Below, piece by piece: positions 1 through 64,000 of a stretch of DNA of 64,000 nucleotides; position 1 is the stretch's first letter, and every line of letters begins with the position of its first letter. Below the pieces are notes generated by a model. That model saw only the letters and a list, made by a program, of their open reading frames with translations, was not told the DNA's origin and ran no database searches. The stretch lies in the sequence record PQ471460.1, one strand, 5' to 3'. Source of the DNA: Escherichia phage vB_EcoM_JE01. The translations under genes and the position numbers were made by a program.

Positions 1-372
1 TTCTATAAATGGGCTGAAGCACAAAAAGATATTCATTGCGTATTTGTAGATGAAGCTCAGTTTTTAAAAACTGAACAGGTGCATCAATTAAGCCGAATTG
101 TAGATACATACAATGTTCCTGTTATGGCTTATGGTCTAAGGACTGATTTCGCTGGAAAATTATTTGAAGGTTCTAAAGAACTTTTGGCGATTGCAGATAA
201 ACTTATTGAACTAAAAGCAGTTTGTCATTGTGGTAAAAAAGCTATTATGACAGCTCGATTAATGGAAGATGGAACACCAGTTAAAGAAGGTGATCAAATC
301 TGTATTGGTGATGAAATTTATGTTTCTTTGTGTAGAAAACATTGGAATGAATTAACTAAAAAGCTTGGTTAG
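1..372 (+). CDS. tk: thymidine kinase, C-terminal part (5' end lies outside window)
   Basis: Frame is open from base 1; translation ...[35 protein letters not shown]...CHCGKKA... matches recalled T4 Tk C-terminus. Confidence 0.9.
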
Positions 373-381
373 TGCAAAAGT

Positions 382-389
382 TATAAATA
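382..389 (+). promoter_or_regulatory. candidate T4-type late promoter (TATAAATA) upstream of rI.1/rI
   Basis: Exact TATAAATA about 25 nt upstream of the ATG at 415. Confidence 0.45.
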
Positions 390-414
390 GGTTTATCTAA
401 CTAAAGGGGTATAT

Positions 415-627
415 ATGCTACAATTAACTGAAAAGCAACTTCGCAATCTTACTGTTCTTCAATTAGATGAAATTCGTAGGGAAGTTGGAAATATCATTTC
501 AGCTTTGCGTCGAGAAGTATCACTCAACCAATCTCCGGCAGACTATACTAGATTGCGAAATTTTGAAAAATACCTTGATAAAGTTAAGGCCGTGCATCGG
601 CATAAAGTAAATACAGGACAAAAATGA
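415..627 (+). CDS. hypothetical protein (rI.1 position)
   Basis: 70-aa ORF with SD-like AAAGGGG upstream; synteny tk-rI.1-rI. Confidence 0.6.
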
Positions 628-639
628 TAGGAGGCCTTT

Positions 640-933
640 ATGGCCTTAAAAGCAACGGCACTATTTGCCATGCTAGGATTAGCGTTTGCTTTATCTCCAC
701 CGATTGAAGCGAATGTCGATCCTCATTTTGATAAATTTATGGAATCTGGTATTAGACATGTTTATATGCTTTTTGAAAATAAAAGCGTAGAATCATCTGA
801 ACAGTTCTATAGTTTTATGCGAACGACCTATAAAAATGACCCGTGCTCTTCCGATTTTGAATGTATAGAACGAGGCGCGGAGATGGCACAATCATACGCT
901 AGAATTATGAACATTAAATTGGAGACTGAATGA
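640..933 (+). CDS. rI: lysis inhibition regulator RI (signal-anchored periplasmic protein)
   Basis: 97 aa; MALKATALFAMLGLAFALSPPIEANVDPHFDKFMESG... matches recalled T4 RI; SD AGGAGG upstream. Confidence 0.9.
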   Translation: MALKATALFAMLGLAFALSPPIEANVDPHFDKFMESGIRHVYMLFENKSVESSEQFYSFMRTTYKNDPCSSDFECIERGAEMAQSYARIMNIKLETE

Positions 934-1316
934 AATTCAGCGACTTTTCACAAAGTGGAAAACCTTCAAAGGCAGATGAATACTTAGGTTTATTAATGGC
1001 TGCGCAAGCTTATTTTCATTCTGCGCATTTTGAAACTAAAAGTTATGCTAGACACAAAGCATACGATTTTATTTTCTCTGAGTTGCCAGATTTGATTGAC
1101 AAATTTGGTGAGCAGTATTTGGGGTATTCTGGTAGAAAATACACGCCGGCAATTCCGGATGCCAGTAAACTTCCTACTGATACAGTTAAAATGATTGATC
1201 GCATACTAGACCAATCTAACAGCATTTATAAAGAAATGCCTCCAGCCATTCAAAGCACGATAGATGATATTACTGGAATGTTTTACCAGAGTAAGTATCT
1301 TCTTTCCCTCGAATAA
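930..1316 (+). CDS. hypothetical protein (rI.-1 position)
   Basis: 128-aa ORF overlapping rI stop (ATGA). Confidence 0.6.
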
Positions 1317-1320
1317 CATT

Positions 1321-1343
1321 AGTCTCCTTCGGGAGACTTTTTT
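1321..1343 (+). terminator. rho-independent terminator (UUCG hairpin + T-run)
   Basis: agtctcc-ttcg-ggagact followed by TTTTTT. Confidence 0.7.
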
Positions 1344-1353
1344 CATTTTACCG

Positions 1354-1383
1354 GTTTACTTTCCATTTGAGCTGTGATACTAT
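1354..1383 (+). promoter_or_regulatory. T4-type early promoter (GTTTAC -35, 18-nt spacer, TACTAT -10)
   Basis: ccGGTTTACtttcc...gtgaTACTATacaa; same module recurs at 43509. Confidence 0.6.
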
Positions 1384-1411
1384 ACAACCATCGGATAAAG
1401 AGGAGAACATC

Positions 1412-1600
1412 ATGAAAATTGAAGCACTTAATCAAGAAGGAAATATCTACGTCATCATTAATGGTGATTTTTTCGTCGACATGGATGAAGTTACTAGTGA
1501 AGAACTTGTAGAACTTCTTAAGAAACGTTATGATATGTGTGATGAAGCTGCAACTCATATGGCGTGTGCAATATTCTCTCTTTCATATGTGGTGGAATAA
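1412..1600 (+). CDS. hypothetical small protein
   Basis: 62-aa ORF; SD AAGAGGAG before ATG; lies downstream of the early promoter. Confidence 0.45.
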
Positions 1601-1782
1601 TGATTAGTATCGAACAAGCAGATAAAATTAAAGAATTGGTAGCTTTAATTCGCAAAGCAGATGAGGAACGCATTAACTTTGCCTTATCAGGTATTGAAGA
1701 ATTTGAAGCTAAAGTTGATAATGCTTTAGAAGCTTTAGATATGTTTCTTGATGAAATTATCGATCACAATACGAGAGTTTAG
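1600..1782 (+). CDS. hypothetical small protein
   Basis: 60-aa ORF, ATGA overlap with upstream ORF. Confidence 0.45.
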   Translation: MISIEQADKIKELVALIRKADEERINFALSGIEEFEAKVDNALEALDMFLDEIIDHNTRV

Positions 1783-1783
1783 T

Positions 1784-1978
1784 ATGCTAACACGTGAACA
1801 GTTTGAAAAAATCATTAAATTAGCACGTGATATTGAAATAGATTCATATCAATTGGCAGTTGAGCACTGTGAAGGATATTCATACGACGGTATAGAAGCA
1901 GCTAAAAAGGATTTGGATAAATCCAAAGCTAAGTTAGTTCAATATCTTGAAATGATTAGGTGGAATAATGAAAACTGA
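1784..1978 (+). CDS. hypothetical small protein
   Basis: 64-aa ORF in tandem small-gene run. Confidence 0.45.
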   Translation: MLTREQFEKIIKLARDIEIDSYQLAVEHCEGYSYDGIEAAKKDLDKSKAKLVQYLEMIRWNNEN

Positions 1979-2099
1979 AAAGCAGATGTTTTTAATGAAG
2001 CTAATTGAAGAATATGCTAATGCAGTTTCTGACTATGAGTATTCTGCTCGGGAAAGAGGTACAGCTTTCGCAAAGGAAGAAATGAAAAATTATGGTTGA
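1968..2099 (+). CDS. hypothetical small protein (43 aa)
   Basis: Short ORF overlapping upstream stop; below ORF-track cutoff. Confidence 0.3.
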   Translation: MKTEKQMFLMKLIEEYANAVSDYEYSARERGTAFAKEEMKNYG

Positions 2100-2144
2100 T
2101 GCTCACACAAAACTCCAGAATTTTATTGAAACCGTCATTTAATG

Positions 2145-2174
2145 GTTTACAAGTTGGCAAGGTTATGATATAGT
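2145..2174 (+). promoter_or_regulatory. T4-type early promoter with stem-loop
   Basis: GTTTAC ... TATAGT at 18-nt spacing; imperfect inverted repeat agttggcaag/cttgtcaact around the -10. Confidence 0.5.
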
Positions 2175-2309
2175 AATCTTGTCAACTGTCAAGGAGAAGA
2201 GAATGAAAGTTTTGTTTGTTGTGTATGTGATGATTCAATATAATTACCCAATGTTTACTTATAATCTAGTGAACAACATTATTGATATTATTCAAAGGAG
2301 TATGTAATT

Positions 2310-2867
2310 GTGAGTGAGTCGAAGAGAATCAATATGAAACGATTAGTACTAGAAGTTAGTTCACTTTTTGGTGAATTGGCTATAGAAAAAGTAAATAATA
2401 TGTATCGTTTGACGCAAGAAGACGATATGCTATATTTTACGCCTAGCGAAATTATTCATTTAACCCAAATTGAAAAACCTTACACTGATAAAATTGTAAG
2501 CATCAATGATGAGCATAAAATTCATTTTTATTCTTTATGCCCAGGATTTAACATTGAAAGCGAGTCAATATGCTTATCAATTAATAATTGGGATAATTTT
2601 ATAACTAAAATTAAATATTTTTATTATTCTAATGAAAGAAAACATAGTTTAAAATGGCTTAAAAATTGCAATGCTATTATTACTAACGCTTGTGATCGGA
2701 ATGATGAAACTGTTTTAAATGTATCAAAATGTTATGAAGAGGGAGATGTCTTAACTATTCGTCAAATTGATGATTTTCGATCACATATTGTCACATTTAC
2801 CAAAGACGAAGCTATTGCGCTAAAGACTTATCTTGATTCTGTCATTCCAACTATGATTTCAAAGTGA
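2310..2867 (+). CDS. hypothetical protein, paralog of the next ORF
   Basis: 185-aa ORF (GTG start after AAGGAG); shares GFNIE-E motif and C-terminal ...AIALKTYLDSVIPTMISK with the next ORF (...AEAMIKYLTTVTPSMKG). Confidence 0.6.
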   Translation: MSESKRINMKRLVLEVSSLFGELAIEKVNNMYRLTQEDDMLYFTPSEIIHLTQIEKPYTDKIVSINDEHKIHFYSLCPGFNIESESICLSINNWDNFITKIKYFYYSNERKHSLKWLKNCNAIITNACDRNDETVLNVSKCYEEGDVLTIRQIDDFRSHIVTFTKDEAIALKTYLDSVIPTMISK

Positions 2868-2873
2868 GGAAAT

Positions 2874-3395
2874 ATGTTTATTTCAAGTGAAAGTGGTTTA
2901 ATTCGTGTTGAATTTAAAAATGACATCTTCCTTATTCAAGGAGATGATATTATTAAAATGAGTTATGATGAAATCAAGAAAATTTGTCATGCTCTTGAAA
3001 GTCATGGAAAGGAAAATGCTACTATTAATATAGGTGATTTATGGGTGACACTTTATGAAGTATCCGAAGGATTTAATATTGAAGATGAAAATAACATTTT
3101 AGCTATTGATAAAAGAAGTGATTTGTTTGATGTATTAAAAGTTTATGAACAATCAAACGGTGGAAGAAAAGCCGTATTGATTTATCAAAAACCGCATTCA
3201 TGTGGAACTGCTTCAATCATTTCAAATATTGAAGATGAAACTGATACCTATATGTGTGTTTTGAAAGCTGGTGGTGACCGTCATCCGGATTTTATTTCTA
3301 TTCGTCAAAACAATGGAGAAATTTCATTATCAAAATCAGAAGCTGAAGCTATGATTAAGTATTTAACAACTGTTACACCTTCAATGAAAGGATAA
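2874..3395 (+). CDS. hypothetical protein, paralog of the previous ORF
   Basis: 173-aa ORF; SD GAGGAAA; shared motifs with 2310-2867. Confidence 0.6.
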   Translation: MFISSESGLIRVEFKNDIFLIQGDDIIKMSYDEIKKICHALESHGKENATINIGDLWVTLYEVSEGFNIEDENNILAIDKRSDLFDVLKVYEQSNGGRKAVLIYQKPHSCGTASIISNIEDETDTYMCVLKAGGDRHPDFISIRQNNGEISLSKSEAEAMIKYLTTVTPSMKG

Positions 3396-3397
3396 TT

Positions 3398-3859
3398 ATG
3401 ATTATTAATGAAAACTCTTGGCATTATAAATTATTCAAAATGTTTAATGATGAATGGAAACGGCCTAAGACACTATGCGCGTATTTTTGGTCTATTGTTA
3501 TTCCTACATTTTTCGTTTCTTTTTTCGGATGTACTATACTCGCAGGTCTAACTATCATCTGTGCAGAAATCATACAGAAATGGCTTATTTTTGGTAGTTT
3601 ATGGACTCTTATTCCATCAGCATTTGTACTTGCCATTTTGCTTGTTTTACTTATTATTGGTTCATTTGTTATTCCTGCACAACTGCATGAAAAATATAAA
3701 GATTATAAATGGAAAAAGGATTATGCTTTACATGTAGAAAATATTGATAGGGCGTATAAAGGTTTACCTCCTATTCAACCCAAGAAGTCTATTATCGTCG
3801 AATTTTTAAAAGCTCGTAAAGCTAAAGTATGTCCTGTTATTGAATATAAGGCTGAATGA
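3398..3859 (+). CDS. predicted integral membrane protein
   Basis: 153 aa with at least three long hydrophobic segments. Confidence 0.6.
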   Translation: MIINENSWHYKLFKMFNDEWKRPKTLCAYFWSIVIPTFFVSFFGCTILAGLTIICAEIIQKWLIFGSLWTLIPSAFVLAILLVLLIIGSFVIPAQLHEKYKDYKWKKDYALHVENIDRAYKGLPPIQPKKSIIVEFLKARKAKVCPVIEYKAE

Positions 3860-4845
3860 TGAAAACAGTAATGAAAAGCTATTTTGGTAGTCATCTTTAT
3901 GGAACTTCTACTCCAGAATCTGATGTAGATTTTAAAGAAATCTTTGTTCCTCCTGCTCGCGATATTCTTATCGGAAATGTTAAAGAGCATATGAGTAAAA
4001 ACACTAAAGATGATATTGACCATGAACTATACAGTCTTAAGTATTTCTTTAAATTAGCAGCAGACGGTGAAACTGTAGCATTGGATATGCTTCACACTCC
4101 ACCTGAACTAGTAGTTAAATCTGATTTGCCTGATGTATGGAAGTTTATTCAAGACAATCGTTCACGGTTTTATACGACTAACATGAAATCCTATTTAGGA
4201 TATGTCCGCAAGCAAGCTTCTAAATATGGTGTTAAGGGTTCTCGTTTGGCCGCATTGCGTGATGTATTGAAAGTAGTTAATCAAATCCCCGATCAGTGGG
4301 TTGATTACCGAGAAGATGGAACACAAGGACAACGTCGTACTAAAATTGCAGATATTAAACACCGTCTTCCAGAGAACGAGTTCTGTGAATGGGTATTCCA
4401 TAACCACGAGAAAACAGGTCCTCAAACGTTCTATACTGTTCTTGGACGTAAGTACCAAACCACCTTGTCTTTAATCGAGCTCAAGCAATCTCTGAATAAG
4501 CTCGATGCGGAATATGGTGAACGTGCTCGTAAGGCTGAAGCTAATGAAGGTATTGACTGGAAAGCTCTGAGTCATGCTTATCGCGCAGGGTATCAATTGA
4601 TGGAAATCTACCAAACAGGTGATTTGGCGTTCCCATTGCGCGAAGCCTCTATCATTAAGCTGATTAAAGCCGGTGAATTACCATTTAAAGAAGTTCAAGA
4701 ACTTCTTGAAGATACTGTTGATTTGGTTGAAGTCCTAGCCATCCAGGCAGCTAAGAACGGTATGCCTGATAAGGTAGACATGAAGTTCTGGGACAAGTTC
4801 GTTGAAGAGGTATATCTTGAAAACCACCGAAGTTATTATAAATGA
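3856..4845 (+). CDS. predicted nucleotidyltransferase (Pol-beta superfamily fold)
   Basis: 329 aa; N-terminal GS-x10-DVD (YFGSHLYGTSTPESDVDFKEIF) typical of Pol-beta-type NTases, with a further acidic residue about 50 aa downstream (VALDMLH). Confidence 0.65.
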   Translation: MMKTVMKSYFGSHLYGTSTPESDVDFKEIFVPPARDILIGNVKEHMSKNTKDDIDHELYSLKYFFKLAADGETVALDMLHTPPELVVKSDLPDVWKFIQDNRSRFYTTNMKSYLGYVRKQASKYGVKGSRLAALRDVLKVVNQIPDQWVDYREDGTQGQRRTKIADIKHRLPENEFCEWVFHNHEKTGPQTFYTVLGRKYQTTLSLIELKQSLNKLDAEYGERARKAEANEGIDWKALSHAYRAGYQLMEIYQTGDLAFPLREASIIKLIKAGELPFKEVQELLEDTVDLVEVLAIQAAKNGMPDKVDMKFWDKFVEEVYLENHRSYYK

Positions 4846-4847
4846 TA

Positions 4848-4872
4848 GGGAGCCTTCGGGCTCCCTTTTTTG
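4848..4872 (+). terminator. rho-independent terminator (UUCG hairpin + T-run)
   Basis: gggagcc-ttcg-ggctccc TTTTTTG. Confidence 0.7.
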
Positions 4873-4894
4873 TTTAAAATGACGTCACAAAGTT

Positions 4895-4924
4895 GTTTAC
4901 AAGCATAAAGCTTTATGGTACTAT
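4895..4924 (+). promoter_or_regulatory. T4-type early promoter
   Basis: GTTTAC, 18 nt, TGGTACTAT; followed by conserved leader CAACTATCAACT. Confidence 0.6.
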
Positions 4925-4959
4925 ACAACTATCAACTGATGTGGATTTGGGGGAATAAA

Positions 4960-5109
4960 ATGAAAACTACGTTAATTGAAGTAAAAAAGTTGATTGACAC
5001 AGAAGAGATTTCAGCTTGTTTTGAAAATTTCTTAGAAGATGCAACTGAAGATAACGCAGTTTATCTCGCTCAGAAAATTATAGAAACATATTTGGAGCAG
5101 AATCAATGA
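4960..5109 (+). CDS. hypothetical small protein
   Basis: 49-aa ORF downstream of the promoter. Confidence 0.4.
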   Translation: MKTTLIEVKKLIDTEEISACFENFLEDATEDNAVYLAQKIIETYLEQNQ

Positions 5110-5369
5110 CAGTTTACGTAGATGTTTTAATGAATCATGGATGGAAACTTCGCGGTCATCCAACTAAAAATTGTCATATGTTCACTGATGGAGATATTGA
5201 AGAGCTTCATGAAATGGCAGAAGCAATAGGAATGAAACGCTCTTGGTTTCAAGATAAACGCATTAAACATTATGACTTACACGCGCGCCGCCGCCAAAAA
5301 GCCGTAGAACTTGGAGCTGTAGAAGTATCTCGTCGCGAAGCAGTAAAAATTTGGCGAACATTAAAATAA
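5106..5369 (+). CDS. hypothetical protein
   Basis: 87-aa basic ORF (ATGA overlap); no confident family assignment. Confidence 0.55.
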   Translation: MTVYVDVLMNHGWKLRGHPTKNCHMFTDGDIEELHEMAEAIGMKRSWFQDKRIKHYDLHARRRQKAVELGAVEVSRREAVKIWRTLK

Positions 5370-5372
5370 ATT

Positions 5373-5402
5373 GTTTACAGTAGGGTAGTAGTGTGATACT
5401 AT
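5373..5402 (+). promoter_or_regulatory. T4-type early promoter with stem-loop
   Basis: GTTTAC ... TGATACTAT; inverted repeat tagggta/taccct flanks the -10. Confidence 0.55.
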
Positions 5403-5438
5403 TACCCTATCAAAACAAATGTTAAATTGGAGAATAAA

Positions 5439-6407
5439 ATGAAAACTGTAACTATCAATAAGGGTATCTACTTCGGTAAAGAAATCTCTGGAACTTTTGA
5501 GCTCTTAGGCGAATGGTTCCCAGATAATGCTCCGGTAGATGCACAGGGAGATGGTAAAGTTTTTGTTGAAATTGACGGTAAACGTCGCGGTGTTTGGGTT
5601 TACAAATCAGATATTTCATATGATGGTGTAAAAGTTGAAGAAGTTAAAGAATCATATGAAGATATGAAAACCCGCATTAATAAAAGATTTAATGTTATGG
5701 GAATGATGACGAATGGTATTATTAATGGAAATATTCGTTCATTGATTATCTCTGGCGCAGCAGGTATTGGTAAAACGTATTCTTTAGATAAAGCTTTAAA
5801 TAAAGCAAATGATAATGGATACATTGAATATAAAAGCATTAACGGTAAAATCTCTGGTATTGGTCTTTATGAGCAGCTTTGGAATAATCGTGAAGAGAAT
5901 TCTGTCCTTTTGATTGATGATGTGGATGTTTTCTCTGATATGGACATTCTTAATCTTCTAAAAGCTGCTCTGGACACTGGAGAGACCCGTAAAGTCTGCT
6001 GGAGTACTGCGTCTTCTTACTTAGAAGAAAAAGGCATTGAGCGTGAGTTTGAATTTAAAGGAACGATTGTTTTTATCACAAACGTTGATATTGACCGCGA
6101 ATTAGACCGTGGTACTAAACTTGCTCCACACCTACAAGCATTAGTGTCCCGCTCAGTTTATTTAGATTTGGGTGTTCATACTAATGAAGAAATTATGGTC
6201 AGGGTTGAAGATGTTATTCTTTCAACTGACATGATGCAAAAGCGCGGTCTTTCTGATGAAGAAACTTATAAAGCATTATCATGGATGAAAGTTAATGTTA
6301 ATCGTTTACGCAATGTTTCACTGCGTACTGCTCTTTATCTTGCTGACTTTATTATGACCGACAAAAACGGTTGGGAAGAAATTGCTGAAACGGTATTATT
6401 AAAATGA
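5439..6407 (+). CDS. predicted P-loop NTPase (AAA-like ATPase)
   Basis: 322 aa; Walker A GAAGIGKT and Walker B LLIDDVD; SD GGAG before ATG. Confidence 0.65.
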   Translation: MKTVTINKGIYFGKEISGTFELLGEWFPDNAPVDAQGDGKVFVEIDGKRRGVWVYKSDISYDGVKVEEVKESYEDMKTRINKRFNVMGMMTNGIINGNIRSLIISGAAGIGKTYSLDKALNKANDNGYIEYKSINGKISGIGLYEQLWNNREENSVLLIDDVDVFSDMDILNLLKAALDTGETRKVCWSTASSYLEEKGIEREFEFKGTIVFITNVDIDRELDRGTKLAPHLQALVSRSVYLDLGVHTNEEIMVRVEDVILSTDMMQKRGLSDEETYKALSWMKVNVNRLRNVSLRTALYLADFIMTDKNGWEEIAETVLLK

Positions 6408-7123
6408 AAAAATATTTTACTATCTATAAAACTGAAATATTAAATTTAAAGACAGGTATTAAGAAATACTATTATGGTCGACATATAACTAATAACATCA
6501 ATGATTCGTATGTTGGTAGTGGAAATTATATAGAACGTGTAAAAGTGTCAAATGACCACATATTATCAAAAACGGTTTTAGAAGTTTTTGATAATTATGA
6601 TAAAATGGTACAAGCTGAAATATTATATATCATGGCAGGTAAATTGAAATATGGAAAAAACTGTGTTAACCTGTCATACGGGGGTGAAGGAGGAAAGGTT
6701 GCAGATGAAACTAGGATAAAATGCAAAAAGCATTCTATAAATTTATGGAAAAATCCTAATCATATACAGCATATGAAGAAAAAGATGAAAGAGGTTACAT
6801 CCACGCCGGAAGCTAAATTAAACACTTCAATAAAAACTTCGCAACGATATAAGGACCCAGTTTTTGTTAGAAAAGTTAGTAATATTATTAAAAAGAAACT
6901 AAGCAATCCTGCAGTAAAAGAAAAGCATATTAATGGAATTAAAGCTGCAAAGCGTTCTCATTTAACTATATGGCAGTATGAAGATGAATTATTCGAGCTT
7001 TGGAAAGAAACTAAATATGGATGGAGAAAATTTACAAAGGAAGCTATAAAACACGGATATCCAAATGAACCGTATCGTAGTATGGTATCAACTTTTCAGA
7101 AAAGACATTTAGAAGAATCCTAA
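6404..7123 (+). CDS. putative Seg-like (degenerate GIY-YIG) homing endonuclease
   Basis: 239 aa, lysine-rich and AT-rich; N-terminus FTIYKTEILNLKTGIKKYYYGRH resembles GIY-(10-11)-YIG; C-terminal basic repeats typical of DNA-binding modules. Confidence 0.5.
   Translation: MKKYFTIYKTEILNLKTGIKKYYYGRHITNNINDSYVGSGNYIERVKVSNDHILSKTVLEVFDNYDKMVQAEILYIMAGKLKYGKNCVNLSYGGEGGKVADETRIKCKKHSINLWKNPNHIQHMKKKMKEVTSTPEAKLNTSIKTSQRYKDPVFVRKVSNIIKKKLSNPAVKEKHINGIKAAKRSHLTIWQYEDELFELWKETKYGWRKFTKEAIKHGYPNEPYRSMVSTFQKRHLEES
6404..7123 (+). mobile_element. putative free-standing homing endonuclease gene
   Basis: Same ORF as above; compositionally distinct from neighbours. Confidence 0.4.
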
Positions 7124-7206
7124 GACAAAAAAGGCAGTTCAGAAATAGATTATATGGACTGCCATTAAAAAGATGACTAGAACTAAACTGGTGAATGGAG
7201 GTAGTG

Positions 7207-7509
7207 ATGTTATACTCAAAGGCTCGTGAAATTTACGAAACTAAAATTAAAGAAGCTGTATTTCAGTTCGCAACAACGATGCGATGGACAAATGATTGGG
7301 AGTATTCAAAAAATCATAAGAAGCCCCTGGTGACAAGAAAGGCTCATATGTTAGTGTTAATAGACCGTGAGCAGATTAAAGCCCGAGAAGCCCTCCAGAA
7401 TCATAAAAAGGCTGCCTTTGAATGGTTTATGGATAACACTGCTCCTGAGACTAAGAAAGTGGTAAGTGCTTGGTTCAGTGGAAAAAATTGTGAAAGAAGT
7501 TTCTTTTAG
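7207..7509 (+). CDS. hypothetical protein
   Basis: 100-aa ORF with SD GGAGG upstream. Confidence 0.5.
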   Translation: MLYSKAREIYETKIKEAVFQFATTMRWTNDWEYSKNHKKPLVTRKAHMLVLIDREQIKAREALQNHKKAAFEWFMDNTAPETKKVVSAWFSGKNCERSFF

Positions 7510-7511
7510 TG

Positions 7512-7564
7512 GTTTACAAGACTGTTCCTCTGTGGTACTATACAACTATCAACTACGGAGGAAC
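7512..7564 (+). promoter_or_regulatory. early promoter inside a stem-loop (PeSL-type cassette)
   Basis: GTTTAC, 18 nt, TGGTACTAT; stem gttcctctg/cggaggaac encloses the -10 and forms the SD; near-identical copy at 60741-60793. Confidence 0.6.
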
Positions 7565-7569
7565 AGAAA

Positions 7570-8097
7570 ATGAACGCTAAAGATATTTTCAACTTAGTAA
7601 ATTATAACGATGGTAAATTTAAATCTGAAGCACAAAGCAAGTTCTTTAACGACATCTCAATCGGAGGTGAAATCACTGTTGATGGAGGACAAATTTACAA
7701 ATCACGTTGGAATTGGATCGTTATTATTGATGAGATTGGTATTGTAGAAATTTACAAGAATACGAATAAAAATCGTACATTACACTGGTCTCGTGATACT
7801 AACGAACAGTACAAAAAGGATAAAGCATCTAAAATGTCTCGTGTAACTCAAGAAGATATTGAGTTCATCAAGAAAGATATTTTAATGTATGATAACTTAA
7901 TTGCTGAAGAGCAAGCTGTTATTGATAAATTTGACGAGATTAAAGCTTCTCGTGAAATTCCTGATTTTATGAAAGAATCAGTAAATGAACGATACTCTCT
8001 CATTTCAGAGCGTATTGAAACTTACAAAAAGCAAAGAGCTGAACGCCAAAATACTCTTCGGAAGTTTGAAGAACGGTTAAAGACGGTACTCGCATAA
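7570..8097 (+). CDS. hypothetical protein with coiled-coil C-terminus
   Basis: 175-aa ORF immediately after the cassette. Confidence 0.6.
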   Translation: MNAKDIFNLVNYNDGKFKSEAQSKFFNDISIGGEITVDGGQIYKSRWNWIVIIDEIGIVEIYKNTNKNRTLHWSRDTNEQYKKDKASKMSRVTQEDIEFIKKDILMYDNLIAEEQAVIDKFDEIKASREIPDFMKESVNERYSLISERIETYKKQRAERQNTLRKFEERLKTVLA

Positions 8098-8099
8098 CC

Positions 8100-8123
8100 G
8101 CTTTATACCAAGGATGGTATAAT
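8100..8123 (+). promoter_or_regulatory. candidate middle-type promoter (weak MotA box + TATAAT)
   Basis: GCTTTA, 12 nt, TGGTATAAT. Confidence 0.4.
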
Positions 8124-8152
8124 GGTTCTAAGCCCTTTTAATTGAGATTATT

Positions 8153-8560
8153 ATGAAACGGTTGATAATTAAAAGATTGAATTTATTGATATGTTGTTTA
8201 TGTATAGTAGTTGCATATGGTTATTACGCAATTAATGATTATATGCACTATAAAGATTATGATGTTACTGTAGTTAATACTATTACAGGAACTCAAGGAA
8301 AGGGGTCTAGTTTATCGTTTATTGCCGTATATGAACTCAAAGACGGTTATAGATTTAGTGAATATATTTCCCCAGAGATGTATTCTTCAATAGAAAAAGG
8401 TGATAATATTACTGTAAGTTTACGTCCTTTCGACGTAAAACAGACACTGTTTGATAATATTGTTTGGTTCTTTGGGATGGTATTAGTTCAATCCGTGTGT
8501 GGCGCTTATGTAGTTTGTTCAATCATATTCTGTGTATTTAGTAAAATTGAAATTGAGTGA
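8153..8560 (+). CDS. predicted membrane protein
   Basis: 135 aa with N- and C-terminal hydrophobic helices. Confidence 0.55.
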   Translation: MKRLIIKRLNLLICCLCIVVAYGYYAINDYMHYKDYDVTVVNTITGTQGKGSSLSFIAVYELKDGYRFSEYISPEMYSSIEKGDNITVSLRPFDVKQTLFDNIVWFFGMVLVQSVCGAYVVCSIIFCVFSKIEIE

Positions 8561-8567
8561 GGAAAAT

Positions 8568-9458
8568 ATGTCAGTAGTAATTAATAATGTCAATGCAGTA
8601 ATTAAATCTTTAGTTAATAAAAAAATGATGAATGAATGGACTGTACTTCGTCGTGGAGAGCCAGATAAATTTTTTCATAGATTTAACCCAACTTTGGATT
8701 TGAATGTTATTGATAAAGATGTTCATGCCGAAATTTTAGATAAGTTTAAAGTTGATATTGGATTTGGATTAGAAAAACATTTACAGCGAACAAATGGATC
8801 TGGAATGAGTTTATCTAATCGCATTATGAAAGCCCTTAATAAAATTGGAGCATTGTCTCGTATTAACGCGAGTGAAATCCTTCGTAATTATAATAAAGGA
8901 TATGACCTTTATGGTCGACTAATGCCGAAGTTATCATTTGACCAAATGATAGCAGATTTGTGGGAAAATCAACGACGATTATTAGCATTAGGCGCTCGAT
9001 TAGCTAAAGGTCTAGATAAACAAATGATTTTTAAGACCAATAATACAGAAGACCTTAAATGCTTTAAATTTAGTATTCGCGGAGATGATTATTATATCAG
9101 AGCTCGCTCTACAGATTATGTTAATATGGGGCATCATCTCTGTTTAGCTTTTGAAGTTTTAAAAGAAGCTGGAACATTAGAATATTCATCTGGTGCAAAA
9201 TGCCCTATCGGTTCAAGTTGTATTTTAATTTATCGCCCGAATGAATCCAGTTCAACTACATTGCCTATGAAACCTGCGCCAGTTCGTAGTAACGAAAAAC
9301 ATTCTGAACAAATTGATTATTTTAATAAACAGATTGAAGAGCTGAATATTTCTATTCAACAATATGACGATGAAATTTTCAGACTATCTGGATTGAGTAG
9401 TAAAGCTAAATCTGAGCGTGAAAAGTTAATTAAAATCGTTGATTTACTTAAATCTTAA
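8568..9458 (+). CDS. hypothetical protein, member 1 of a four-gene tandem array
   Basis: 296 aa; SD GAGGAAA; C-terminal K/E-rich heptad-like helix. Confidence 0.6.
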   Translation: MSVVINNVNAVIKSLVNKKMMNEWTVLRRGEPDKFFHRFNPTLDLNVIDKDVHAEILDKFKVDIGFGLEKHLQRTNGSGMSLSNRIMKALNKIGALSRINASEILRNYNKGYDLYGRLMPKLSFDQMIADLWENQRRLLALGARLAKGLDKQMIFKTNNTEDLKCFKFSIRGDDYYIRARSTDYVNMGHHLCLAFEVLKEAGTLEYSSGAKCPIGSSCILIYRPNESSSTTLPMKPAPVRSNEKHSEQIDYFNKQIEELNISIQQYDDEIFRLSGLSSKAKSEREKLIKIVDLLKS

Positions 9459-9466
9459 GGAATACC

Positions 9467-10495
9467 ATGAAAACTCGTTCTCAAATTGAAGATATGGTTC
9501 GTAATGCCAGTTATACTCGTGATGTTATGACATTTTTGTGTGAAAATAATTTAGACCCTGATAAAGTTAATCGTGTTATTCATCACTTTAAGTATACGAA
9601 TAGCAGTGAATGGGTGCGTAATTTTAGTAAAGCGGGATATATTACACAAATGACTGCTCGTGAGCAGCTCACCGATTTCTGTAAAACTATTGATTATAAA
9701 AATCCTTTATTTGTTCAAGGCGTTGGTCAAAGTAAGGTCGATTTATCATCTGGATTTTTCAATCCAAATCATTATCGTATTGAATGGAGATTTATTGCTC
9801 TGTTCCGTAGACAATTAAAGCAAATTTTATCAACTGCGAGTCGATTAAAAGGTTCTGATATTAACTTAAAGAACTTGAAATTTGATGGTTATACTCTTCA
9901 GATGGAAGTAAGACCATTAAAAGAAAATAACAGAACTGCACGAATTAGCTTTAAACCTAATACAAAAAATTCTCTTTCAATTTGCGAATGCCTTAAATCA
10001 CAGTTGACAGAAGCATTTAAGTATATGGATGTTGTTGCCGCTGTTCAGTCTAAGATTTTACCTCGTTTTGAGCGAAATTGGGAACATACAACAACGTATG
10101 AACTTGATATGATCGTTTCATTTAAATACGATTTTTTGAGAAAGGACGAAGTCACGCAAGAGAAAAAGCAGGAAGTGCAAGATAACTTAAATTTAAATTT
10201 ATCCAATTACTCATCAAACGATCCTAAATTTTGGATGTATAGCTCAAGCAATATAGATGCATGTAAACTTAATAAAGTGAGTTTTCTTCCTACTGAAAAT
10301 TCAAATTTTAAACCTGTAGAAAAATGGCACGCTGACGCGATTGAGAAGTCTCTTAAGGCAGTAGATGATGAACTCGTTAAAGCGACCAATGAAGTGCTAG
10401 AAGCTGAAAAGGTGTTAGAACAAGCTCAGTCAAGGGTTCAAAATCTGACAAAGCAACGTTCTAAACTGAACAATGCACTAAATGCACTGAACTAG
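9467..10495 (+). CDS. hypothetical protein, array member 2
   Basis: 342 aa; starts MKTR as member 4 does; C-terminal coiled-coil-like segment. Confidence 0.65.
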   Translation: MKTRSQIEDMVRNASYTRDVMTFLCENNLDPDKVNRVIHHFKYTNSSEWVRNFSKAGYITQMTAREQLTDFCKTIDYKNPLFVQGVGQSKVDLSSGFFNPNHYRIEWRFIALFRRQLKQILSTASRLKGSDINLKNLKFDGYTLQMEVRPLKENNRTARISFKPNTKNSLSICECLKSQLTEAFKYMDVVAAVQSKILPRFERNWEHTTTYELDMIVSFKYDFLRKDEVTQEKKQEVQDNLNLNLSNYSSNDPKFWMYSSSNIDACKLNKVSFLPTENSNFKPVEKWHADAIEKSLKAVDDELVKATNEVLEAEKVLEQAQSRVQNLTKQRSKLNNALNALN

Positions 10496-10524
10496 TTTAC
10501 TTTGCCACAAGGATGTGGTATAAT
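10495..10524 (+). promoter_or_regulatory. T4-type early promoter
   Basis: GTTTAC, 18 nt, TGGTATAAT; module ccacaaggatgtggtataat repeated at 55750. Confidence 0.6.
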
Positions 10525-10552
10525 GTTCTTACTTTCTACTGAGGAGATTAAT

Positions 10553-11554
10553 ATGACTCGTAACGAATATATCAAATCATTCAATAGTGTTATTGATGAT
10601 AAAGCTATACCGATGTTTGGTCAAAATAGCGTTATTTCTATTATCAATCAATGGCTCAATAGTGTTGATGCAAGTATTGTTTCTTCTGCTAAATTTATTC
10701 ATGAAATTCGTAAAATTTCTAGCCGTGTAGATAAAGATGTTATCAAGAAAACCTTTAAAGAGTCTCGTCTTCTTTCATATTTGGTTAATCGAGATATTCT
10801 TGGTAATTTTGGGAAAGAAATTAAACGAACCAAAGATGTAGTAGGATATAATTGGTTCGGTGATGTTAATTCTTATCATCTTAATAATAAAGAAGACCCT
10901 GAGAATATTTTTACTCGTCGTTGGATTAGTAATTTCAGACTTTTCAAAAAGCAAATTCTAAAATCAGCTTCTAAATTATGCTATGGCGATTATCGTCAAA
11001 TTCATCCTTGGGCTTCTGATATGATTATCATAAAAGAATATGAGCTTGATAAAAATAAAGCAGCTATTTTTGTGAATTATGAATTTTTTACACCAGACGC
11101 TAACCAAAAGAATATTAATAAATTTTTCTCAATTGCTAGCACTATAACTCGTCAATTAGAAACCGCATTACTTTGTATGGAAACAGTAGAAAATATTCAT
11201 ACTTATCCTTTTAAGAATGTGTGCGGTTGGGAAGGATACAAAATTGTAGTTAGTCTTCGTGAAGTAAAGTGTGCTTATTCACTAACTGATAAAGAAATTT
11301 ACCAACAAAAATGCGAAGAAATTGTGAATACTCCTAAAGAAGAAACTACCCTTGAGGAACTAATGGATAATCTTGATGATTCACCTGAATCGGTAGAAAT
11401 TCGTCCAGAAGTTATTGCATTAGAAAAAGCTTATAAAGAAGCTCTAGAAATTTCTAATAAAGCGCAGAAAGAATATGAGCAGGCTAAAAGGATTTGGGAA
11501 GAATCTGTTAATCGCCTGGATCGTCTTGAACAAGCTTTACAGTTAATTAAGTAA
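10553..11554 (+). CDS. hypothetical protein, array member 3
   Basis: 333 aa; SD GAGGAG; C-terminal coiled-coil-like segment. Confidence 0.65.
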   Translation: MTRNEYIKSFNSVIDDKAIPMFGQNSVISIINQWLNSVDASIVSSAKFIHEIRKISSRVDKDVIKKTFKESRLLSYLVNRDILGNFGKEIKRTKDVVGYNWFGDVNSYHLNNKEDPENIFTRRWISNFRLFKKQILKSASKLCYGDYRQIHPWASDMIIIKEYELDKNKAAIFVNYEFFTPDANQKNINKFFSIASTITRQLETALLCMETVENIHTYPFKNVCGWEGYKIVVSLREVKCAYSLTDKEIYQQKCEEIVNTPKEETTLEELMDNLDDSPESVEIRPEVIALEKAYKEALEISNKAQKEYEQAKRIWEESVNRLDRLEQALQLIK

Positions 11555-11606
11555 TTTAAAGCCAAGGATGGCTCGGAGTATAAATCATTAACTAAGTGAG
11601 AAGAAC

Positions 11607-12536
11607 ATGAAAACTCGTAAACATTATATTGATTATTTTGACAGTCTTATTACTAAACATCGTAATTATCAGATCGGGCACAGAGCAGTAATCAATAATA
11701 TTCTTCGTGATTTCCTTCAATATGTTGGCCAGGAAAATCATATCTGTAAAGATACTCAAAACGCTTATTCTCATTCGTTAGGCAATTTGCTTCAATGGTT
11801 TAAACGTTCTCGTCTGTTATCTTCTACTGTAGCTAGTGATAACATTAAAAACTTTATGAAGCCGAGCTTCATTAAATCTGCGACATCTATAACCGATTTG
11901 GTTGAATTTACTATTGTTAACGATGTTAAAAAGACCCATTTGGCTGATTGGTTATCTACCATTCCTGAAACTAAATTTGCTGATAAATTCGCTTGTCAAT
12001 TCAATGACCAAGTGAATATGCTTTTTAAGCATGCTCGTAAACTATTTACTGCAGGTGATGACCGTACAAATACAGTTCATGTTAAGGACTGGGTTATTGC
12101 TGATGAAGTAACACACAAGCCAGGTGGTTCATCAGTATTAATTAATATCCAGGTTCCTTATTATTACTCACGTAATCTCGGCACCATGACAGCTAGAGAA
12201 ATTAATAAGCACAACAAAACTATTCGTTCGTTGTCTTATAAACTCTGCACGATGGTGGAGATGATGGACGTAGTTGAAATGTATGACGAAACCGAAGATA
12301 ATGGTTCAATGCTGTACAGTTCACGCATTCTAATTAAACTGAAGAACCCTAATACATATAAGCCAGTTGTAAAAGAACCTAAAGTAGAAAAGATTGATAA
12401 CCTGAGTGAAGAACGCGAATATCTTAATACACGTTTAATTGAAGTTGAAAAACAGATTGAAGAGCATACTAAAGTTCTTAAGGCTTTAACCGCCAAAGCA
12501 AATGGTTTACGTAATGCTATTGAGGTATTGAAATGA
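11607..12536 (+). CDS. hypothetical protein, array member 4
   Basis: 309 aa; starts MKTRKHY; C-terminal coiled-coil-like segment. Confidence 0.65.
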   Translation: MKTRKHYIDYFDSLITKHRNYQIGHRAVINNILRDFLQYVGQENHICKDTQNAYSHSLGNLLQWFKRSRLLSSTVASDNIKNFMKPSFIKSATSITDLVEFTIVNDVKKTHLADWLSTIPETKFADKFACQFNDQVNMLFKHARKLFTAGDDRTNTVHVKDWVIADEVTHKPGGSSVLINIQVPYYYSRNLGTMTAREINKHNKTIRSLSYKLCTMVEMMDVVEMYDETEDNGSMLYSSRILIKLKNPNTYKPVVKEPKVEKIDNLSEEREYLNTRLIEVEKQIEEHTKVLKALTAKANGLRNAIEVLK

Positions 12537-12850
12537 AAAAGCGCTTATTAGAAGATATTGCAGCTTCAAGTAATTCCAGTCTAATTAAAATTATTATGGC
12601 TGGTGAAGAAGACGATTTAGAAATGCGTGGAAAGATTCATGGCTGTGACGATCTAGACTTTAAACCTCCTGCTTGGGATGCCATTATGGTTATGGTTGAA
12701 CGCCGCGAAAGGGCTTCTAAGAATGTTCCGAACTGCCCAAAATGTGGTACTGAACAGGTCCAATTGATTAACTGGCGTAAACCAGAGCTTGAATATAAAT
12801 GTCGTCATTGCAAACACCGATTTAACCGAGAAGAAAATGACCAAGCGTAA
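12533..12850 (+). CDS. zinc-ribbon protein
   Basis: 105 aa; CPKCG-x19-CRHC four-cysteine motif near C-terminus. Confidence 0.6.
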
Positions 12851-13079
12851 AGAATATATGGAGACTGCTGAAAAGGCAGTCCGTGAATTAGCAATAGCTT
12901 ATTATAATGAACATGGTAAATTTCCTGATAGATACAGCGTGCTTAAATCTGCTTTAACCCGTTCATATAAAAATATGCTATCAGAAGTAAGTGATATTAT
13001 ATACAAACATAAAGAACAAACGGGCCAAAGTCTTGATTACGACGAGACTTTTAAACAAGTACTAGGAATTAAGGAATAA
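12837..13079 (+). CDS. hypothetical protein
   Basis: 80-aa ORF; start uncertain, overlaps upstream gene end. Confidence 0.4.
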
Positions 13080-13080
13080 T

Positions 13081-13344
13081 ATGTTTAAAGTATATGGTTA
13101 TGATAGCAATATCCATAAATGTGTATATTGTGATAATGCAAAACGTCTTTTGACTGTGAAGAAACAGCCGTTTGAATTTATCAACATTATGCCGGAAAAA
13201 GGTGTTTTTGATGATGAGAAAATCGCTGAGCTTCTGACTAAACTGGGTCGTGATACTCAAATCGGATTGACGATGCCTCAGGTATTTGCTCCTGACGGAA
13301 GTCATATTGGTGGATTTGACCAATTGCGGGAATACTTTAAATGA
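13081..13344 (+). CDS. nrdC: thioredoxin (glutaredoxin-like) NrdC
   Basis: 87 aa; MFKVYGYDSNIHKCVYCDNAKRLL... with CVYC redox motif; matches recalled T4 NrdC. Confidence 0.9.
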   Translation: MFKVYGYDSNIHKCVYCDNAKRLLTVKKQPFEFINIMPEKGVFDDEKIAELLTKLGRDTQIGLTMPQVFAPDGSHIGGFDQLREYFK

Positions 13345-13556
13345 TGCTTGAAGGAACTGATTATATCCATGACTACCGCGGAAGCGCGGTATATGTGGGT
13401 GATGAGGTTGCAGTTTATTATGGGTATGGAACTTTGATGACAGCAAAGGTTATTCAAATTAAAAATAATCGTGCTAAACTCGAAGTTTATTATTCTAATG
13501 GTGAAAAGTCTATTTCTAAATGGAAATACGGCGATTGCATGGTCAAACTGGGGTAA
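13341..13556 (+). CDS. hypothetical protein
   Basis: 71-aa ORF, ATGA overlap with nrdC. Confidence 0.5.
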   Translation: MMLEGTDYIHDYRGSAVYVGDEVAVYYGYGTLMTAKVIQIKNNRAKLEVYYSNGEKSISKWKYGDCMVKLG

Positions 13557-13558
13557 AT

Positions 13559-13729
13559 ATGATTTACGATATTAGTGTATCAAGAACTCCGTCAATGGTT
13601 ACTATTCCAGCTGAAGAATTAGATCGTCTTCAGAAAATTGAAGAGCTTCTTTGGGAAATTGAATCTGATTTGCCATCAGGATTAGAATCCTGGATTGATT
13701 ATGAAGAACTTAATAAATTGCGAAATTAA
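13559..13729 (+). CDS. hypothetical small protein
   Basis: 56-aa ORF. Confidence 0.4.
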   Translation: MIYDISVSRTPSMVTIPAEELDRLQKIEELLWEIESDLPSGLESWIDYEELNKLRN

Positions 13730-13739
13730 TTGGTGAAAA

Positions 13740-14060
13740 ATGAATATTGAAAATAAATTAGATGTTGATGCAGTTCTGAGTGAAATCATCGAAGACCATG
13801 ATGCATTTTCAGAAAATTATGATTTCGATTTTTCGGATTATCTTAAACCTATCGAAATAGAAGACTGGGTGCAAGACGGTAAATGTCAATATCGTCAGTG
13901 TGTTTATTTTAGTCCAAAACATAACGTACATGTTTCCGTAAATGAATGCCGTTCAGGTTCTTACCATTCTGACTGGTATTATGCAGTTCCGACTGTTGAA
14001 CTAGTCGAGCCCCGTGAACGTGTAGTAACTCAAACAATACGAGAATGGATTACGCTATAA
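13740..14060 (+). CDS. hypothetical protein
   Basis: 106-aa ORF. Confidence 0.55.
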   Translation: MNIENKLDVDAVLSEIIEDHDAFSENYDFDFSDYLKPIEIEDWVQDGKCQYRQCVYFSPKHNVHVSVNECRSGSYHSDWYYAVPTVELVEPRERVVTQTIREWITL

Positions 14061-14183
14061 AACCTTGGTGGGCGGCTAGATGGGAAACAGTAGAGCCAGA
14101 GCCGGAAGAACCGGTTTACACTGATGAAGAAACAGTATATAATGAACCTACAATAAATGACATAATTGATATGGAGATGGGAC

Positions 14184-14630
14184 ATGATTACAGTAGATAA
14201 GTGGTTTAGAATTAATCGTGCTGATAAAGGGCTATGTAATTATTGGCCAGAACTTAGTGCAGGTACTGTCTTTAAAGTTCGTGAACTCGCAAAAGAATGC
14301 GAAGATGATATAGAACCTGATACTGGAATTATTGAAATTGAACTTTCTGATGGAAAGATTATTAACATCTACGATAAGCCAATTACGTATTGGTGCTTGT
14401 GGAATACTGAATCAGTAGAAAATGGCGAAATTGAAGAAGTTGTAGAACGAGTTGATCAAGCTATTCATAAACCTAAAGCCGCTTTTCAAGGTGAACGCAT
14501 TTCATATGCATTAGCTAAATTAGCTGCGCAAGAAAACAACGATGGTTATGAAGGAAATTTGATGCAAGCTGCGGCAGAATATATTGAATGGCTTGAAACT
14601 CAAATTTCTTTTTCTGACCGAGCATTTTAA
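14184..14630 (+). CDS. hypothetical protein (position of pin/49.x genes)
   Basis: 148-aa ORF; SD GGAGATGGG before ATG. Confidence 0.5.
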   Translation: MITVDKWFRINRADKGLCNYWPELSAGTVFKVRELAKECEDDIEPDTGIIEIELSDGKIINIYDKPITYWCLWNTESVENGEIEEVVERVDQAIHKPKAAFQGERISYALAKLAAQENNDGYEGNLMQAAAEYIEWLETQISFSDRAF

Positions 14631-14806
14631 TGAAAACTGAATTGATTTATACTGAAAAGTTAAATGGTGGTAAGGTTTGGAAACTTTTTATTAAAGGAAA
14701 TTCTACAGACCCTAATATGACCACTTGTGTAGGAACTTATTCTCGTCCTACTAAAAAGATGATTCGACAATATAAGCGATTGCATCGAATGTTTTACAAT
14801 ACTTGA
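14630..14806 (+). CDS. hypothetical small protein
   Basis: 58-aa ORF; TAATG overlap with upstream stop. Confidence 0.4.
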   Translation: MKTELIYTEKLNGGKVWKLFIKGNSTDPNMTTCVGTYSRPTKKMIRQYKRLHRMFYNT

Positions 14807-14817
14807 AAATAATAAAT

Positions 14818-14842
14818 ACCCTTATCTATTCAAGGTAAGGGT
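14818..14842 (+). promoter_or_regulatory. hairpin sequestering the gene 49 ribosome-binding site
   Basis: 7-bp stem acccttA/Taagggt; 3' arm is the AAGGG SD; AATAAATA late-promoter-like box just upstream. Confidence 0.5.
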
Positions 14843-14848
14843 TTTATT

Positions 14849-15322
14849 ATGTTATTGACTGGCAAATTATACAAAGAAGAAAAACAAAAATTTTATAATG
14901 CACAAAACGGTAAATGCTTAATTTGCCAACGAGAACTAAATCCTGATGTTCAAGCTAATCACCTCGACCATGACCATGAATTAAATGGACCAAAAGCAGG
15001 AAAGGTACGTGGATTGCTTTGTAATCTCTGCAATGCTGCAGAAGGTCAAATGAAACACAAATTTAATCGTTCTGGCTTAAAGGGACAAGGTGTTGATTAT
15101 CTTGAATGGTTAGAAAATTTACTTACTTATTTAAAATCCGATTACACCCAAAATAATATTCACCCTAACTTTGTTGGAGATAAATCAAAGGAATTTTCCC
15201 GTTTAGGAAAAGAGGAAATGATGGCTGAGATGCTTCAAAGAGGATTTGAATATAATGAATCTGACACTAAAACACAATTAATAGCTTCATTTAAGAAGCA
15301 GCTTAGAAAGAGTTTAAAATGA
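14849..15322 (+). CDS. 49: endonuclease VII (Holliday junction resolvase)
   Basis: 157 aa; MLLTGKLYKEEKQKFYNAQNGKCLICQREL...HLDHDH...; matches recalled T4 gp49. Confidence 0.9.
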   Translation: MLLTGKLYKEEKQKFYNAQNGKCLICQRELNPDVQANHLDHDHELNGPKAGKVRGLLCNLCNAAEGQMKHKFNRSGLKGQGVDYLEWLENLLTYLKSDYTQNNIHPNFVGDKSKEFSRLGKEEMMAEMLQRGFEYNESDTKTQLIASFKKQLRKSLK

Positions 15323-17136
15323 CAATTGAAAAAGAAATTGAAGGATTGATTCATAAAACTAATAAAGACCTTTTAAACGAGAATGCTAATAAAGATTCTC
15401 GTGTTTTTCCAACTCAACGGGACCTTATGGCTGGTATTGTGTCTAAACACATTGCCAAAAATATGGTCCCGTCTTTTATTATGAAAGCGCATGAAAGCGG
15501 AATTATCCATTTCCATGATATTGATTATTCCCCTGCTCTTCCATTTACTAATTGCTGTTTAGTAGATTTAAAAGGAATGCTTGAAAACGGATTTAAGCTA
15601 GGTAATGCACAGATTGAAACCCCCAAATCAATTGGCGTTGCTACTGCAATTATGGCACAAATTACTGCACAGGTTGCTTCCCATCAATATGGCGGAACGA
15701 CCTTTGCGAATGTAGATAAAGTACTTTCTCCTTATGTTAAACGCACCTATGCAAAACATATTGAGGACGCAGAAAAATGGCAAATCGCAGATGCATTGAA
15801 TTATGCCCAATCTAAAACAGAAAAAGACGTATACGATGCATTCCAAGCTTATGAATATGAAGTAAATACTCTCTTTAGTTCAAACGGACAAACGCCTTTT
15901 GTAACAATTACATTTGGCACGGGAACTGACTGGACTGAACGAATGATTCAGAAAGCAATTCTGAAAAATCGTATTAAAGGTCTTGGTCGTGATGGGATAA
16001 CTCCTATTTTCCCTAAGCTTGTTATGTTCGTTGAAGAAGGTGTTAATCTTTACAAAGACGATCCGAACTATGATATTAAGCAACTTGCCCTAGAGTGTGC
16101 AAGTAAAAGAATGTATCCTGATATTATTTCAGTTAAGAATAATAAAGCTATCACAGGTTCATCTATTCCTGTTTCTCCAATGGGTTGCCGTAGTTTCTTG
16201 GGCGTATGGAAAGATTCGACTGGTAATGAAATTCTTGATGGACGTAATAATCTTGGCGTTGTAACATTGAATCTTCCCCGTATTGCGTTAGATTCTTATA
16301 TTGGAACACAGTTCAATGAACAGAAATTTGCCGAATTGTTCAATGAACGAATGGATTTATGTTTTGAAGCATTGATGTGTAGAATCAGTTCCTTAAAAGG
16401 AGTTAAAGCGACTGTTGCTCCTATTCTTTACCAAGAAGGTGCATTCGGGGTTCGTCTTAAACCTGATGACGATATAATTGAGTTATTTAAAAACGGTAGA
16501 AGTTCAGTGTCTTTGGGATACATTGGTATTCACGAATTGAATATTCTTGTCGGTCGTGATATTGGACAGGAAATTTTAACTAAAATGAATGCTCGTCTTA
16601 AGCAGTGGACTGAAAGAACTGGTTTTGCTTTTAGCTTGTATTCTACACCTGCTGAAAACCTTTGTTATCGCTTCTGTAAACTTGATACTGAGAAATATGG
16701 AAGTGTAAAGGATGTTACCGATAAAGGCTGGTACACTAACAGTTTCCACGTTTCGGTAGAAGAAAATATTACTCCATTTGAAAAGATTTCTCGCGAAGCC
16801 CCATATCATTTCATTGCGACAGGTGGTCACATTTCTTATGTTGAACTTCCTGATATGAAAAATAACCTAAAAGGTCTTGAGGCTGTATGGGATTATGCTG
16901 CACAACATTTAGATTATTTTGGTGTTAACATGCCAGTAGATAAATGTTTTACATGCGGAAGTACCCATGAAATGACTCCTACTGAAAACGGATTTGTTTG
17001 TTCTATTTGTGGAGAAACTGATCCTAAAAAGATGAACACAATAAGAAGAACTTGTGGTTATTTGGGAAATCCGAATGAACGCGGATTTAATCTCGGCAAA
17101 AATAAAGAAATCATGCATAGGGTTAAACACCAATGA
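15319..17136 (+). CDS. nrdD: anaerobic ribonucleoside-triphosphate reductase
   Basis: 605-aa continuous ORF; glycyl-radical C-terminus (RTCGYLG) and Cys-rich motif CFTCGS...CSICG; no intron. Confidence 0.95.
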   Translation: MTIEKEIEGLIHKTNKDLLNENANKDSRVFPTQRDLMAGIVSKHIAKNMVPSFIMKAHESGIIHFHDIDYSPALPFTNCCLVDLKGMLENGFKLGNAQIETPKSIGVATAIMAQITAQVASHQYGGTTFANVDKVLSPYVKRTYAKHIEDAEKWQIADALNYAQSKTEKDVYDAFQAYEYEVNTLFSSNGQTPFVTITFGTGTDWTERMIQKAILKNRIKGLGRDGITPIFPKLVMFVEEGVNLYKDDPNYDIKQLALECASKRMYPDIISVKNNKAITGSSIPVSPMGCRSFLGVWKDSTGNEILDGRNNLGVVTLNLPRIALDSYIGTQFNEQKFAELFNERMDLCFEALMCRISSLKGVKATVAPILYQEGAFGVRLKPDDDIIELFKNGRSSVSLGYIGIHELNILVGRDIGQEILTKMNARLKQWTERTGFAFSLYSTPAENLCYRFCKLDTEKYGSVKDVTDKGWYTNSFHVSVEENITPFEKISREAPYHFIATGGHISYVELPDMKNNLKGLEAVWDYAAQHLDYFGVNMPVDKCFTCGSTHEMTPTENGFVCSICGETDPKKMNTIRRTCGYLGNPNERGFNLGKNKEIMHRVKHQ

Positions 17137-17603
17137 ATTACGATAGATTTTATCCCTGCGATTTTGTGAATGGCCCTGGATGCAGGGTCGTTCTTTTCGT
17201 TACAGGTTGTTTGCATAAATGCGAAGGGTGTTATAATAAATCAACGTGGAATGCTAGAAATGGCGTTCCATTCACTGGTGAAACACTGGAACAATTAATT
17301 AAATGTTTGAATAATGATTATATAGAAGGATTAACTATAACTGGAGGAGACCCTCTTTATCCTGATAACCGAGATGTTGTTCATTGCATTGTTCAAACAG
17401 TAAAAAATCTTTATCCGAATAAAAGCATTTGGTTGTGGACAGGATATAAGTTTGAAGATATTAAACAACTAGAAATGCTTAAATATGTTGATGTTATTAT
17501 TGATGGGAAGTATGAGAAAAATCTTCCGACCAAAAAGCTGTGGCGAGGATCAGATAATCAGCGACTTTGGTCAAATACCGATGGGGTGTGGAAACATGAT
17601 TAA
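17133..17603 (+). CDS. nrdG: anaerobic RNR activating protein (radical SAM)
   Basis: 156 aa; Cys cluster CLHKCEGC near N-terminus; ATGA overlap with nrdD. Confidence 0.9.
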   Translation: MNYDRFYPCDFVNGPGCRVVLFVTGCLHKCEGCYNKSTWNARNGVPFTGETLEQLIKCLNNDYIEGLTITGGDPLYPDNRDVVHCIVQTVKNLYPNKSIWLWTGYKFEDIKQLEMLKYVDVIIDGKYEKNLPTKKLWRGSDNQRLWSNTDGVWKHD

Positions 17604-17709
17604 ATTGAATTATATTATAGACACTATAAATGATATGATTTTTCATTTTGGTCCAGAATTTTATTCGCAGTATAGTTTAGTACTTATCAATGCTTGGTTA
17701 ATCAATTAA
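17596..17709 (+). CDS. hypothetical small protein (37 aa)
   Basis: Short ORF starting at the nrdG stop; low confidence. Confidence 0.3.
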   Translation: MIKLNYIIDTINDMIFHFGPEFYSQYSLVLINAWLIN

Positions 17710-17717
17710 GGGTAAAT

Positions 17718-17933
17718 ATGTATAAATTTCGTAAAGGTTTAGCTGATTTTCTTACAACTGTAACATTCTTTTTGTTTATGGCAGTTGGAGCTATTTTTCT
17801 TATTCCTTTTATTGCTATATTTTTCGTGATTAGCTTAATTTCTCCAGAAAAAGGACTATCTTCTAGCGAGTTCAATGAGCGTCTGGATAAAATTACTAAC
17901 AAACTGAATGCTGTTCTTGATAAAAAGGCTTAA
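17718..17933 (+). CDS. small membrane protein
   Basis: 71 aa with one long hydrophobic helix. Confidence 0.45.
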   Translation: MYKFRKGLADFLTTVTFFLFMAVGAIFLIPFIAIFFVISLISPEKGLSSSEFNERLDKITNKLNAVLDKKA

Positions 17934-17935
17934 TT

Positions 17936-18247
17936 ATGATTAGTTTTGAGCGGTATGTGGTAGAGAGTTGGAAGGGTTTTGATATGTTCGGTAATGACTA
18001 TTATTTCTATGAATGTAGTCTAAATCCTAGTTTTTGGGCTGGACGAGAACGAGAACTTGAAGAAATTAATAACCGCGCTGAATTGTTAGGTGAATTACCT
18101 ACGGTTTATTTTACCTTTGATGCATCTGGATTTGTTATCCAGGTTTATTTTCCTGAAGAAAATTCTGGCGATGATTCTGTTAACCCGCCATACTGGGCTT
18201 ATCAAGGAATTATTTCTCGTGGAACAAAACTCGAACTTAAAGAATAA
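17936..18247 (+). CDS. hypothetical protein
   Basis: 103-aa ORF. Confidence 0.5.
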   Translation: MISFERYVVESWKGFDMFGNDYYFYECSLNPSFWAGRERELEEINNRAELLGELPTVYFTFDASGFVIQVYFPEENSGDDSVNPPYWAYQGIISRGTKLELKE

Positions 18248-18542
18248 GATTGAAGTCTATGGAATTCCAGATGAAGTAGGTCGTTGTCCTGGATGTCAAT
18301 CAGTTACAAAACTTCTAAAGGAGCTCAATGCTCCTTTTACTTTCTATAAAGTTCTTACAAATAATGGTAAGATCGAGTATGATCGTCCATTGATTGTATC
18401 TCTTGCTAAACGCGCTGGATTCACATCTCTTAACATTCGTTATCCAGTCATTTTCATTAATGATTCTAGACAAAAGAACATTAAACACTTCAAAGAAACT
18501 CTCATTTCACTTGGATATGATAGAGATATCATAGAAGACTAA
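18219..18542 (+). CDS. nrdH: glutaredoxin-like protein (NrdH-like), probable GTG start
   Basis: No in-frame ATG; GTG at 18219 lies 10 nt after AGGA; CPGC redox motif (...VYGIPDEVGRCPGCQSV...). Confidence 0.55.
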   Translation: MEQNSNLKNKIEVYGIPDEVGRCPGCQSVTKLLKELNAPFTFYKVLTNNGKIEYDRPLIVSLAKRAGFTSLNIRYPVIFINDSRQKNIKHFKETLISLGYDRDIIED

Positions 18543-18545
18543 GAC

Positions 18546-18570
18546 GGGCCCTCTGGGCCTTTCTTTCTCA
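18546..18570 (+). terminator. candidate terminator hairpin with T-rich tail
   Basis: ggccc-tct-gggcc followed by TTTCTTTCTC; loop is short, so weak. Confidence 0.35.
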
Positions 18571-18638
18571 CATTCTGTATATTACCATTCTAACTATCAT
18601 TCGCTTCTTATCATTCCCTAAAATAATTTTCACAAAGT

Positions 18639-18669
18639 TGTTTACAAGAAGTTCAAACTGTGGTATTAT
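18639..18669 (+). promoter_or_regulatory. T4-type early promoter
   Basis: GTTTAC, about 19 nt, TGGTATTAT. Confidence 0.55.
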
Positions 18670-18867
18670 TAACATATGAATTGCCTTTGAGGATTTGATA
18701 TGGTTGATAAAGAGATTAAAAGGATCAGTATTATCGTGTTAACGGACATATTGTTATTGTTACAGCAGTAGATGATCTAGATGTTCATTATACTGTACTT
18801 AAATGGAACAAACAGATGATTTGTGACCGTGCTGTATTTAGTTCAGTTGCTAAGGAAATTAAACTCC

Positions 18868-19161
18868 ATGGGTAAAACGTATCGTCGTAAAGACTTGAAA
18901 GTTCGTGATTATGACTATTTCGGAAAGCGTAAAGCTCCTGATGGTGTAAGTCATAAAGATATGGTTGAAAACATTTTTCGCTCAGATAAATGGCGTAGAA
19001 TGAAAGGCATTGATTCAGAAGTTAAAGATGAGCTAAATCGTCAATTACGTAATGAAGTAAGAAAGTTGAAAAAATCAGTTTACATTGATGATGATTTTGA
19101 TTATAATACTTCTCAACGAGTTGCTAAACGTAAATCAAACGAGTGCTATCGTTACAGCTGA
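18868..19161 (+). CDS. hypothetical basic protein
   Basis: 97-aa ORF from first ATG after AAGGAA. Confidence 0.45.
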   Translation: MGKTYRRKDLKVRDYDYFGKRKAPDGVSHKDMVENIFRSDKWRRMKGIDSEVKDELNRQLRNEVRKLKKSVYIDDDFDYNTSQRVAKRKSNECYRYS

Positions 19162-19168
19162 GGAAAAT

Positions 19169-19369
19169 ATGAATCCTGAATCTAAATTATCGCAACGAAT
19201 TGCCGAAGCTCGTCGTCAGTTCTTTGAAAATATGATAGCCCAGGGTATTGATGACGAAGTTTTTCTAAACTGGTTTTGGAATCACAAATATTCAAGCTGT
19301 TCAGGGGCAATATTAATATCAGCCGCAATGATGTACGAAGGCTGGAAGGGTGCCAAACAGTTTAGCTAA
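19169..19369 (+). CDS. hypothetical small protein
   Basis: 66-aa ORF; SD GAGGAAA. Confidence 0.45.
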   Translation: MNPESKLSQRIAEARRQFFENMIAQGIDDEVFLNWFWNHKYSSCSGAILISAAMMYEGWKGAKQFS

Positions 19370-19386
19370 GGGCTTCGGCCCTTTTT
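19370..19386 (+). terminator. rho-independent terminator (UUCG hairpin + T-run)
   Basis: gggc-ttcg-gccc TTTTTGG. Confidence 0.65.
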
Positions 19387-19421
19387 GGATAATAAAATTT
19401 TAACGCAATTGAGGATAATGT

Positions 19422-19748
19422 ATGACTATTCAAATTAAAAACGCCATCAATTCTTACGCATATGATAAAGTAGTTTCTTTGCTAGAAAAAGGCGATATTG
19501 TAACTCCTCAAATTTTGGATAAATGGGAAAAAGAGCTTCATCAGACGATGAAACAGAATGATCAGAAGATTGGACGCAATACTGTCCGTGAATTGTTGGT
19601 TCAATATATCTTGTCAGAATTTGATGTTAAAGCTTTTGGTGTAGAATCTAAAGCTTATCAAAAACATGAAATTTCTGATAAAACTATTCGTCGTATGAAA
19701 AATCAACGCAAGAAAAAATTTGCTGACCTGAAAATTGCTAAGGTATGA
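19422..19748 (+). CDS. hypothetical protein
   Basis: 108-aa ORF; SD GAGGATAA. Confidence 0.5.
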   Translation: MTIQIKNAINSYAYDKVVSLLEKGDIVTPQILDKWEKELHQTMKQNDQKIGRNTVRELLVQYILSEFDVKAFGVESKAYQKHEISDKTIRRMKNQRKKKFADLKIAKV

Positions 19749-19966
19749 ATATGAACGAAGCTCTTATTAACGATTTGCGTCTTGCCGGATATGAAGTAAA
19801 TACAAACGGCATTGGTTTAACTCAAATTGAAGGAAATGGATTCATCCTTGAGTATGAATTTAGCCAATGGTGGTTATACGCTAATTACGGCGAATTGATT
19901 GAATATGTTGATCAGTTTGATTCACTAGATGCAGCTCTTGAAGCGGCTAAGTTGATGAATGCATGA
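19745..19966 (+). CDS. hypothetical small protein
   Basis: 73-aa ORF. Confidence 0.45.
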   Translation: MNMNEALINDLRLAGYEVNTNGIGLTQIEGNGFILEYEFSQWWLYANYGELIEYVDQFDSLDAALEAAKLMNA

Positions 19967-20232
19967 AATTTATTAATATTTCTATTACTATTGAAAATTA
20001 TGGAATTTTCTATGTTGATCAATATATGAAAATTTCATTTTTCCCAAATAAGACTGGTGTTGGATATTGGGAAAGCCATGTTTCTGAATTAAATGAAAGT
20101 GAATATGTTAGCACACATGAAAAGTTTTTAGACTTTTTATATCGTGCTGATTTAACTAGTCATTACATAGATATTCATGAATTTAAAAAGATGATGGAGA
20201 AAGTGTTCCAAGCATACTGTTTACTTAGATAA
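19963..20232 (+). CDS. hypothetical small protein
   Basis: 89-aa ORF. Confidence 0.45.
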   Translation: MKFINISITIENYGIFYVDQYMKISFFPNKTGVGYWESHVSELNESEYVSTHEKFLDFLYRADLTSHYIDIHEFKKMMEKVFQAYCLLR

Positions 20233-20310
20233 CTGGTATCCTCTATGCTTTAAGATAGATCTTCAAATATTATGATATAATAGATCTATGAATTGAGCTA
20301 AGAGGTGAAA

Positions 20311-20868
20311 ATGTCAGAAACTAAGCCTAAATATAATTACGTAAACAATAAAGAGCTTTTACAAGCTATTATTGATTGGAAAACAGAATTAGCAAATAAT
20401 AAAGACCCAAATAAAGTAGTTCGTCAGAATGATACTATCGGATTAGCCATTATGCTTATTGCAGAAGGCTTATCTAAACGTTTCAACTTTTCAGGATACA
20501 CCCAGTCTTGGAAACAAGAAATGATTGCAGATGGTATAGAAGCTTCTATTAAAGGACTTCATAATTTTGATGAAACGAAATATAAAAACCCACATGCATA
20601 TATAACTCAAGCTTGTTTTAATGCATTCGTCCAACGTATTAAAAAAGAACGTAAGGAAGTTGCAAAGAAATATAGTTACTTCGTTCACAATGTCTATGAC
20701 AGTCGTGACGACGATATGGTTGCGTTAGTAGATGAAACTTTTATTCAAGACATCTACGATAAAATGACGCATTACGAAGAATCAACCTATAGAACACCAG
20801 GGGCTGAAAAGAAAAGTGTTGTAGACGATTCTCCTAGTTTGGATTTTTTATATGAGGCTAACGATTAA
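20311..20868 (+). CDS. 55: late-transcription sigma factor gp55
   Basis: 185 aa; [31 protein letters not shown]... matches recalled T4 gp55; SD AAGAGGTG. Confidence 0.9.
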
Positions 20869-21070
20869 CCTCTCCGGATTCTTGGAAGAAATACCTGAAG
20901 TTGAAGCTATTCCCTATTTACTTAAAATGTATCTCAGGGAAGTTTTAGCTCTTGACATTGATATTGATCCAGAAAATCCGTATGATACCGCTTTTAAATC
21001 TAATGGTGTAGAATTAAACTATCGGTATCATTTAACAGATGATGATTTTTATTTTATATTAGAGAAATAA
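20852..21070 (+). CDS. hypothetical small protein
   Basis: 72-aa ORF overlapping end of gene 55. Confidence 0.4.
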
Positions 21071-21071
21071 T

Positions 21072-21389
21072 ATGACTGATAAACCCGAAATTAATGATGA
21101 AGTGGAAAAGCTTATTTCTTCTATTGAAGAAAAGAACCGTCTTGAAGCAGAAAGAAAAGCAAATAAGTTATTGTCTAAAAATAAACGCGAACTGAACCGT
21201 CTTTATAAGCACGCTCAGATTGCAGCTGAAAACAATAATTTTGCTCAATACGAATACGCTATCAAGAAAAGTCGGGATATTCTAAAACAGCCATATAACG
21301 ATGAACTCATTAGTATTCTTTGGAAGACTACTAGATCGCAGATTGAGGATATGATTGATGCTTACACACGTAAAATTCAAGCGTCTTAA
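21072..21389 (+). CDS. hypothetical protein
   Basis: 105-aa ORF. Confidence 0.5.
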   Translation: MTDKPEINDEVEKLISSIEEKNRLEAERKANKLLSKNKRELNRLYKHAQIAAENNNFAQYEYAIKKSRDILKQPYNDELISILWKTTRSQIEDMIDAYTRKIQAS

Positions 21390-21561
21390 AATTAACGCAG
21401 GATTTACTGAATCTTTGAATGGTCATCTTTGTGTGAAAATTTCTGAAAAAGAATACCATGATAGTTCAATTAAAGAAGTTAATCCTCCTATTGTAAGAGC
21501 AGACCCTAATATGAAAGTGTGGGTTGATTCTTATCAAGTCAAAAAATGGTGGCAACTGTGA
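21358..21561 (+). CDS. hypothetical small protein
   Basis: 67-aa ORF. Confidence 0.35.
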   Translation: MLTHVKFKRLKINAGFTESLNGHLCVKISEKEYHDSSIKEVNPPIVRADPNMKVWVDSYQVKKWWQL

Positions 21562-21564
21562 AAG

Positions 21565-21738
21565 ATGAACACCCAGACTTCTGAAATAGATTATAATAAA
21601 ATTCGTTCCTCTAAAGTAGAAATGATGAGACGCTTTAAAGAGTCTCATGATAAAGCTAAAGCAGAAGGAACTATAACATATAAGCGCATAAAATTTAGAA
21701 GCTCTAACGAGCCTTTGTATGGCGTATTATGCGGATAG
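21565..21738 (+). CDS. hypothetical small protein (57 aa)
   Basis: Short ORF ending at the UUCG hairpin. Confidence 0.35.
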   Translation: MNTQTSEIDYNKIRSSKVEMMRRFKESHDKAKAEGTITYKRIKFRSSNEPLYGVLCG

Positions 21739-21751
21739 GAGCTTCGGCTCC
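21738..21751 (+). terminator. UUCG-tetraloop hairpin (terminator or RNA 3'-end stabiliser)
   Basis: ggagc-ttcg-gctcc. Confidence 0.5.
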
Positions 21752-21756
21752 TATAT

Positions 21757-21780
21757 TGCTTTATAAATTTTTGGTAAAAT
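21757..21780 (+). promoter_or_regulatory. middle promoter (MotA box + -10)
   Basis: TGCTTTA, 12 nt, TAAAAT. Confidence 0.55.
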
Positions 21781-21804
21781 AAACCAAAACAATGAGGATA
21801 TTAA

Positions 21805-23007
21805 ATGAAAGTATGTATTTTTATGGCTCGAGGTCTTGAAGGTTGCGGTGTAACTAAATTTTCTCTTGAGCAGCGTGATTGGTTTATTAAAAATGGTCAT
21901 GAAGTAACTTTGGTTTATGCTAAAGATAAATCATTTACTCGTAATTGCGCGCATGATTATAAATCATTTTCAATTCCGGTTTTATTGGCAAAAGAATACG
22001 ATAAAACGCTTAAGCTGGTAAATGATTGTGATATTCTAGTTATCAATTCAGTTCCTGCTACTTCAGTCGAAGAAGACACAATTAATAACTATAAAAAAAT
22101 TATTGATAACATTAAACCTTCGGTTCGTGTTGTAGTTTATCAGCATGACCATTCTTCTCTTTCTTTGCGTCGAAATTTGGGATTAGAAGAAACTGTTCGT
22201 CGAGCTGATGTTATTTTTAGCCATTCTGATAATGGTGACTTTAATAAAGTTTTGATGAAAGAATGGTATCCGGAAACTGTTTCTCTGTTTGATGATATTG
22301 AAGAAGCACCGACCGTATATAACTTTCAGCCTCCTATGGATATTGCGAAGGTTCGATCAACCTACTGGAAAGATGTTTCTGAAATTAACATGAATATCAA
22401 TCGTTGGATTGGTCGTACTACTACATGGAAAGGTTTTTATCAGATGTTTGATTTTCACGAAAAACATCTTAAACCTGCAGGACTAAGTACTATTATGGAA
22501 GGTCTGGAACGTTCTCCAGCGTTCATTCCTATTAAAGAAAAAGGAATTCCATACGAGTATTATCGTCTTCATCAAGTAGACCAAATTAAAATTGCTCCTA
22601 ATTTGCCGACACAAATTCTCGACCGTTATGTAAATAGCGAAATGCTTGAACGCATGAGTAAATCCGGATTTGGTTATCAGCTGAGTAAATTAGATAAAAA
22701 ATATCTACAACGTTCTTTAGAATATACTCATCTCGAGCTTGGTGCATGTGGAACAATTCCGGTATTTTGGAAATCTACGGGCGAAAATTTAAAATTCCGT
22801 GTTGATAACACTCCATTAATTTCTCATGATAGCGGTATCGTTTGGTTTGATGAAAATGACATGGAATCAACATTTGAACGTATTAAAGAACTGTCATCTG
22901 ACCGAGCTCTTTATGACCGTGAACGTGAAAAATCTTATGAATTTTTGTATCAGCATCAAGATTCAAGCTTCTGCTTTAAAGAACAGTTTGACATTATTAC
23001 AAAATAA
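21805..23007 (+). CDS. a-gt: DNA alpha-glucosyltransferase
   Basis: 400 aa; MKVCIFMARGLEGCGVTKFSLEQRDWFIKNGHEV... matches recalled T4 alpha-gt. Confidence 0.9.
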   Translation: MKVCIFMARGLEGCGVTKFSLEQRDWFIKNGHEVTLVYAKDKSFTRNCAHDYKSFSIPVLLAKEYDKTLKLVNDCDILVINSVPATSVEEDTINNYKKIIDNIKPSVRVVVYQHDHSSLSLRRNLGLEETVRRADVIFSHSDNGDFNKVLMKEWYPETVSLFDDIEEAPTVYNFQPPMDIAKVRSTYWKDVSEINMNINRWIGRTTTWKGFYQMFDFHEKHLKPAGLSTIMEGLERSPAFIPIKEKGIPYEYYRLHQVDQIKIAPNLPTQILDRYVNSEMLERMSKSGFGYQLSKLDKKYLQRSLEYTHLELGACGTIPVFWKSTGENLKFRVDNTPLISHDSGIVWFDENDMESTFERIKELSSDRALYDREREKSYEFLYQHQDSSFCFKEQFDIITK

Positions 23008-23008
23008 A

Positions 23009-23020
23009 GGGCTTCGGCCC
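23009..23020 (+). terminator. UUCG-tetraloop hairpin
   Basis: gggc-ttcg-gccc followed by TTTAGCTTTA. Confidence 0.5.
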
Positions 23021-23023
23021 TTT

Positions 23024-23048
23024 AGCTTTATACGGAGTTTGATATAAT
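23024..23048 (+). promoter_or_regulatory. candidate middle promoter (MotA-like box + TATAAT)
   Basis: AGCTTTA, 12 nt, TATAAT; same hairpin/box module as 53855-53895. Confidence 0.5.
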
Positions 23049-23183
23049 GATATTTCTTGGATATGTGATACTTTTTCTTGCATTTTATCTATTCACCAGA
23101 GCGTGTTGGATTGGGTTCTTTAGCACTCCAGATGGATTTATTTCAATAATTTTATTTTGCATTTCAATGACGGTTCTTGATAT

Positions 23184-24203
23184 ATGAAAATTTTAAATTT
23201 AGGTGATTGGCATTTAGGCGTTAAAGCCGATGATGAGTGGATTCAATCGATCCAGTTGGATGGAATTAAGCAGGCGATAGAATATTCTAAGAAAAACGGA
23301 ATTACTACATGGATTCAATACGGTGATATTTTTGATGTGCGAAAAGCAATCACACATAAAACTATGGAGTTCGCCCGTGAAATAGTTCAAATGCTTGATG
23401 ATGTTGGTATTACCCTACATACTGTTGTAGGAAACCATGATATGCACTTTAAAAATACTTTAACTCCAAATGCTTCTACTGAGCTTTTGGCTAAATACCC
23501 TAATGTTAAAGTATATGATAAGCCTACTACAGTAGATTTTGACGGATGTTTGATTGATTTAATTCCTTGGATGTGCGAAGAAAATACTGGTGAAATTCTT
23601 GAACACATTAAAACTTCATCTGCTTCCTTTTGTGTCGGTCACTGGGAACTGAATGGATTTTATTTTTATAAAGGAATGAAATCTCACGGTCTTGAACCTG
23701 ATTTCCTTAAGACTTATAAAGAAGTGTGGTCTGGTCACTTCCATACTATCTCTGAGGCTGCTAACGTCAGATATATTGGGACACCATGGACACTAACTGC
23801 AGGTGACGAGAATGACCCTCGTGGGTTCTGGATGTTTGATACAGAAACAGAACGAATGGAATTTATTCCAAACAACACTACCTGGCATCGTCGAATTCAA
23901 TATCCATTTAAGGGAAAAATTGACTATAAAGATTTTACAAATCTATCAGTACGTGTTATAGTAACTGAGGTAGACAAAAATCTGACGAAGTTCGAATCTG
24001 AACTAGAAAAAGTTGTGCATTCATTACGAGTTGTGTCAAAGATTGATAACTCTGTCGAGTCAGATGATAGTGAAGAAGTTGAAGTTCAATCTCTTCAGAC
24101 ATTGATGGAAGAATACATTAATGCAATTCCAGACATCACTGATTCTGACCGTGAAGCACTTATTCAATATGCAAATCAGTTATATGTAGAGGCAACACAA
24201 TGA
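23184..24203 (+). CDS. 47: recombination endonuclease subunit gp47 (Mre11-like)
   Basis: 339 aa; phosphoesterase motifs LGDWHLG, GDIFD, GNHD. Confidence 0.95.
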   Translation: MKILNLGDWHLGVKADDEWIQSIQLDGIKQAIEYSKKNGITTWIQYGDIFDVRKAITHKTMEFAREIVQMLDDVGITLHTVVGNHDMHFKNTLTPNASTELLAKYPNVKVYDKPTTVDFDGCLIDLIPWMCEENTGEILEHIKTSSASFCVGHWELNGFYFYKGMKSHGLEPDFLKTYKEVWSGHFHTISEAANVRYIGTPWTLTAGDENDPRGFWMFDTETERMEFIPNNTTWHRRIQYPFKGKIDYKDFTNLSVRVIVTEVDKNLTKFESELEKVVHSLRVVSKIDNSVESDDSEEVEVQSLQTLMEEYINAIPDITDSDREALIQYANQLYVEATQ

Positions 24204-24463
24204 CTTTTGATGAATTTAAAAATGTTATGATGAGTCAGCATTTTGAATGCGAAGTAAAAGATGATATTGGGCATAAAGAAATTATTGAATATTGGTTTGA
24301 ACCACTAGAGGTTGAAGATAATTGTATTAAAAAGGTCACGGTCTGCACTGACTGGGCTGTATCTTTTAACTTCAACATTTTAGATAATGACACACCTAAA
24401 TCATTACAAGATATGGCTGTATCTTGTATTAAGGATGCATACTGTGAAGTTTTCGACATTTGA
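24200..24463 (+). CDS. hypothetical protein
   Basis: 87-aa acidic ORF between genes 47 and 46. Confidence 0.5.
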   Translation: MTFDEFKNVMMSQHFECEVKDDIGHKEIIEYWFEPLEVEDNCIKKVTVCTDWAVSFNFNILDNDTPKSLQDMAVSCIKDAYCEVFDI

Positions 24464-24650
24464 CATTAACGATGAATTCATAGCAAATATTGATTACACT
24501 GAAGAAGATTCTAGATATGTTGGAATAATTTATATCACATCAAAAGCAGCACAAGGTGCTGTTTGCATGGCTGAATTTGATGAATACTTTTTAGATTATG
24601 ATGATATGATAGAATGGTCTAAAAGATACATTAAAAGGAATCTTTTGTGA
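24435..24650 (+). CDS. hypothetical small protein (start uncertain; GTG at 24444 possible)
   Basis: About 70-aa ORF between genes 47 and 46. Confidence 0.3.
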   Translation: MHTVKFSTFDINDEFIANIDYTEEDSRYVGIIYITSKAAQGAVCMAEFDEYFLDYDDMIEWSKRYIKRNLL

Positions 24651-26335
24651 AGAATTTTAAACTAAACCGAGTTAGGTATCAAAATATAATGTCAGTAGGT
24701 GGAAATCCTATTGACATTCAACTAGATAAGGTTCAAAAAACTCTTATTACTGGACGAAATGGCGGTGGTAAGTCTACTATGTTAGAAGCCATCACATTTG
24801 GGCTTTTTGGCAAGCCATTTCGTGATGTAAAGAAAGGTCAATTAATAAACAGCACAAATAAGAAAGAACTTTTAGTTGAACTGTGGATGGAATATGATGA
24901 GAAAAAGTACTATATCAAAAGAGGGCAAAAACCAAACGTTTTCGAAATCACCGTTAACGGTACACGTCTTAATGAATCTGCCAGCAGTAAAGATTTCCAA
25001 GCAGAATTTGAACAGCTTATCGGAATGTCATACGCCAGTTTCAAACAGATCGTCGTACTCGGCACGGCTGGATATACCCCTTTCATGGGCCTATCCACTC
25101 CTGCAAGAAGAAAACTCGTCGAAGACCTTCTCGAAGTAGGAACATTAGCTGAAATGGATAAGCTTAATAAAGCACTAATACGTGAATTAAATTCACAAAA
25201 CCAAGTGCTTGATGTTAAAAAAGATAGTATTATCCAACAAATTAAAATATATAATGATAACGTTGAACGCCAGAAAAAATTAACTGGTGATAACCTTACT
25301 CGTTTGCAGAATATGTATGATGATTTGGCAAAAGAAGCTAGAACGCTAAAATCGGAAATAGAAGAAGCTAATGAAAGATTAGTTAATATTGTTTTGGATG
25401 AAGACCCGACTGATGCATTTAATAAAATCGGTCAAGAAGCATTTTTAATTAAATCAAAAATTGACTCGTATAATAAAGTCATTAATATGTATCACGAAGG
25501 TGGATTATGTCCAACCTGTTTGTCACAATTAAGTTCCGGTGATAAAGTTGTTTCTAAAATTAAAGATAAAGTTTCTGAATGCACGCATTCGTTTGAACAG
25601 CTTTCAACACATCGTGATAATTTAAAAGTTCTTGTCGATGAATACCGAGATAATATTAAAACCCAACAGTCATTGGCAAATGATATTCGCAATAAAAAGC
25701 AATCTCTAATCACGACGGTAGATAAAGCTAAAAAAGTTAAAGCGGCTATAGAAAAAGCATCATCTGAGTTTATTGACCATGCTGATGAAATAGCACTGCT
25801 TCAAGAAGAACTTGATAAAATTGTTAAGACAAAAACTAATTTAGTAATGGAAAAATACCACAGAGGAATTTTGACTGACATGCTCAAAGATTCTGGTATT
25901 AAAGGTGCTATTATTAAAAAGTACATTCCATTATTTAATAAGCAGATTAACCATTATCTTAAAATAATGGAAGCGGATTATGTGTTTACATTAGATGAAG
26001 AATTTAATGAGACAATTAAATCCCGTGGTCGTGAAGATTTTAGTTATGCTTCATTTAGTCAAGGTGAAAAAGCACGAATTGATATTGCTCTTTTATTTAC
26101 TTGGCGTGATATTGCTGAAAAAGTTTCAGGTGTTAAAATAAGCTGTTTATTTCTTGATGAAGTATATGACGGTGCATTTGATGCTGAAGGTATTAAAAAT
26201 GTAGCTAAAATTTTAGATGGTTTGAAGGATACCAACTTCTTCATAATTTCGCATAAAGACCATGACCCACAAGAATATGGTCAGCATATTCAGATGGAAA
26301 AAGTTGGTAGATTTAGTTTAGCTAAGATTAGCTAG
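24647..26335 (+). CDS. 46: recombination endonuclease subunit gp46 (Rad50/SbcC-like ATPase)
   Basis: 562 aa; Walker A GRNGGGKST, central coiled coil with CPTC zinc hook, Walker B LFLDEV; GTG start. Confidence 0.95.
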   Translation: MKNFKLNRVRYQNIMSVGGNPIDIQLDKVQKTLITGRNGGGKSTMLEAITFGLFGKPFRDVKKGQLINSTNKKELLVELWMEYDEKKYYIKRGQKPNVFEITVNGTRLNESASSKDFQAEFEQLIGMSYASFKQIVVLGTAGYTPFMGLSTPARRKLVEDLLEVGTLAEMDKLNKALIRELNSQNQVLDVKKDSIIQQIKIYNDNVERQKKLTGDNLTRLQNMYDDLAKEARTLKSEIEEANERLVNIVLDEDPTDAFNKIGQEAFLIKSKIDSYNKVINMYHEGGLCPTCLSQLSSGDKVVSKIKDKVSECTHSFEQLSTHRDNLKVLVDEYRDNIKTQQSLANDIRNKKQSLITTVDKAKKVKAAIEKASSEFIDHADEIALLQEELDKIVKTKTNLVMEKYHRGILTDMLKDSGIKGAIIKKYIPLFNKQINHYLKIMEADYVFTLDEEFNETIKSRGREDFSYASFSQGEKARIDIALLFTWRDIAEKVSGVKISCLFLDEVYDGAFDAEGIKNVAKILDGLKDTNFFIISHKDHDPQEYGQHIQMEKVGRFSLAKIS

Positions 26336-27044
26336 GTTTATATTTACAGTTATCATTATGCCATCTTGATAAATTTCCGAAAGTGGTAACTTTACCACAA
26401 TGGACGCAAGTACCAGTCTTTTCAGTTTTCTTGCGTCCATTTGGATTTTTCTTGCAGAAATTTCTATGCGCTGCGATAACGCATTTCTTGCCTATCATTC
26501 CACAGAATTCGCAGGATGTTTCTTCAAGAACGATTGCTTTAAGCCCGTTTGAGATATTATTTCTGTGTTCTTTAGACATTGGTGGTCTAACTTTAGGATT
26601 AGGGTGATTTGGACAGTTATCAAAATGCCAACGATTCATATTCCCGCTTAATCCAGACTTACCGCAATGAGGACAAGTTAGTCTTGCTTTATTAGCTACT
26701 GCATCAGACATTTTCTTTCGTGTCTCCTGGGAGAATTCTTTGTTCTTTTCTATTTCCCAGAGTTTACGACGAATCCAACCGAAAGTTTTATTGTTGCGTT
26801 TAGCGTATTTCGTGGAAACTGTCATCATGTTAGCAGCATAGACTAATTTTGGTTCAGAAGGATAAATTTTTACTAAAAGTTGATGAGCTACATAGTGCTC
26901 TTCTGGCGTTAAATCTACTAAGTTTGAAGCATCATCACTACCGTTTAAACAGCGTGGTATAATGTGATGAGATTCAGTATAGCAATCAAGTTTTCGAGAT
27001 TTAGCATTAGAGATTAACTTTTCATAAATTAGTTTATAATTCAT
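26328..27044 (-). CDS. HNH homing endonuclease (mob-type)
   Basis: 238 aa on minus strand; ...ESHHIIPRCLNGSDDASNLVDLTPEEHYVAHQ... HNH core plus three C-terminal repeats of C-x-H/F-CGK...RWH-x-DNC. Confidence 0.8.
   Translation of the reverse strand: MNYKLIYEKLISNAKSRKLDCYTESHHIIPRCLNGSDDASNLVDLTPEEHYVAHQLLVKIYPSEPKLVYAANMMTVSTKYAKRNNKTFGWIRRKLWEIEKNKEFSQETRKKMSDAVANKARLTCPHCGKSGLSGNMNRWHFDNCPNHPNPKVRPPMSKEHRNNISNGLKAIVLEETSCEFCGMIGKKCVIAAHRNFCKKNPNGRKKTEKTGTCVHCGKVTTFGNLSRWHNDNCKYKPS
26328..27044 (-). mobile_element. free-standing homing endonuclease gene between genes 46 and rpbA
   Basis: Lone minus-strand gene in a + strand operon; HNH family. Confidence 0.6.
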
Positions 27045-27095
27045 AACATATCCTTTTGATACAGCGAGTGATAAACATATTTATACGGAGGAACT

Positions 27096-27287
27096 GTGGC
27101 AGAATATTCAACTGGACAGCATCTATTAACTATTCCTGAAATAAAACGATATATTCTGAGAAATAATTTTTCTAATGAAGAGCATATAGTTACTGAATCT
27201 ATGCTTAAGAATGCATTTAAATCAGAATATACGAAAATAATGTCCAACAGAAATGAAGCTTGGACTGTTACTGATTATTATGACTAA
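27096..27287 (+). CDS. hypothetical small protein
   Basis: 63-aa ORF; GTG start 7 nt after GGAGGA. Confidence 0.45.
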   Translation: MAEYSTGQHLLTIPEIKRYILRNNFSNEEHIVTESMLKNAFKSEYTKIMSNRNEAWTVTDYYD

Positions 27288-27296
27288 AGGTGTATT

Positions 27297-27686
27297 ATGA
27301 CTAAAATTACTGTGAATTATACTGTTGATGTAAAAGATATTCAGCCAAAACACGTGCGTTCTGAATCAAATCCACAAAACCAAAATAAAATTCGTCGAGC
27401 ATGGGTTTTGTCTCTTTCTGATAACGCAATGGAAGTTATTCAGAACAAAATTAAATCTGCACCTGCTCGTCATGCGTATTATGAAGCCATCGATCGTGAA
27501 GTGAGTGATAAATGGATTGAACTGATGCGCAAACATACAGCAGAATCTCTAAATGCTGGTGCCAAATTTATTATGACTTCATGTGGTGAGCGCCTTGAAG
27601 ATGATTATTGCGGTAATGCAGATGAACGTCTAATTGTTGCTGCTCAAATTGTTGCTGAAACAATTGCTGCTGATTTTAATCGTTAA
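27297..27686 (+). CDS. rpbA: RNA polymerase-binding protein RpbA
   Basis: 129 aa at the rpbA position before gene 45; length matches T4 RpbA. Confidence 0.7.
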
Positions 27687-27687
27687 T

Positions 27688-27712
27688 TGCTTTATTAAAT
27701 TAGTTATAAAAT
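27688..27712 (+). promoter_or_regulatory. candidate middle promoter for gene 45
   Basis: TGCTTTA box followed 10-12 nt later by TATAAAAT. Confidence 0.45.
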
Positions 27713-27741
27713 TAAATCTCATTTGAATTGAAGGAAATTAC

Positions 27742-28428
27742 ATGAAACTGTCTAAAGATACTACTGCTCTGCTTAAAAATTTCGCTACTATTAACTCCGG
27801 TATTATGCTTAAATCTGGTCAATTTATTATGACTCGCGCAGTTAATGGTACAACTTATGCAGAAGCAAATATTTCTGACACTATTGATTTTGATGTAGCA
27901 ATTTACGATTTGAACGGTTTTCTCGGTATTCTGTCTCTAGTTAATGATGATGCAGAAATTTCCCAGTCAGAAGATGGAAATATTAAAATTGCTGATGCTC
28001 GTTCAACAATTTTTTGGCCAGCAGCCGATCCAAGTACAGTAGTTGCTCCTAATAAACCAATTCCATTCCCGGTAGCATCTGTTGTTACTGAAATTAAAGC
28101 TGAAGACCTTCAACAGCTATTGCGTGTATCTCGCGGTCTGCAGATTGATACAATTGCTATCACAGTAAAAGAAGGTAAAATCGTAATTAACGGTTTTAAT
28201 AAAGTAGAAGATTCTGCTTTGACCCGTGTTAAATATTCTTTGACTCTTGGTGATTATGATGGTGAAAATACATTTAATTTCATTATCAATATGGCAAATA
28301 TGAAAATGCAACCAGGAAATTATAAACTTCTGCTCTGGGCAAAAGGTAAACAAGGTGCTGCTAAATTTGAAGGTGAACACGCGAATTATGTAGTAGCTCT
28401 TGAAGCTGATTCTACCCACGACTTTTAA
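27742..28428 (+). CDS. 45: sliding clamp gp45
   Basis: 228 aa; MKLSKDTTALLKNFATINSGIMLKSGQFIMTRAVNGTTYAEANISDTIDFDVAIYDLNGFLGILSLVNDDAE... matches recalled T4 gp45. Confidence 0.95.
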   Translation: MKLSKDTTALLKNFATINSGIMLKSGQFIMTRAVNGTTYAEANISDTIDFDVAIYDLNGFLGILSLVNDDAEISQSEDGNIKIADARSTIFWPAADPSTVVAPNKPIPFPVASVVTEIKAEDLQQLLRVSRGLQIDTIAITVKEGKIVINGFNKVEDSALTRVKYSLTLGDYDGENTFNFIINMANMKMQPGNYKLLLWAKGKQGAAKFEGEHANYVVALEADSTHDF

Positions 28429-28432
28429 TAAA

Positions 28433-28444
28433 GGGCTTCGGCCC
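28433..28444 (+). terminator. UUCG-tetraloop hairpin
   Basis: gggc-ttcg-gccc TTTAT. Confidence 0.5.
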
Positions 28445-28479
28445 TTTATAATTTACACTAAAACTTGAATGAGGAAATT

Positions 28480-29439
28480 ATGATTACTGTAAATGAAAAA
28501 GAACACATTCTTGAACAGAAATATCGTCCATCTACTATCGATGAATGTATTCTTCCCGCCTTTGATAAAGAAACCTTTAAATCTATTACAAGTAAAGGTA
28601 AGATTCCACATATTATTCTTCATTCTCCTTCTCCAGGAACAGGTAAAACAACCGTAGCAAAAGCATTGTGTCATGATGTAAATGCTGATATGATGTTTGT
28701 GAATGGGTCAGATTGTAAAATTGATTTCGTTCGCGGTCCTTTGACTAATTTTGCTAGTGCAGCTTCATTTGATGGTCGTCAAAAAGTAATCGTTATTGAT
28801 GAATTTGACCGTTCAGGGTTAGCAGAGTCTCAGCGACATCTTCGTTCCTTTATGGAAGCTTATAGTTCAAACTGTAGTATTATTATTACTGCTAACAATA
28901 TTGATGGTATTATTAAACCGCTTCAGTCACGCTGCCGAGTTATTACGTTCGGTCAACCGACCGATGAAGATAAAATTGAAATGATGAAGCAGATGATTCG
29001 TCGATTGACTGAAATCTGTAAGCATGAAGGAATTGCTATAGCTGATATGAAAGTTGTAGCAGCTTTGGTTAAAAAGAATTTTCCTGATTTTCGTAAAACT
29101 ATTGGTGAGCTCGATAGTTATTCGTCTAAAGGTGTTTTGGATGCTGGTATTTTATCACTGGTTACTAACGATCGTGGTGCTATTGATGATGTTCTTGAGT
29201 CTCTCAAAAATAAAGATGTTAAACAGCTCAGAGCTTTAGCACCAAAATATGCAGCTGATTATTCGTGGTTCGTTGGTAAACTTGCTGAAGAAATCTATAC
29301 ACGCGTAACTCCGCAAAGTATTATTCGTATGTATGAAATTGTTGGTGAAAATAACCAGTATCATGGAATTGCGGCTAATACGGAATTACATTTAGCATAT
29401 CTTTTCATTCAATTGGCATGCGAAATGCAGTGGAAGTGA
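28480..29439 (+). CDS. 44: clamp loader large subunit gp44 (AAA+)
   Basis: 319 aa from [17 protein letters not shown]...; Walker [11 protein letters not shown]; SD GAGGAAA. Confidence 0.95.
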
Positions 29440-29440
29440 T

Positions 29441-30004
29441 ATGAGCTTATTTGAAGATGATATTCAATTAAACGAGCATCAAGTTGCTTGGTATTCAAAA
29501 GATTGGACAGCTGTCCAATCTGCTGCTGATTCTTTTAAAGAAAAAGCTGAAAATGAGTTTTTTGAAATAATTGGAGCTATCAATAATAAAACTAAATGCT
29601 CTATTACTCAAAAAGATTATTCAAAATACATGGTTGAGAATGCATTATCACAATTTCCTGAGTGCATGCCAGCTGTATATGCTATGAATTTAATTGGATC
29701 AGGTTTAAGCGATGAAGCCCATTTTAATTATCTGATGGCTGCTGTTCCTCGGGGTAAAAGATACGGTAAATGGGCAAAACTGGTTGAAGATTCTACCGAA
29801 GTATTGATTATTAAGTTACTTGCTAAGCGGTATCAAGTTAATACAAATGATGCAATTAACTATAAATCAATTCTTACTAAAAATGGAAAACTTCCTTTAG
29901 TATTAAAAGAACTAAAAGGTTTAGTCACGGATGATTTTTTGAAAGAAGTGACTAAGAACGTAAAAGAACAGAAACAACTCAAAAAACTAGCATTGGAATG
30001 GTAA
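29441..30004 (+). CDS. 62: clamp loader small subunit gp62
   Basis: 187 aa immediately after gene 44. Confidence 0.9.
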
Positions 30005-30005
30005 A

Positions 30006-30374
30006 ATGATTGAAATTACTCTTAAAAAACCTGAAGATTTTCTGAAAGTTAAAGAAACCTTGACTCGCATGGGAATTGCTAATAATAAAGATAAAGTCCT
30101 GTATCAATCCTGTCATATTCTCCAGAAAAAAGGACTATACTATATCGTCCATTTTAAAGAAATGCTTCGTATGGATGGTCGTCAAGTTGAAATGACAGAA
30201 GAAGATGAAGTTCGTCGTGATTCGATTGCATGGCTGTTAGAAGATTGGGGACTGATTGAAATCGCTCCAGGTCAAAGAACTTTTATGAAAGATTTAACTA
30301 ATAACTTCCGAGTTATTTCTTTTAAGCAAAAACATGAATGGAAACTCGTTCCTAAATATACGATTGGAAATTAA
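30006..30374 (+). CDS. regA: translational repressor RegA
   Basis: 122 aa; MIEITLKKPEDFLKVKETLTRMGIANNKDKVLYQSCHILQKKGLYYIVHFKEM... matches recalled T4 RegA. Confidence 0.9.
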   Translation: MIEITLKKPEDFLKVKETLTRMGIANNKDKVLYQSCHILQKKGLYYIVHFKEMLRMDGRQVEMTEEDEVRRDSIAWLLEDWGLIEIAPGQRTFMKDLTNNFRVISFKQKHEWKLVPKYTIGN

Positions 30375-30378
30375 GCAA

Positions 30379-30392
30379 GGGGCTTCGGCCCC
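30379..30392 (+). terminator. UUCG-tetraloop hairpin
   Basis: gggg-cttcgg-cccc. Confidence 0.5.
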
Positions 30393-30415
30393 TTATTTGG
30401 AGTATAATATATCAA

Positions 30416-30452
30416 GAGCCTAATAACTCGGGCTATAAACTAAGGAATATCT
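30416..30452 (+). promoter_or_regulatory. gene 43 translational operator (hairpin next to SD)
   Basis: Stem agcc/ggct with loop taataactc, then AUAAACUAAGGAAUAUCUAUG; matches recalled T4 gp43 autoregulatory operator. Confidence 0.5.
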
Positions 30453-33149
30453 ATGAAAGAATTTTATATCTCTATCGAAACAGTCGGAAATAATATTGTT
30501 GAACGTTATATTGATGAAAATGGAAAGGAACGTACTCGTGAAGTAGAATATCTTCCGACTATGTTTAGGCATTGTAAGGAAGAGTCAAAATACAAAGACA
30601 TTTATGGTAAAAATTGTGCTCCTCAAAAATTTCCATCAATGAAAGATGCCCGAGACTGGATGAAACGAATGGAAGACATCGGTCTCGAAGCTCTCGGTAT
30701 GAACGATTTTAAACTCGCTTATATCAGTGATACATATGGTTCAGAAATTGTTTATGACCGAAAATTTGTTCGTGTAGCTAACTGTGACATTGAGGTTACT
30801 GGTGATAAATTTCCTGACCCAATGAAAGCAGAATATGAAATTGATGCTATCACTCATTATGATTCAATTGACGACCGTTTTTACGTCTTTGATTTGTTGA
30901 ATTCAATGTACGGTTCAGTATCAAAATGGGATGCAAAGTTAGCTGCTAAGCTTGACTGTGAAGGTGGTGATGAAGTTCCTCAGGAAATTCTTGACCGAGT
31001 AATTTATATGCCATTTGATAATGAGCGTGATATGCTCATGGAATATATTAATCTCTGGGAACAGAAACGACCTGCTATTTTTACTGGTTGGAATATTGAG
31101 GGATTTGACGTTCCGTATATCATGAATCGTGTTAAAATGGTTCTCGGCGAACGCAGTATGAAACGCTTCTCTCCAATCGGTCGAGTAAAATCTAAACTAA
31201 TTCAAAATATGTACGGTAGCAAAGAAATTTATTCTATTGATGGCGTATCTATTCTTGATTATTTAGATTTGTACAAAAAATTCGCATTTACTAATTTGCC
31301 ATCATTCTCTTTGGAATCAGTTGCTCAACATGAAACCAAAAAAGGTAAATTACCATATGATGGTCCTATTAATAAACTTCGTGAGACTAATCATCAACGA
31401 TACATTAGTTATAACATTATTGACGTAGAATCAGTTCAAGCAATTGATAAAATTCGCGGGTTTATTGATCTAGTTTTAAGTATGTCTTATTACGCTAAAA
31501 TGCCTTTTTCTGGTGTAATGAGTCCTATTAAAACTTGGGATGCTATTATTTTTAACTCATTGAAAGGTGAACATAAGGTTATTCCTCAACAAGGTTCGCA
31601 CGTTAAACAAAGTTTTCCAGGTGCATTTGTATTTGAACCTAAAGCGATTGCTCGTCGATACATTATGAGTTTTGACTTGACGTCTCTGTATCCGAGTATT
31701 ATTCGTCAGGTTAACATTAGTCCTGAAACTATTCGTGGTCAGTTTAAAGTTCATCCAATTCATGAATATATCGCAGGAACCGCTCCTAAGCCAAGTGATG
31801 AGTACTCTTGTTCCCCGAATGGATGGATGTACGATAAGCATCAAGAAGGTATCATTCCAAAGGAAATCGCTAAAGTATTTTTCCAGCGTAAAGATTGGAA
31901 AAAGAAAATGTTCGCTGAAGAAATGAATGCCGAAGCTATTAAAAAGATTATTATGAAAGGCGCAGGGTCTTGCTCAACTAAACCAGAAGTTGAACGATAT
32001 GTTAAGTTTAATGATGATTTCTTAAACGAATTATCGAATTACACTGAATCTGTTCTTAATAGTCTGATCGAAGAATGTGAAAAAGCAGCTACACTTGCTA
32101 ACACAAATCAGCTGAACCGTAAAATTCTTATTAACAGTCTTTATGGTGCTCTTGGTAACATTCATTTCCGCTATTATGATTTGCGAAATGCTACTGCTAT
32201 CACAATTTTTGGTCAAGTTGGTATTCAGTGGATTGCTCGTAAAATTAATGAATACCTGAATAAGGTGTGTGGAACTGATGGTGAAGATTTCATCGCAGCA
32301 GGTGATACTGATTCGGTATATGTCTGCGTAGATAAAGTTATTGAAAAAGTAGGTCTTGACCGCTTTAAAGAACAAAATGATTTAGTTGAATTCATGAATC
32401 AGTTCGGTAAGAAAAAGATGGAACCTATGATTGATGCTGCATATCGTGAGTTATGTGATTATATGAATAACCGCGAGCATCTGATGCATATGGACCGTGA
32501 AGCTATTTCTTGCCCTCCACTTGGTTCAAAGGGTGTCGGTGGATTTTGGAAAGCGAAAAAACGTTATGCTCTGAACGTTTATGATATGGAAGATAAGCGA
32601 TTTGCTGAACCGCATCTAAAAATCATGGGTATGGAAACTCAGCAGAGTTCAACACCAAAAGCAGTACAAGAAGCTCTCGAAGAAAGTATTCGTCGTATTC
32701 TTCAGGAAGGCGAAGAGTCTGTCCAAGAATACTACAAGAACTTTGAGAAAGAATATCGTCAACTTGATTATAAAGTTATTGCTGAAGTAAAAACCGCGAA
32801 CGATATAGCGAAATATGATGATAAAGGTTGGCCAGGGTTTAAATGCCCGTTCCATATTCGTGGTGTACTAACTTATCGTCGAGCTGTTAGTGGTTTAGGT
32901 GTAGCTCCAATTTTGGATGGAAATAAGGTAATGGTTCTTCCATTACGTGAGGGAAATCCATTTGGTGACAAGTGTATTGCTTGGCCGTCGGGCACAGAAC
33001 TTCCAAAAGAAATTCGTTCTGATGTACTGTCTTGGATTGACTACTCAACTTTGTTCCAAAAATCGTTTGTTAAACCGCTTGCGGGCATGTGTGAATCGGC
33101 AGGTATGGACTATGAGGAAAAAGCTTCGTTAGACTTCCTGTTTGGCTGA
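30453..33149 (+). CDS. 43: DNA polymerase gp43 (family B, proofreading)
   Basis: 898 aa; exonuclease and polymerase motifs (DIE, YGDTDS, KINSLYG-like). Confidence 0.97.
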   Translation: MKEFYISIETVGNNIVERYIDENGKERTREVEYLPTMFRHCKEESKYKDIYGKNCAPQKFPSMKDARDWMKRMEDIGLEALGMNDFKLAYISDTYGSEIVYDRKFVRVANCDIEVTGDKFPDPMKAEYEIDAITHYDSIDDRFYVFDLLNSMYGSVSKWDAKLAAKLDCEGGDEVPQEILDRVIYMPFDNERDMLMEYINLWEQKRPAIFTGWNIEGFDVPYIMNRVKMVLGERSMKRFSPIGRVKSKLIQNMYGSKEIYSIDGVSILDYLDLYKKFAFTNLPSFSLESVAQHETKKGKLPYDGPINKLRETNHQRYISYNIIDVESVQAIDKIRGFIDLVLSMSYYAKMPFSGVMSPIKTWDAIIFNSLKGEHKVIPQQGSHVKQSFPGAFVFEPKAIARRYIMSFDLTSLYPSIIRQVNISPETIRGQFKVHPIHEYIAGTAPKPSDEYSCSPNGWMYDKHQEGIIPKEIAKVFFQRKDWKKKMFAEEMNAEAIKKIIMKGAGSCSTKPEVERYVKFNDDFLNELSNYTESVLNSLIEECEKAATLANTNQLNRKILINSLYGALGNIHFRYYDLRNATAITIFGQVGIQWIARKINEYLNKVCGTDGEDFIAAGDTDSVYVCVDKVIEKVGLDRFKEQNDLVEFMNQFGKKKMEPMIDAAYRELCDYMNNREHLMHMDREAISCPPLGSKGVGGFWKAKKRYALNVYDMEDKRFAEPHLKIMGMETQQSSTPKAVQEALEESIRRILQEGEESVQEYYKNFEKEYRQLDYKVIAEVKTANDIAKYDDKGWPGFKCPFHIRGVLTYRRAVSGLGVAPILDGNKVMVLPLREGNPFGDKCIAWPSGTELPKEIRSDVLSWIDYSTLFQKSFVKPLAGMCESAGMDYEEKASLDFLFG

Positions 33150-33162
33150 TAGAATAAATCTA

Positions 33163-33184
33163 GGGACCTCCGGGTCCCTTTTTC
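33163..33184 (+). terminator. rho-independent terminator
   Basis: gggacc-tccg-ggtccc TTTTTC. Confidence 0.7.
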
Positions 33185-33267
33185 ATACAAGTAATATAAA
33201 TCTATACTTAGGAAAAATAGATGATTCTGGACCTCTGGAATTCATTAAAAAATTTTTCACAAAACTG

Positions 33268-33297
33268 TTTACATCCCAGTTCCTTTGTGGTACTATA
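33268..33297 (+). promoter_or_regulatory. T4-type early promoter
   Basis: GTTTAC, 18 nt, TGGTACTAT; conserved leader CAACTATCAACT. Confidence 0.6.
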
Positions 33298-33330
33298 CAA
33301 CTATCAACTGATGCGGATTTGGAGAATGAA

Positions 33331-33711
33331 ATGAAAATCGCTATTTTGGTTATTGCATTGGGTCTTACTGGTTGTGTAGCTCAAGGACCAGTAGTAAATC
33401 AGTCTGATGTAGGAAAAATTGTAAACTGTTCAAGCAAATTTTATAATCCTAACGTCAAGTGTTATAAAGAGGCTCCAAAACAGACAGTAGAACAAATGCA
33501 GGCGAATTTTGACGAAGCTATTCGTCCAGATGAATCTGCACAAGCATATCGTAATTCAGATGTGATTACGCGTGAAGAAAAAATTGAAAACTACTGTGCT
33601 GAACTTTGGGCAAATTGGGCTAATAATTACCAATGGCGTACTGGTAAAAATGCTCCGATGGAGTATGTAGTAAATTCTTATAATTCATGTGTAAAAAATT
33701 TGACTAAGTGA
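33331..33711 (+). CDS. predicted lipoprotein (imm.1 position)
   Basis: 126 aa; signal peptide with lipobox LTGC. Confidence 0.6.
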   Translation: MKIAILVIALGLTGCVAQGPVVNQSDVGKIVNCSSKFYNPNVKCYKEAPKQTVEQMQANFDEAIRPDESAQAYRNSDVITREEKIENYCAELWANWANNYQWRTGKNAPMEYVVNSYNSCVKNLTK

Positions 33712-33718
33712 GGAAAAC

Positions 33719-33970
33719 ATGGAAACTTTAGTAGCAGGTTCAATTTTTATGGTTTTAGTTTCAGGCGTGTTGGCTATTATTATATACATGCTTCCGTGGT
33801 TCATCGCCTTGATGCGTGGGTCAAAATCGACAGTAGGAATCTTTTTCACGTCTTTACTGTTTAACTGGTCAATTATTGGTTGGTTTATTACCTTTATTTG
33901 GTCAATTGCGGGTGAAACTAAAAAATCTGTACAGCAAAATCAAGTAATTATCATCAGAGAGAAGGAATGA
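33719..33970 (+). CDS. imm: superinfection immunity protein Imm (membrane)
   Basis: 83 aa; METLVAGSIFMVLVSGVLAIIIYMLPWFIALMRGSKSTVGIFFTSLLFNWSIIGWFITFIWSIAGE... matches recalled T4 Imm. Confidence 0.85.
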   Translation: METLVAGSIFMVLVSGVLAIIIYMLPWFIALMRGSKSTVGIFFTSLLFNWSIIGWFITFIWSIAGETKKSVQQNQVIIIREKE

Positions 33971-34116
33971 AAAGCAAAATTTTAGCAGTATTGCTTTTAA
34001 TCTTGATGATTATAATAAGTATATACTATAGCGTAACAGTTCCTTGTATGATTCCAACGCTTATTATAGGGTGGAGTTTATTACTGTTACAAGTTAAATA
34101 TGAATGCATCAATTGA
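33967..34116 (+). CDS. small hydrophobic peptide (49 aa)
   Basis: ATGA overlap with imm; below ORF-track cutoff. Confidence 0.35.
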   Translation: MKSKILAVLLLILMIIISIYYSVTVPCMIPTLIIGWSLLLLQVKYECIN

Positions 34117-34123
34117 GGTTTAA

Positions 34124-34864
34124 ATGATTAACGATTATATGACAGTTGAAGAAATCCGTCTTGATTTGGGTCTTGCATTAAAGGAAAAAGATTTCGTAAT
34201 TGATAAAACCGGTGTTAAAACTATTGAAATTATTGGTGCATCATTTGTAGCAGATGAACCTTTTATTTTTGGCGCTCTTAATGATGAATACATTCAGCGT
34301 GAACTTGAATGGTATAAGTCTCAAAGTTTGTTTGTTAAAGATATTCCAGGTGAAACACCAAAGATTTGGCAGCAGGTAGCATCTTCTAAAGGCGAAATTA
34401 ACTCGAATTATGGTTGGGCCATCTGGTCAGAAGATAACTATGCCCAGTATGATATGTGTTTAGCTGAACTTGGTCAAAATCCTGATTCTCGACGCGGTAT
34501 CATGATTTATACTCGTCCATCCATGCAGTTTGACTACAATAAAGATGGTATGTCAGATTTCATGTGTACGAATACAGTACAGTATCTGATTCGTGATAAG
34601 AAAGTCAATGCAGTAGTAAGCATGCGTTCAAATGACGTGGTCTTCGGATTCCGTAATGATTATGCATGGCAAAAATACGTACTAGATAAATTAGTATCTG
34701 ATTTGAATGCAGGTGATTCAACTCGTCAGTATAAAGCAGGTTCTATTATATGGAATGTCGGAAGTCTTCATGTGTATTCCCGTCATTTTTATTTGGTTGA
34801 CCATTGGTGGAAAACTGGCGAAACTCATATTGCGAAAAAAGATTATAACGGTGAGTGGAAATGA
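34124..34864 (+). CDS. 42: dCMP hydroxymethylase gp42
   Basis: 246 aa; thymidylate-synthase-like fold; MINDYMTVEEIRLDLGLALKEKDFVIDKTGVKTIEIIGASF... Confidence 0.95.
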   Translation: MINDYMTVEEIRLDLGLALKEKDFVIDKTGVKTIEIIGASFVADEPFIFGALNDEYIQRELEWYKSQSLFVKDIPGETPKIWQQVASSKGEINSNYGWAIWSEDNYAQYDMCLAELGQNPDSRRGIMIYTRPSMQFDYNKDGMSDFMCTNTVQYLIRDKKVNAVVSMRSNDVVFGFRNDYAWQKYVLDKLVSDLNAGDSTRQYKAGSIIWNVGSLHVYSRHFYLVDHWWKTGETHIAKKDYNGEWK

Positions 34865-35703
34865 TTCAATTCGTAATTCCAAGTTATCAACGCGTAGGGG
34901 CAGTTTCTGCCCTTAATATGTTTCCATCTGATTATGAACCTCATATTGTAGTACGTAAACACGAAGAAAAAGCTTATTATGATGCTTATGGGTCTAGAGC
35001 TAAAATTATAACTATTCCTGATGATGTTAATGGAATTGCTGGTACTCGTAAAGCAATTACTGATATGTATGCAGGCCAACGAATCTGGATGATTGATGAT
35101 GATACTACTATTCGTATGAGTTCAATGCGAAAGAAAGATGATCGTCGTTGCGTAGATAAAATTAATCAATTAACTCGTGAACAGTTCTATGAATTGATTC
35201 AATACGTTGAAGATGCCATGGATTGTGGGTATTATCACGGTCATGCTCGTCTACCTATTTTTAAAATTACTTCATCTTGGGGTAATTATCGTGAAAATTC
35301 ATATGGATTCACGAATACCTGGTATGACCTTGGAAAACTTACAACAGAACAAATTGGGTATGGAAAAATTGATTTATGCGAAGATATGTATGCATTTCTC
35401 AATTTAATTAATCAAGGTTATCCGCATTTGGCCTTGTTCAAATATCTGGTTGTATCTGGAAAAGCACAAGCTCCTGGCGGATGTAGTTCAATTCGTAGTA
35501 ATTCAAAACATAATAGAGCGCTTGAGCAAATCAATAGAGAGTTTCCAGAGCAAGCTCGTTGGAAAACTTCTAATATTGAAAAACGAAAATCATTAGGTGA
35601 AGAAGACGAGCCATTAAAGGTTCTTCGCATGTGTGTTTCGCGCAAAGAAAAATCAGAAGCATTTCATAAGTTTAATGCTATTCATCCAATAGCAGTTGAT
35701 TAA
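34861..35703 (+). CDS. putative DNA glycosyltransferase with DxD motif (occupies the beta-gt position; not T4 beta-gt)
   Basis: 280 aa; IWMIDDDTTIR DxD motif; between 42 and uvsX; unlike the recalled 351-aa T4 beta-gt. Confidence 0.65.
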   Translation: MIQFVIPSYQRVGAVSALNMFPSDYEPHIVVRKHEEKAYYDAYGSRAKIITIPDDVNGIAGTRKAITDMYAGQRIWMIDDDTTIRMSSMRKKDDRRCVDKINQLTREQFYELIQYVEDAMDCGYYHGHARLPIFKITSSWGNYRENSYGFTNTWYDLGKLTTEQIGYGKIDLCEDMYAFLNLINQGYPHLALFKYLVVSGKAQAPGGCSSIRSNSKHNRALEQINREFPEQARWKTSNIEKRKSLGEEDEPLKVLRMCVSRKEKSEAFHKFNAIHPIAVD

Positions 35704-35780
35704 TGCCTAAATTTATTGTGTTATAATTACCCTATCTTTAACCAGTGAGGAAAATATAATGATGCCTATGGAAAAAATGA

Positions 35781-36962
35781 ATGTCTATTGCAGATTTAAA
35801 ATCCCGTTTGATTAAAGCTTCCACTTCTAAAATGACTGCTGAACTGACTACATCTAAATTCTTTAATGAAAAGGATGTAATTCGTACAAAAATCCCAATG
35901 CTTAATATTGCTATTTCCGGTGCGATTGATGGCGGTATGCAGTCTGGTTTAACCATTTTTGCAGGTCCTTCTAAACACTTTAAATCAAATATGTCTTTGA
36001 CTATGGTTGCGGCGTATTTGAACAAATATCCTGACGCGGTTTGTCTATTTTATGATAGCGAATTTGGTATTACTCCAGCTTATTTGCGATCCATGGGAGT
36101 TGACCCGGAACGAGTAATTCATACACCAATTCAGTCAGTTGAACAGCTGAAAATTGATATGGTGAATCAGCTTGAAGCTATTGAGCGCGGTGAAAAAGTT
36201 ATTGTATTCATCGACTCAATCGGTAATATGGCTTCTAAGAAAGAAACGGAAGATGCCTTGAATGAAAAATCTGTGGCAGATATGACTCGTGCTAAATCAC
36301 TGAAGTCATTATTCCGTATTGTTACTCCTTATTTTAGCATTAAAAATATTCCATGTGTTGCGGTTAACCATACAATTGAAACAATTGAAATGTTTAGTAA
36401 AACCGTGATGACAGGTGGTACAGGCGTAATGTATTCGGCTGATACTGTATTCATTATCGGTAAGCGCCAGATTAAAGATGGTTCCGATCTTCAGGGATAT
36501 CAATTTGTTCTAAATGTAGAAAAATCTCGTACCGTCAAAGAAAAAAGTAAATTCTTTATTGATGTTAAATTTGACGGCGGCATCGATCCTTATTCTGGAT
36601 TGTTAGATATGGCTCTTGAATTAGGGTTTGTAGTAAAACCTAAAAATGGTTGGTATGCTCGTGAATTTCTTGACGAAGAAACTGGCGAGATGATTCGCGA
36701 AGAAAAATCTTGGCGTGCAAAAGATACCAATTGCACTACATTCTGGGGTCCTTTATTTAAGCATCAACCATTCCGAGATGCTATTAAACGTGCTTATCAG
36801 TTAGGTGCTATTGATAGTAATGAAATTGTTGAAGCTGAAGTCGACGAATTGATTAACTCAAAGGTTGAAAAATTTAAATCTCCAGAAAGTAAAAGTAAAT
36901 CAGCAGCTGATTTAGAAACTGACCTAGAACAGTTAAGTGATATGGAAGAATTTAATGAATAA
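35781..36962 (+). CDS. uvsX: RecA-like recombinase UvsX
   Basis: 393 aa; Walker A GPSKHFKS; ...MLNIAISGAIDGGMQSGLTIFAGPSKHFKSN... matches recalled T4 UvsX. Confidence 0.95.
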   Translation: MSIADLKSRLIKASTSKMTAELTTSKFFNEKDVIRTKIPMLNIAISGAIDGGMQSGLTIFAGPSKHFKSNMSLTMVAAYLNKYPDAVCLFYDSEFGITPAYLRSMGVDPERVIHTPIQSVEQLKIDMVNQLEAIERGEKVIVFIDSIGNMASKKETEDALNEKSVADMTRAKSLKSLFRIVTPYFSIKNIPCVAVNHTIETIEMFSKTVMTGGTGVMYSADTVFIIGKRQIKDGSDLQGYQFVLNVEKSRTVKEKSKFFIDVKFDGGIDPYSGLLDMALELGFVVKPKNGWYAREFLDEETGEMIREEKSWRAKDTNCTTFWGPLFKHQPFRDAIKRAYQLGAIDSNEIVEAEVDELINSKVEKFKSPESKSKSAADLETDLEQLSDMEEFNE

Positions 36963-37299
36963 AGATGATTTAGATTTAGATCTAGAAATTATCGACGAAT
37001 CCCCCTCTTCGGAGGGGGAAGAAGAAAGAAAAGAACGCCTTTTTAATGAATCTCTTAAGATAATTAAATCTGCCATGGAAAATGTTATCCAGGAGATTGT
37101 CATTAAACTAGAAGACGGTTCTACACACATTGTGTATGTGACAAAATTAGATTGGGTTGATGGAAAAGTCGTAATGGACTTTGCTGTTCTTGACCAAGAA
37201 AGAAAAGCTGAGTTAGCTCCTCATGTAGAAAAATGTATTACAATGCAACTACAAGATGCATTTAATAAAAGGTCAAAGAAAAAATTTAAATTCTTTTAA
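36955..37299 (+). CDS. 40: gp40-like protein (head vertex assembly chaperone position)
   Basis: 114-aa ORF between uvsX and 41; contains a UUCG hairpin in its 5' coding region. Confidence 0.55.
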   Translation: MNKDDLDLDLEIIDESPSSEGEEERKERLFNESLKIIKSAMENVIQEIVIKLEDGSTHIVYVTKLDWVDGKVVMDFAVLDQERKAELAPHVEKCITMQLQDAFNKRSKKKFKFF

Positions 37300-37308
37300 G
37301 GAGTAAGT

Positions 37309-38736
37309 GTGGTAGAAATTATTCTTTCTCATCTTATATTTGATCAAGCTTATTTTTCAAAAGTTTGGCCATATATGGATTCAGAATATTTTGAAAGTGG
37401 TCCAGCTAAAAATACATTCAAATTAATTAAATCTCATGTTAATGAGTACCATAGCGTTCCATCTATTAATGCGTTAAATGTTGCATTAGAAAATAGTTCA
37501 TTTACTGAAACAGAATATTCTGGTGTAAAAACACTTATTTCAAAACTAGCTGATTCTCCAGAAGACCACAGCTGGTTAGTAAAAGAAACAGAAAAATATG
37601 TTCAGCAAAGGGCGATGTTTAACGCCACATCTAAAATAATTGAAATTCAAACCAATGCTGAGCTTCCTCCAGAAAAACGAAATAAGAAAATGCCGGATGT
37701 AGGTGCTATTCCTGACATTATGCGCCAAGCATTATCAATTTCATTTGATAGCTACGTTGGCCATGATTGGATGGATGACTATGAAGCACGTTGGCTATCT
37801 TATATGAATAAAGCTCGTAAGGTTCCATTTAAACTCAAAATTCTAAATAAAATTACTAAAGGCGGAGCTGAAACTGGAACACTGAATGTTTTAATGGCTG
37901 GTGTTAACGTCGGTAAGTCATTAGGTCTGTGTTCATTGGCAGCAGATTATTTGCAGCTCGGACATAATGTTCTTTACATTTCAATGGAAATGGCAGAAGA
38001 AGTCTGTGCTAAGCGTATTGACGCTAATATGCTCGATGTTTCTCTTGATGACATTGATGATGGGCATATTTCTTACGCTGAGTATAAAGGAAAAATGGAA
38101 AAATGGCGTGAGAAATCTACTCTTGGACGTTTAATCGTTAAACAGTATCCTACTGGTGGAGCAGACGCTAATACATTTCGTTCTCTTTTGAACGAATTGA
38201 AGCTCAAGAAGAATTTTGTTCCAACAATCATTATTGTTGACTATCTAGGTATTTGTAAATCTTGTCGCATCAGAGTTTATTCAGAAAATAGTTACACAAC
38301 TGTTAAAGCTATCGCAGAGGAATTGCGTGCTCTGGCTGTTGAAACCGAAACTGTTCTTTGGACTGCAGCACAGGTTGGTAAACAAGCTTGGGATTCTTCT
38401 GATGTTAACATGAGCGATATTGCAGAATCCGCCGGTCTTCCAGCAACAGCTGATTTTATGCTTGCGGTCATTGAAACCGAGGAGTTAGCAGCGGCTGAAC
38501 AACAACTCATTAAGCAAATCAAATCACGATATGGTGATAAGAATAAATGGAATAAGTTTTTGATGGGTGTTCAAAAAGGAAATCAGAAATGGGTAGAAAT
38601 TGAACAAGATTCTACTCCAACTGAAGTGAACGAAGTAGCAGGTTCACAGCAGATTCAGGCTGAACAGAACCGCTATCAAAGAAATGAATCGGCTCGAGCT
38701 CAGTTAGATGCTTTAGCAAACGAATTAAAATTTTAG
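37309..38736 (+). CDS. 41: replicative DNA helicase gp41 (DnaB-like)
   Basis: 475 aa; GTG start; Walker A GVNVGKS; MVEIILSHLIFDQAYFSKVWPYMDSEYF... Confidence 0.95.
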   Translation: MVEIILSHLIFDQAYFSKVWPYMDSEYFESGPAKNTFKLIKSHVNEYHSVPSINALNVALENSSFTETEYSGVKTLISKLADSPEDHSWLVKETEKYVQQRAMFNATSKIIEIQTNAELPPEKRNKKMPDVGAIPDIMRQALSISFDSYVGHDWMDDYEARWLSYMNKARKVPFKLKILNKITKGGAETGTLNVLMAGVNVGKSLGLCSLAADYLQLGHNVLYISMEMAEEVCAKRIDANMLDVSLDDIDDGHISYAEYKGKMEKWREKSTLGRLIVKQYPTGGADANTFRSLLNELKLKKNFVPTIIIVDYLGICKSCRIRVYSENSYTTVKAIAEELRALAVETETVLWTAAQVGKQAWDSSDVNMSDIAESAGLPATADFMLAVIETEELAAAEQQLIKQIKSRYGDKNKWNKFLMGVQKGNQKWVEIEQDSTPTEVNEVAGSQQIQAEQNRYQRNESARAQLDALANELKF

Positions 38737-38773
38737 TTTACAAGCTGACAAGACTATGGTATAGTAGTCTTGT
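38736..38773 (+). promoter_or_regulatory. early promoter inside a stem-loop (PeSL-type)
   Basis: GTTTAC, 18 nt, TGGTATAGT; 9-bp stem acaagacta/tagtcttgt encloses the -10. Confidence 0.55.
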
Positions 38774-38794
38774 TGGTTAAATGAGGAGATTGTT

Positions 38795-38977
38795 ATGGAA
38801 TTGGTAAAGGTAGTTTTTATGGGGTGGTTTAAGAATGAAAGCATGTTTACTAAAGAAATCACAATGATGAAAGATGACGTTCAATGGGCTACTACTCAAT
38901 ATGCTGAAGTTAATAAAGCATTAGTTAAAGCTTTCATTGATGACAAGAAAGTATGCGAAGTGGATTGCCGAGGGTAA
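38795..38977 (+). CDS. dmd: Dmd (antitoxin against RnlA/LsoA RNase toxins)
   Basis: 60 aa; MELVKVVFMGWFKNESMFTKEITMMKDDVQWATTQYAEVNKALVKAFIDDKKVCEVDCRG matches recalled T4 Dmd. Confidence 0.8.
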   Translation: MELVKVVFMGWFKNESMFTKEITMMKDDVQWATTQYAEVNKALVKAFIDDKKVCEVDCRG

Positions 38978-38978
38978 T

Positions 38979-39221
38979 ATGCATATCGTTTTATTTAAAC
39001 CTACTCCGTATAATGTCAGGAAAAATACTCAATTCAAGGCACTTATTGCGGATACGTGGGAATTGATGTTAGATATTCCAGCAGAAGAAAGTCCTCCATT
39101 TGGTCGAGTGGAATTTATTAAGTTTGCTGTGCGCCCTACGAAGCGACAGATTCGCCAATGCAAAAGATACTTTCGTAAAATCGTCAAGTTAGAGAAACAG
39201 TTATTGATGCTAGTAAAATAG
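38979..39221 (+). CDS. hypothetical protein (61.4 position)
   Basis: 80-aa basic ORF after dmd. Confidence 0.5.
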   Translation: MHIVLFKPTPYNVRKNTQFKALIADTWELMLDIPAEESPPFGRVEFIKFAVRPTKRQIRQCKRYFRKIVKLEKQLLMLVK

Positions 39222-39223
39222 TA

Positions 39224-39253
39224 GTTTACAAGCTGATAGAGTTGTGTTATAGT
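39224..39253 (+). promoter_or_regulatory. early promoter with stem-loop
   Basis: GTTTAC, 18 nt, TTATAGT; inverted repeat gctgatagag/ctatcagc. Confidence 0.5.
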
Positions 39254-39284
39254 AATTCTATCAGCTAATCGCGGAGAAAAGAAA

Positions 39285-39539
39285 ATGATGCTAGTTAATA
39301 GAGAATATCAGTTTAAATCAGAAGAAGATTTGGAAAAATTCGCAAGTGGTTGTGAACTGAATAGACGCACAGCTAAAGTCATAGGATTAAAACCCTTTAC
39401 AGTTCTAGATTGTGAAGTTTCTAAATTCCGCAGAGGGTGTTCTATTAGCGGTCATGCTCTGGTTGATGGAAACACATTTTTCTTTGTTTTTAGCGTCAGA
39501 GAACTTTTATTGATTAACGAACTTGAGGAAATAAAATAG
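39285..39539 (+). CDS. hypothetical protein
   Basis: 84-aa ORF. Confidence 0.5.
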   Translation: MMLVNREYQFKSEEDLEKFASGCELNRRTAKVIGLKPFTVLDCEVSKFRRGCSISGHALVDGNTFFFVFSVRELLLINELEEIK

Positions 39540-39596
39540 TTTACTTTTGTTAGAAATTGAGATACTATATAAACATAAACTACTGAGGAGATTATC

Positions 39597-39890
39597 ATGA
39601 AAAAATTTGTTTTTGCTGCAATTTTTGCTTTAGCTTCTTGTGCTGCTCAGCCTGCTATGGCAGGTTATGATAAAGATTTGTGCGAATGGTCTATGACTGC
39701 AGATCAGACTGAGGTTGAAACTCAGATTGAAGCAGATATTATGAATATCGTTGAGCGTGATCGCCCTGAAATGAAAGCTGAAGTACAAAAACAGCTTAAA
39801 TCTGGTGGTGTAATGCAGTATAATTATGTTCTGTATTGCGATAAAAACTTCAATAATAAAAATATCATCGCTGAAGTGGTAGGTGAATAA
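39597..39890 (+). CDS. sp: Spackle (periplasmic inhibitor of tail lysozyme; superinfection exclusion)
   Basis: 97 aa with signal peptide MKKFVFAAIFALASCAAQPAMA; length and position match T4 sp. Confidence 0.8.
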   Translation: MKKFVFAAIFALASCAAQPAMAGYDKDLCEWSMTADQTEVETQIEADIMNIVERDRPEMKAEVQKQLKSGGVMQYNYVLYCDKNFNNKNIIAEVVGE

Positions 39891-40516
39891 TGCTTTATCA
39901 AATGCACAAGTGCAAAGACACGTACAAATATAAAGGTGCCCAGTGTTATATCATTAATCGTGAAAACGCAGGTCCAGGTCATTCGCATCAATCGCGGTTT
40001 GTATTCGTTAAAAACAACGAAATTATAGCAGTTGCTAATTACATGCTTGCGACTAGTGATGTTAATCCGGTGCCTTTCACATATTATAATCTAATGGACT
40101 TGGCGTACGATTATAATTGGTTTAATCATGATAATTTGGCTCATATTGAAGGCGTAGGATTTGACATCTCTTATTCTAGTTACTCGTTGTGTCCTATGAG
40201 CCGAGCTCATAAAGAGCCTGAATATTTTTCATTTCGTCGGCGTGTAGACTTTGAACGCAGCACAGAGTATATCGGTGGAATCTTTGTTAAAGATAATCGA
40301 ATTACTCGCATTATTTATCCTTTGGGCTGTGGTCAAAAAGATATTGATGTTGATTTAGACTTTACTGAAAACATCATTAATCATATTGCTTCTGTGTATT
40401 TTGATATTGATCATAAAATTGTAATATGTGGATATGAATTACCATCAGAAAAACAGTCTAAAGTGAATGTTTCTATTGATGACCAAATTTTTAATGCTTT
40501 TATGAATAGAGGTTAA
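39890..40516 (+). CDS. hypothetical protein (61.2 position)
   Basis: 208-aa ORF. Confidence 0.6.
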   Translation: MLYQMHKCKDTYKYKGAQCYIINRENAGPGHSHQSRFVFVKNNEIIAVANYMLATSDVNPVPFTYYNLMDLAYDYNWFNHDNLAHIEGVGFDISYSSYSLCPMSRAHKEPEYFSFRRRVDFERSTEYIGGIFVKDNRITRIIYPLGCGQKDIDVDLDFTENIINHIASVYFDIDHKIVICGYELPSEKQSKVNVSIDDQIFNAFMNRG

Positions 40517-40517
40517 T

Positions 40518-40682
40518 ATGAAAACGTTTAAAGAATTTATCAAAGAAGATATGGTCACTGGAGATTCAGGTGGTAATCCTGAAAATATCTCCACTGGAAC
40601 AACATCAGGTGCTGTAGTAAATAAAGGTCCTGAACAGATTCCTAAAAAGAAAAAAGAGGAATCTAAAGAAAAAGAAGAGTAA
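40518..40682 (+). CDS. hypothetical small protein (61.1 position)
   Basis: 54-aa ORF with lysine/glutamate-rich tail. Confidence 0.4.
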   Translation: MKTFKEFIKEDMVTGDSGGNPENISTGTTSGAVVNKGPEQIPKKKKEESKEKEE

Positions 40683-40684
40683 AA

Positions 40685-41713
40685 ATGTCATCAATACCTT
40701 GGATTGATAATGAGTTTGCATACCGTGCATTAGCTCATTTACCTAAATTCACACAAGTAAATAATAGTTCAACTTTTAAATTACGGTTTAGATGCCCTGT
40801 TTGTGGAGATTCAAAAACCGACCAAAATAAAGCCCGTGGATGGTATTATGGCGATAATAATGAAGGAAATATTCATTGTTATAACTGTAACTATCATGCA
40901 CCAATCGGAATATATTTAAAGGAGTTTGAACCTGATTTATATCGTGAGTATATCTTTGAAATAAGAAAAGAAAAAGGTAAAAGTCGTCCAGTAGAAAAAC
41001 CTAAAGAACTTCCTAAACAACCCGAGAAGAAAATAATTAAATCTCTTCCGTCATGCATTAGATTAGATAAACTGGCGGAAGACCATCCAATTATAAAATA
41101 CGTAAAAGCTCGTTGTATTCCAAAGGATAAATGGAAATATCTTTGGTTTACAACTGAATGGCCTAAATTAGTTAATAGTATAGCACCAGGAACATATAAA
41201 AAGGAAATACCTGAGCCTCGTCTTGTTATTCCAATTTATAATGCTAATGGAAAAGCTGAGTCTTTTCAAGGACGTGCATTAAAGAAAGATGCTCCCCAAA
41301 AATATATCACCATCAAAGCTTATCCTGAGGCAACAAAAATTTATGGTGTTGAACGAGTTAAAGATGGTGATGTATATGTTCTAGAAGGACCTATAGATTC
41401 ACTTTTTATTGAAAATGGTATAGCTATTACGGGTGGTCAATTAGACCTAGAAATTGTTCCATTTAAAGATAGACGTGTATGGGTTTTAGATAATGAACCT
41501 CGTCACCCTGACACTATTAAACGAATGACTAAATTAGTTGATGCAGGAGAAAGGGTTATGTTTTGGGATAAATCTCCCTGGAAATCAAAAGATGTCAATG
41601 ATATGATTAGAAAGGAAGGTGCAACCCCTGAACAAATTATGGAATATATGAAAAATAATATTGCCCAAGGGCTGATGGCTAAAATGCGGCTATCTAAATA
41701 TGCTAAGATTTAA
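40685..41713 (+). CDS. 61: DNA primase gp61
   Basis: 342 aa; N-terminal zinc ribbon CPVCGDS...CYNC; TOPRIM-like C-terminus. Confidence 0.95.
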   Translation: MSSIPWIDNEFAYRALAHLPKFTQVNNSSTFKLRFRCPVCGDSKTDQNKARGWYYGDNNEGNIHCYNCNYHAPIGIYLKEFEPDLYREYIFEIRKEKGKSRPVEKPKELPKQPEKKIIKSLPSCIRLDKLAEDHPIIKYVKARCIPKDKWKYLWFTTEWPKLVNSIAPGTYKKEIPEPRLVIPIYNANGKAESFQGRALKKDAPQKYITIKAYPEATKIYGVERVKDGDVYVLEGPIDSLFIENGIAITGGQLDLEIVPFKDRRVWVLDNEPRHPDTIKRMTKLVDAGERVMFWDKSPWKSKDVNDMIRKEGATPEQIMEYMKNNIAQGLMAKMRLSKYAKI

Positions 41714-41910
41714 ATTAACCCAACCAAAGCAAATGCTAAATCTACGAATGTATCAAGAGTAATTACTGGAATACTAACGCCATGAGCAATAGCAACTGGC
41801 GATAAAACAAAATTCCAAAGTAAAATTCCTATCATAGCAGAAATAGTAAAAGCTATACGTTTTTTATTACCTTTGATGGCATTAACAAGTGCCATTAATT
41901 TTTGTACCAT
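41710..41910 (-). CDS. small membrane protein on opposite strand
   Basis: 66 aa with two hydrophobic helices; strong SD AAGGAGGA 4 nt before ATG on minus strand. Confidence 0.4.
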   Translation of the reverse strand: MVQKLMALVNAIKGNKKRIAFTISAMIGILLWNFVLSPVAIAHGVSIPVITLDTFVDLAFALVGLI

Positions 41911-41980
41911 ATGTCCTCCTTATTGCTTTATATATTTATTGTATAATTAATCTACTAACCCATGAATTGAAAGGATATAT

Positions 41981-42631
41981 GTGAATTACCAAAAAATTTA
42001 CTCGGCTTTAATTACAAAAGCTAAATGCCGGCATCTTGGTGGATATAAAGAACGCCATCATATAATTCCTAGATGTATGGGAGGAGCAGATGACAAAAAC
42101 AATCTTGTTGAGTTAACTGCGCGTGAGCATTTTATAGCTCATAGATTATTAACCAAAATATATCCAGATGTGAGAGGATTGCATTATGCTGTAAATTTAA
42201 TGCGATATAATAAAGGTGTTAAATTAACAAGTAGATTAATAGAAACCCTTAAAATTCAAAACTCTGTTCTTTTCTCGGGTGAAAATAATCCTAGATATGG
42301 CAAGCCGTCATGGATTAAAGGCAAAAAGACCCCAGAAGAAACTAAAGCCAAAATGCGTCTAGCTCATAAAGGTAAAATTATATCCGATGAAGCCAAGGCT
42401 AATATGAGTAAAGCCCGAAAAGGAAGATTTAGCGGTAAAAATTCACCTCGATATTGTTTACCGAATCCAAGACGTGGTGAGATATGGAATTCGTATGATT
42501 CGCTTTACGAGTTGTGGGTTTATAATAATAGACCTAAGCGCACAAAATTTAATAAAATAGCTGTCAAGGCAGGTTATCCTAATATCTGCTATAGACATAT
42601 GATAGAAAACTTCATAAGAAAGGAAAAATAA
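41981..42631 (+). CDS. HNH homing endonuclease (mob-type)
   Basis: 216 aa; N-terminus ...ERHHIIPRCMGGADDKNNLVELTAREHFIAHRLL... paralogous to 26328-27044; GTG start. Confidence 0.75.
   Translation: MNYQKIYSALITKAKCRHLGGYKERHHIIPRCMGGADDKNNLVELTAREHFIAHRLLTKIYPDVRGLHYAVNLMRYNKGVKLTSRLIETLKIQNSVLFSGENNPRYGKPSWIKGKKTPEETKAKMRLAHKGKIISDEAKANMSKARKGRFSGKNSPRYCLPNPRRGEIWNSYDSLYELWVYNNRPKRTKFNKIAVKAGYPNICYRHMIENFIRKEK
41981..42631 (+). mobile_element. free-standing homing endonuclease gene between genes 61 and 56
   Basis: HNH family; inserted in an intergenic position. Confidence 0.55.
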
Positions 42632-42632
42632 C

Positions 42633-43151
42633 ATGCCACATTTCAACGAATGTAGTCATCTGATCGAAGGCGCTGATAAAGCTCAAAATGAATACTGGGA
42701 TATTCTCGGTGACGAAAAAGACCCGCTGCAAGTTATGCTTGATATGCAGAAATCTCTGCAAGTTCGTTTAGCTAAAGATAAACCTGAATATAATCGTCAT
42801 CCTGATGATTTGGCTACTGCTGGTGAAGTTGTTGATTGGCTGCGTAATCAGAAAGATTATATTGACGATGAATTCCGTGAACTTCTGACATCTCTTGGTG
42901 GTATGAGCAATGGCGAAAAAGATGCATCTGCTGTATGGAAGCCTTGGAAAGCTCAACATGGTGAACGCCGTGAAACTCTAATTACCGATTTGTCTCCGCA
43001 AGACCAGTTGGAAATTAAATTCGAAATGATTGATATTCTTCATTTCGTTCTGAACATGTTCCAAGGTCTTGGTCTTACAGCTGAAGAAATCTTTAAACTT
43101 TATTATCTGAAAAATGCTGAAAACTTCGCTCGTCAAGACCGAGGTTATTAA
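42633..43151 (+). CDS. 56: dCTPase/dUTPase gp56
   Basis: 172 aa (MazG-like NTP pyrophosphatase fold) at the gene 56 position. Confidence 0.85.
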   Translation: MPHFNECSHLIEGADKAQNEYWDILGDEKDPLQVMLDMQKSLQVRLAKDKPEYNRHPDDLATAGEVVDWLRNQKDYIDDEFRELLTSLGGMSNGEKDASAVWKPWKAQHGERRETLITDLSPQDQLEIKFEMIDILHFVLNMFQGLGLTAEEIFKLYYLKNAENFARQDRGY

Positions 43152-43184
43152 TATAAACGACAGCTTAAAAGCCGTGAGAATTAT

Positions 43185-43192
43185 TATAAATA
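43185..43192 (+). promoter_or_regulatory. late promoter (TATAAATA) for soc
   Basis: Exact TATAAATA about 30 nt upstream of soc ATG; soc is a late capsid gene. Confidence 0.6.
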
Positions 43193-43222
43193 ATCATGTA
43201 ATTTAAATAAAAGGAGAATTAC

Positions 43223-43468
43223 ATGGCTAGTACTCGCGGTTATGTTAATATCAAAACATTTGAGCAGAAATTAGATGGAAATAAGAAAATTGAAGGAAAG
43301 GAAATTTCAGTAGCTTTCCCTCTTTATTCTGACGTTCACAAAATTTCTGGCGCTCATTACCAGACATTCCCTTCAGAAAAAGCAGCATATACTACTGTAT
43401 ATGAAGAAAATCAACGTGATGCATGGATTGCTGCAAACGAAGATTTGTGGAAAGTAACTGGTGAATAA
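43223..43468 (+). CDS. soc: small outer capsid protein Soc
   Basis: 81 aa; MASTRGYVNIKTFEQKLDGNKKIEGKEISVAFPLYSDVHKISGAHYQTFPSEKAAY... matches recalled T4 Soc. Confidence 0.9.
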   Translation: MASTRGYVNIKTFEQKLDGNKKIEGKEISVAFPLYSDVHKISGAHYQTFPSEKAAYTTVYEENQRDAWIAANEDLWKVTGE

Positions 43469-43474
43469 ATTCAA

Positions 43475-43498
43475 GGACTCCTTCGGGAGTCCTTTTTT
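43475..43498 (+). terminator. rho-independent terminator
   Basis: ggactcc-ttcg-ggagtcc TTTTTT; duplicate of the 1321 module. Confidence 0.7.
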
Positions 43499-43508
43499 CA
43501 TTTTACCG

Positions 43509-43538
43509 GTTTACTTTCCAAAACAAGTATGGTATAAT
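43509..43538 (+). promoter_or_regulatory. T4-type early promoter
   Basis: GTTTAC, 18 nt, TGGTATAAT. Confidence 0.6.
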
Positions 43539-43564
43539 AAAATTATCTTATAGAGGAGAGCACC

Positions 43565-43771
43565 ATGTTAAATCGTTGGATTAAACCAAATGAAGATTTA
43601 GATATTATCATTTCACGGCATGTAATGAAGAAATATGAACTACAACCATGGTCTACAGAAGTTGTTGTGCATTCATTTATGATGTACGCAGATGGTTCTG
43701 TCGAATTTAATGCAGAGATTCGATATGATTATGGTGAGAAGCAAGTTGAATTCAAGAGAGGCTTTTTGTAA
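43565..43771 (+). CDS. hypothetical protein (soc.1 position)
   Basis: 68-aa ORF; SD GAGGAGAG. Confidence 0.5.
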   Translation: MLNRWIKPNEDLDIIISRHVMKKYELQPWSTEVVVHSFMMYADGSVEFNAEIRYDYGEKQVEFKRGFL

Positions 43772-44112
43772 TGTTTATCTTTAATTGGTTTAAAAATTTC
43801 TTTACGGATTTTTTCTTTACAGCTCCTGGAGAAGGTGTAGTTCCTATTTCAAATGACTACCTTCCTTTAACTGTAGTTGAATATGTTTATATGGGAGATG
43901 GAACAGTAGAAGCAGTTACTATGACTTATGAAGAAGCCCAGGAATATTATAAAAATCCTTGGCGCTGGTCAACACCTACTACATCATCTAATACACAGAA
44001 TACACAGTCTAATTCTGATTCATATGATACTAATGTTCCTGTTCATGTATGGACGGGCGATTCATGTGGAAGTTCTTGTGATTCTAGTTGTTCATCTACA
44101 TCTTGCGATTGA
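43771..44112 (+). CDS. hypothetical protein with Ser/Thr/Cys-rich tail
   Basis: 113-aa ORF. Confidence 0.5.
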
Positions 44113-44120
44113 GGAAAATT

Positions 44121-44606
44121 ATGGAAGCGATTTTGTTTGAAATGTATATTAGCAGTAATAGCATGTCGTTTGCTAAAGATGTTCCAATTACAGTAGCAGT
44201 AATGATTGATAAAAGATATGATAATAGCATGTATCTAGTAGAAGATTTTATTTCAATGCCAGTTCCAGAAGATGTTGAAATAAAACTTAAAAAGATCGGA
44301 ATTATTGAAACTGTACGAAATTCTCCATTTATGTCAATTCAAGCATTTACTAAATCTAACTATATTGATGTTGCTGAAGCATATTATAACAATAAACCGT
44401 TGCCATTATATTCATATGATTCAATATATGACTGGAAAGTAGATAAGGGAAATAAATTTATAATTACGGAAGAAAATGCGCTATCATATTTTATTACCTC
44501 TTTATGGAATAATTTAAATCCAAATTTGCTAAAAATTCATAAATTCGATGATGCTCCTACTGTTGTTTTAGGTAAAATAAATGAAAGTTCTGAAGAAAAT
44601 GTTTGA
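44121..44606 (+). CDS. hypothetical protein
   Basis: 161-aa ORF; SD GAGGAAAA. Confidence 0.5.
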
Positions 44607-44784
44607 ATGGTTCAATAGACCAAACTCAATGTACATTGATGATGGTTGGGTTGAACAAGCAAATAAAGAAATGCAGAACGAATCAGAAGAATGGATGAAA
44701 TCAATGATTAATGCTGAGAAAGAAAAGAAATTAGAACGCTCAGCGCTTAAATTGATGAGAGACATCTATGGGGATAAATCATGA
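44581..44784 (+). CDS. hypothetical small protein
   Basis: 67-aa ORF. Confidence 0.4.
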
Positions 44785-44945
44785 ACAGAGATATGACGCT
44801 AGAAGAGGCCAAGGCTAAAGCAAATGAAGCATTGGATTTGCTTCTTAAAATTGGCAGTAAAATGATGGAAGAGAATGAAAAATATATCCAGGAAAACAAA
44901 ATTCCTGACGGCCCATTAGTAGGCAAAAGGAAATCACATGATTGA
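44781..44945 (+). CDS. hypothetical small protein (54 aa)
   Basis: ATGA overlaps at both ends. Confidence 0.3.
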
Positions 44946-45408
44946 AGTAGCAAAACATTATTCAATAGAATTTATGTCTAAAGAAGGTAAATCAGTAAAT
45001 ACGCTTGATAAAAAGTGCTCATTAATTATTCCTTTAGCAGAAAATCCGGATCTTTTAATTAAAGATATAAAAGAAAGAAAATACCCAGAAAATGTTATCC
45101 TAATTATAAAGCATACTGAAGATATTTTGCAGAATACTGATTCACCATTTTCTTCTTCTGAAGCTTTAACTATTAAAGGATATAAAAGAGCTCATGAATA
45201 TGGTCTTTTTGACCTGTTTGAAGATGATAACGTTAAATTAGCGAGTCAACCTTCTAAAAGTAAAACATTCATTATTGAAGATATTAAAGACATAAATGCA
45301 TTTGTTAAGATGGTCTGGGCTCATTTTGATGTTGGACTACGCTGGAGAATGTCCGAAGAAGAAAGAAAGATCATTGAAGCTAATCGTTATTTTGGTTTTT
45401 ATCGCTAG
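44938..45408 (+). CDS. hypothetical protein
   Basis: 156-aa ORF. Confidence 0.55.
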
Positions 45409-45416
45409 GAATTAAT

Positions 45417-45599
45417 ATGGATTTATTTGAGATGTTAGAAGATAATCATTCTACGAATATCCAGAATGATTCTAGTGATTATAAGAAAGAGTACCGTATA
45501 GTATTACAGAATTATGGAATTGAAGCCCCAGATGCTCTTCTAGAAGAACTAGCTTCATACCATCTTGACCCTCCGCCCTGGGCTCCCTGGGCAAAATAA
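45417..45599 (+). CDS. hypothetical small acidic protein
   Basis: 60-aa ORF. Confidence 0.45.
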   Translation: MDLFEMLEDNHSTNIQNDSSDYKKEYRIVLQNYGIEAPDALLEELASYHLDPPPWAPWAK

Positions 45600-45610
45600 T
45601 TCAAAAAGTT

Positions 45611-45640
45611 GTTTACTTTCCTTCCTAACAATGATATGAT
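45611..45640 (+). promoter_or_regulatory. T4-type early promoter
   Basis: GTTTAC, 18 nt, TATGAT. Confidence 0.55.
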
Positions 45641-45666
45641 AGCTTCTGAAGTATATGGAGGCTATC

Positions 45667-46290
45667 ATGATTATTAATCTTGCAGATGTTGAACAGTTAT
45701 CTATAAAAGCTGAAAGCGTTGATTTTCAACATGATATGTATAAAAAGGTCTGTGAAAAATTTACTGACTTTGAACAATCAGTTCTTTGGCAATGTATGGA
45801 AGCCAAAAAGAATGAAGCTCTTCATCGGCAGTTGAATAAAATCATTAAAAAGCATTTAACTGAATCACCTTATCAGTTATATCGTGGTATATCAAAATCG
45901 ACAAAAGAACTCATTAAAGATTTACAAGTCGGAGAAGTGTTTTCAACGAACAGAGTAGATTCATTTACTACTAGTTTGCACACAGCGTGTTCTTTTTCTT
46001 ATGCTGAATATTTCACTGAAATAATATTTCGCTTAAAAACTGATAAAGCTTTTAATTATTCTGACCATATCAGCGATATTATACTTTCTTCTCCTAATAC
46101 TGAGTTTAAGTATACATATGAAGATACTGATGGATTAGATTCAGAACGTACTGATAACTTAATGATGATTGTACGTGAACAAGAATGGATGATTCCAATT
46201 GGAAAGTATAAAATAACTTCTATTTCAAAAGAAAAATTACACGATTCATTTGGAACATTTAAAGTGTATGATATTGAGGTAGTTGAATGA
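45667..46290 (+). CDS. modB: ADP-ribosyltransferase ModB
   Basis: 207 aa from ATG after GGAGG; R-S-E motif (YRG ... STN ... EQEWMIP). Confidence 0.7.
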   Translation: MIINLADVEQLSIKAESVDFQHDMYKKVCEKFTDFEQSVLWQCMEAKKNEALHRQLNKIIKKHLTESPYQLYRGISKSTKELIKDLQVGEVFSTNRVDSFTTSLHTACSFSYAEYFTEIIFRLKTDKAFNYSDHISDIILSSPNTEFKYTYEDTDGLDSERTDNLMMIVREQEWMIPIGKYKITSISKEKLHDSFGTFKVYDIEVVE

Positions 46291-46889
46291 AATATTCAGC
46301 AATGCAATTAAAAGATTTTAAAATCAAATCAATGGATGCATCGGTGCGTGCTTCTATTCGTGAAGAATTACTTTCTGAAGGATTTAATTTATCTGAAATT
46401 GAACTTTTAATTCATTGTATTACTAATAAGCCAGACGACCACTCTTGGTTAAATGAAATAATCAAATCTCGTTTGGTTCCAAACGATAAACCTCTTTGGA
46501 GAGGTGTTCCAGTTGAGACTAAGCAAGTGTTAAATCAAGGAATTGATATTATTACATTTGATAAAGTAGTATCAGCTTCATATGATAAAAATATAGCTCT
46601 ACATTTTGCTTCTGGATTAGAATACAATACACAAGTTATTTTTGAATTCAAAGCTCCTATGGTATTTAATTTTCAGGAGTATGCTATAAAAGCTCTACGT
46701 TGTAAAGAATATAGTCCAAGTTTTAAGTTTCCAGATAGCCATCGCTATCGTAATATGGAATTAGTTTCAGATGAACAAGAAGTAATGATACCAGCTGGAA
46801 GTGTATTTAGAATTGCGGATAGATACGAGTATAAAAAGTATTCAACATACACTATCTATACTCTTGACTTTGAAGGATTTAATCTATAA
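46287..46889 (+). CDS. modA: ADP-ribosyltransferase ModA
   Basis: 200 aa; MKYSAMQLKDFKIKSMDASVRASIREELLSEGFNLSEIELLIHC...; R-S-E motif (WRG ... SAS ... EQEVMIP). Confidence 0.75.
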   Translation: MKYSAMQLKDFKIKSMDASVRASIREELLSEGFNLSEIELLIHCITNKPDDHSWLNEIIKSRLVPNDKPLWRGVPVETKQVLNQGIDIITFDKVVSASYDKNIALHFASGLEYNTQVIFEFKAPMVFNFQEYAIKALRCKEYSPSFKFPDSHRYRNMELVSDEQEVMIPAGSVFRIADRYEYKKYSTYTIYTLDFEGFNL

Positions 46890-46945
46890 TGGAAGGACTT
46901 AGATTCATTATACCATGAAAGTTTTAAAGCATTTTTCATAAAGTT

Positions 46946-46975
46946 GTTTACAAGCTGAAGTAAAAATGTTATAGT
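46946..46975 (+). promoter_or_regulatory. T4-type early promoter
   Basis: GTTTAC, 18 nt, TATAGT. Confidence 0.55.
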
Positions 46976-47004
46976 ATAAGTAGTTAACCGTCCGTGAGAA
47001 AAAT

Positions 47005-47751
47005 ATGAAACTGTCTAAAAATCAAATTCGTAAAATTACACGTCGTCTAGAGCATACTCAGGCATCTGCTAAAAGACGTTCTAAAGATTTTAACTTAGAC
47101 TTCAATTACATTAAGAACATTTTAGATCAGAAAGTTTGCGCTTACTCGGGAGAACCTTTTGATAATCATATTGAAGGAGAGAAATTATCATTAGAACGTT
47201 TTGATAATAACGTTGGATACATTAAAGGGAATGTTATTGCAGTAAAGAAAAAGTATAATACATTTCGTTCTGATTATACTTTAGAAGAGTTGATTGAAAA
47301 GCGTGATTTATTTGCTTTGCGAATTGGTCGTTCATCTGCGAAAAAAGTTCATAAACTAAATTTAGATGAAAAGAAATGGGCTAAAATCAAAAAGACTTAT
47401 AATCAAATTAAAGCTATACAGAAAAAACGCGAAAACCGAATTGAGCACATTTCTCAGCTTTCTAAATCAAAACAAACCTCTGACGTTAAGCTAACGATTA
47501 TAGCACTTAAAGCTCGTATTGATGGTTCTCGTATAGCAGAAGGCGCTGAAGTTGTTAAACTAAACGTTCTTCTTAAAGGCTCGGATTGGAAAACTGTGAA
47601 AAAATTGTCAGAAGCAGAAATGCAATATGATATGTGTGATAAAATTATTCAAGGTGTAGAGCGGTATCAAAACTTGTCTTTTATTGATAAACTTAAACTG
47701 AAAAGAGGATACCCGCTAAATTGTTCAATTTTTAAACTTATCCGAGGATAA
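47005..47751 (+). CDS. srd: Srd-like protein (putative)
   Basis: 248-aa basic ORF at the srd position between modA and dda; assignment by size and synteny only. Confidence 0.45.
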   Translation: MKLSKNQIRKITRRLEHTQASAKRRSKDFNLDFNYIKNILDQKVCAYSGEPFDNHIEGEKLSLERFDNNVGYIKGNVIAVKKKYNTFRSDYTLEELIEKRDLFALRIGRSSAKKVHKLNLDEKKWAKIKKTYNQIKAIQKKRENRIEHISQLSKSKQTSDVKLTIIALKARIDGSRIAEGAEVVKLNVLLKGSDWKTVKKLSEAEMQYDMCDKIIQGVERYQNLSFIDKLKLKRGYPLNCSIFKLIRG

Positions 47752-47752
47752 T

Positions 47753-48064
47753 ATGTTTTATGTATATGCGATAGTGTATAGAGATAAAGATGGATTTGCG
47801 GTGCCTGTTCCGCTTGATGAACATCGTCCTGCTGTATTTTTTGAAAGGGAGATTGCTGATAAAGTATTTACTACTCTTAAAGAGCAGTATCAACTAGCTT
47901 TAGGTATGGGAATTCCGAGATTAGTTGAGACTCCACGCAAGTTTTGGTTTAATAAAATAGAAGTTAAACACGTTAAGCCTGATGTAGACACACAAAGATT
48001 ATATCGGCGAATTTTAGATACTGGGCGTATTGTTAGTATACCAATTGCAGGGAATTTACGATGA
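47753..48064 (+). CDS. hypothetical protein (dda.1 position)
   Basis: 103-aa ORF. Confidence 0.55.
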   Translation: MFYVYAIVYRDKDGFAVPVPLDEHRPAVFFEREIADKVFTTLKEQYQLALGMGIPRLVETPRKFWFNKIEVKHVKPDVDTQRLYRRILDTGRIVSIPIAGNLR

Positions 48065-49380
48065 CATTTGATGATTTGACCGAAGGCCAGAAAAATGCCT
48101 TTAACATCGTTATGAGGGCTATTAAAGAAAAGAAACATCATGTAACTATTAATGGACCTGCTGGTACTGGTAAGACTACTCTTACTAAGTTCATCATTGA
48201 AGCTTTAATATCTACGGGCGAAACTGGAATTATTTTAGCAGCTCCTACACATGCAGCTAAAAAGATTCTTTCAAAACTATCAGGGAAAGAAGCGAGTACT
48301 ATTCACAGTATTCTTAAAATTAACCCAGTAACATACGAAGAAAACGTTCTTTTTGAACAAAAAGAAGTACCGGATTTAGCTAAATGCAGAGTATTAATCT
48401 GCGACGAAGTATCAATGTATGATAGAAAGCTATTTAAAATTCTGCTTTCAACTATTCCACCTTGGTGTACTATAATTGGAATAGGCGATAATAAGCAAAT
48501 TAGACCTGTTGACCCAGGAGAAAACATTGCTTATATCAGTCCATTCTTTACGCACAAAGATTTTTATCAATGTGAACTCACTGAAGTTAAACGCAGTAAT
48601 GCTCCTATTATTGATGTAGCTACTGATGTTCGCAACGGTAAGTGGATTTATGATAAAATTGTTGACGGGCATGGAGTACGTGGATTTACTGGTGATACCG
48701 CTTTACGCGATTTTATGGTAAATTATTTTTCAATCGTCAAATCGCTAGATGATTTGTTTGAAAATCGCGTAATGGCATTTACGAATAAATCTGTTGATAA
48801 GTTAAATAGCATTATTCGCAAAAAGATTTTTGAAACTGATAAAGATTTTATCGTTGGTGAAATTATTGTAATGCAGGAACCATTAATTAAAACATATAAA
48901 ATTGATGGAAAGCCTGTGTCAGAAATTATTTTTAATAATGGACAATTAGTTCGTATTATAGAAGCAGAGTATACATCAACATTTGTTAAAGCTCGTGGTG
49001 TTTCTGGAGAATATCTAATTCGTCATTGGGATTTAACAGTAGAAACTTACGGCGATGATGAATATTATCGTGAAAAGATTAAAATAATTTCATCTGATGA
49101 AGAGCTGTATAAGTTTAACCTATTTTTAGGTAAAACGGCAGAAACGTATAAAAATTGGAATAAAGGTGGAAAAGCTCCGTGGAGTGATTTTTGGGATGCT
49201 AAATCACAGTTTAGTAAAGTGAAAGCACTTCCTGCATCAACATTTCACAAAGCTCAGGGCATGTCTGTAGACCGTGCTTTCATCTATACACCTTGTATTC
49301 ATTATGCAGATGCTGAATTGGCTCAGCAGCTTCTTTATGTTGGTGTCACTCGTGGTCGTTATGATGTGTTTTATGTGTGA
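48061..49380 (+). CDS. dda: DNA helicase Dda (SF1B)
   Basis: 439 aa; Walker A GPAGTGKTT; MTFDDLTEGQKNAFNIVMRAIKEKKHHVTINGPAGTGKTTL... Confidence 0.95.
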   Translation: MTFDDLTEGQKNAFNIVMRAIKEKKHHVTINGPAGTGKTTLTKFIIEALISTGETGIILAAPTHAAKKILSKLSGKEASTIHSILKINPVTYEENVLFEQKEVPDLAKCRVLICDEVSMYDRKLFKILLSTIPPWCTIIGIGDNKQIRPVDPGENIAYISPFFTHKDFYQCELTEVKRSNAPIIDVATDVRNGKWIYDKIVDGHGVRGFTGDTALRDFMVNYFSIVKSLDDLFENRVMAFTNKSVDKLNSIIRKKIFETDKDFIVGEIIVMQEPLIKTYKIDGKPVSEIIFNNGQLVRIIEAEYTSTFVKARGVSGEYLIRHWDLTVETYGDDEYYREKIKIISSDEELYKFNLFLGKTAETYKNWNKGGKAPWSDFWDAKSQFSKVKALPASTFHKAQGMSVDRAFIYTPCIHYADAELAQQLLYVGVTRGRYDVFYV

Positions 49381-49386
49381 GGATAT

Positions 49387-49647
49387 ATGATTAACATCAA
49401 TTCAAAATATTTAAATCGTCTAATAGATGGTATAAAGAAGCATACTGATAAGCAAGATAACCTCAGTGTTATGATAACAGGAGCTGAGCTCCTTTATAAG
49501 CTTAATCTTATAAGTGATACTATACTAGCAATTAAACGAATTGAAAAACAATCATATCATAGTAATACAGACACGGTAATTACGCTAGATGAAAGTGTCT
49601 GTAAGCTGCTGATTAAATTTGAGGAAGCTATTCGTGGAAATAACTAA
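49387..49647 (+). CDS. hypothetical protein
   Basis: 86-aa ORF. Confidence 0.5.
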   Translation: MININSKYLNRLIDGIKKHTDKQDNLSVMITGAELLYKLNLISDTILAIKRIEKQSYHSNTDTVITLDESVCKLLIKFEEAIRGNN

Positions 49648-49879
49648 AGATCAGTTTTATCTTCTTCAAGATAAAGTAAGCGAAATTTATGAAATATCTT
49701 ATAGTAAAAATTATGAAACTGTAAAAATTGAGTCTAGTAAGTTAATGCTTCAATTGGAAGAAATTGAACGAGATTTGACTGCGTTAGAATTCTTTTGCGG
49801 TAGAGTGAAAACTGTCACAATCAGTGATTATATTTTAGGTGAAATTAGCCATCTTTATAAGGCGATTATTAATGTTTGA
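49619..49879 (+). CDS. hypothetical protein (start uncertain)
   Basis: 86-aa ORF overlapping neighbours. Confidence 0.4.
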   Translation: MRKLFVEITKDQFYLLQDKVSEIYEISYSKNYETVKIESSKLMLQLEEIERDLTALEFFCGRVKTVTISDYILGEISHLYKAIINV

Positions 49880-50555
49880 TTTTATTATAGATTTTGAAAC
49901 AATGGGAAGCGGTGAAAAGGCAGCTGTTATTGATTTGGCTGTTATTGCCTTTGACCCTAATCCAGAAGTAGTTGAAACATTTGATGAATTAGTTTCACGT
50001 GGCATTAAAATCAAATTTGATTTAAAAAGTCAAAAAGGACATCGTCTTTTTACTAAAAGCACTATCGAATGGTGGAAAAATCAATCTCCTGAAGCTCGAA
50101 AAAATATTGCGCCATCAGATGAAGATGTAAGCACTATCGATGGTATTGCAAAATTTAATGATTACATCAATGCGCATAATATCGATCCTTGGAAATCTCA
50201 GGGCTGGTGCCGTGGAATGTCGTTTGATTTTCCAATTTTAGTTGATCTCATTCGCGATATTCAACGTCTTAACGGCGTTTCCGAGAATGAGCTTGACACA
50301 TTTAAGTTAGAACCTTGTAAATTCTGGAATCAGCGTGATATTCGTACCAGAATTGAAGCACTTCTGCTTGTTCGTGATATGACCACGTGTCCTCTTCCAA
50401 AAGGAACTTTAGATGGATTCGTTGCACATGATTCTATTCATGACTGTGCGAAAGACATCCTGATGATGAAGTATGCTTTGCGATATGCTATGGGTCTTGA
50501 AGACGCTCCGTCAGAGGAAGAGTGCGATCCTCTATCTCTTCCAACAAAACGATAA
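49872..50555 (+). CDS. dexA: exonuclease A (DnaQ-like 3'-5' exonuclease)
   Basis: 227 aa from MFDFIIDFETMGSGEKAAVIDLAVIAF...; DEDD-type motif. Confidence 0.9.
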   Translation: MFDFIIDFETMGSGEKAAVIDLAVIAFDPNPEVVETFDELVSRGIKIKFDLKSQKGHRLFTKSTIEWWKNQSPEARKNIAPSDEDVSTIDGIAKFNDYINAHNIDPWKSQGWCRGMSFDFPILVDLIRDIQRLNGVSENELDTFKLEPCKFWNQRDIRTRIEALLLVRDMTTCPLPKGTLDGFVAHDSIHDCAKDILMMKYALRYAMGLEDAPSEEECDPLSLPTKR

Positions 50556-50561
50556 AAAGTT

Positions 50562-50591
50562 GTTTACTTCCTCGGTTAGTTGTGGTATTAT
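50562..50591 (+). promoter_or_regulatory. T4-type early promoter
   Basis: GTTTAC, 18 nt, TGGTATTAT. Confidence 0.55.
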
Positions 50592-50618
50592 AACACCATA
50601 GCTACTGAGGATAATAAA

Positions 50619-51119
50619 ATGAAAATTTATCGTGTTGAATCATCGTTTAGTATTCTTGATTATGAAGATGCTATAACAATACGTCGAAATCTTTGTGTTC
50701 AAATAACGCCGTACAGGAGTATAATAGATTCATGGAGCGAAGAGTGGCTATTACACGTAGGTTATGACAGACCTAATTTTATGCATCATAGCGATAATAA
50801 TAAAAGAATTCCTTTACCACACGAAGATAAATTATTAGTTAAAAACGCTAATATAGTAATTAATACTAAGTTCAAGAAAGATTATGTTGGAGTAGAATAT
50901 CATATTCCAGGATGGTTTATAGCTCTTTATCATTTTGCTTTCGCTAGTGAATATGATATGATGAGATGGTTCACACGAGAAGAGCGTGAAGAATTATCTT
51001 CTAAAGGATTTTATCTTGCTGTATACGAAGTTCCTGAAGATGAAGTTATCATTGGCGGGCACCAAGTAATGTTCCGCAAATCGCATGCTGAACTCATAGA
51101 TTTTATTGAAATGAGATAA
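50619..51119 (+). CDS. hypothetical protein
   Basis: 166-aa ORF; SD GAGGATAA. Confidence 0.55.
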   Translation: MKIYRVESSFSILDYEDAITIRRNLCVQITPYRSIIDSWSEEWLLHVGYDRPNFMHHSDNNKRIPLPHEDKLLVKNANIVINTKFKKDYVGVEYHIPGWFIALYHFAFASEYDMMRWFTREEREELSSKGFYLAVYEVPEDEVIIGGHQVMFRKSHAELIDFIEMR

Positions 51120-51121
51120 TT

Positions 51122-51655
51122 ATGAAATTTAATTATAATCCTGAATACACACCAAATCCGGTAGCTAAACTGATTGATTTTGATGTTGTAAGCACTTATG
51201 TATGCCCTGTTAAACCACTGGAAATTAAGGAACCTACTATGACTACCGCTATTGAAATCGGCAAAACCTACAAACTAGTTGAACCTGAAATTAAAACTAA
51301 TGCCTTGATTTCCGGCTATAAAACTTTGACTGATGTTTTTGGCGAAGGCGAATTTACTGTTGAAGACTTTGGAAAAAGTAAATGGTTTACTAAATCTTAT
51401 ATTGTCCACGGTCGTCGTTTAGACAATAACAAAATAGAGAAAATCCTGGTTTATGAAGCAGAGTTCATCCTCTTTCAAGAATGCGATCCTACTGACCTTT
51501 TGACTCGTGCGGTAGCTATCAAGACTCCATTTATTTCGGTCTGTGGTTGGGTAACAGACCAGTGGATTGAAGATGGTGTTGAGCTTCTGAACGTTGTTCA
51601 TGCAGGTGATTTTAGTGTAGTACCTCGTAGTGCGGTGGTAGCTATTTTAAATTAA
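51122..51655 (+). CDS. hypothetical protein, paralog of 51732-52229
   Basis: 177 aa; shared C-terminal motif TDQW(I/V)EDGV(E/K)L-N-V. Confidence 0.6.
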   Translation: MKFNYNPEYTPNPVAKLIDFDVVSTYVCPVKPLEIKEPTMTTAIEIGKTYKLVEPEIKTNALISGYKTLTDVFGEGEFTVEDFGKSKWFTKSYIVHGRRLDNNKIEKILVYEAEFILFQECDPTDLLTRAVAIKTPFISVCGWVTDQWIEDGVELLNVVHAGDFSVVPRSAVVAILN

Positions 51656-51657
51656 TA

Positions 51658-51693
51658 GTTTACAAACTCTTGGGACCAGAGTATAATGGTCCC
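51658..51693 (+). promoter_or_regulatory. early promoter inside a stem-loop (PeSL-type)
   Basis: GTTTAC, 18 nt, TATAAT; stem gggacca/tggtccc encloses the -10. Confidence 0.6.
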
Positions 51694-51731
51694 GTGGAGT
51701 ATAAAATCTTTTTAACAAGTGAGAGATAAGT

Positions 51732-52229
51732 ATGATTATTAATATTGGTGAATTAGCTCGTGTATCTGATAAATCCCGTTCTAAAGCAGCAGGAAAATTG
51801 GTCGAAATTGTAAGCATTCAGCTTAAACACGGCGTTAAAGATGAAGATTCTGAAGTAAAAGTGCGTATCATTCCTAAAGATGGAAAGTCTAAACCTCAGT
51901 TTGGCTATGTTCGTGCGAAATTTCTTGAATCTGCGTTTTTGAAAGCTGTTCCTGCTAAAGGAATTGAAACGATTGATACTTCGCATGTAGGTGTAGACTT
52001 TAAGTGGAAACTCGGTCAGGCTATTAAGTTCATTGCTCCTTATGAATTCGAATTTACCGAAGATGAGGAAGGGGTTGTTCAAAAACGTCGTACTCGTGCT
52101 ATGTGTGCATACATTACCGATCAATGGGTAGAAGATGGCGTTAAGTTGTACAACGCGGTATTTTTAGGAACATACAAAGTCATTCCTGAAAGTTGGATTA
52201 AACACTATAGCAAAGCTCGCTGTGCATAA
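51732..52229 (+). CDS. hypothetical protein, paralog of 51122-51655
   Basis: 165 aa; shared C-terminal motif. Confidence 0.6.
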   Translation: MIINIGELARVSDKSRSKAAGKLVEIVSIQLKHGVKDEDSEVKVRIIPKDGKSKPQFGYVRAKFLESAFLKAVPAKGIETIDTSHVGVDFKWKLGQAIKFIAPYEFEFTEDEEGVVQKRRTRAMCAYITDQWVEDGVKLYNAVFLGTYKVIPESWIKHYSKARCA

Positions 52230-52260
52230 AGTTTAAATTTTTTCATAAAACTATATACAT

Positions 52261-52299
52261 CAGTAGTTGATTATGGTATTATATCAATATCAACTACTG
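52261..52299 (+). promoter_or_regulatory. stem-loop enclosing an extended -10 (TGGTATTAT)
   Basis: 11-bp stem cagtagttgat/atcaactactg; no clear GTTTAC -35. Confidence 0.45.
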
Positions 52300-52400
52300 A
52301 TACAGAAAACAACTTGGAGAATAAAATGGAAAATTTGCCAAAGGTGCTGCTACTCTTCTGAAACGCATCGCTCCACTGTTCAATTAATGAGGAAATTGTA

Positions 52401-52616
52401 ATGAAACGTAAAACTGTTCAGAAATGCACTAATGACGAATTTGAAGATGTATTATTCGATCCAGATTTGGTAGTGGTTCAAAAGGAACACACCATTAAGT
52501 TTACTCACTTGACTTCGGTTTATGTGTATGAAAAGGTTGGTGATAAACAGCCAATTTACGGTGTATTCCGTGAAATCACTGAAGACGGTACAACTTACTG
52601 GAAGGAAATTTATTAA
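52401..52616 (+). CDS. hypothetical protein
   Basis: 71-aa ORF; SD GAGGAAA. Confidence 0.5.
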
Positions 52617-53035
52617 TGGCTATTAGATTTGAAGTTAATAAATGGTATCAATTTAAAAATAAACAAGCTCAAGAAAATTTTATTAAAGACCATATTAATA
52701 ACGGAATTTATGCGCGCCGTTTAGGTATGTATCCTTTTAAAATTTTAGATGTGGACGCTCTTGGGCGTCCTATTAAAATTTTGTCATCTACTGGAAATTT
52801 AGTACTATCTCCTGATAAAGATGTTTTGGATGAAGACTTTATTTGGCTTTCAAAAAGTGAAGCTGGGTTCTTTGATGAAGTTGAAAATCCATATCAGGCT
52901 GCTGAAGAACAAGAGCAGGAAGAGCAAGAACAAATAGAAGATTTCACAGAATTTCCGGTCATGAAAGTTACTATTGAAAATAATGAACAGGCATGGTCCT
53001 TGTATCAGATGTTGAAAGCACATTTTAAGGAATAA
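52616..53035 (+). CDS. hypothetical protein with acidic [10 protein letters not shown] stretch
   Basis: 139-aa ORF. Confidence 0.55.
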
Positions 53036-53037
53036 TT

Positions 53038-53214
53038 ATGCCAATGTATGATTATAAATGCCAATCCGAAGATTGCGGGCATGAATATGAAAAAATTAAA
53101 AAGATTTCTGAACGAGAAAATGATGTTTGCCCTAAATGTCATCGTTTGTCTACTCGTCGGCCTTCTGCTCCTAAGCATGTGAATGGTGGATTTTACGACT
53201 TACTTAAAGGGTGA
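53038..53214 (+). CDS. small zinc-ribbon protein (FmdB-like)
   Basis: 58 aa; MPMYDYKCQSEDCGHEYE...CPKCH: CxxC-x17-CxxC. Confidence 0.5.
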   Translation: MPMYDYKCQSEDCGHEYEKIKKISERENDVCPKCHRLSTRRPSAPKHVNGGFYDLLKG

Positions 53215-53216
53215 TT

Positions 53217-53588
53217 ATGTTTAAAATCGGTAAGAAATATCGTGTTCGCGAAGGTGAAGAAAAGAAATATCTACTTTCTTCTATTTATAGGAATGGTTCT
53301 ATTAATGCCGTAATATCTACAAGCGAATTTATCGTTGAAGATATGAAAGGCCATAATGTTACAATGATTAGTACAGCATCTGGAAATGATGGAAAAATTC
53401 TTCACAGTTTTCAGAGTAATGTTCTAATTTATGATGAAGAATTTGACTTCTTCGAAGAAGTTCCTGAAGATTTTGATTTTGAATGCACTATCACTATGAA
53501 ATCTGGCGACCCTCTTTCTTTTACAGTTAAAGATGAAAGAAGTCGCTTGAGAATTATTAGTCTCCTTCAAGCCATTAAATTTGAGTGA
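53217..53588 (+). CDS. hypothetical protein
   Basis: 123-aa ORF. Confidence 0.55.
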   Translation: MFKIGKKYRVREGEEKKYLLSSIYRNGSINAVISTSEFIVEDMKGHNVTMISTASGNDGKILHSFQSNVLIYDEEFDFFEEVPEDFDFECTITMKSGDPLSFTVKDERSRLRIISLLQAIKFE

Positions 53589-53592
53589 AATT

Positions 53593-53853
53593 ATGAAATA
53601 TGTTAATCGTTCTATCGCGGCATTAGTATTAGCAGTATCTTTAGTAGGATGTACTGATGCTGATAATGCAACCAAAGTTTTGTCTTCAAGTGGTTTTACT
53701 AATATTGAAATCACTGGATATAATTGGTTCGGTTGCTCTGAAAATGATTTCCAACACACTGGATTTCGTGCTATTGGACCTACCGGGCAGAAAGTAGAAG
53801 GAACAGTATGTTCTGGTCTATTCTTCAAGGATTCGACTATCCGTTTTAAATAA
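53593..53853 (+). CDS. predicted lipoprotein
   Basis: 86 aa; signal peptide with lipobox LVGC. Confidence 0.55.
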   Translation: MKYVNRSIAALVLAVSLVGCTDADNATKVLSSSGFTNIEITGYNWFGCSENDFQHTGFRAIGPTGQKVEGTVCSGLFFKDSTIRFK

Positions 53854-53854
53854 A

Positions 53855-53868
53855 AGGCCTTCGGGCCT
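53855..53868 (+). terminator. UUCG-tetraloop hairpin
   Basis: aggcc-ttcg-ggcct followed by TTAGCTTTA. Confidence 0.5.
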
Positions 53869-53870
53869 TT

Positions 53871-53895
53871 AGCTTTATGATTACCGGAGTATAAT
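53871..53895 (+). promoter_or_regulatory. candidate middle promoter for gene 39
   Basis: AGCTTTA MotA-like box, 12 nt, TATAAT. Confidence 0.5.
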
Positions 53896-53922
53896 ATTCC
53901 CGAAACCAAACGAGGATAAGTG

Positions 53923-55740
53923 ATGATTAAGAATGAAATTAAAATTCTGAGCGATATTGAACATATCAAAAAGCGTAGCGGCATGTATATTGGCTCTTCT
54001 GCTAATGAAATGCATGAGCGCTTTCTGTTTGGTAAATGGGAAAGTGTTCAGTATGTACCTGGTCTTGTTAAGCTTATTGATGAAATTATTGATAACTCAG
54101 TAGATGAAGGTATTCGTACTAAGTTTAAATTCGCAAATAAAATTAATGTTACTATCAAAAACAATCAAGTAACAGTTGAAGATAACGGTCGTGGTATTCC
54201 ACAGGCGATGGTTAAAACACCTACCGGTGAAGAAATTCCTGGTCCTGTTGCTGCATGGACTATTCCAAAAGCAGGTGGTAACTTTGGTGATGATAAAGAA
54301 CGCGTCACTGGCGGTATGAACGGTGTTGGTTCTAGTTTAACTAACATTTTTTCTGTGATGTTTGTCGGTGAAACTGGCGACGGTCAAAATAATATTGTAG
54401 TTCGCTGCTCGAATGGCATGGAAAATAAATCGTGGGAAGATATTCCTGGAAAATGGAAAGGAACACGTGTTACTTTCATACCTGATTTTATGTCATTTGA
54501 AACTAATGAGCTATCTCAAGTTTATCTTGACATTACACTAGATCGTCTCCAGACACTTGCAGTAGTTTATCCTGATATTCAATTTACCTTTAATGGTAAA
54601 AAGGTTCAGGGTAATTTTAAGAAATATGCACGCCAATATGATGAACATGCTATCGTTCAAGAACAAGAAAATTGTTCTATTGCGGTTGGTCGTTCACCGG
54701 ATGGTTTTCGTCAATTAACATACGTCAATAACATTCATACTAAGAATGGTGGCCATCACATTGACTGCGTTATGGATGATATTTGTGAAGACCTTATTCC
54801 ACAAATCAAACGTAAGTTCAAAATTGATGTAACTAAAGCACGTGTTAAAGAATGTTTGACTATCGTTATGTTTGTTCGTGATATGAAAAACATGCGATTT
54901 GATTCTCAAACTAAAGAGCGTTTGACTTCTCCATTTGGTGAAATTCGTAGTCATATTCAGCTTGATGCTAAAAAGATTTCACGTGCTATTTTAAATAATG
55001 AAGCAATTTTAATGCCAATCATTGAAGCTGCCTTGGCTCGTAAATTGGCGGCAGAAAAAGCAGCAGAAACTAAAGCAGCTAAAAAGGCTTCTAAAGCTAA
55101 GGTTCATAAACATATTAAAGCGAATCTTTGTGGTAAAGATGCTGATACTACTCTTTTCTTGACTGAGGGTGATTCTGCTATTGGATATCTTATTGATGTT
55201 CGTGATAAAGAACTTCATGGTGGTTATCCATTGCGTGGTAAAGTTCTTAACAGTTGGGGCATGTCATATGCTGATATGCTTAAAAACAAAGAACTATTTG
55301 ATATTTGCGCAATCACTAGATTAGTTCTTGGTGAAAAAGCCGAAAACTTGAATTATCATAATATTGCAATTATGACCGATGCTGACCATGATGGTCTAGG
55401 AAGCATTTATCCTTCTCTGCTCGGATTTTTTAGTAATTGGCCAGAATTGTTTGAACAAGGAAGAATTCGCTTTGTCAAAACTCCTGTAATCATCGCTCAG
55501 GTCGGCAAAAAACAAGAATGGTTTTATACAGTCGCTGAATATGAGAGTGCCAAAGATGCTCTACCTAAACATAGCATCCGTTATATTAAAGGACTTGGCT
55601 CTTTGGAAAAATCTGAATATCGTGAGATGATTCAAAATCCAGTATATGATGTTGTTAAACTTCCTGAGAATTGGAAAGAGCTTTTTGAAATGCTCATGGG
55701 AGATAATGCTGACCTTCGTAAAGAATGGATGAGCCAGTAG
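53923..55740 (+). CDS. 39: DNA topoisomerase II large subunit (GyrB-like ATPase), uninterrupted
   Basis: 605-aa continuous ORF (GHKL ATPase + TOPRIM); MIKNEIKILSDIEHIKKRSGMYIGS...; no separate gene 60 and no bypass element. Confidence 0.95.
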   Translation: MIKNEIKILSDIEHIKKRSGMYIGSSANEMHERFLFGKWESVQYVPGLVKLIDEIIDNSVDEGIRTKFKFANKINVTIKNNQVTVEDNGRGIPQAMVKTPTGEEIPGPVAAWTIPKAGGNFGDDKERVTGGMNGVGSSLTNIFSVMFVGETGDGQNNIVVRCSNGMENKSWEDIPGKWKGTRVTFIPDFMSFETNELSQVYLDITLDRLQTLAVVYPDIQFTFNGKKVQGNFKKYARQYDEHAIVQEQENCSIAVGRSPDGFRQLTYVNNIHTKNGGHHIDCVMDDICEDLIPQIKRKFKIDVTKARVKECLTIVMFVRDMKNMRFDSQTKERLTSPFGEIRSHIQLDAKKISRAILNNEAILMPIIEAALARKLAAEKAAETKAAKKASKAKVHKHIKANLCGKDADTTLFLTEGDSAIGYLIDVRDKELHGGYPLRGKVLNSWGMSYADMLKNKELFDICAITRLVLGEKAENLNYHNIAIMTDADHDGLGSIYPSLLGFFSNWPELFEQGRIRFVKTPVIIAQVGKKQEWFYTVAEYESAKDALPKHSIRYIKGLGSLEKSEYREMIQNPVYDVVKLPENWKELFEMLMGDNADLRKEWMSQ

Positions 55741-55769
55741 TTTACTTTACCACAAGGATGTGGTATAAT
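55740..55769 (+). promoter_or_regulatory. T4-type early promoter
   Basis: GTTTAC, 18 nt, TGGTATAAT; copy of the 10495 module. Confidence 0.55.
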
Positions 55770-55794
55770 TAATTGGGCAAATGAGGATATTGAA

Positions 55795-55998
55795 ATGAAA
55801 TCATATAGAGTAAATTTAGAACTTTTTGATAAAGCAGTTCATCGAGAATATAGAATCATTCAACGCTTTTTCGATATGGGAGAAGCCGAAGAGTTTAAAA
55901 ACCGCTTTAAGGATATTAGAGATAAAATTCAATCTGACACCGCAACTAAAGATGAACTACTAGAAGTTGCTGAAGTTATTAAACGCAATATGAATTAA
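55795..55998 (+). CDS. hypothetical protein (rIIA.1 position)
   Basis: 67-aa ORF. Confidence 0.5.
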
Positions 55999-56008
55999 TG
56001 AGGAAATT

Positions 56009-58186
56009 ATGATTATCACCACTGAAAAAGAAACAATTCTTGGTAATGGTTCTAAATCAAAAGCATTTAGCATCACAGCATCTCCTAAAGTATTTAAAAT
56101 TCTATCATCTGATTTGTACACAAACAAGATTCGCGCAGTAGTCCGTGAATTGATTACCAACATGATTGATGCCCATGCTCTTAATGGAAATCCTGAAAAA
56201 TTTATCATACAAGTTCCAGGACGATTAGATCCGCGATTTGTTTGTCGAGATTTTGGTCCGGGTATGAGCGATTTTGATATTCAGGGTGATGATAATTCTC
56301 CTGGGTTGTATAATTCATACTTCAGTTCATCTAAGGCTGAATCCAACGATTTCATTGGCGGATTTGGTTTAGGTTCTAAATCTCCGTTTAGTTATACTGA
56401 TACATTTAGTATTACTTCGTACCATAAAGGTGAAATTCGCGGTTATGTAGCTTACATGGATGGTGACGGTCCGCAAATTAAACCTACATTCGTAAAAGAA
56501 ATGGGTCCAAATGATAAAACTGGTATTGAAATCGTAGTTCCAGTTGAAGAAAAAGATTTTAGAAACTTTGCTTATGAAGTTTCTTATATCATGCGACCAT
56601 TCAAAGATTTAGCTATCATTAACGGTCTTGACCGCGAAATTGATTATTTTCCGGATTTTGATGACTATTACGGTGTAAATCCAGAAAGATACTGGCCAGA
56701 TCGTGGTGGATTGTATGCTATCTATGGCGGCATTGTTTATCCTATCGAAGGTGTTATTAGAGATCGTAACTGGTTAAGCATCCGCAATGAAGTGAATTAT
56801 ATTAAGTTTCCAATGGGTTCACTTGATATTGCTCCATCGCGTGAGGCTCTTTCACTAGATGATCGTACTCGTAAAAATATTATTGAGCGTGTTAAAGAGC
56901 TCAGTGAGAAGGCATTTAATGAAGATGTAAAACGATTTAAAGAATCTACATCTCCTCGTCATACATACCGTGAATTGATGAAGATGGGATATTCTGCTCG
57001 AGATTATATGATTAGCAATTCGGTCAAATTCACGACTAAAAATCTGTCATATAAAAAGATGCAAAGCATGTTTGAACCTGACAGTAAGTTATGTAATGCA
57101 GGAGTTGTGTATGAAGTAAATCTTGACCCTCGACTGAAACGCATTAAGCAAAGCCATGAAACTTCAGCCGTTGCATCAAGTTATCGTCTGTTTGGTATTA
57201 ACACAACAAAAATTAATATCGTTATTGATAATATTAAAAACCGCGTTAATATTGTCCGTGGATTAGCACGTGCATTAGATGATAGCGAATTTAATAACAC
57301 CTTAAATATTCATCACAATGAGCGTCTTCTGTTTATTAATCCGGAAGTAGAATCACAGATTGATTTACTCCCTGATATTATGGCAATGTTTGAAAGTGAT
57401 GAAGTTAACATTCATTATTTGTCAGAAATTGAAGCTTTAGTTAAAAGTTATATTCCAAAGGCAGTAAAAAGTACAGCTCCTCGTCCTAAAACTGCCACTG
57501 CATTTAAGTTTGAAATTAAAGACGGGCGTTGGGAAAAAGAGGAATTGTTTACGCTCACATCAGAAGCAGATGAAATTACTGGTTATGTAGCATACATGCA
57601 TCGTTCTGATATTTTCTCTATGGATGGTACTACATCGCTTTGTCATCCATCTACGAATATTTTGATTCGTATGGCTAATCTTATTGGCATTAATGAATTT
57701 TATGTTATTCGTCCGCTTTTGCAGAAAAAGGTAAAAGAACTTGGTCAGTGCCAATGTATTTTTGAAACTTTGCGTGATTTATATGTAGATGCTTTTGATG
57801 ATGTAGATTATGATAAGTATGTAGGTTATTCAAGTTCAGCTAAACGATATATTGATAAAATTATCAAGTATCCTGAGTTAGATTTTATGATGAAGTACTT
57901 CAGTGTAGATGAAGTTTCTGAAGAATATACACGACTCGCTAATATGGTTAGTTCATTACAGGGTGTATATTTCAACGGTGGAAAAGATACCATCGGTCAT
58001 GACATCTGGACAGTAACTAATCTTTTTGATGTATTATCAAATAATGCTTCAAAAAACAGTGATAAAATGGTTGCTGAGTTTACCAAGAAATTCCGTATTG
58101 TTTCCGACTTCATCGGTTATCGCAATTCTTTAAGTGATGATGAAGTTTCCCAAATCGCTAAAACTATGAAGGCCCTTGCGGCCTAA
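56009..58186 (+). CDS. rIIA: rIIA protein
   Basis: 725 aa; [56 protein letters not shown]... matches recalled T4 rIIA. Confidence 0.95.
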
Positions 58187-58197
58187 TAAGGAAAATT

Positions 58198-59136
58198 ATG
58201 TACAATATTAAATGCCTGACCAAAAACGAACAAGCTGAAATTGTTAAATTGTATTCAAGTGGTAATTATACCCAACAGGAATTGGCTGATTGGCAAGGTG
58301 TATCGGTTGACACAATCCGTCGTGTTTTGAAAAATGCTGAAGAAGCTGAACGCTCTAAAGTTACCATTAGCGGTGATATTACAGTTAAAGTTAATAACGA
58401 TACAGTTATTGCTCCAGTTGCTAAATCTGACATTATTTGGAATGCATCTAAAAAATTCATTTCAATTACTGTTGACGGCGTAACTTATAACGCAACTCCT
58501 AATACACATTCAAACTTCCAGGAAATTCTTAATCTGCTTGTTGCAGATAAATTGGAAGAAGCGGCACAAAAAATTAACGTTCGTCGCGCTGTTGAAAAAT
58601 ATATTTCCGGTGATGTTCGAATTGAAGGTGGAAGCTTGTTCTATCAAAACATTGAATTGCGGTCTGGTTTAGTTGATCGTATTCTCGATTCGATGGAAAA
58701 AGGCGAAAACTTTGAATTTTATTTTCCGTTCTTGGAAAATCTGCTGGAAAATCCAAGCCAAAAAGCGGTGTCTCGACTCTTTGATTTCTTGGTAGCAAAC
58801 GATATTGAAATTACAGAAGACGGCTACTTCTATGCTTGGAAAGTAGTTCGTAGCAATTACTTTGACTGTCACTCAAATACCTTTGATAACAGTCCTGGTA
58901 AAGTAGTTAAAATGCCACGTACTCGTGTGAATGACGATGATACACAAACTTGTTCTCGTGGTCTGCATGTGTGTTCTAAATCTTATATTCGTCACTTTGG
59001 CAGTTCAACCAGCCGAGTTGTAAAAGTTAAAGTACATCCTCGCGATGTAGTATCAATTCCGATTGATTACAACGATGCTAAAATGCGTACCTGCCAATAC
59101 GAAGTAGTTGAAGACGTTACTGAACAATTTAAATAA
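58198..59136 (+). CDS. rIIB: rIIB protein
   Basis: 312 aa; MYNIKCLTKNEQAEIVKLYSSGNYTQQELADWQGVSVDTIRR... matches recalled T4 rIIB. Confidence 0.95.
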   Translation: MYNIKCLTKNEQAEIVKLYSSGNYTQQELADWQGVSVDTIRRVLKNAEEAERSKVTISGDITVKVNNDTVIAPVAKSDIIWNASKKFISITVDGVTYNATPNTHSNFQEILNLLVADKLEEAAQKINVRRAVEKYISGDVRIEGGSLFYQNIELRSGLVDRILDSMEKGENFEFYFPFLENLLENPSQKAVSRLFDFLVANDIEITEDGYFYAWKVVRSNYFDCHSNTFDNSPGKVVKMPRTRVNDDDTQTCSRGLHVCSKSYIRHFGSSTSRVVKVKVHPRDVVSIPIDYNDAKMRTCQYEVVEDVTEQFK

Positions 59137-59148
59137 GGGCTTCGGCCC
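59137..59148 (+). terminator. UUCG-tetraloop hairpin
   Basis: gggc-ttcg-gccc directly after rIIB stop. Confidence 0.5.
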
Positions 59149-59164
59149 CTTACTGAGGAAAATT

Positions 59165-59359
59165 ATGTTAGGTTATCAAGCACGAGTAAAAGAAGAATAC
59201 GATCAATTAATGCTCAAAATTAATGCGCTGAGCAAATTTTTAGAAAGCACAAAGTTTCTAACGATTAATGAAGTTGAGCAAGAACTGCTGCTTTCACAAT
59301 TTATCTCAATGAAATCTTACGCAGATTGTTTAGAGAAAAGAATTGCACAATTCAAATAA
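59165..59359 (+). CDS. hypothetical small protein
   Basis: 64-aa ORF; SD GAGGAAAA. Confidence 0.45.
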   Translation: MLGYQARVKEEYDQLMLKINALSKFLESTKFLTINEVEQELLLSQFISMKSYADCLEKRIAQFK

Positions 59360-59365
59360 AATAAG

Positions 59366-59384
59366 GGGCTTCGGCCCTTTTGTT
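59366..59384 (+). terminator. rho-independent terminator
   Basis: gggc-ttcg-gccc TTTTGTTTT. Confidence 0.6.
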
Positions 59385-59397
59385 TTAAGGAAAAATT

Positions 59398-59727
59398 ATG
59401 ATTTATTGTATGAATATCGGTGATTCCGACATAAAAGAGATTAAACTGCACGGAAATCATCACGCTAATATTGTGTACTGCAATAAATTTGAGTTTGGTC
59501 ACGAAAAACTTGGGTTTCTTTACTGCAATGATGTTATAGTCATGGATAAAAAGAAACTCGATGAACTTGACCGTGAGTCTTTAAATGAAAATGATCGAAT
59601 TTATTATGGTACTCTTAAAGTATATAACGCTTATCTTAGTGGTAAAAAGGAAAGTCTAAATGCAGAAAACGAATCCAGGTTTACAGAGACTATTTCAGAT
59701 TCCGACATTTACCCTATCGAACAGTGA
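59398..59727 (+). CDS. hypothetical protein
   Basis: 109-aa ORF; SD AAGGAAAAA. Confidence 0.5.
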   Translation: MIYCMNIGDSDIKEIKLHGNHHANIVYCNKFEFGHEKLGFLYCNDVIVMDKKKLDELDRESLNENDRIYYGTLKVYNAYLSGKKESLNAENESRFTETISDSDIYPIEQ

Positions 59728-60217
59728 CTTGACTAGTGAAATGAAGGTCAAAATTGCTGATACAGCAAGATACTCTTTAAAACAAAATCCTAATCAGGAT
59801 AAAGCAGAAGTTATTGAAAGATGTCGCATCGCTGTGTACGCAGAATTTTTTGTAGCAGATTGGCTAAGAGGGTATGTTAACAAAGGCCAAGAGGATGTTA
59901 ATGACCCGTATACATATGCGTGGGATGTATTGGCACACCCAAGATACTGTGGACTTCGTGTAGAAGTCAAAACACATCAAACTGACTCACGTTGGATTTC
60001 GGTAACAACCGGATGCAGCGGAGAGTATCCATACGGTTCTGGAATAAATCTAGGGCCCATTCTGAATCATCAGGTCGCTGACTGTATAATTATATTCAAC
60101 ACTAAAGAAATTCATCCAGGTGTCATCCAGTACACTCCGAAGTTCATCGGTGATAGAGAAGACCTTCGTAAGGTTGTAAGAAAAAGCAACTACAACGGAT
60201 GGTATCTTTCTATTTAA
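59660..60217 (+). CDS. denB: endonuclease IV-like protein (putative DenB)
   Basis: 185 aa, same length as T4 DenB, at the syntenic position after rIIB; start overlaps upstream ORF. Confidence 0.5.
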   Translation: MQKTNPGLQRLFQIPTFTLSNSDLTSEMKVKIADTARYSLKQNPNQDKAEVIERCRIAVYAEFFVADWLRGYVNKGQEDVNDPYTYAWDVLAHPRYCGLRVEVKTHQTDSRWISVTTGCSGEYPYGSGINLGPILNHQVADCIIIFNTKEIHPGVIQYTPKFIGDREDLRKVVRKSNYNGWYLSI

Positions 60218-60234
60218 AAAATTTTCACAAAACA

Positions 60235-60264
60235 GTTTACATACCACAAGGACCGTGGTACTAT
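60235..60264 (+). promoter_or_regulatory. T4-type early promoter
   Basis: GTTTAC, 18 nt, TGGTACTAT; conserved leader. Confidence 0.55.
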
Positions 60265-60291
60265 ACAACTATCAGCTACGGAGGAGTAAAA

Positions 60292-60555
60292 ATGAAATTT
60301 AAATTTTATTACGCTAAACATAAAATAACTGATGAGTTCGTGTCAGTTGAATATTCTAGCGACGATGAAGGTATGATTTATACTCACTTGGGACTATCGC
60401 ATTGGGAGTCTGATACGCCTTATTTTTCAACTCCCGAAGAAATTACACGCTTAGTTAATGGTCATATGAATGACCACTGGAATGTAATTCTTTCAGATAG
60501 TCTTAAAGCGGCTATTAATAGTAATGAAATGAAAATCGCTGAGATTGAACTATGA
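60292..60555 (+). CDS. hypothetical protein
   Basis: 87-aa ORF; SD GGAGGAG. Confidence 0.5.
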   Translation: MKFKFYYAKHKITDEFVSVEYSSDDEGMIYTHLGLSHWESDTPYFSTPEEITRLVNGHMNDHWNVILSDSLKAAINSNEMKIAEIEL

Positions 60556-60638
60556 GTTCATTATGGTGGTGTTTTGTTTGGTTAATTAGTATTCCATTAA
60601 TTTGTTTAACATTTACTTTTGTGATGAGGTTATTATGA
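60552..60638 (+). CDS. tiny hydrophobic peptide (28 aa)
   Basis: ATGA overlap; single predicted TM helix. Confidence 0.3.
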   Translation: MSSLWWCFVWLISIPLICLTFTFVMRLL

Positions 60639-60733
60639 AAATTTTTAATTCTGTACTTATTGCTTGTGCGTGGTGGGTTGCACAAGTTTCGGCAGTAGTA
60701 ATTGGTATTCACATTTATTACGAATATTTTTAA
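60635..60733 (+). CDS. tiny hydrophobic peptide (32 aa)
   Basis: ATGA overlap; single predicted TM helix. Confidence 0.3.
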   Translation: MKIFNSVLIACAWWVAQVSAVVIGIHIYYEYF

Positions 60734-60740
60734 AAAAGTT

Positions 60741-60793
60741 GTTTACAAGACTGTTCCTCTGTGGTATTATTACTCTATCAACTACGGAGGAAC
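60741..60793 (+). promoter_or_regulatory. early promoter inside a stem-loop (PeSL-type), copy of the 7512 cassette
   Basis: GTTTAC, 18 nt, TGGTATTAT; stem gttcctctg/cggaggaac. Confidence 0.6.
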
Positions 60794-60798
60794 AGAAA

Positions 60799-60912
60799 AT
60801 GAAAAAGATTGTTAAAGCTATATGGAATGTAGTTATAATACTAGTAGTTTTGAGTATATTCCCAATCGTTTTAATGATTGATGTATTAAACGCTTACTTT
60901 GGATTTATGTGA
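60799..60912 (+). CDS. small membrane peptide (37 aa)
   Basis: First ATG after cassette SD. Confidence 0.35.
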   Translation: MKKIVKAIWNVVIILVVLSIFPIVLMIDVLNAYFGFM

Positions 60913-60919
60913 GGAAAAT

Positions 60920-61117
60920 ATGAAGCGTAAACGCAGTGCTTTTACATTTATTGAATGGTTTTTCGATAATATTTTTCCGGCTTTATTCATTTTCATGTTG
61001 ATTTTCGCCTTAGGTTCTGTTGTAGTTGGAATCTATTTGATGGCGGTTGTCGGAATGGATATTCACCAAAATGGTTTGAAATCTGTGGTTGAAACAATTT
61101 GGAATGGTGTAAAATAA
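60920..61117 (+). CDS. small membrane protein
   Basis: 65 aa; SD GAGGAAAA; hydrophobic core. Confidence 0.5.
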   Translation: MKRKRSAFTFIEWFFDNIFPALFIFMLIFALGSVVVGIYLMAVVGMDIHQNGLKSVVETIWNGVK

Positions 61118-61224
61118 TGAATTTACTAAGCATTTGGTTTTATATTCTTGTATTTTACATTGGCGCAAATATCCCATATTGGATGGGATGGTCAACAGCT
61201 GCATTTGGATTTTATACTCCTTGA
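61117..61224 (+). CDS. tiny hydrophobic peptide (35 aa)
   Basis: TAATG overlap. Confidence 0.3.
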   Translation: MNLLSIWFYILVFYIGANIPYWMGWSTAAFGFYTP

Positions 61225-61232
61225 GGTGAATT

Positions 61233-61448
61233 ATGAAAATTTTTAAAGATGTAAAAGTTGGTGAAATTTTCTGTTTAGATAATGGTGATCAGTTAATTCG
61301 TATTTCACCTCTTAAGAGCACTAGCGAGAAAATGACAGTTAACGCTACTTTAGCAAATAACAGTAATGAACGTTTCTGTATTGAAAATGATACTGAAACT
61401 TATACTGTAGAAGAGTTCTGGGAATTGAGCGTCGCCTGCGACGATTAA
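61233..61448 (+). CDS. hypothetical protein
   Basis: 71-aa ORF. Confidence 0.5.
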   Translation: MKIFKDVKVGEIFCLDNGDQLIRISPLKSTSEKMTVNATLANNSNERFCIENDTETYTVEEFWELSVACDD

Positions 61449-61508
61449 TTTATCGGCCGTATGAATTCATACGGCCTTGGAGTAGAAAATAATTTAGAGG
61501 AAATTAAC

Positions 61509-61964
61509 ATGAAATATATGACTGTTACTGATTTGAATAATGCAGGCGCAACTGTTATTGGTACAATCAAGGGCGGTGAATGGGTTTTTGGAACTCCGCA
61601 TAAAGACATTTTGTCTAACCCTGGATTTTACTTTTTAGTGAGTAAATTTGGTGGTCCATTTGATAGTCCGTGTGTATCTGCACGATTTTATGTAGGTAAT
61701 CAGCGTTCTAAGCAAGGATTCAGTGCAGTTCTAAGTCATATTCGTCAGCGTCGGTCTCAGCTTGCGCGTACTATTGCAAATAACAATGTTCCATACACAG
61801 TATTTTATCTACCTTCTTCTAAGATGAAACCTCTGACGACTGGATTTGGAAAAGGTCAGTTAGCTTTAGCGTTTACTCGTAATCATCATTCTGAGTATCA
61901 AACGCTTGAAGAAATGAACCGTATGTTGGCTGATAACTTTAAATTTGTTTTGCAGGCATATTAA
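61509..61964 (+). CDS. ndd: nucleoid disruption protein Ndd
   Basis: 151 aa from [25 protein letters not shown]...FVLQAY; matches recalled T4 Ndd. Confidence 0.8.
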
Positions 61965-62044
61965 TGAGTAATTTCCATAACGAACATGTGATGCAGTTCT
62001 ATCGTAACAATCTTAAAACTAAAGGCGTCTTCGGACGCCAGTGA
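61964..62044 (+). CDS. stp: Stp peptide (activator of the host PrrC anticodon nuclease)
   Basis: 26 aa [26 protein letters not shown]; matches recalled T4 Stp; TAATG overlap with ndd. Confidence 0.75.
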
Positions 62045-62051
62045 GGAAAAT

Positions 62052-62207
62052 ATGAATATTGCAAAATTATTAGGAGTTATTTCATTTATTTGTTGGATAG
62101 TAGCATGTGTTTTAACTATCTGTATAGATGCTAGCAGTGTGTTTTCGCAAGCTTTAGCTCAGGGTATGTGTGCATATTTAACATTTGCGTTGTTATCTAA
62201 TGATTAA
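62052..62207 (+). CDS. ac: Ac (acridine sensitivity) membrane peptide
   Basis: 51-aa hydrophobic peptide at the ac position after stp; SD GAGGAAAA. Confidence 0.6.
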   Translation: MNIAKLLGVISFICWIVACVLTICIDASSVFSQALAQGMCAYLTFALLSND

Positions 62208-62340
62208 GAAAATCTTGGGCTACTCGGTAGCCCTTGCTGCTTTATTGGTAGCACTATATTATGGAGTAATGTTCGGATTAATTCAAGTCGTGCTTTTCAT
62301 TTCTGATGTTATTATGGCACTACATTCACTAGTATGGTAA
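62200..62340 (+). CDS. small membrane peptide (46 aa; 52.1 position)
   Basis: Short hydrophobic ORF overlapping ac end. Confidence 0.3.
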   Translation: MIKKILGYSVALAALLVALYYGVMFGLIQVVLFISDVIMALHSLVW

Positions 62341-62344
62341 ATTT

Positions 62345-63673
62345 ATGCAACTGAATAATCGCGATTTAAAAAGTATCATTGATAATGAAGCATTGGCTTA
62401 TGCTATGTACACGGTTGAAAATCGTGCTATTCCAAATATGATTGATGGATTTAAGCCAGTCCAACGATTTGTTATCGCTCGAGCTCTTGATTTGGCACGA
62501 GGAAATAAAGATAAGTTTCACAAACTTGCTTCTATTGCAGGTGGTGTAGCTGACCTTGGATATCATCATGGCGAAAACTCTGCACAAGATGCGGGGGCTT
62601 TGATGGCTAACACTTGGAATAATAACTTTCCTTTGTTAGACGGTCAAGGAAACTTTGGTTCTCGTACTGTTCAAAAAGCAGCGGCAAGTCGTTATATTTT
62701 TGCTCGTGTAAGTAAAAATTTCTATAACGTATATAAAGATACTGAATATGCTCCGGTACATCAAGATAAAGAACACATTCCGCCTGCTTTCTATTTGCCT
62801 ATTATTCCTACTGTTCTTCTTAATGGTGTTTCCGGTATTGCAACTGGTTATGCAACTTACATTCTTCCTCATAGTGTTTCTTCTGTTAAGAAAGCTGTAT
62901 TACAAGCTCTTCAAGGAAAGAAAGTAACTAAACCGAAGGTAGAATTCCCAGAATTTCGCGGTGAAGTCGTTGAGATTGACGGGCAATATGAAATTCGTGG
63001 AACATATAAGTTTACTTCACGAACTCAAATGAATATCACTGAGATTCCGTATAAGTATGATCGTGAAACTTATGTGAGTAAAATCTTAGACCCGCTTGAA
63101 GATAAGGGCTTCATTACATGGGATGATGCTTGCGGTGAGCATGGTTTTGGCTTTAAAGTTAAATTCCGCAAAGAATATTCTTTGAGCGATAACGAAGAAG
63201 AACGCCATGCAAAAATCATGAAAGACTTCGGGTTGATTGAGCGTCGTTCCCAGAATATTACAGTCATTAATGAGAAAGGAAAGCTGCAAGTTTACGATAA
63301 CGTAGTTGATTTAATCAAAGACTTCGTTGAAGTTCGTAAAACTTATGTCCAAAAACGAATTGATAACAAAATTAAAGAAACTGAATCAGCATTTCGTTTA
63401 GCCTTTGCCAAGGCACATTTCATTAAGAAAGTAATTTCAGGTGAAATCGTTGTACAGGGTAAAACTCGCAAAGAACTGACCGAAGAACTTTCTAAAATTG
63501 ATATGTATTCTTCTTATGTCGATAAACTAGTCGGAATGAATATTTTTCATATGACTTCTGACGAAGCAAAGAAACTTGCTGAAGAAGCTAAAGCTAAGAA
63601 AGAAGAAAACGAATATTGGAAAACTACTGATGTAGTTACAGAATACACCAAAGATTTAGAGGAAATCAAATGA
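62345..63673 (+). CDS. 52: DNA topoisomerase II medium subunit gp52 (GyrA-like)
   Basis: 442 aa; MQLNNRDLKSIIDNEALAYAMYTVENRAIPNMIDGFKPVQRFV... Confidence 0.95.
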   Translation: MQLNNRDLKSIIDNEALAYAMYTVENRAIPNMIDGFKPVQRFVIARALDLARGNKDKFHKLASIAGGVADLGYHHGENSAQDAGALMANTWNNNFPLLDGQGNFGSRTVQKAAASRYIFARVSKNFYNVYKDTEYAPVHQDKEHIPPAFYLPIIPTVLLNGVSGIATGYATYILPHSVSSVKKAVLQALQGKKVTKPKVEFPEFRGEVVEIDGQYEIRGTYKFTSRTQMNITEIPYKYDRETYVSKILDPLEDKGFITWDDACGEHGFGFKVKFRKEYSLSDNEEERHAKIMKDFGLIERRSQNITVINEKGKLQVYDNVVDLIKDFVEVRKTYVQKRIDNKIKETESAFRLAFAKAHFIKKVISGEIVVQGKTRKELTEELSKIDMYSSYVDKLVGMNIFHMTSDEAKKLAEEAKAKKEENEYWKTTDVVTEYTKDLEEIK

Positions 63674-63819
63674 GTCCATTCATAGGTATTACAAGCGCGG
63701 CATTAGTATCTGGCGGCATTTTACTAGCGGGGGTAGGTGTTGTTCCAGCCGTAGCAGGAGGTCTTCTTGCGTTCGGCATTCAACGTGTTATCATGACAGT
63801 TATCACAGTCATGCAGTAA
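63670..63819 (+). CDS. small glycine-rich membrane peptide (49 aa)
   Basis: ATGA overlap with gene 52 stop. Confidence 0.4.
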   Translation: MSPFIGITSAALVSGGILLAGVGVVPAVAGGLLAFGIQRVIMTVITVMQ

Positions 63820-63825
63820 ATTTTA

Positions 63826-63851
63826 GGGAGAGCCGAGGCTCTCCCTTTTTT
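63826..63851 (+). terminator. rho-independent terminator
   Basis: gggagagc-cgag-gctctccc TTTTTT. Confidence 0.7.
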
Positions 63852-63877
63852 ATTTTAATTTTTTTTTTCACAAAACG

Positions 63878-63907
63878 GTTTACAACCAAAGCATACTATG
63901 GTACTAT
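63878..63907 (+). promoter_or_regulatory. T4-type early promoter for motA
   Basis: GTTTAC, 18 nt, TGGTACTAT; conserved leader. Confidence 0.6.
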
Positions 63908-63948
63908 ACAACTATCAACTACTGATACAGAATTACGGAGATTAGAAA

Positions 63949-64000
63949 ATGTCTAAAGTAACTTACATCATCAAAGCTTCTAACGATGTTCTGAATGAAA
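63949..64000 (+). CDS. motA: middle-transcription activator MotA, N-terminal part (3' end lies outside window)
   Basis: MSKVTYIIKASNDVLNE matches recalled T4 MotA N-terminus; synteny after gene 52. Confidence 0.8.
   Translation, partial: MSKVTYIIKASNDVLNE

Follow-up and report, generated by a model that had tools for sequence, protein, structure and literature searches.

The window, meaning here the whole 64,000-nt stretch of Escherichia phage vB_EcoM_JE01 (PQ471460.1) that was analysed, comes from a Tequatrovirus (T4-like) phage. Tequatrovirus phages match its first 6 kb from end to end, with at most 97% identity (EcNP1, Nami), and its + strand corresponds to the direction of T4 early transcription. 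Two short intergenic segments of this strand, located 42 kb apart, were compared (Table 1). Site A lies between rI.-1 and a homologue of mobD.5, at the end of rI.1-rI-rI.-1, which is described as one operon; a 701-nt stretch around it is 99.1% identical to phage CJY920. Site B lies between soc and a homologue of mrh.2. Each site lies between two genes of the same strand, after the stop codon of the first (1316 and 43468) and before the ATG of the second (1412 and 43565). The preliminary description had placed the two loci after rI.-1 and soc, and these gene names are borne out by identities of 98% (site A) and 94% (site B) to annotated T4. Ahead of soc, an ORF of 216 aa similar to HNH-type homing endonucleases (41981-42631) directly adjoins the homologue of gene 56 (dCTPase) at its start (42633). 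At this place T4 lacks an ORF and carries segF between 56 and soc instead; segF is absent from the window phage.

Table 1 Features of the two sites, their neighbouring genes and the inverted repeats of other promoters in the window
Feature	Position	Strand	Remarks
rI.-1	930-1316	+	Upstream neighbour of site A; named via annotated T4
Site A	1321-1383	+	Intergenic, rI.-1 to mobD.5 homologue
Site A terminator hairpin, AGTCTCC-TTCG-GGAGACT	1321-1338	+	5 nt past the rI.-1 stop codon
Site A copy of the 29-mer	1337-1365	+	T-run, linker CATTTTACCGG, -35 TTTACT, TTCCA; exact match to 43492-43520
Site A T6	1338-1343	+	Read from sequence
Site A -35, TTTACT	1355-1360	+	Read from sequence
Site A extended -10, TGA-TACTAT	1375-1383 (TACTAT 1378-1383)	+	17 nt past the -35; fits the PST/T4 PeSL consensus
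Site A Shine-Dalgarno, GAGGAG	1400-1405	+	Ahead of the mobD.5 homologue
mobD.5 homologue	ATG 1412-1414, ORF end 1600	+	T4 annotation
soc	43223-43468	+	Upstream neighbour of site B; named via annotated T4
Site B	43473-43538	+	Intergenic, soc to mrh.2 homologue
Site B terminator hairpin, AAGGACTCC-TTCG-GGAGTCCTT	43473-43494	+	5 nt past the soc stop codon
Site B copy of the 29-mer	43492-43520	+	T-run, linker, -35, TTCCA; exact match to 1337-1365
Site B -35, TTTACT	43510-43515	+	Read from sequence
Site B extended -10, TGG-TATAAT	43530-43538 (TATAAT 43533-43538)	+	17 nt past the -35
Site B Shine-Dalgarno, GAGGAG	43553-43558	+	Ahead of the mrh.2 homologue
mrh.2 homologue	ATG 43565-43567, ORF end 43771	+	T4 annotation
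Inverted repeats at the -10	7522-7566, 60751-60795, 38748-38773, 39231-39266, 45636-45668, 52259-52301		Six window promoters

The hairpins at the head of the two sites have 7 (site A) and 9 (site B) pairs in the terminator scan, and RNA folding gives them -10.8 kcal/mol (z -4.3) and -15.1 kcal/mol (z -4.6), respectively, with 0 of 200 shuffles equal in either case. They resemble other intrinsic (Rho-independent) UUCG-tetraloop terminators in their GC-rich stem of 7-9 bp, their UUCG loop and their T6; as predicted terminators nothing about them is unusual, a GC-rich hairpin and then a U-tract following a stop codon. Promoter elements come directly behind. The promoter of site B (TTTACT-17-TATAAT) reaches 10 of 12 matches, with a TG, in a simple promoter scan; that of site A was not called by the same scan because TACTAT and TTTACT together give 8 of 12 matches, below the scan threshold. 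Both sites continue with GAGGAGA(A/G)CA, 2-3 nt and the ATG. The record of phage Lutter has a terminator and a promoter annotated at the orthologous places of both sites, and that of PhAPEC2 has a terminator annotated at the orthologous place of site B. The distal subsite of UP elements is a T tract at about -52 to -47. Upstream of the promoter, both sites read T6CATTTTA, with the T6 run at approximately -52 to -47, and by its position the T-run within the site A 29-mer would be at once a terminator tail and a distal UP-like T tract. From this position and general knowledge of UP elements, the T6 stretch may serve terminator and promoter alike, so that a single stretch would be under both constraints. 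For the mrh/srh/modA region, the T4 literature names the early promoter Pe15.0 (PMC6024815), and site B, judging by its place upstream of mrh.2-mrh-srh-modA, is probably this promoter.

The sequence that the two sites have in common falls into two exact blocks: 12 nt within the hairpins (CTCCTTCGGGAG) and 29 nt (CTTTTTTCATTTTACCGGTTTACTTTCCA) that span the T-run, the 11-nt linker CATTTTACCGG, the -35 hexamer and 5 nt past it. Between the two blocks there are 2-3 differing bases and a 1-nt indel, and the outer stem pair shows a compensatory difference (T-A in A, A-T in B). The identity ends at 1365/43520, short of the -10 elements (TACTAT and TATAAT). A 28-mer taken from the patch has exactly two matches in the window, even with 3 mismatches allowed, and none in 100 shuffles; the 64,000-nt window holds no third copy of the 29-mer. 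The nearly identical run of about 45 bp that had been reported, from a UUCG hairpin to a -10 element, is thus exact in the hairpin core and the 29-mer, but the -10 elements differ and lie outside it. Since the pairwise alignment extends the identity to the linker and to 5 nt past the -35, more than the hexamers and the T-run is shared.

How far this likeness exceeds what early promoters generally share can be judged within the window, the + strand of which carries about two dozen T4-type early promoters with a long consensus in common. T4 early promoters are known to have an extended consensus beyond the hexamers, described as "uber UP/-35/TGn/-10" (Hinton 2010, PMC2988021), and sites A and B are similar to them in their GTTTAC-type -35, 17-nt spacer, TGn -10 and T/A-rich upstream region as read from the sequence. 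They differ in the proximal upstream segment, which is CATTTTACC at both sites and of the A-rich CACAAAAC type at other window promoters, and in that their T tract belongs to the preceding terminator. The linker CATTTTACCGG occurs in none of the roughly 22 other early promoters, and the suggestion that the likeness is more than promoter consensus holds for this genome. Among 276 pairs of early promoters, the exact run through the -35 is longest for A and B (29 nt), followed by runs of 26, 19 and 16 nt; the pair is the top of a continuum and is not unique. What is special to it is the linker and the terminator that directly abuts the promoter, the remaining terminator-promoter pairs of the window (4855/4896 and 63830/63879) being looser. 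A second pair of twin promoter modules (7513-7574 and 60742-60803) lies 53 kb apart and is identical at 61 of 66 positions. These twins are alike from the -35 through the spacer, the -10 and the Shine-Dalgarno sequence to ATGAA, the likeness stopping at the second codon, and their upstream regions are different. The presence of other twin promoters in the window therefore makes twin pairs a general property. As a separate observation, the promoter upstream of a mobD.2a-like region (2130-2151) reads TCATTTAATGGTTTAC, close to the T4-type site B linker CATTTAAATGGTTTAC, and the CATTT(A/T)A motif is therefore also found outside post-terminator cassettes.

Composite elements of this kind are known from T4-type phages as promoter-early stem-loop (PeSL) cassettes (Arbiol et al. 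2010, PMC2839356; Comeau et al. 2014, PMC4122927). According to these two papers, a PeSL combines a stem-loop that acts as terminator, an AT-rich stretch, an early promoter of the sigma-70 type, a Shine-Dalgarno sequence and an ATG; its conservation extends over about 100 bp at most and the cassettes are concentrated in hyperplastic regions (PMC2839356; PMC4122927). They also report terminator and promoter activity from reporter assays in RB49/phi1, a later extension of the class to the T4/PST pair with the consensus TTTACW-N17-TAYWAT and stems that are often AGNA-loop-TCNT, a greater variability in that pair, and a proposed role in recombination with inverse PCR evidence for nearby copies (PMC2839356; PMC4122927). 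By layout and consensus, sites A and B can be assigned to this class as predicted composites of a terminator, a sigma-70 early promoter and a ribosome-binding site. Their promoters (TTTACT-17-TACTAT and TTTACT-17-TATAAT, both with TGn) fit the consensus; their conservation as dispersed copies goes beyond the hexamers, as in PeSLs; and the Shine-Dalgarno sequence and start codon stand at the 3' end of the conserved element. The frequent stem motif is matched by site B (AGGA...TCCT) but not by site A (AGTC...GACT). The association of PeSLs with variable genes also has its counterpart here: soc alleles have been exchanged, with the junction falling at the hairpin, and genera differ in their mobD region. 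The spacing, in contrast, is different. Documented PeSL exchanges concern cassettes 1-4 kb apart that flank dispensable ORFans, whereas sites A and B flank 42 kb that include the block of replication genes. The small genes bracketed by their own promoter and terminator also recall the morons of lambdoid phages, the regulatory sequences of which lack conservation from one copy to the next and are not regarded as mediators of exchange (PMC2839356).

The orthologous places of both sites were compared in related phages of four other genera (Dhakavirus VR5 and JS10, Gaprivervirus VR7, Gelderlandvirus STP4-a and Mosigvirus PhAPEC2). A cassette made of a hairpin, T6, a linker and GTTTAC stands behind rI.-1 (or rI) in all five of them and behind soc in VR5 and PhAPEC2; VR20, STP4-a and Klebsiella phage Potts1 have the soc terminator without a clear -35. 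The layout of the orthologous cassettes is family-wide: hairpin, T6, C-R-TTT-W-A, 3-4 nt, GTTTAC, W-T-Y-C. The -10 TACTAT is common to the site A orthologues of VR5, JS10, VR7 and STP4-a, and the outer stems of the hairpins as well as the -10 elements are site-specific in every phage examined. Across Tequatrovirus, the orders rI.-1/cassette/mobD.5 and soc/cassette/mrh.2 are kept, and the related genomes contain only two copies of the shared patch (986 places in 539 records). With cassettes at these loci in at least four other T4-like genera, both are old residents of their places and not recently moved elements. As to whether the genes downstream of each copy vary, the answer is divided: the gene behind site A differs between genera (mobD.5 in Tequatrovirus and VR7, an ORF similar to VR7 gp109 in VR5 and JS10, others in PhAPEC2 and STP4-a), but the directly downstream genes are conserved within Tequatrovirus. 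A scan of IMG/VR for the composite pattern returned 8 stretches from 6 contigs, which add further alleles and are too few for population inference.

Two side observations concern the soc terminator. Its loop (43482-43485) varies while the stem is kept: TTCG in the window and T4, TCCG in Lutter, CT01 and RB32, CTCG in HY01 and CGAA in CJY920, the last being the reverse complement of TTCG, as if the loop had been inverted. In Klebsiella phage Potts1 (Marfavirus), 27 nt behind a soc-like gene (AAGGACTCCTTCGGGAGTCCTTTTTT) are identical to the site B terminator despite the large phylogenetic distance, with no -35 next to them.

The two sites differ markedly in their allele spectra. A 40-mer of site A is identical in 154 of 524 records and has 1-2 differences in another 342 (496 of the 524 within about 2 mismatches). 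For a 38-mer of site B, approximately 108 records match exactly, 66 have 1 mismatch, 194 have 2-3 and 116 are more diverged; in about 55 records (~10%, for example T2), site A alone was detected. The exact site B allele is present in about 20% of Tequatrovirus records and the rest have from 1 to more than 6 differences, T4 itself having 3 (TTTAAATGG). The perfect identity of A and B is hence one allele state, the window phage being one that has the zero-difference allele at site B. With site A nearly invariant and site B highly polymorphic, the two are not undergoing homogenisation; in the comparison of A/B allele co-variation, site A hardly varies.

The most probable reading of these data is that sites A and B both belong to the PeSL class and have long resided at their loci, and that their near-identity reflects the family architecture together with shared descent of the 29-nt patch. 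At each site, the hairpin with its UUCG loop and U-tract would end the unit before it, which is the rI operon at A and soc at B, and a strong sigma-70 early promoter directly behind the terminator, followed by a strong ribosome-binding site, would drive the next small early gene. Part of the likeness between A and B would then be architecture common to the family, to which a few idiosyncratic positions in common are added. These would be due to shared descent, probably through one old short-patch conversion on the Tequatrovirus stem that brought a B-type sequence to site A, after which site A would have been frozen and site B would have drifted.

The signal for such a conversion comes from the distances of the patch. 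The Tequatrovirus patch at site A has 0-3 differences to site B of the T4 lineage and 4 to site B of VR5, against 7-10 to site A of VR5, JS10, VR7 and STP4-a, which belong to three genera and all have GTTTACATCCTC. Had B been copied to A, site A would have had GTTTACATCC-type ancestors and would have switched abruptly where Tequatrovirus branches off. The segment from the spacer to the ATG of the Tequatrovirus site A has 13-15 differences to site A of VR5 and JS10 versus 15-19 to site B sequences, and groups weakly with its site A orthologues; the hairpin is uninformative as to site, with 5-6 differences to the site A sequences of VR5, JS10 and VR7 versus 4 to site B of the T4 lineage. The patch distances are compatible with one ancient short-patch conversion, which would have run from B to A, although the evidence for it is weak. 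The patch has only about 28 nt and is under strong functional constraint, and the contrast between orthologues and paralogues therefore rests on a handful of positions. Moreover, the site A orthologues form a series, ACATCCTCC in STP4-a, ACTTCTCC in PhAPEC2 and ACTTTCC in Tequatrovirus, along which a B-like state could have been reached stepwise without any conversion. It is no more than a tentative proposal that PeSLs 42 kb apart exchange sequence by short-patch ectopic gene conversion and that the Tequatrovirus patch at site A was copied from the soc/mrh.2 cassette. If this were true, concerted evolution would have produced twins such as A/B and 7513/60742 and could hold separate early units to common promoter properties.

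Any such exchange would have had to be of a particular kind. By T4 gene order (annotation), the interval between A and B includes DNA polymerase and other replication genes. A crossover between the sites would excise 42 kb with these genes and would leave no viable phage, so that only non-crossover patches could survive. The panel of genomes contains no product of recombination between A and B, no mini-circle and no indel bounded by both copies; the junctions that were found are allelic, at the same locus. In CT01 and HY01, a soc allele with a nucleotide identity of 0.37-0.63 gives way to 0.93-0.97 exactly at the start of the hairpin (43470). In T2 and RB32, a divergent island reaches from the 3' end of soc to the -35 region (~43428 to 43520) and ends inside the promoter. 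Among these Tequatroviruses (CT01, HY01, T2 and RB32), soc is thus mosaic over window positions 43223-43530. Exchange at the cassette does take place, though between phages at the same locus and not between A and B. That the mosaic junctions lie within the cassette or at its edge supports the PeSL idea that conserved regulatory cassettes anchor the exchange of neighbouring genes.

One rearrangement does involve site A. Phage Shinka lacks 4.7 kb corresponding to window positions 1386-6108, from mobD.5 through part of an nrdC.11-like ORF; its homology to site A stops at 1385, and a second gap relative to the window covers 6389-7119. The junction has a 9-nt microhomology (GTGGTACTA) between the -10 region of site A and window positions 6109-6117 inside the ORF. 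A deletion between two PeSLs was considered for this case and rejected, since the partner breakpoint (6109) lies inside an ORF and not in another cassette; the event is a microhomology deletion that happened to use the -10 of site A.

Among the alternatives to shared descent, one possibility is that the likeness arose by constraint, a terminator set against a T4 early promoter being driven to this very sequence with neither descent nor exchange between A and B. The extended consensus of T4 early promoters (PMC2988021) goes in this direction, as do the orthologous tight cassettes of other genera with the same T6-CRTTTWA-NNN-GTTTAC layout, the recurrence of GTTTACTTTCC at 45612 with similar forms at 10496, 50563 and 55741, and the exact runs of 14-26 nt that are common among promoter pairs of the window. 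Yet the linker varies among cassettes of the same layout (AGGGG, AGTG, AGCAG, CTAGAG), and ACCGG/ACTGG is limited to site A of Tequatrovirus and site B of the T4 lineage, plus site B of VR5 with one change. T4 itself functions with TTTAAATGG at site B, so the exact linker is not required, and the A and B patches differ at 7-9 positions within Dhakavirus and likewise within Mosigvirus. Pure convergence is therefore unlikely. An RNA-level reason for the conservation of ACTTTCC, in which a read-through CUUUCC would pair with the Shine-Dalgarno sequence GGAGAG at site B, was also considered and dropped: T2 and RB32 keep the same Shine-Dalgarno sequence with ACATATC or ACATGTC, and the long fold at site A is no better than shuffles (z -1.5).

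Alternatively, a recent ectopic gene conversion from A to B in the lineage of this phage could have made the two 29-mers identical. The T4-type (TTTAAATGG) and window-type (TTTTACCGG) alleles of site B are indeed separated by 3 substitutions within 4 nt while the surrounding intergenic region of ~110 nt is almost identical, and the divergent island of T2 and RB32 ends at ~43518, just where the A/B identity has its right end (43520). Nevertheless, the allele TTTTACTGG, which a single transition separates from that of the window, is present at site B of Lutter, CJY920, CT01 and Dhakavirus VR5, and the likeness of B to A therefore looks old. The linked site B variants (TC/AA and T/C, at adjacent bases) occur in each of the four possible combinations, which points to recurrent point mutation, and polymorphism is far higher at site B than at site A. 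In every phage, the part of the 3' stem that separates the two identical blocks keeps its B-specific bases (GGAGTCC, not GGAGAC), and a single tract coming from A therefore cannot cover both blocks. A recent transfer from A to B is thus quite improbable. The last alternative, a mobile module that carried a gene between the sites by PeSL mini-circle insertion or moron-like transfer, can draw on the mini-circle mechanism documented for closely spaced PeSLs in RB49/phi1 but is contradicted by the data, since rI.-1 and soc are unrelated upstream genes, the downstream proteins MobD.5 and Mrh.2 (62 and 68 aa) have no detectable similarity and give no BLASTP alignment, on which ground a gene-carrying module was rejected, synteny is kept within Tequatrovirus and cassette positions across genera, and the only site A deletion found, that of Shinka, joins the -10 to an ORF interior with no second cassette.

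The two terminator-promoter cassettes, 42 kb apart, are near-identical members of one class, and the comparisons made gave no evidence for recent transfer or for recombination between A and B. The preliminary suggestion of module transfer or recombination keeps its footing insofar as cassettes acting as recombination points are the published PeSL model, which it in essence rediscovers, the element class and its proposed role being already in print; a transfer between A and B can be retained only in a weak, historical sense. The 29-nt identity represents one allele state of a known class of elements and is not a sign of a new mobile module. The value of the comparison is mainly one of annotation, in the exact coordinates of two predicted terminator/early-promoter/RBS cassettes. 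Modest additions are the finding that, among about 520-540 sequenced relatives, site A has stayed frozen while site B drifts, and the faint indication that distant cassettes may once have undergone a single ancient short-patch conversion.

The promoters of the window show a further feature. Perfect inverted repeats of 8-13 nt, lengths that are rare in shuffles, straddle the -10 in 6 of 21 early promoters (Table 1) and are absent at sites A and B. In the twin promoters at 7513 and 60742, the right arm of the repeat is the Shine-Dalgarno sequence (CTGTTCCTC and GAGGAACAG, respectively). Read-through transcripts of such promoters would have their ribosome-binding site masked. These inverted repeats resemble the PeSL stem-loops of RB49, which have been described as located "between -35 and -10 or overlapping -10".

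Follow-up and report, generated by a model that had tools for sequence, protein, structure and literature searches.

Two adjacent open reading frames of Escherichia phage vB_EcoM_JE01 (sequence record PQ471460.1), termed ORF1 and ORF2 below, raise three questions: whether they are truly related, how they came to lie side by side, and what their products might do. The window, i.e., the whole stretch of DNA that we analysed (64,000 nucleotides, nt), derives from a Tequatrovirus (T4-like) genome and matches Tequatrovirus genomes at 96-97%, with its + strand oriented as T4 early transcripts are. A sequence-only reading of this DNA had described two adjacent ORFs of 185 and 173 aa that share an internal GFNIE(S/D)E motif and a near-identical C-terminal pattern, (K/S)EA-A(L/M)-(T/K)YL--V-P-M, and had taken them as the outcome of a local duplication followed by divergence. 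Both ORFs are present at these lengths on the + strand (Table 1). The reading that we favour as a whole, and consider reasonably probable, is that they encode two deeply diverged paralogs of the T4 MobD.1 family that lie in an early operon, would each consist of three PC4-like repeats and would dimerize through repeat III, with a protein partner or mimicry slightly favoured over DNA or RNA as ligand.

Table 1. Features of the ORF1/ORF2 locus, with positions (nt) in the window
Feature	Position	Strand	Basis or remark
Early promoter, sigma-70 type, TTTACA-17-TATAGT with upstream TG	2146..2174	+	Consensus scan; sequence kept in T4
mobD.2-like small ORF, 34 aa from ATG, first gene of unit	2203..2307	+	T4 mobD.2 alignment; PHROG 3515, E=3.7e-22
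ORF1, T4 MobD.1 (Y05I) ortholog, 185 aa, GTG start	2310..2867	+	tblastn, synteny, Pfam
ORF1 N domain (predicted repeats I+II)	2343-2633	+	
GFNIESE motif, ORF1 residues 79-85	2544..2564	+	Predicted beta3-beta4 hairpin of repeat II, by alignment with ORF2 model
ORF1 C domain (predicted repeat III)	2646-2855	+	
GATGAAACTG, 10-nt identity, ORF1 copy	2703..2712	+	Crossover point in natural ORF1/ORF2 chimeras
C-terminal motif of ORF1, TKDEAIALKTYLDSVIPTM	2799..2855	+	Predicted helix of repeat III
ORF2, second MobD.1-family paralog, 173 aa	2874..3395	+	Pfam, tblastn, AF2 model
ORF2 N domain	2877-3158	+	
GFNIEDE motif, ORF2 residues 66-72	3069..3089	+	Predicted strands E67-70 and E75-78, repeat II
ORF2 C domain	3177-3386	+	
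GATGAAACTG, ORF2 partner of 2703-2712	3234..3243	+	
C-terminal motif of ORF2, SKSEAEAMIKYLTTVTPSM	3330..3386	+	Predicted helix of repeat III (H154-167)
Membrane-protein gene, RB69ORF104c-like, ORF1/ORF2 operon	3398..3859	+	PHROG 944
NrdC.11 nucleotidyltransferase (RlaP family), last gene of unit	3856..4845	+	
Intrinsic-terminator-like hairpin, then T run, closes unit after nrdC.11	4847..4866	+	

Two start codons are candidates for ORF1 (GTG at 2310 or ATG at 2334); since T4 has an ATG opposite the GTG and a GCG where ORF1 has its internal ATG, the upstream start is favoured. The ribosome-binding site of ORF2 (GAGG) overlaps the stop codon of ORF1. The GFNIE(S/D)E motif occurs in both ORFs, the family consensus at this site being G-x-N-x-E-x-E. 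The C-terminal motif is likewise real in both, but the residue before EA is D or S rather than the K or S previously given; the K common to both copies sits one position before this D/S.

We compared the two proteins over their whole length. BLASTP aligned ORF1 and ORF2 at 29% identity over 175 aa (E=8e-12), and their Smith-Waterman score of 120 compares with 31 ± 5 for 2000 shuffles (z=16.9, Gumbel p ~1e-10), the N halves (p ~4e-7) and the C halves (p ~3e-5) each being significant separately. Both proteins also scored far above the curated gathering cut-offs of the Pfam families PF24449 T4_y05I_N (139.1 bits for ORF1 and 111.2 bits for ORF2; cut-off 24.9) and PF24448 T4_y05I_C (75.2 and 82.4 bits, respectively; cut-off 27), and both matched PHROG 1502; NCBIfam gave no useful match for either. 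Apart from the low overall identity, nothing favours the view that the shared motifs reflect chance between unrelated AT-rich ORFs, or that the ORFs are not genes. Chance similarity is ruled out by the shuffle test and the common Pfam membership; moreover, both ORFs are kept in hundreds of genomes with dN/dS well below 1 and give confident AlphaFold2 (AF2) models, and we regard that view as having practically no likelihood. The alignment statistics and family matches firmly support the paralogy that had been proposed, with homology extending over the whole length of ORF1 and ORF2.

ORF1 is 84% identical to T4 MobD.1 at the protein level (tblastn), within syntenic DNA that is ~93% identical, and has the same position and early promoter. 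ORF2 has the identical two-domain architecture and exceeds the cut-offs of both Pfam models, yet is only 27-29% identical to T4 MobD.1. The pair occupies the syntenic position between rI/mobD.2 and nrdC.11 of T4-type phages, in the gene order tk, rI.1, rI, rI.-1, mobD.5 to mobD.2, ORF1, ORF2, membrane protein, NrdC.11, and the 1.5 kb around it matches ~490 phage records at 90-97% identity. These data demonstrate the homology, family membership and synteny of ORF1 and ORF2. With regard to transcription, a start ~7 nt past the -10 hexamer of the promoter listed in Table 1 precedes the mobD.2 ATG by 22 nt, and the offset in T4 is identical (coordinate 57954 versus mobD.2 start 57932). This identity of spacing establishes that the promoter corresponds to Pe57954, a named T4 early promoter (PMC6024815). 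The genes that follow are tightly packed, with stops and starts that overlap or nearly so. Promoter, gene packing and terminator thus place the pair in one early operon, i.e., the Pe57954-like promoter, mobD.2, ORF1, ORF2, the membrane-protein gene, NrdC.11 and the terminator.

T4 itself has a single copy only, and mobD sits where ORF2 and the membrane gene stand in the window. In a DNA alignment, collinearity of T4 and the window spanned mobD.2 and mobD.1 and ended 17 nt into ORF2; from there until the start of nrdC.11 the two were unrelated. The intervening T4 DNA holds mobD, an HNH homing endonuclease, which uses the ribosome-binding site, ATG and first five codons of ORF2. These results demonstrate that T4 lacks ORF2 because both this gene and the next one gave way to the mobD homing-endonuclease cassette. 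T4-type mobD (at least 95% identity) was found in only 47 phage records and ORF2, by tblastn, in 443, indicating that the pair is usual in the genus and T4 the exception. The search for homologs and copy number in related phages that the sequence-only reading had suggested found ORF1 and ORF2 each in hundreds of Tequatrovirus genomes and a single copy in T4 and in Dhakavirus JS98. In addition, ORF2 carries the annotation 'similar to mobD.1; RB32ORF097c' in the GenBank record of T6, where the gene after it is noted as 'replaces mobD'; the paralogy of ORF1 and ORF2 is therefore already on record.

Existing labels at this locus call for correction. Many RefSeq orthologs of ORF1, as well as T4 mobD.4, carry the label 'molybdopterin-guanine dinucleotide biosynthesis protein MobD'. 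We rejected this label, as Pfam and NCBIfam returned no Mob/MoCo match; it most probably derives from the gene-name prefix mobD. A GenBank label of 'putative SSB' is likewise without sequence support. The practical gain of our analysis is annotation: hundreds of T-even genomes say 'hypothetical' or bear the wrong molybdopterin label, where a better one would be MobD.1-family protein with predicted PC4/PUR-like three-repeat fold. Moreover, T4 is atypical at this locus, and work on T4 alone misses both the second paralog and the membrane gene because mobD displaced them there.

The family to which the pair belongs is small. A word-index homolog search retrieved close relatives only; when 1.84 billion representative proteins were searched exhaustively with a profile, only 29 clusters emerged, showing that the family is truly small. 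All genomic contexts examined were those of T4-type phages, with the family gene between rI and nrdC.11, and the MobD.1 (Y05I) family is confined to these phages; a BFVD search returned mainly the family itself, together with weak Bacillus-phage matches. Full-length relatives are few (Tequatrovirus, Gaprivervirus TH15 and unplaced metagenomic clusters), along with Dhakavirus JS98, in which a full-length single copy at the same locus is directly followed by the membrane gene. About a dozen clusters consist of stand-alone C-domain proteins (67-87 aa), whose helix, (F/L)(T/S)K-EA-AL--YL--VIP(T/S)MK, is as in the full-length proteins. Genes for such proteins lie in the rI-nrdC.11 interval of Kagamiyamavirus EcS1, Moonvirus Moon and Tegunavirus phiR1-RT. 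Moon carries two of them in tandem, independent of the ORF1/ORF2 pair, indicating that tandem pairs arose more than once in the family. Furthermore, metagenomic contigs contain a single chimeric gene that joins the N part of ORF1 to the C part of ORF2, with the crossover at GATGAAACTG; these natural chimeras show that the C domains can be exchanged as modules. The pair as such is ordinary and already known, the family being present in Pfam and PHROGs and in hundreds of sequenced phages.

As to the origin of the pair, the tandem position makes the proposed local duplication and divergence plausible, but a recent event is ruled out: synonymous sites between ORF1 and ORF2 are saturated (dS ~1.5), and no nucleotide similarity is left except the one 10-nt identity. 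In neighbor-joining (NJ) bootstraps, Tequatrovirus ORF1 joined single-copy MobD.1 proteins (Gaprivervirus, P0048 cluster) in 177 of the 200 replicates, and ORF1 grouped with ORF2 in only 13. Saturated dS and NJ topology together indicate that the event is ancient or that ORF2 was acquired laterally, leaving three scenarios: an old duplication of which one copy was lost in other lineages, a duplication after which ORF2 evolved rapidly, or lateral insertion of ORF2 beside a resident copy.

The view that the Tequatrovirus lineage duplicated the gene in situ and in tandem, and that the copies then diverged in the ordinary way to become redundant or subfunctionalized, agrees with the arrangement of the two genes, which are adjacent, co-oriented and 6 nt apart and have identical domain order and similar lengths. 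Another tandem paralog array (DUF7438) lies in the same operon and, together with the Moonvirus C-domain pair, indicates that the region is prone to duplication; ORF2 is also marginally closer to Tequatrovirus ORF1 (27-30%) than to the proteins of other genera (23-27%). The NJ topology and the loss of synonymous and nucleotide similarity speak against it, as do the Dhakavirus JS98 locus, with its single copy and directly adjoining membrane gene, and the C-domain helix of ORF2, which is more like that of the stand-alone C-domain proteins of other genera than like that of ORF1. We consider duplication in situ possible, at somewhat less than an even chance.

The separation of ORF1 from ORF2 in the NJ replicates would fit a xenologous ORF2, i.e., a distantly related member of the MobD.1 family that came from another T4-type phage and recombined beside the resident MobD.1. 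The region is a hot spot of mosaicism: ORF1 alleles within the genus fall into classes of ~90% and ~48% identity with a recombination junction ~40 codons before the stop, the T2 allele of ORF2 is only 54% identical to that of the window, and mobD replaced two genes in T4. However, neither the 1.84 billion representatives nor the phage collection yielded a donor lineage in which ORF2 is the only copy, and long-branch attraction between ORF2 and P0062 could by itself produce the NJ topology; such an acquisition seems rather unlikely to us.

Whatever their origin, both genes are maintained. Among Tequatrovirus orthologs, dN/dS was 0.15-0.38 for ORF1 and 0.05-0.21 for ORF2, indicative of purifying selection on both, and each copy is conserved at 90-99% across hundreds of Tequatrovirus genomes. 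Viable T4 deletions cover nrdC.11-mobD.3 (PMC9825161), T4 lacks ORF2, and in T2 both ORF1 and ORF2 are in fragments (two independent records); neither is thus essential in the laboratory. Both are accessory early genes, dispensable and subject to purifying selection.

We then considered the structure of the encoded proteins. With the family alignment as input, AF2 predicted three beta-sheet-plus-helix units for ORF2 (pLDDT 86.5, and >90 in the N domain); the models come from shallow alignments of 23-29 sequences, and the full-length model reached a pTM of only 0.59, relative domain placement being uncertain. The C domain modelled alone gave a pLDDT of 86.9. These models place GFNIE-E in repeat II, where it forms the beta3-beta4 hairpin, and make the C-terminal motif the long helix of repeat III. 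The best structural match of the N domain was to repeats I-II of Drosophila Pur-alpha (score 10.1; 98 residues aligned, i.e., the whole N domain), followed by SsgA (8.3), MRP2 (8.3) and Whirly p24 (7.1). The C domain matched the KhtT N-domain (7.2), human PURA repeat III (6.5), PC4 homologs (5.3-6.0), Borrelia Pur-alpha (5.8), YdbC (5.3) and the T5 PC4 homolog (4.4), and its monomer model matched type II chains. On predicted structure, the proteins thus fall into the PC4-like fold superfamily (PC4/Whirly/PUR/MRP). Comparison by hhalign within the family related repeat I to repeat III (92% probability, E=6e-7), which backs the repeat model at the sequence level; the same method detected no sequence relation of repeat II to repeats I and III. 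Neither ORF matched the PUR, Whirly or PC4 Pfam families even at E<=1, and the family profile searched against all PDB sequences returned only pyruvate kinase (E=0.17) and hence no link to a solved structure. The likeness to PUR, Whirly and PC4 is therefore one of fold and architecture, not membership of these families, and it may be convergent.

The predicted architecture bears on oligomeric state. PC4, the T5 PC4 homolog, YdbC and Borrelia Pur-alpha are of type II, in which single repeats of two chains pair with helix swapping and the helix packs on the partner's sheet; repeat III of Pur-alpha likewise pairs with a second repeat III, and a lone PC4-like repeat is unlikely to be stable (PMC7549692). 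By analogy, repeats I and II of the phage proteins would pack as one intramolecular domain bearing the GFNIE-E hairpin, and repeat III would be a half-domain, with (T/S)K-EA-A(L/M)--YL--V-P-M as its helix, that takes a second repeat III as partner to complete its fold. As repeat III would need such a partner, the proteins are expected to act as dimers, and dimerization via repeat III is most likely the way in which MobD.1-family proteins work. The existence of stand-alone C-domain proteins is as expected if the C module dimerizes on its own. Across the entire family, stand-alone proteins included, no segment is better conserved than the C-terminal motif, and packing of the helix on the partner's sheet would offer a simple reason. 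T4 and Dhakavirus JS98 keep one copy under constraint, so homodimers must suffice there; ORF1-ORF2 heterodimers might form where both copies exist.

What the N domain might bind is less firmly indicated. These proteins are markedly acidic: pI is 4.2-5.8 in the full-length members and, with two exceptions, in the stand-alone C-domain proteins, and net charge in the family ranges from about +2 down to -22; the N domain of ORF2 has a charge of -10, and most conserved charged positions in it are acidic. In addition, several well-scoring matches of the same fold, i.e., SsgA, KhtT-N and COMM domains, are not annotated as nucleic-acid binders. Together, these observations make us lean towards a protein partner or mimicry, such that binding of a basic protein or nucleic-acid mimicry appears slightly more likely than direct binding of DNA or RNA.

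The alternative is that the proteins are classical ssDNA/RNA-binding factors, which would melt or coat nucleic acid and so modulate early transcription, replication or mRNA fate. Pfam labels the family 'putative transcription factor', and one GenBank annotation reads 'putative SSB'. The best structural matches bind nucleic acid (Pur-alpha, MRP1/2, Whirly, PC4, Sub1, YdbC, Bpur and the T5 homolog), and the PC4-like fold serves nucleic-acid binding in all kingdoms (PMC7549692). Several aromatic positions are conserved, as are K154 and R144, and the neighbouring genes have links to nucleic acids, namely an RlaP-type nucleotidyltransferase, Phage_tudor and, in EcS1 and Moon, a DksA/TraR zinc finger. 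The acidity of the full-length proteins counts against it; this is not decisive, since Whirly proteins bind ssDNA mostly via stacking and hydrophobic contacts and acidity therefore does not exclude nucleic-acid binding. On balance, we hold a classical nucleic-acid-binding role to be rather unlikely.

A more far-reaching version of the mimicry reading, which we regard as improbable, starts from the point that only eukaryotic Pur-alpha had been reported to combine a type I with a type II domain (PMC7549692). The phage proteins would then be the first non-eukaryotic case of the full Pur-alpha architecture (type I and II in one chain), on an acidic scaffold; the tandem proteins of Tequatrovirus and Moonvirus would heterodimerize via repeat III and act early as nucleic-acid mimics or adaptors that neutralize a host nucleic-acid-binding protein or defence, the divergent mosaic alleles of the N domain reflecting an arms race. 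Among the PADLOC defence and counter-defence profiles, only ORF1 had a match, a weak one to PDLC02690 that falls short of significance (E=0.0021, 15 bits), and ORF2 had none. We found no functional study of any MobD.1/y05I family member in the literature.

Nothing here is surprising enough to alter current views; our analysis contributes a structural interpretation of the family, its evolutionary setting and a dimer model that can be tested. If the dimer model were true, the family would show the Pur-alpha domain plan in compact viral form and provide an entry to early-gene function; if the idea of a protein partner were true as well, it could expose a new host-takeover or counter-defence activity.

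Of the known systems, Pur-alpha (PURA) offers the closest parallel in domain plan: its repeats I and II form an intramolecular domain and its repeat III a dimerization domain, and the phage proteins have three predicted repeats. Unlike Pur-alpha, however, the phage proteins are viral, acidic and only ~175 aa long, lack flanking regions and detectable sequence homology to it, and have five predicted strands in repeat III. With the C-terminal domain of human PC4, fungal Sub1, YdbC of L. lactis, Bpur of Borrelia and the T5 PC4 homolog, the resemblance goes no further than the fold; these are swapped homodimers that bind ssDNA or RNA, whereas the phage proteins are known from monomer models. SsgA and SsgB of actinomycete cell division use a Whirly-like fold for protein-protein interaction, SsgB forming trimers and recruiting FtsZ, but they have no sequence relation to the phage proteins and no third repeat. 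Likewise, trypanosome MRP1/MRP2 and the plant Whirly proteins are basic RNA or ssDNA binders that form tetramers and lack repeat III.

In several metagenomic contigs, the ORF1/ORF2 pair is replaced by a single gene of 179 aa in which the N part of ORF1 is fused to the C part of ORF2 (contig L009, 2501-3040; also contigs L010 and L011). This chimeric gene arose by a crossover at the 10-nt GATGAAACTG common to both paralogs. Within the genus, we found very unlike ORF1 allele classes, at about 90% and about 48% identity. More specifically, the first ~140 residues of ORF1 from phage vB_EcoT_BCU-2 are diverged (dS about 0.9; L007 952-1494 versus window 2334-2867), its last ~40 residues match the window type identically, and ORF2 of the same phage is 92% identical to the window ORF2, therefore placing a recombination junction inside repeat III. 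The ORF2 allele of phage T2 shares only 54% identity with that of the window. Both paralogs are broken into short fragments in two independent T2 genome records (L003 2052-3019; L008 1038-2117), and in this laboratory phage the splitting appears to be genuine pseudogenisation.

Features located in the window
Feature	Window position	Strand	Evidence or remark
mobD.4, mobD.3 and mobD.2a counterparts	1600-2099		three small ORFs, each matching Pfam DUF7438
TTGACA-16-TATCAT	2192-2165	minus	sigma-70 consensus scan; overlaps early promoter of opposite strand
GGAG in ribosome-binding sites of mobD.2 and ORF1	2193-2196 and 2297-2300		
GATGAAACTG	2703-2712 and 3234-3243		10-nt identity of ORF1 and ORF2; crossover point of chimeric gene
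239-aa ORF	6404-7123		PHROG 314 (homing endonuclease), E=1.4e-30

More distant relatives carry the C domain in genes of its own: Citrobacter phage Moon encodes two stand-alone T4_y05I_C genes in tandem, Moon107 and Moon106 (L014 1643-2448). A Phage_tudor gene lies directly 5' of the family member in Moon, in EcS1 (L004 3229-3728), and in the T6-type phages (L005 684-1494, T6); the window lacks this gene. In JS98, MobD.1 is immediately preceded by a DUF7189 gene; EcS1 also has one, located two genes upstream of its C-domain gene. Residues 16-38 of ORF2 match DUF7189 weakly (E=1.7e-4, under the cut-off).

The DUF7438 ORFs constitute a second tandem paralog array within the operon region of ORF1 and ORF2; T6-type phages have four copies, one more than the window. 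Across the region scanned, the site closest to the sigma-70 consensus (11/12) is on the minus strand, where it has no obvious gene to drive, and it may be a chance outcome of the near-palindromic TTGTCAACTGTCAA. The motif GGAG is the target of the T4 RegB endoribonuclease. The ribosome-binding site of ORF2 reads GAGG.

In RefSeq, 'molybdopterin-guanine dinucleotide biosynthesis protein MobD' is the name given to the MobD.1 orthologs and to T4 mobD.4 (L001 4235-4768; L002, T4, 8353-8535; many RefSeq records), an identity for which we found no Pfam or NCBIfam support. The label most probably derives from the gene-name prefix mobD, and it is now propagating among records.

The 239-aa ORF, which had no match in Pfam or NCBIfam, is flanked by nrdC.10 and nrdC.9. 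Because nothing but a short spacer separates these two genes in T4 and EcNP1, the ORF is probably an inserted free-standing homing endonuclease.

In T4, ORF2 and the membrane-protein gene are replaced by the mobD homing-endonuclease cassette (window 2874-3859 versus L002 6430-7283). The right junction of this cassette is the nrdC.11 start; the left junction falls 17 nt inside ORF2, and thus the MFISS of ORF2 is also the start of T4 MobD. ORF2 occurs in 443 phage records versus only 47 for T4-type mobD. These observations suggest that, in mixed infections, ORF2 and the membrane-protein gene could be excluded by mobD homing.

Follow-up and report, generated by a model that had tools for sequence, protein, structure and literature searches.

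Escherichia phage vB_EcoM_JE01 (PQ471460.1) encodes a protein with a nucleotidyltransferase (NTase) signature, and the question raised by this locus is which gene it represents and what the enzyme modifies. In the window, that is, the whole 64,000-nucleotide stretch that was analysed, the CDS occupies 3856..4845 on the + strand of the ORF list (ATG at 3856, stop codon ending at 4845) and encodes 329 aa with the N-terminus MMKTVMKSYFGSHLYGTSTPESDVDFKE. The initial annotation had described this ORF as an uncharacterised Pol-beta-type NTase in an accessory island, had not recognised it as a named T4 protein and had left its substrate open. The ORF, its enzyme class and its location in a T4-like genome, within the plastic tk-nrdC region, all stand, but the gene is an already known, named member of a named family, is annotated in >1,500 phage genomes, and its likely activity has been published. 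Minus-strand ORFs within 3856..4845 are short (47-87 aa), and Rfam gave no match anywhere in the window.

Orthology, gene order and distribution

Full-length sequence alignment identifies the ORF as orthologous to T4 nrdC.11 (NC_000866 55435-56445, NP_049709; 336 aa, annotated 'nucleotidyltransferase'), with 284/336 identical residues (85%), and copies in vB_EcoM_P8, Killian and similar Tequatrovirus phages are 97-98% identical. In many database records the gene name has led to the NrdC.11 protein being mislabelled 'thioredoxin'. No functional or experimental study of phage NrdC.11 emerged from a literature search, and the T4 protein is marked in the family survey as a member of a separate sequence-similarity cluster (cluster 5, versus 1a for the assayed bacterial proteins) and listed as an 'RlaP of unknown function' (PMC12776372). 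The description as an uncharacterised phage protein thus holds, and the match to a characterised T4 ORF that the initial annotation had named as its refutation was found by half: identity is high to a named gene, nrdC.11, that is itself without experimental characterisation. T4 remains viable when its nrdC.11-mobD.3 region is deleted (PMC9825161), so any role of NrdC.11 is conditional.

The window runs along a T4-like (Tequatrovirus) genome in the early-transcription direction, with the gene order tk (79..372), rI.1, rI, rI.-1, mobD.x genes, the nrdC.11 ortholog, nrdC.10 and nrdC.9 onward. T4 nrdC.11 carries the same motifs and occupies the same place, between the mobD/rI/tk side and nrdC.10/nrdC.9, whereas the adjoining genes differ: upstream, T4 has a mobD homing endonuclease where the window has a gene for a 153-aa membrane protein, and downstream, the window has two extra small ORFs (64 aa, DUF4031) ahead of nrdC.10. 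Neighbours of the ortholog in the window encode y05I-like proteins, the membrane protein, a DUF4031 protein and an AAA ATPase. Homologues are present in 1,570 of 50,697 phage records, and homologous clusters number 3,284 at 90% identity and 3,871 at 50% identity, with 774 of the latter matching over essentially full length at E ≤ 1e-30.

The ATG of the nrdC.11 ortholog overlaps the TGA of the preceding ORF (ATGA), and the gene closes a series of tightly packed ORFs (2179..2307, 2310..2867, 2874..3395, 3398..3859 and 3856..4845) that follows a T4-early-type promoter-like site at 2146..2174 on the + strand (TTTACA-17-TATAGT with an upstream TG), a consensus match only from the promoter scan. Two bases past the stop codon, at 4847..4872 on the + strand, the terminator scan and the sequence itself reveal an intrinsic-terminator-like hairpin (AGGGAGCC-TTCG-GGCTCCCT then TTTTTTG) with a GC-rich, 8-bp stem followed by a T-run, which probably ends the transcription unit. 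From the consensus match and the ORF spacing, we infer one transcription unit extending from the promoter-like site to this terminator.

Family membership, fold and active site

The protein carries the motif G11-S12-HLYGTSTPES-D23-V24-D25, which is exactly the GS-x10-DVD signature reported in the initial annotation, and it scores 51.4 bits (cutoff 23; E = 1.6e-13) against Pfam PF10127 (RlaP, 'RNA repair pathway DNA polymerase beta family') and matches the PHROGs group phrog_388 'nucleotidyltransferase' at E = 5e-131. As sequence evidence, the signature and the family matches are far beyond chance. PF10127 is also the precomputed assignment of all 120 homologues among the matches listed, and the ORF almost certainly belongs to the RlaP family. 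Because the Pfam alignment spans aa 7-127 only, the C-terminal remainder was compared by hhalign, using a profile built from 140 diverse relatives that also served for the conservation counts and the structure model. This profile aligned over aa 6-317 with residues 17-248 of a 253-aa RlaP (probability 99.6%, E = 9e-24) and matched a second canonical RlaP with a probability of 99.0% (E = 9e-18). These canonical, ~250-aa proteins are from Bacillus thuringiensis and Curtobacterium plasmids, and both align end to end with the profile except for a block at ~131-222. A homologue from a Deferribacter megaplasmid (338 aa), likewise of the long form, matches RlaP profile positions 2-246 of 249.

The two-domain architecture of RlaP is present. 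An N-terminal Pol-beta-type NTase domain (aa 1-127; 3856..4236, + strand) contains G11-S12 (3886-3891), D23-x-D25 (3922-3930), K48-N49, D53/D55 (D55 at 4018-4020), G71 and D77. The C-terminal helical domain (aa ~223-329; 4522..4842, + strand) contains a D234-W-K236...H240-x-x-R243 motif, P260 and K271-x-G273, and is homologous to the RlaP C-terminal domain by hhalign; the model has helices at 206-328. Features common to NrdC.11 and the RlaP family, exemplified by PfRlaP and PaRlaP of Pseudomonas, are GS...DxD and a KDDxD strand in the N-terminal Pol-beta NTase, a GY...Q helix, and the D-x-K...H-x-x-R motif of the C-terminal helical domain. The PfRlaP crystal structure, compared by its description as combining an NTase and a helical domain, with a conserved cleft, agrees with NrdC.11 in architecture (PMC12776372).

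Modelling from an 11-sequence alignment gave pLDDT <50 for residues 1-59, and this model was replaced by one from the 140-sequence alignment. In a structural search, the NTase core of the model was closest to the minimal HalB/KNTase/MNT group; matches included KNTase, LinB, ANT(4') and MNT, and the C-terminal helices resembled HEPN bundles. Kanamycin nucleotidyltransferase/ANT(4') (PDB 1kny, 6un8) and the MNT-HEPN group share with NrdC.11 a minimal NTase domain that precedes a helical, HEPN-like domain for substrate binding, and G38/S39-D50/E52 of the KNTase GS/DxD(E) motif align with G11/S12-D23/D25. In sequence, hhalign against kanamycin NTase (checked against 6un8), aimed at placing the third carboxylate, aligned only the GS..DxD segment (E = 0.14), and neither the protein nor the family profile matched any PDB sequence. 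Of the folds proposed as candidates by the initial annotation, MNT belongs to this nearest group, and CD-NTase, OAS and CCA-adding enzymes gain no support from Pfam, the structural search or PADLOC.

Residues conserved in at least 90% of the 140 relatives are G11, S12, L14, Y15, G16, S22, D23, D25, K27, P32, N49, D53, D55, G71, D77, W95, Y116, Q120, K123, Y124 and K127 in the N-terminal part, and G128, R130, Y220, G221, R223, A227, D234, W235, K236, A237, H240, A241, R243, P260, K271 and G273 in the later part; the RlaP catalytic signature, G11-S12, D23-x-D25 and D55 (also D53 and D77), reaches at least 94% at each position. Conservation of Y116, Q120, K123, Y220, G221, R223, D234, W235, H240, R243 and others contradicts the earlier view that the protein beyond its signature has no obvious motif. 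The third acidic residue that had been placed about 50 aa downstream does exist as D77, which is 95% conserved in the long-form clade. D55, on beta-strand 54-60 of the model, is more likely than D77 to be the third catalytic carboxylate, because position 77 is E or V in the two canonical RlaPs, both of which keep the KDDxD strand (D53/D55), and because T4 NrdC.11, with N at position 53 where the window copy has D, retains D55. The choice is also favoured by analogy with KNTase, in which E76 provides the third metal ligand from the second strand of the hairpin after the DxE strand.

The block left unaligned by hhalign against the two short RlaPs is a clade-specific alpha/beta insertion (aa ~131-222; 4246..4521, + strand). 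PfRlaP and PaRlaP are likewise of the short form, without this ~90-aa insertion of NrdC.11. The insertion varies in length across the family, with R130 and Y220 separated by 65-101 residues; conserved, clade-specific basic residues (K123, K127, R130 and R223) lie on either side of it, and the model predicts strands at 147-151, 157-161, 177-184, 188-195 and 198-201. A profile of the insertion (aa 126-226) had no Pfam or PDB sequence match, the best being a non-significant one to the MTR4 arch (E = 0.02). The ~90-residue insertion with its basic flanks and the preference for D55 over D77 could guide later work.

An in-frame deletion in the window allele

Relative to T4, P8 and all close relatives listed, 24 bp (8 aa, SKNTNNTS) are missing from the window copy. 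In the DNA alignment with P8 and T4, and in the protein alignment, the lost segment sits exactly between two copies of a 12-bp repeat, TAAAAACACTAA, of which a single copy remains at 3996..4007 (+ strand) and marks the in-frame deletion. Such repeat-flanked loss is typical of slippage or of deletion by microhomology, or possibly of an assembly artefact. The close relatives listed have 328-343 aa, with the exception of P0076 (303 aa), which instead lacks part of the insertion.

Because eight loop residues present in nearly all relatives are missing, the window allele may be impaired, as a hypomorph or an inactive form, independently of the substrate of the family; we consider this improbable. 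The shortened beta2-beta3 loop (P32..N49) has 16 aa, the fewest among 140 family members (usually 24-25), and the deleted columns are filled in 94-99% of members and include Thr in 103 of 140, but the deletion is in frame, falls between repeats and leaves one SKNT copy with the near-invariant K48-N49, while the catalytic and other conserved residues are all intact. The exact protein is absent from a collection of ~15 billion sequences and T4 can dispense with its own copy under laboratory conditions, both of which would fit impairment; the model, however, is confident through the loop (pLDDT ~96), and the rest of the gene is free of decay, with 97-98% identity to relatives.

Probable RNA 3'-end addition and alternative substrates

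RlaP owes its name to an association with RNA-ligase genes and, as summarised for jumbo phages, was predicted years ago to put back, ahead of ligation, the nucleotides that a cleaved RNA has lost, such as a wobble base excised by RloC (PMC7824862). In a December 2025 preprint, RNA is the only class of E. coli macromolecule labelled by two Pseudomonas RlaPs, which add one or two NMPs (or dNMPs) to an RNA 3'-OH and neither to DNA nor to a 3'-phosphate, with a preference for Mn2+ and little NTP specificity (PMC12776372). In vitro, these enzymes act on rRNA-sized molecules as well as on full-length and cleaved tRNA, favour the broken anticodon-loop 3' end of a cleaved-tRNA mimic over its acceptor end, and partly rescue aminoacylation of a tRNA short of one nucleotide (PMC12776372). 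Their 3'-OH product suits 5'-phosphate ligases, and the repair model of the preprint is only partly tested, by aminoacylation data (PMC12776372). The substrate is therefore much less open than first described, given the family prediction (PMC7824862) and the activity of the two bacterial enzymes (PMC12776372).

Given the orthology, family membership, fold and conserved residues established here, and by analogy with the two assayed bacterial RlaPs, NrdC.11 quite likely performs RNA 3'-end addition of some kind. In the proposed reaction, D23, D25 and probably D55 would form a two-metal active site, G11-S12 would position the NTP, and one or two NMPs would be transferred from the NTP to the 3'-OH of a broken RNA. 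RNA repair has its founding example in the Pnk/Rnl1 pathway of T4, where Rnl1 is a 5'-phosphate ligase. NrdC.11 would act between the two enzymes: Pnk would remove the 2',3'-cyclic phosphate and phosphorylate the 5' end, NrdC.11 would refill the nucleotide excised by a host RloC-type anticodon nuclease, and Rnl1 would then ligate, rebuilding the tRNA. We give the refilling of nucleotide-excised tRNAs together with Pnk and Rnl1 a probability of about 0.6, its substrate, nucleotide number, partners and host nuclease all being inferred.

There is no operon link between nrdC.11 and RNA repair here, because no Rnl1, Rnl2, Pnk or RtcB gene lies within the 64-kb window, and in T4, rnlA and pseT are ~80 kb from nrdC.11. 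At this locus the gene is thus not encoded beside an RNA ligase, the association behind the family name, although Pfam membership does not depend on such a neighbour. RtcB heads the same-strand cluster that includes the Deferribacter homologue, and in distant viral contigs an Rnl1-type ligase (one contig), RtcB (two) or a Pnk-like kinase (two) is encoded within 6 kb of the homologue. A Pfam scan of 138 neighbouring ORFs at 25 distant viral loci returned RNA_ligase twice, RtcB once and HD four times, and the RNA-ligase association in these loci is modest, suggestive but weak. Per-genus record counts of NrdC.11, Rnl1 and Pnk are nearly identical in T4-like genera, which fits co-retention of the three but is confounded by common descent. 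A 'polynucleotide kinase' recorded beside the homologue in phage ESCO10 was set aside; it appears to be a mis-annotated membrane-protein gene, as indicated by its size, its position and the scrambled product names in the record.

An RNA 3'-end nucleotidyltransferase could also have another target, serving in acceptor (CCA) repair or tailing, or tagging host or phage transcripts. This is unlikely, if the most plausible of the alternatives. It would accord with the breadth of RNA species labelled by the bacterial RlaPs and their relaxed NTP use, to which their preference for the broken anticodon-loop end over the acceptor end is opposed (PMC12776372). HD-domain proteins adjoin 4 of the 25 distant homologues, the clade-specific insertion could redirect specificity, and in Vibrio phage 11895-B1 the homologue directly follows a CCA-adding tRNA nucleotidyltransferase and a small 'hydrolase', in the order Pnk-like ATPase, CCA-adding enzyme, 'hydrolase', homologue. 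T4 tRNAs without encoded CCA depend on the host cca enzyme, however, which disfavours a phage CCA-adding activity. The CCA-adding/poly(A) polymerase family PolyA_pol (PF01743) had no Pfam match at E ≤ 1, no CCA-adding enzyme appeared among the structural matches listed, and eukaryotic terminal uridylyltransferases reached TM ≤ 0.11.

Structural proximity to HalB, and nothing further, points to a HalB-like synthase of free or protein-primed oligonucleotides, for example a decoy that would keep a Hailong-type guard effector repressed, or a maker or mimic of a nucleotide signal. We regard this as very improbable: there is no sequence-level similarity to HalB, even with the 140-sequence profile, and the assayed RlaPs need an existing RNA 3'-OH and add 1-2 nucleotides only (PMC12776372). 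Hailong HalB (PDB 9dbh/9dbj), an oligodeoxyadenylate-synthesising NTase, has 217 aa and lacks the insertion, and neither of its hallmarks, a C-terminal priming tyrosine and a HalA membrane effector, was found. Tyrosine priming in the style of HalB was rejected on the grounds that the family conserves no C-terminal Tyr: one occurs among the final six residues in 62 of 140 members, with variable placement. The 3-TM protein encoded by the overlapping upstream ORF was likewise rejected as a HalA-like partner, since a homologue of it accompanies the NTase in T4-like loci only (38 of 83), often with an ORF between, and never in distant loci. As its synteny is confined to T4-like phages, there is no conserved NTase-membrane pair. 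PADLOC returned no defence-system model and no defence-family match, its sole match being PDC-S09 at E = 0.0024 over 18 residues, and neither a cGAS/DncV-like fold nor a family profile of CD-NTase, cGAS or OAS enzymes was recovered. The broader proposal that long-form, NrdC.11-type RlaPs are untemplated oligonucleotide synthases with which phages produce an inhibitory nucleotide or DNA signal, or an imitation of one, for instance to silence Hailong-type guard effectors, with the insertion conferring the new specificity, likewise has a very low probability. Nucleotidylylation of a protein or small molecule, as by MNT antitoxins (which AMPylate HEPN toxins), AbiEii/MenT-type toxins or aminoglycoside/lincosamide NTases, would draw on the structural matches to KNTase, LinB, ANT(4') and MNT, on the HEPN-like C-terminal helices and on the NTase plus helical substrate-binding architecture that KNTase also has; such fold similarity is generic, however, the NTP_transf_2 score of 14.6 bits is under its cutoff of 21, no cognate partner (HEPN, AbiEi or MenA) is present among the window neighbours, and we consider this reading highly unlikely.

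The preferred reading is the refilling of nucleotide-excised tRNAs alongside Pnk and Rnl1. NrdC.11 may be an unrecognised third component of T4 RNA repair, answering nucleotide-excising nucleases such as RloC, and the hypothesis of a third enzyme in T4 tRNA repair is now directly testable.

Gene content around the NTase gene

The DNA flanking the NTase gene (the RlaP homologue and ortholog of T4 nrdC.11; 3856..4845, + strand) differs from that of T4 on both sides. Upstream, window positions 2310..3859 encode two tandem paralogues (185 and 173 aa) of the y05I/MobD.1-type putative transcription factor, each carrying PF24449 and PF24448, whereas T4 has a single copy. Next in the same interval comes a phrog_944 protein of 153 aa, for which three transmembrane segments are predicted, at the site occupied in T4 by the HNH homing endonuclease mobD. 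Of 83 related loci, 38 have a homologue of this membrane protein close to the NTase gene, and all 38 are T4-like. Downstream, nrdC.11 and nrdC.10 are separated by 114 bp in T4, whereas the window phage has ~0.5 kb more DNA between them (region 4873-5426). This extra DNA contains a T4-early-like promoter (4896-4924; TTTACA-17-TACTAT), a 64-aa ORF (4915..5109; phrog_6888) and an ORF for an 87-aa DUF4031 protein (5106..5369; PF13223, E = 8e-22; phrog_4887), and a second T4-early-like promoter (5374-5402) lies upstream of nrdC.10.

A further ORF of 239 aa (6404..7123) is placed between nrdC.10 (5427..6407) and nrdC.9 (7195..7509), and shares 4 bases with the end of nrdC.10. It matches the homing-endonuclease family phrog_314 (E = 1e-30) and had no hit in Pfam. 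Because T4 has just 95 bp at this position, the ORF looks like a Seg-like mobile insertion. An Rfam search of the whole 64-kb window (1-64000) on both strands returned no family at gathering score, and therefore no group I intron or tRNA gene at that score; in the corresponding region of T4, by contrast, nrdD carries an intron with I-TevII.

Neighbours of RlaP homologues in other viral loci

Vibrio phage 11895-B1 (NC_020843) encodes its RlaP homologue in a compact same-strand cluster (94608-98724; 1805-5921 of the extracted locus, L004), in the order Pnk-like ‘ATPase’, CCA-adding tRNA nucleotidyltransferase, 154-aa ‘hydrolase’ and RlaP homologue. The CCA-adding enzyme gene is split by an HNH endonuclease ORF, with the CDS joined from two pieces, and the ‘hydrolase’ had no Pfam match. 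This cluster is possibly an RNA-end-repair cassette in a non-T4-like phage. Among 138 ORFs neighbouring the homologue in 25 distant viral loci (L041-L084), we counted NAMPT/NAPRTase (4), Band_7/SPFH (4), NUDIX (2), Pribosyltran (2) and Sir2 (1) proteins; thus, NAD-salvage genes recur near long-form RlaP genes. A NadM/ADP-ribose pyrophosphatase gene is also found 4.5 kb downstream in a KVP40-like Vibrio phage locus (L086). The proximity of NAD-salvage genes to long-form RlaP may simply reflect shared accessory regions.

Database records and variants of nrdC.11

Many GenBank and UniRef entries name the NTase and other nrdC.x ORFs ‘thioredoxin’, a label that has evidently spread from the gene name nrdC.11. 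Single entries label NTase homologues ‘HNH homing endonuclease’ or ‘ArsR family regulator’, and product names are scrambled across the whole region in phage ESCO10.

The T4 reference nrdC.11 (NC_000866, 55435-56445; 11436-12446 of the T4 locus, L002) contains one ambiguous base (N), giving an X in the protein. Residue 53 is N in the T4 reference, whereas it is D in the window phage and 94% of the family. Variant copies of the gene occur in the records for vB_EcoM_005 (H16), RB49-like phages (H35/H36) and T4 OL964745.1 (H40). A 303-aa form lacks 33 residues of the insertion, the clade-specific segment of long-form RlaP; in RB49-type copies the match is broken into two pieces that together span 71% of the query; and the 159.7-kb ‘T4’ record OL964745.1 keeps only the last 35 codons. 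Variants of nrdC.11 exist in both natural and engineered form, and these records could act as natural tests of the degree to which the insertion is dispensable.

Follow-up and report, generated by a model that had tools for sequence, protein, structure and literature searches.

What are the short modules that recur, nearly unchanged, along this part of the genome of Escherichia phage vB_EcoM_JE01 (PQ471460.1), and what might they do for the genes that follow them? The question is raised by the module at positions 7512–7572 of the 64,000 nucleotide stretch analysed here, which we refer to as the window. The initial annotation described a family of promoter, stem-loop and ribosome-binding site cassettes and likened it to the promoter-early-stem-loop (PeSL) cassettes proposed to drive modular gene shuffling in T4-type phages.

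The window comes from a Tequatrovirus and shows approximately 92–96% identity to T4. A megablast search with positions 4000–12000 matched 783 phage records at 90–96% identity, nearly all of them T4-like phages of Escherichia, Shigella or Yersinia, while a search of the window against Rfam matched no family. In an alignment to NC_000866 the window follows the T4 map in reverse complement, beginning at position 136 (T4 59999, in tk) and ending with a last part in motA (T4 163551). The T4 gene order along it is tk, mobD, nrdC, 55, 47-46, 45-44-62-regA-43, imm, 42 and uvsX-41, followed by dmd, 61, 56, soc, mrh, mod, srd, dda, dexA, motB, 39, rIIA, rIIB and motA. Nearly all of the window genes lie on the + strand, and the collinearity with T4 is broken by some two dozen indels or replacements.

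Near-identical modules do recur across the window, as had been claimed. Comparison of the window with itself revealed repeat families of 59–72 nt centred on GTTTAC...TGGTAYTAT, the cassette modules themselves being repeats of 55–70 bp. The copies at 7512–7572 and 60741–60801, thought from the outset to be almost the same, are 91% identical across 67 nt (7508–7574 and 60737–60803). The related sequence noticed at about 4917, 7534, 33290, 60257 and 63900 proved to be a 23-mer, GTGGTACTATACAACTATCAACT, with five copies of no more than one mismatch at 4915, 7532, 33287, 60255 and 63898, on the + strand only, against 0 expected from shuffling. It had been called a leader that follows the promoters; the recurrence stands, but the 23-mer consists mostly of the TGn motif, the -10 hexamer and the first few transcribed bases. 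A second module, placed at 10505 and 55750, is the 20-mer CCACAAGGATGTGGTATAAT, exact at both positions. A scan for the pattern GTTTAC-N18-TAnnnT hit the + strand 22 times and the - strand, loosely, 3 times; with a position weight matrix (PWM) made from the intergenic cassette sites and a threshold of at least 15 bits, the 21 sites recovered were all on the + strand. Three intragenic promoter-like matches (14114, 19078 and 23933) that have neither an UP region nor a downstream start and fall below the PWM threshold were dropped. Because the self-comparison, the 23-mer and 20-mer counts, the pattern scan and the PWM all agree on this, the repeats are real and reach well past the core promoter hexamers, which was the point that the self-alignment suggested in the initial annotation was to decide.

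Each cassette is laid out in the same order: an A/T-rich UP region (PWM consensus 5' of the -35, tttT.A.aaA.T), GTTTAC, 18 nt, TGn with TAnnnT, a leader some 20 nt long, a GGAG-type Shine-Dalgarno sequence (SD) and ATG. The -35 element is GTTTAC in 20 of the 21 cassettes and ATATAC in the remaining one, TGn is found in 19, and GGAG or GGAU occurs within the SD in 18 or 19. The separation of GTTTAC from TAnnnT is N18 in all of the cassettes, and the distance from the -35 to the ATG is 55–61 nt in most and 64–74 nt in the others.

This layout is that of the T4 early promoters, which are said to have been described by Liebig & Rüger in 1989 and by Wilkens & Rüger in 1996. T4 early promoters carry GTTTAC at -36 to -31, preceded at -40 to -44 by an A-rich region (PMC1524935, citing Miller et al. 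2003), have been called 'über' UP/-35/TGn/-10 promoters with additional consensus past the hexamers (PMC2988021), and fire right after infection with unmodified host polymerase (PMC2988021, PMC3014915). The window cassettes share with them GTTTAC, a 17-nt spacer, TGn, a TAnnnT -10, the A/T-rich UP region and a consensus around +1, and all of them point along the direction of early transcription. When T4 was scanned with the same pattern, 17 of the 20 cassettes catalogued first were found at the same genes as their T4 equivalents, these being mobD.5, mobD.2, nrdC.10, nrdC.8, nrdC.4, the nrdH/55.6 spacer, imm.1, dmd, sp, mrh.2, srd, motB.2, motB, cef, rIIA.1, ndd.4 and motA. The T4 records NC_000866 and AF158101 have no annotated promoter features, and the match to T4 early promoters rests on sequence and literature. 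Nothing essential differs between the two phages, and the window can be regarded as an allelic set in a close relative. Unlike in T4, the window nrdC.10 has another type of cassette, and the cassettes with their -35 at 4895, 39224 and 60235 precede ORFs that are missing in T4.

The likeness to PeSLs that had been proposed is also borne out, since the window is a T4 relative, its cassettes match the early promoter consensus and PeSLs have been published for T4 and PST. The name denotes a composite of early promoter, stem-loop, SD and ATG and comes from RB49 and phi1 (Arbiol et al. 2010, PMC2839356), in which both promoter and attenuator activity were measured (PMC2839356). For T4 and PST a consensus of TTTACW-N17-TAYWAT was given, illustrated by the ndd region (Comeau et al. 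2014, PMC4122927); the window cassettes fit this consensus, and the region drawn in Fig. 6A of PMC4122927 is the same locus as 60235–60800 of the window. Like PeSLs, the window cassettes are repeated many-fold, adjoin small variable ORFs and contain some indel joints. The stem-loop of the PST/T4 PeSLs is drawn just 5' of the promoter, which is true of four window cassettes that combine a terminator with a promoter, whereas the 9–10 window cassettes with a stem around the -10 box belong to the subclass described for RB49/phi1. Because of these matches to T4 early promoters and T4/PST PeSLs, the window repeats are already known elements, namely the early promoter/leader cassettes of T4, which the literature on this group of phages calls PeSLs.

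It had been stated that each module has GTTTAC and an extended -10 enclosed in a hairpin whose 3' arm is the ribosome-binding site. The promoter elements are indeed nearly universal, but strong hairpins are found in only 9–10 cassettes and the SD lies in a 3' arm in 3–4 of 21. Counting a pairing of spacer and leader of -13 kcal/mol or better as strong, 9 of the 20 cassettes tested (2145, 5373, 7512, 38736, 39224, 50562, 51658, 52253 and 60741) place the -10 box in the loop of a strong stem, and in the 60235 cassette the pairing is marginal and its 3' arm covers the SD in part. The proposed RNA folding check was thus successful for nearly half of the cassettes, whose stems are strong and specific with fold z-scores of -4.8 to -7.2, but did not extend to all of them. 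The pairing of each spacer with its own leader exceeds chance: it averages -13.3 kcal/mol, as against -8.8 kcal/mol with foreign leaders, a difference reached in 0 of 20000 permutations.

In the focal cassette, before nrdC.8 (7487–7572, + strand), the -35 lies at 7512–7517, TGG TACTAT at 7533–7541 and the ATG at 7570. Positions 7522–7536 pair with 7552–7566 in a 15-bp hairpin in which the SD, GGAGGA, is buried. The cassette before the ndd.4 homologue of 37 amino acids (60716–60801, +) is its near-twin, with the same 15-bp hairpin and a buried SD. Before motB.2 (50537–50621, +), a 17-bp hairpin of 50569–50586 with 50595–50611 surrounds the -10 box, and its 3' arm takes in the SD (CUGAGGA). Since only these three cassettes, 7512, 60741 and 50562, have the SD inside the 3' arm, the wording 'each' was wrong. 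Their SD-covering helices have energies of -23.2 to -23.7 kcal/mol with z-scores of -5.4 to -7.2, and the edge of the helix is 2 nt from the AUG in 7512 and 60741 and 6 nt from it in 50562. In the remaining hairpin cassettes the 3' arm stops 14–30 nt 5' of the ATG. These are the cassettes before mobD.2 (2120–2205, +), with a 15-bp hairpin of 2152–2166 with 2173–2187 around the -10 box and the SD directly 3' of the stem; before nrdC.10 (5348–5441, +), with GTAGGGTAGTA/TACCCTAT pairing around the -10 box, relatives having cassette types at this gene that differ from that of the window; before dmd (38711–38797, +), with a 15-bp hairpin of 38743–38757 with 38764–38778 around the -10 box; before an 84-aa ORF at 39285–39539 (39199–39287, +), also with a hairpin around the -10 box; before motB (51633–51734, +), where GGGACC and GGTCCC pair around the -10 box; and upstream of cef (52228–52328, +), where the variant -35 ATATAC is accompanied by a 13-bp hairpin of ATCAGTAGTTGAT with ATCAACTACTGAT.

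Four other cassettes (1354, 4895, 43509 and 63878) have a GC-rich tetraloop hairpin followed by a T-run 15–30 nt 5' of the -35. The first of them precedes the mobD.5 homologue (1329–1414, +; -35 at 1354, ATG at 1412), and the intrinsic terminator AGTCTCCTTCGGGAGACTTTTTT lies just upstream. The second (4870–4962, +) has the 23-mer core and lies 5' of two small ORFs at 4960–5369 (phrog_6888 and DUF4031), the third precedes mrh.2 (43484–43567, +) with the terminator GGACTCCTTCGGGAGTCCTTTTTT directly upstream, and the fourth is the early promoter cassette of motA (63853–63951, +), again with the 23-mer core. A stem-loop in or beside the promoter is therefore present in 13–14 of the 21 cassettes (9–10 around the -10 box and 4 as upstream terminators), and unlike in published PeSLs a convincing one is absent in 7–8 of the 21. 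The cassettes before sp (spackle; 39514–39599, +) and srd (46921–47007, +) have no hairpin. The catalogue is completed by cassettes before nrdC.4 (10470–10555, +) and rIIA.1 (55715–55797, +), which share the spacer module CCACAAGGATGTGG; at the position of the T4 nrdH/55.6 intergenic region (18615–18702, +); before imm.1 (33242–33333, +), with the 23-mer core; before modB (45586–45669, +), a weaker cassette with its -35 at 45611 and an ATG at 45667 that is the start fitting the length of T4 modB; and before an 87-aa ORF of phrog_2390 (60210–60294, +), with the 23-mer core at one mismatch and the spacer CCACAAGGACCGTGG.

A second departure from the PeSL pattern is that none of the stems around the -10 box is followed by a U-run. 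We therefore rejected these stems as canonical intrinsic terminators, and other properties suggest what has kept them. Folds of the sense strand are on average stronger than those of the antisense strand (-13.2 versus -9.3; Wilcoxon p=0.0013), and each strong stem has 1–4 G·U pairs on the sense strand that correspond to C·A mismatches on the opposite strand. Covariation was assessed with the hairpin cassettes of mobD.2, dmd, the 39224 insert and the nrdC.10 cassette of phiD1, drawn from the window, T4, PST, RB27, G4498, Sso113 and one IMG/VR contig; as a search of IMG/VR gave only five loci with a dmd relative, the relatives came from the GenBank phage collection. In the mobD.2/dmd hairpin family 98.8% of cells are paired and both sides have changed at 7 of 15 pairs, values that 0 of 500 shuffles matched and that slid registers, with 21–65% paired, do not approach, although the structure was taken from one of the aligned sequences, which biases the figures somewhat in its favour. 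Seven hairpin cassettes were also compared with their orthologues, from up to 16 genomes: of the 20 distinct substitutions that hit a paired position, 17 left the pair intact (null 0.58, for transitions; p=0.010). The three that break a pair are all in the outermost pairs of the 7512 stem, of which the two outermost are not kept in T4, PST, RB27, G4498 and phiD1. Changes in the motB.2 stem of RB27 were considered as one compensatory pair, a reading rejected when the pairing table showed two independent wobble-preserving changes. The fold asymmetry, the G·U pairs, the both-sided changes and the pair-keeping substitutions together show that the stems are kept by selection on the sense strand, and selection as RNA is the simplest reading of these sequence comparisons.

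The claim that the cassettes drive gene shuffling stands only in part. We aligned the window to T4, PST, RB27, G4498 and phiD1, which cover nearly all of it, and to six more genomes for 38.3–52.7 kb, and the chained alignments to these 5–11 relatives yielded 63 distinct indel breakpoints. Cassettes occupy 3.35% of the window and contain 12 of the 63 (p about 1e-6). Three events have both of their ends at cassettes. In the first (4968/5427), the two small ORFs at 4960–5369 and a cassette are missing in five relatives (T4, PST, RB27, G4498 and phiD1), and 21 nt of shared SD-ATG sequence lie at the joint. The second (39202/39532) involves the cassette and 84-aa ORF, a module present in G4498, SH7, RB6 and one IMG/VR contig and missing in T4 and PST, and in the third (50560/51638) motB.2 and motB.1 have been lost in Sso113. 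The 87-aa ORF is missing in T4, with a breakpoint within the leader of its cassette. In other genomes the imm.1, cef and motA cassettes have an extra ORF between leader and ATG, in the case of imm.1 in RB27, G4498 and phiD1. Spacer types are combined with differing leaders, and leaders with differing spacers, across genomes, the joints lying at the 3' edge of the 21-mer TGGTACTATACAACTATCAAC, which occurs in several copies per genome in T4-like IMG/VR contigs and also in the RB69-like phage phiE142. The ORFs beside the cassettes encode small proteins to which no function is assigned, among them DUF4031, phrog_6888 and phrog_2390 proteins and members of a goF-like family; the largest of the other inserts, at 6404–7123 and 26328–27044, are homing endonucleases.

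Recombination within cassettes thus clearly happens. Per gene junction, however, breakpoints are not enriched at cassettes (6 of 17 versus 34 of 107 other junctions, p=0.49), which differs from the PeSL model. Without a per-junction excess, a causal role of the cassettes in recombination is not demonstrated, and selection for self-contained expression modules would be expected to give the same picture.

The presence of breakpoints and mosaic joints within cassettes could nevertheless be read differently, with the inverted repeats around the -10 box acting as DNA. As cruciforms or single-strand hairpins, they would be cleaved by the recombination machinery of the phage (endonuclease VII, for example), draw it to the site or alter promoter melting, and the cassettes would be true recombination hot spots. 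The authors of the PeSL concept speculated on a DNA-binding protein that recognises the stem-loop (PMC2839356), and, as G·T destabilises DNA less than any other mismatch, the non-template strand could form a hairpin. The G·U pairs of the stems are C·A on the other strand, however, where the antisense folds are 5–10 kcal/mol weaker, and all 17 of the 17 pair-preserving substitutions keep pairing on the sense strand only. The sequences of the arms vary between cassettes, hence there is no common protein site, and the missing excess of breakpoints per junction is at odds with hot spots. We consider this explanation very unlikely.

An explanation with no function for the hairpins at all would hold that the cassettes are alike only in sharing a promoter consensus, and that their extra identity, in the 23-mer core and the twins, is together with the hairpins a passive product of recent duplication or gene conversion. 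The core is identical in five cassettes, two cassettes are 91% identical despite unrelated flanking genes, and the nrdC.8-type spacer found in the ndd.4 cassette of both the window and RB27 suggests gene conversion; moreover, the extension of the T4 early promoter consensus past its hexamers is on record (PMC2988021). Passive copies would not be expected to behave as these do, though. The arms are entirely different between cassette types and complementarity is kept, 7 of 15 pairs show compensatory changes, substitutions tend to leave the pair intact, and both twins (7512 and 60741) are conserved at both loci in every relative that covers them. A passive origin appears very unlikely to us.

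The reading that we prefer combines promoter, hairpin and repeat. The cassettes are very probably early sigma-70 promoters, used by host RNA polymerase and packaged with a short leader and SD, that form RNA hairpins on read-through and double as homology patches. Each would be an expression cassette made up of UP element, GTTTAC -35, a 17-nt spacer and TGn extended -10, followed by a 5'UTR some 20 nt long, a GGAG-type SD and the ATG; transcription is predicted to start about 7 nt past the -10. Right after infection it would recruit host polymerase and give unstructured, well-translated mRNAs of the accessory or regulatory gene downstream; start sites, promoter strength and read-through in this phage are inferred by analogy with T4. 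About half of the cassettes have a spacer that can pair with the first part of their leader, and a stable RNA hairpin with the -10 box in its loop would form, but only on read-through RNA. Because the 5' arm sits in the promoter spacer, any RNA that forms the stem must start at an upstream promoter, and the cassette's own transcript, which is missing this arm, cannot fold it. The 7512 leader, taken from its own predicted start, is unstructured (-4.4 kcal/mol, z -0.5). With the SD buried by the hairpin in nrdC.8, the ndd.4-like gene and motB.2, translation of these genes would be expected only when transcription begins at the early promoter of the cassette itself. Where the stem of a hairpin cassette ends 5' of the SD, it would most likely act as an attenuator, an activity measured for a stem-loop of RB49/phi1 (PMC2839356), or as a barrier stabilising the 3' end, for the upstream message. 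Since 20–60 nt of near-identical sequence are common to the cassettes, they may serve as homology patches at which modules of ORF and cassette are gained, lost and re-assorted between related phages, as the PeSL model has it.

A precedent for burial of the SD exists in T4, in which the e, soc, 49 and I-TevI genes have a hairpin that sequesters the ribosome-binding site, with an internal promoter, and silences long transcripts (PMC3014915). In the window, 7512, 60741 and 50562 resemble these genes in having the SD in a helix of -23 kcal/mol whose 5' arm is upstream of the predicted proximal start, and no other cassette has its SD inside a stable helix when the long transcript folds. That the short transcript cannot fold follows from the geometry, with the 5' arm in the spacer and the start being predicted. 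The difference is in the timing, as the internal promoter of the T4 genes is late and early read-through is silenced, whereas the internal promoter in the window is early.

The leaders may also be subject to processing. The GGAG exposed on cassette mRNAs would be a target of the phage RegB nuclease, and motA, a classical RegB target, has one of the window cassettes. RegB cuts GG*AGRAYARAA in early SDs unless it is paired (PMC3014915). Similar to its targets, 18–19 of the 21 window SDs have GGAG or GGAU followed by A-rich sequence, the comparison being confined to the core motif. In contrast to an ordinary target, the motif in 7512 and 60741 would be paired on read-through RNA and so protected. 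It is possible, though we regard it as doubtful, that the -10-box hairpins as a whole are a general, selected RNA device for telling transcripts apart by their point of start, in which read-through RNA folds and the cassette's own transcript stays unstructured. The fold would then either mask the SD, as for nrdC.8, the ndd.4-like gene and motB.2, or end the upstream message and protect its 3' end after RegB has cut the GGAG just downstream. We found no statement of such a transcript-origin-sensing hairpin in the PeSL papers or in the T4 reviews consulted. If it were true, some accessory genes would be strictly immediate-early, and the promoter-in-hairpin principle, documented in T4 only for the late promoters of e, soc, 49 and I-TevI, would take in early promoters too, across an entire cassette family.

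What is added here to the literature consulted is a small step: the -10-box stems are conserved as sense-strand RNA, and three of them would bury the SD on read-through transcripts. For annotation, immediate-early transcription units of a T4-like genome can be recognised by these cassettes, which also indicate the small ORFs that are predicted to be independently expressed add-ons. The cassettes also set a limit on the PeSL idea, in that they lie at some indel joints and their parts reassort, yet they are no more prone to breakpoints than ordinary gene junctions, and other inserts are due to homing endonucleases. The burial of the SD on read-through RNA offers a cheaply testable hypothesis of how T4-type phages may confine some of their genes to the first minutes of infection.

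The spacer, the promoter segment between the -35 and -10 elements, was compared between the near-twin cassettes upstream of ndd.4 and nrdC.8 in the window (60751-60764 versus 7522-7535) and at both loci in T4, PST, RB27, G4498 and phiD1. In the window and in RB27, the ndd.4 cassette has the variant TTCCTCTG, which is typical of the nrdC.8 cassette; in T4, PST, G4498 and phiD1, the ndd.4 cassette contains TTCTTCCG at this position instead. Judging from these sequences, the TTCCTCTG spacer at ndd.4 may have arisen by gene conversion between two cassettes that lie 53 kb apart.

The cassette upstream of cef is followed by a 24-codon ORF (within 52326-52401) and then by cef itself (52401-52616); RB27, phiD1, SH7 and others have a 270-nt ORF at the position of the 24-codon ORF. 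Relative to T4, the window has two insertions that code for homing-endonuclease-like proteins, one on the plus strand (6404-7123, phrog_314) and one on the minus strand (26328-27044, phrog_655, plus a weak match to HNH). Besides the gene in the second insert, just one other gene of the window lies on the minus strand. Promoter cassettes are not located at the borders of either insert. The nrdD gene (15319-17136, 605 aa) is uninterrupted in the window, with gaps of 1035 nt and 601 nt versus T4 in this region; the I-TevII intron is present here in T4 and PST, as is mobC.

UUCG-tetraloop hairpins of the GGGCTTCGGCCC type, each followed by a T-run, form a repeated family in the window (19356-19384, 23001-23030, 28425-28454, 30372-30401, 53848-53877, 59123-59151 and 59358-59387). 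These hairpins are intrinsic terminators of the phage, recurring where transcription units end.

A single 606-aa ORF (53920-55740) occupies the region that in T4 holds gene 39, a mobA remnant and gene 60, and approximately 1.1 kb of T4 sequence is missing at 55340/55405. Thus vB_EcoM_JE01 seems to have neither the split topoisomerase subunit nor the translational-bypass segment of gene 60. At 34855-35703, the window has a 282-aa ORF in place of the beta-glucosyltransferase/segA segment of T4. Because PST and RB27 annotate a beta-glucosyl-HMC-alpha-glucosyltransferase at the same position, the DNA of vB_EcoM_JE01 probably carries a T2/T6-type glucosylation pattern.
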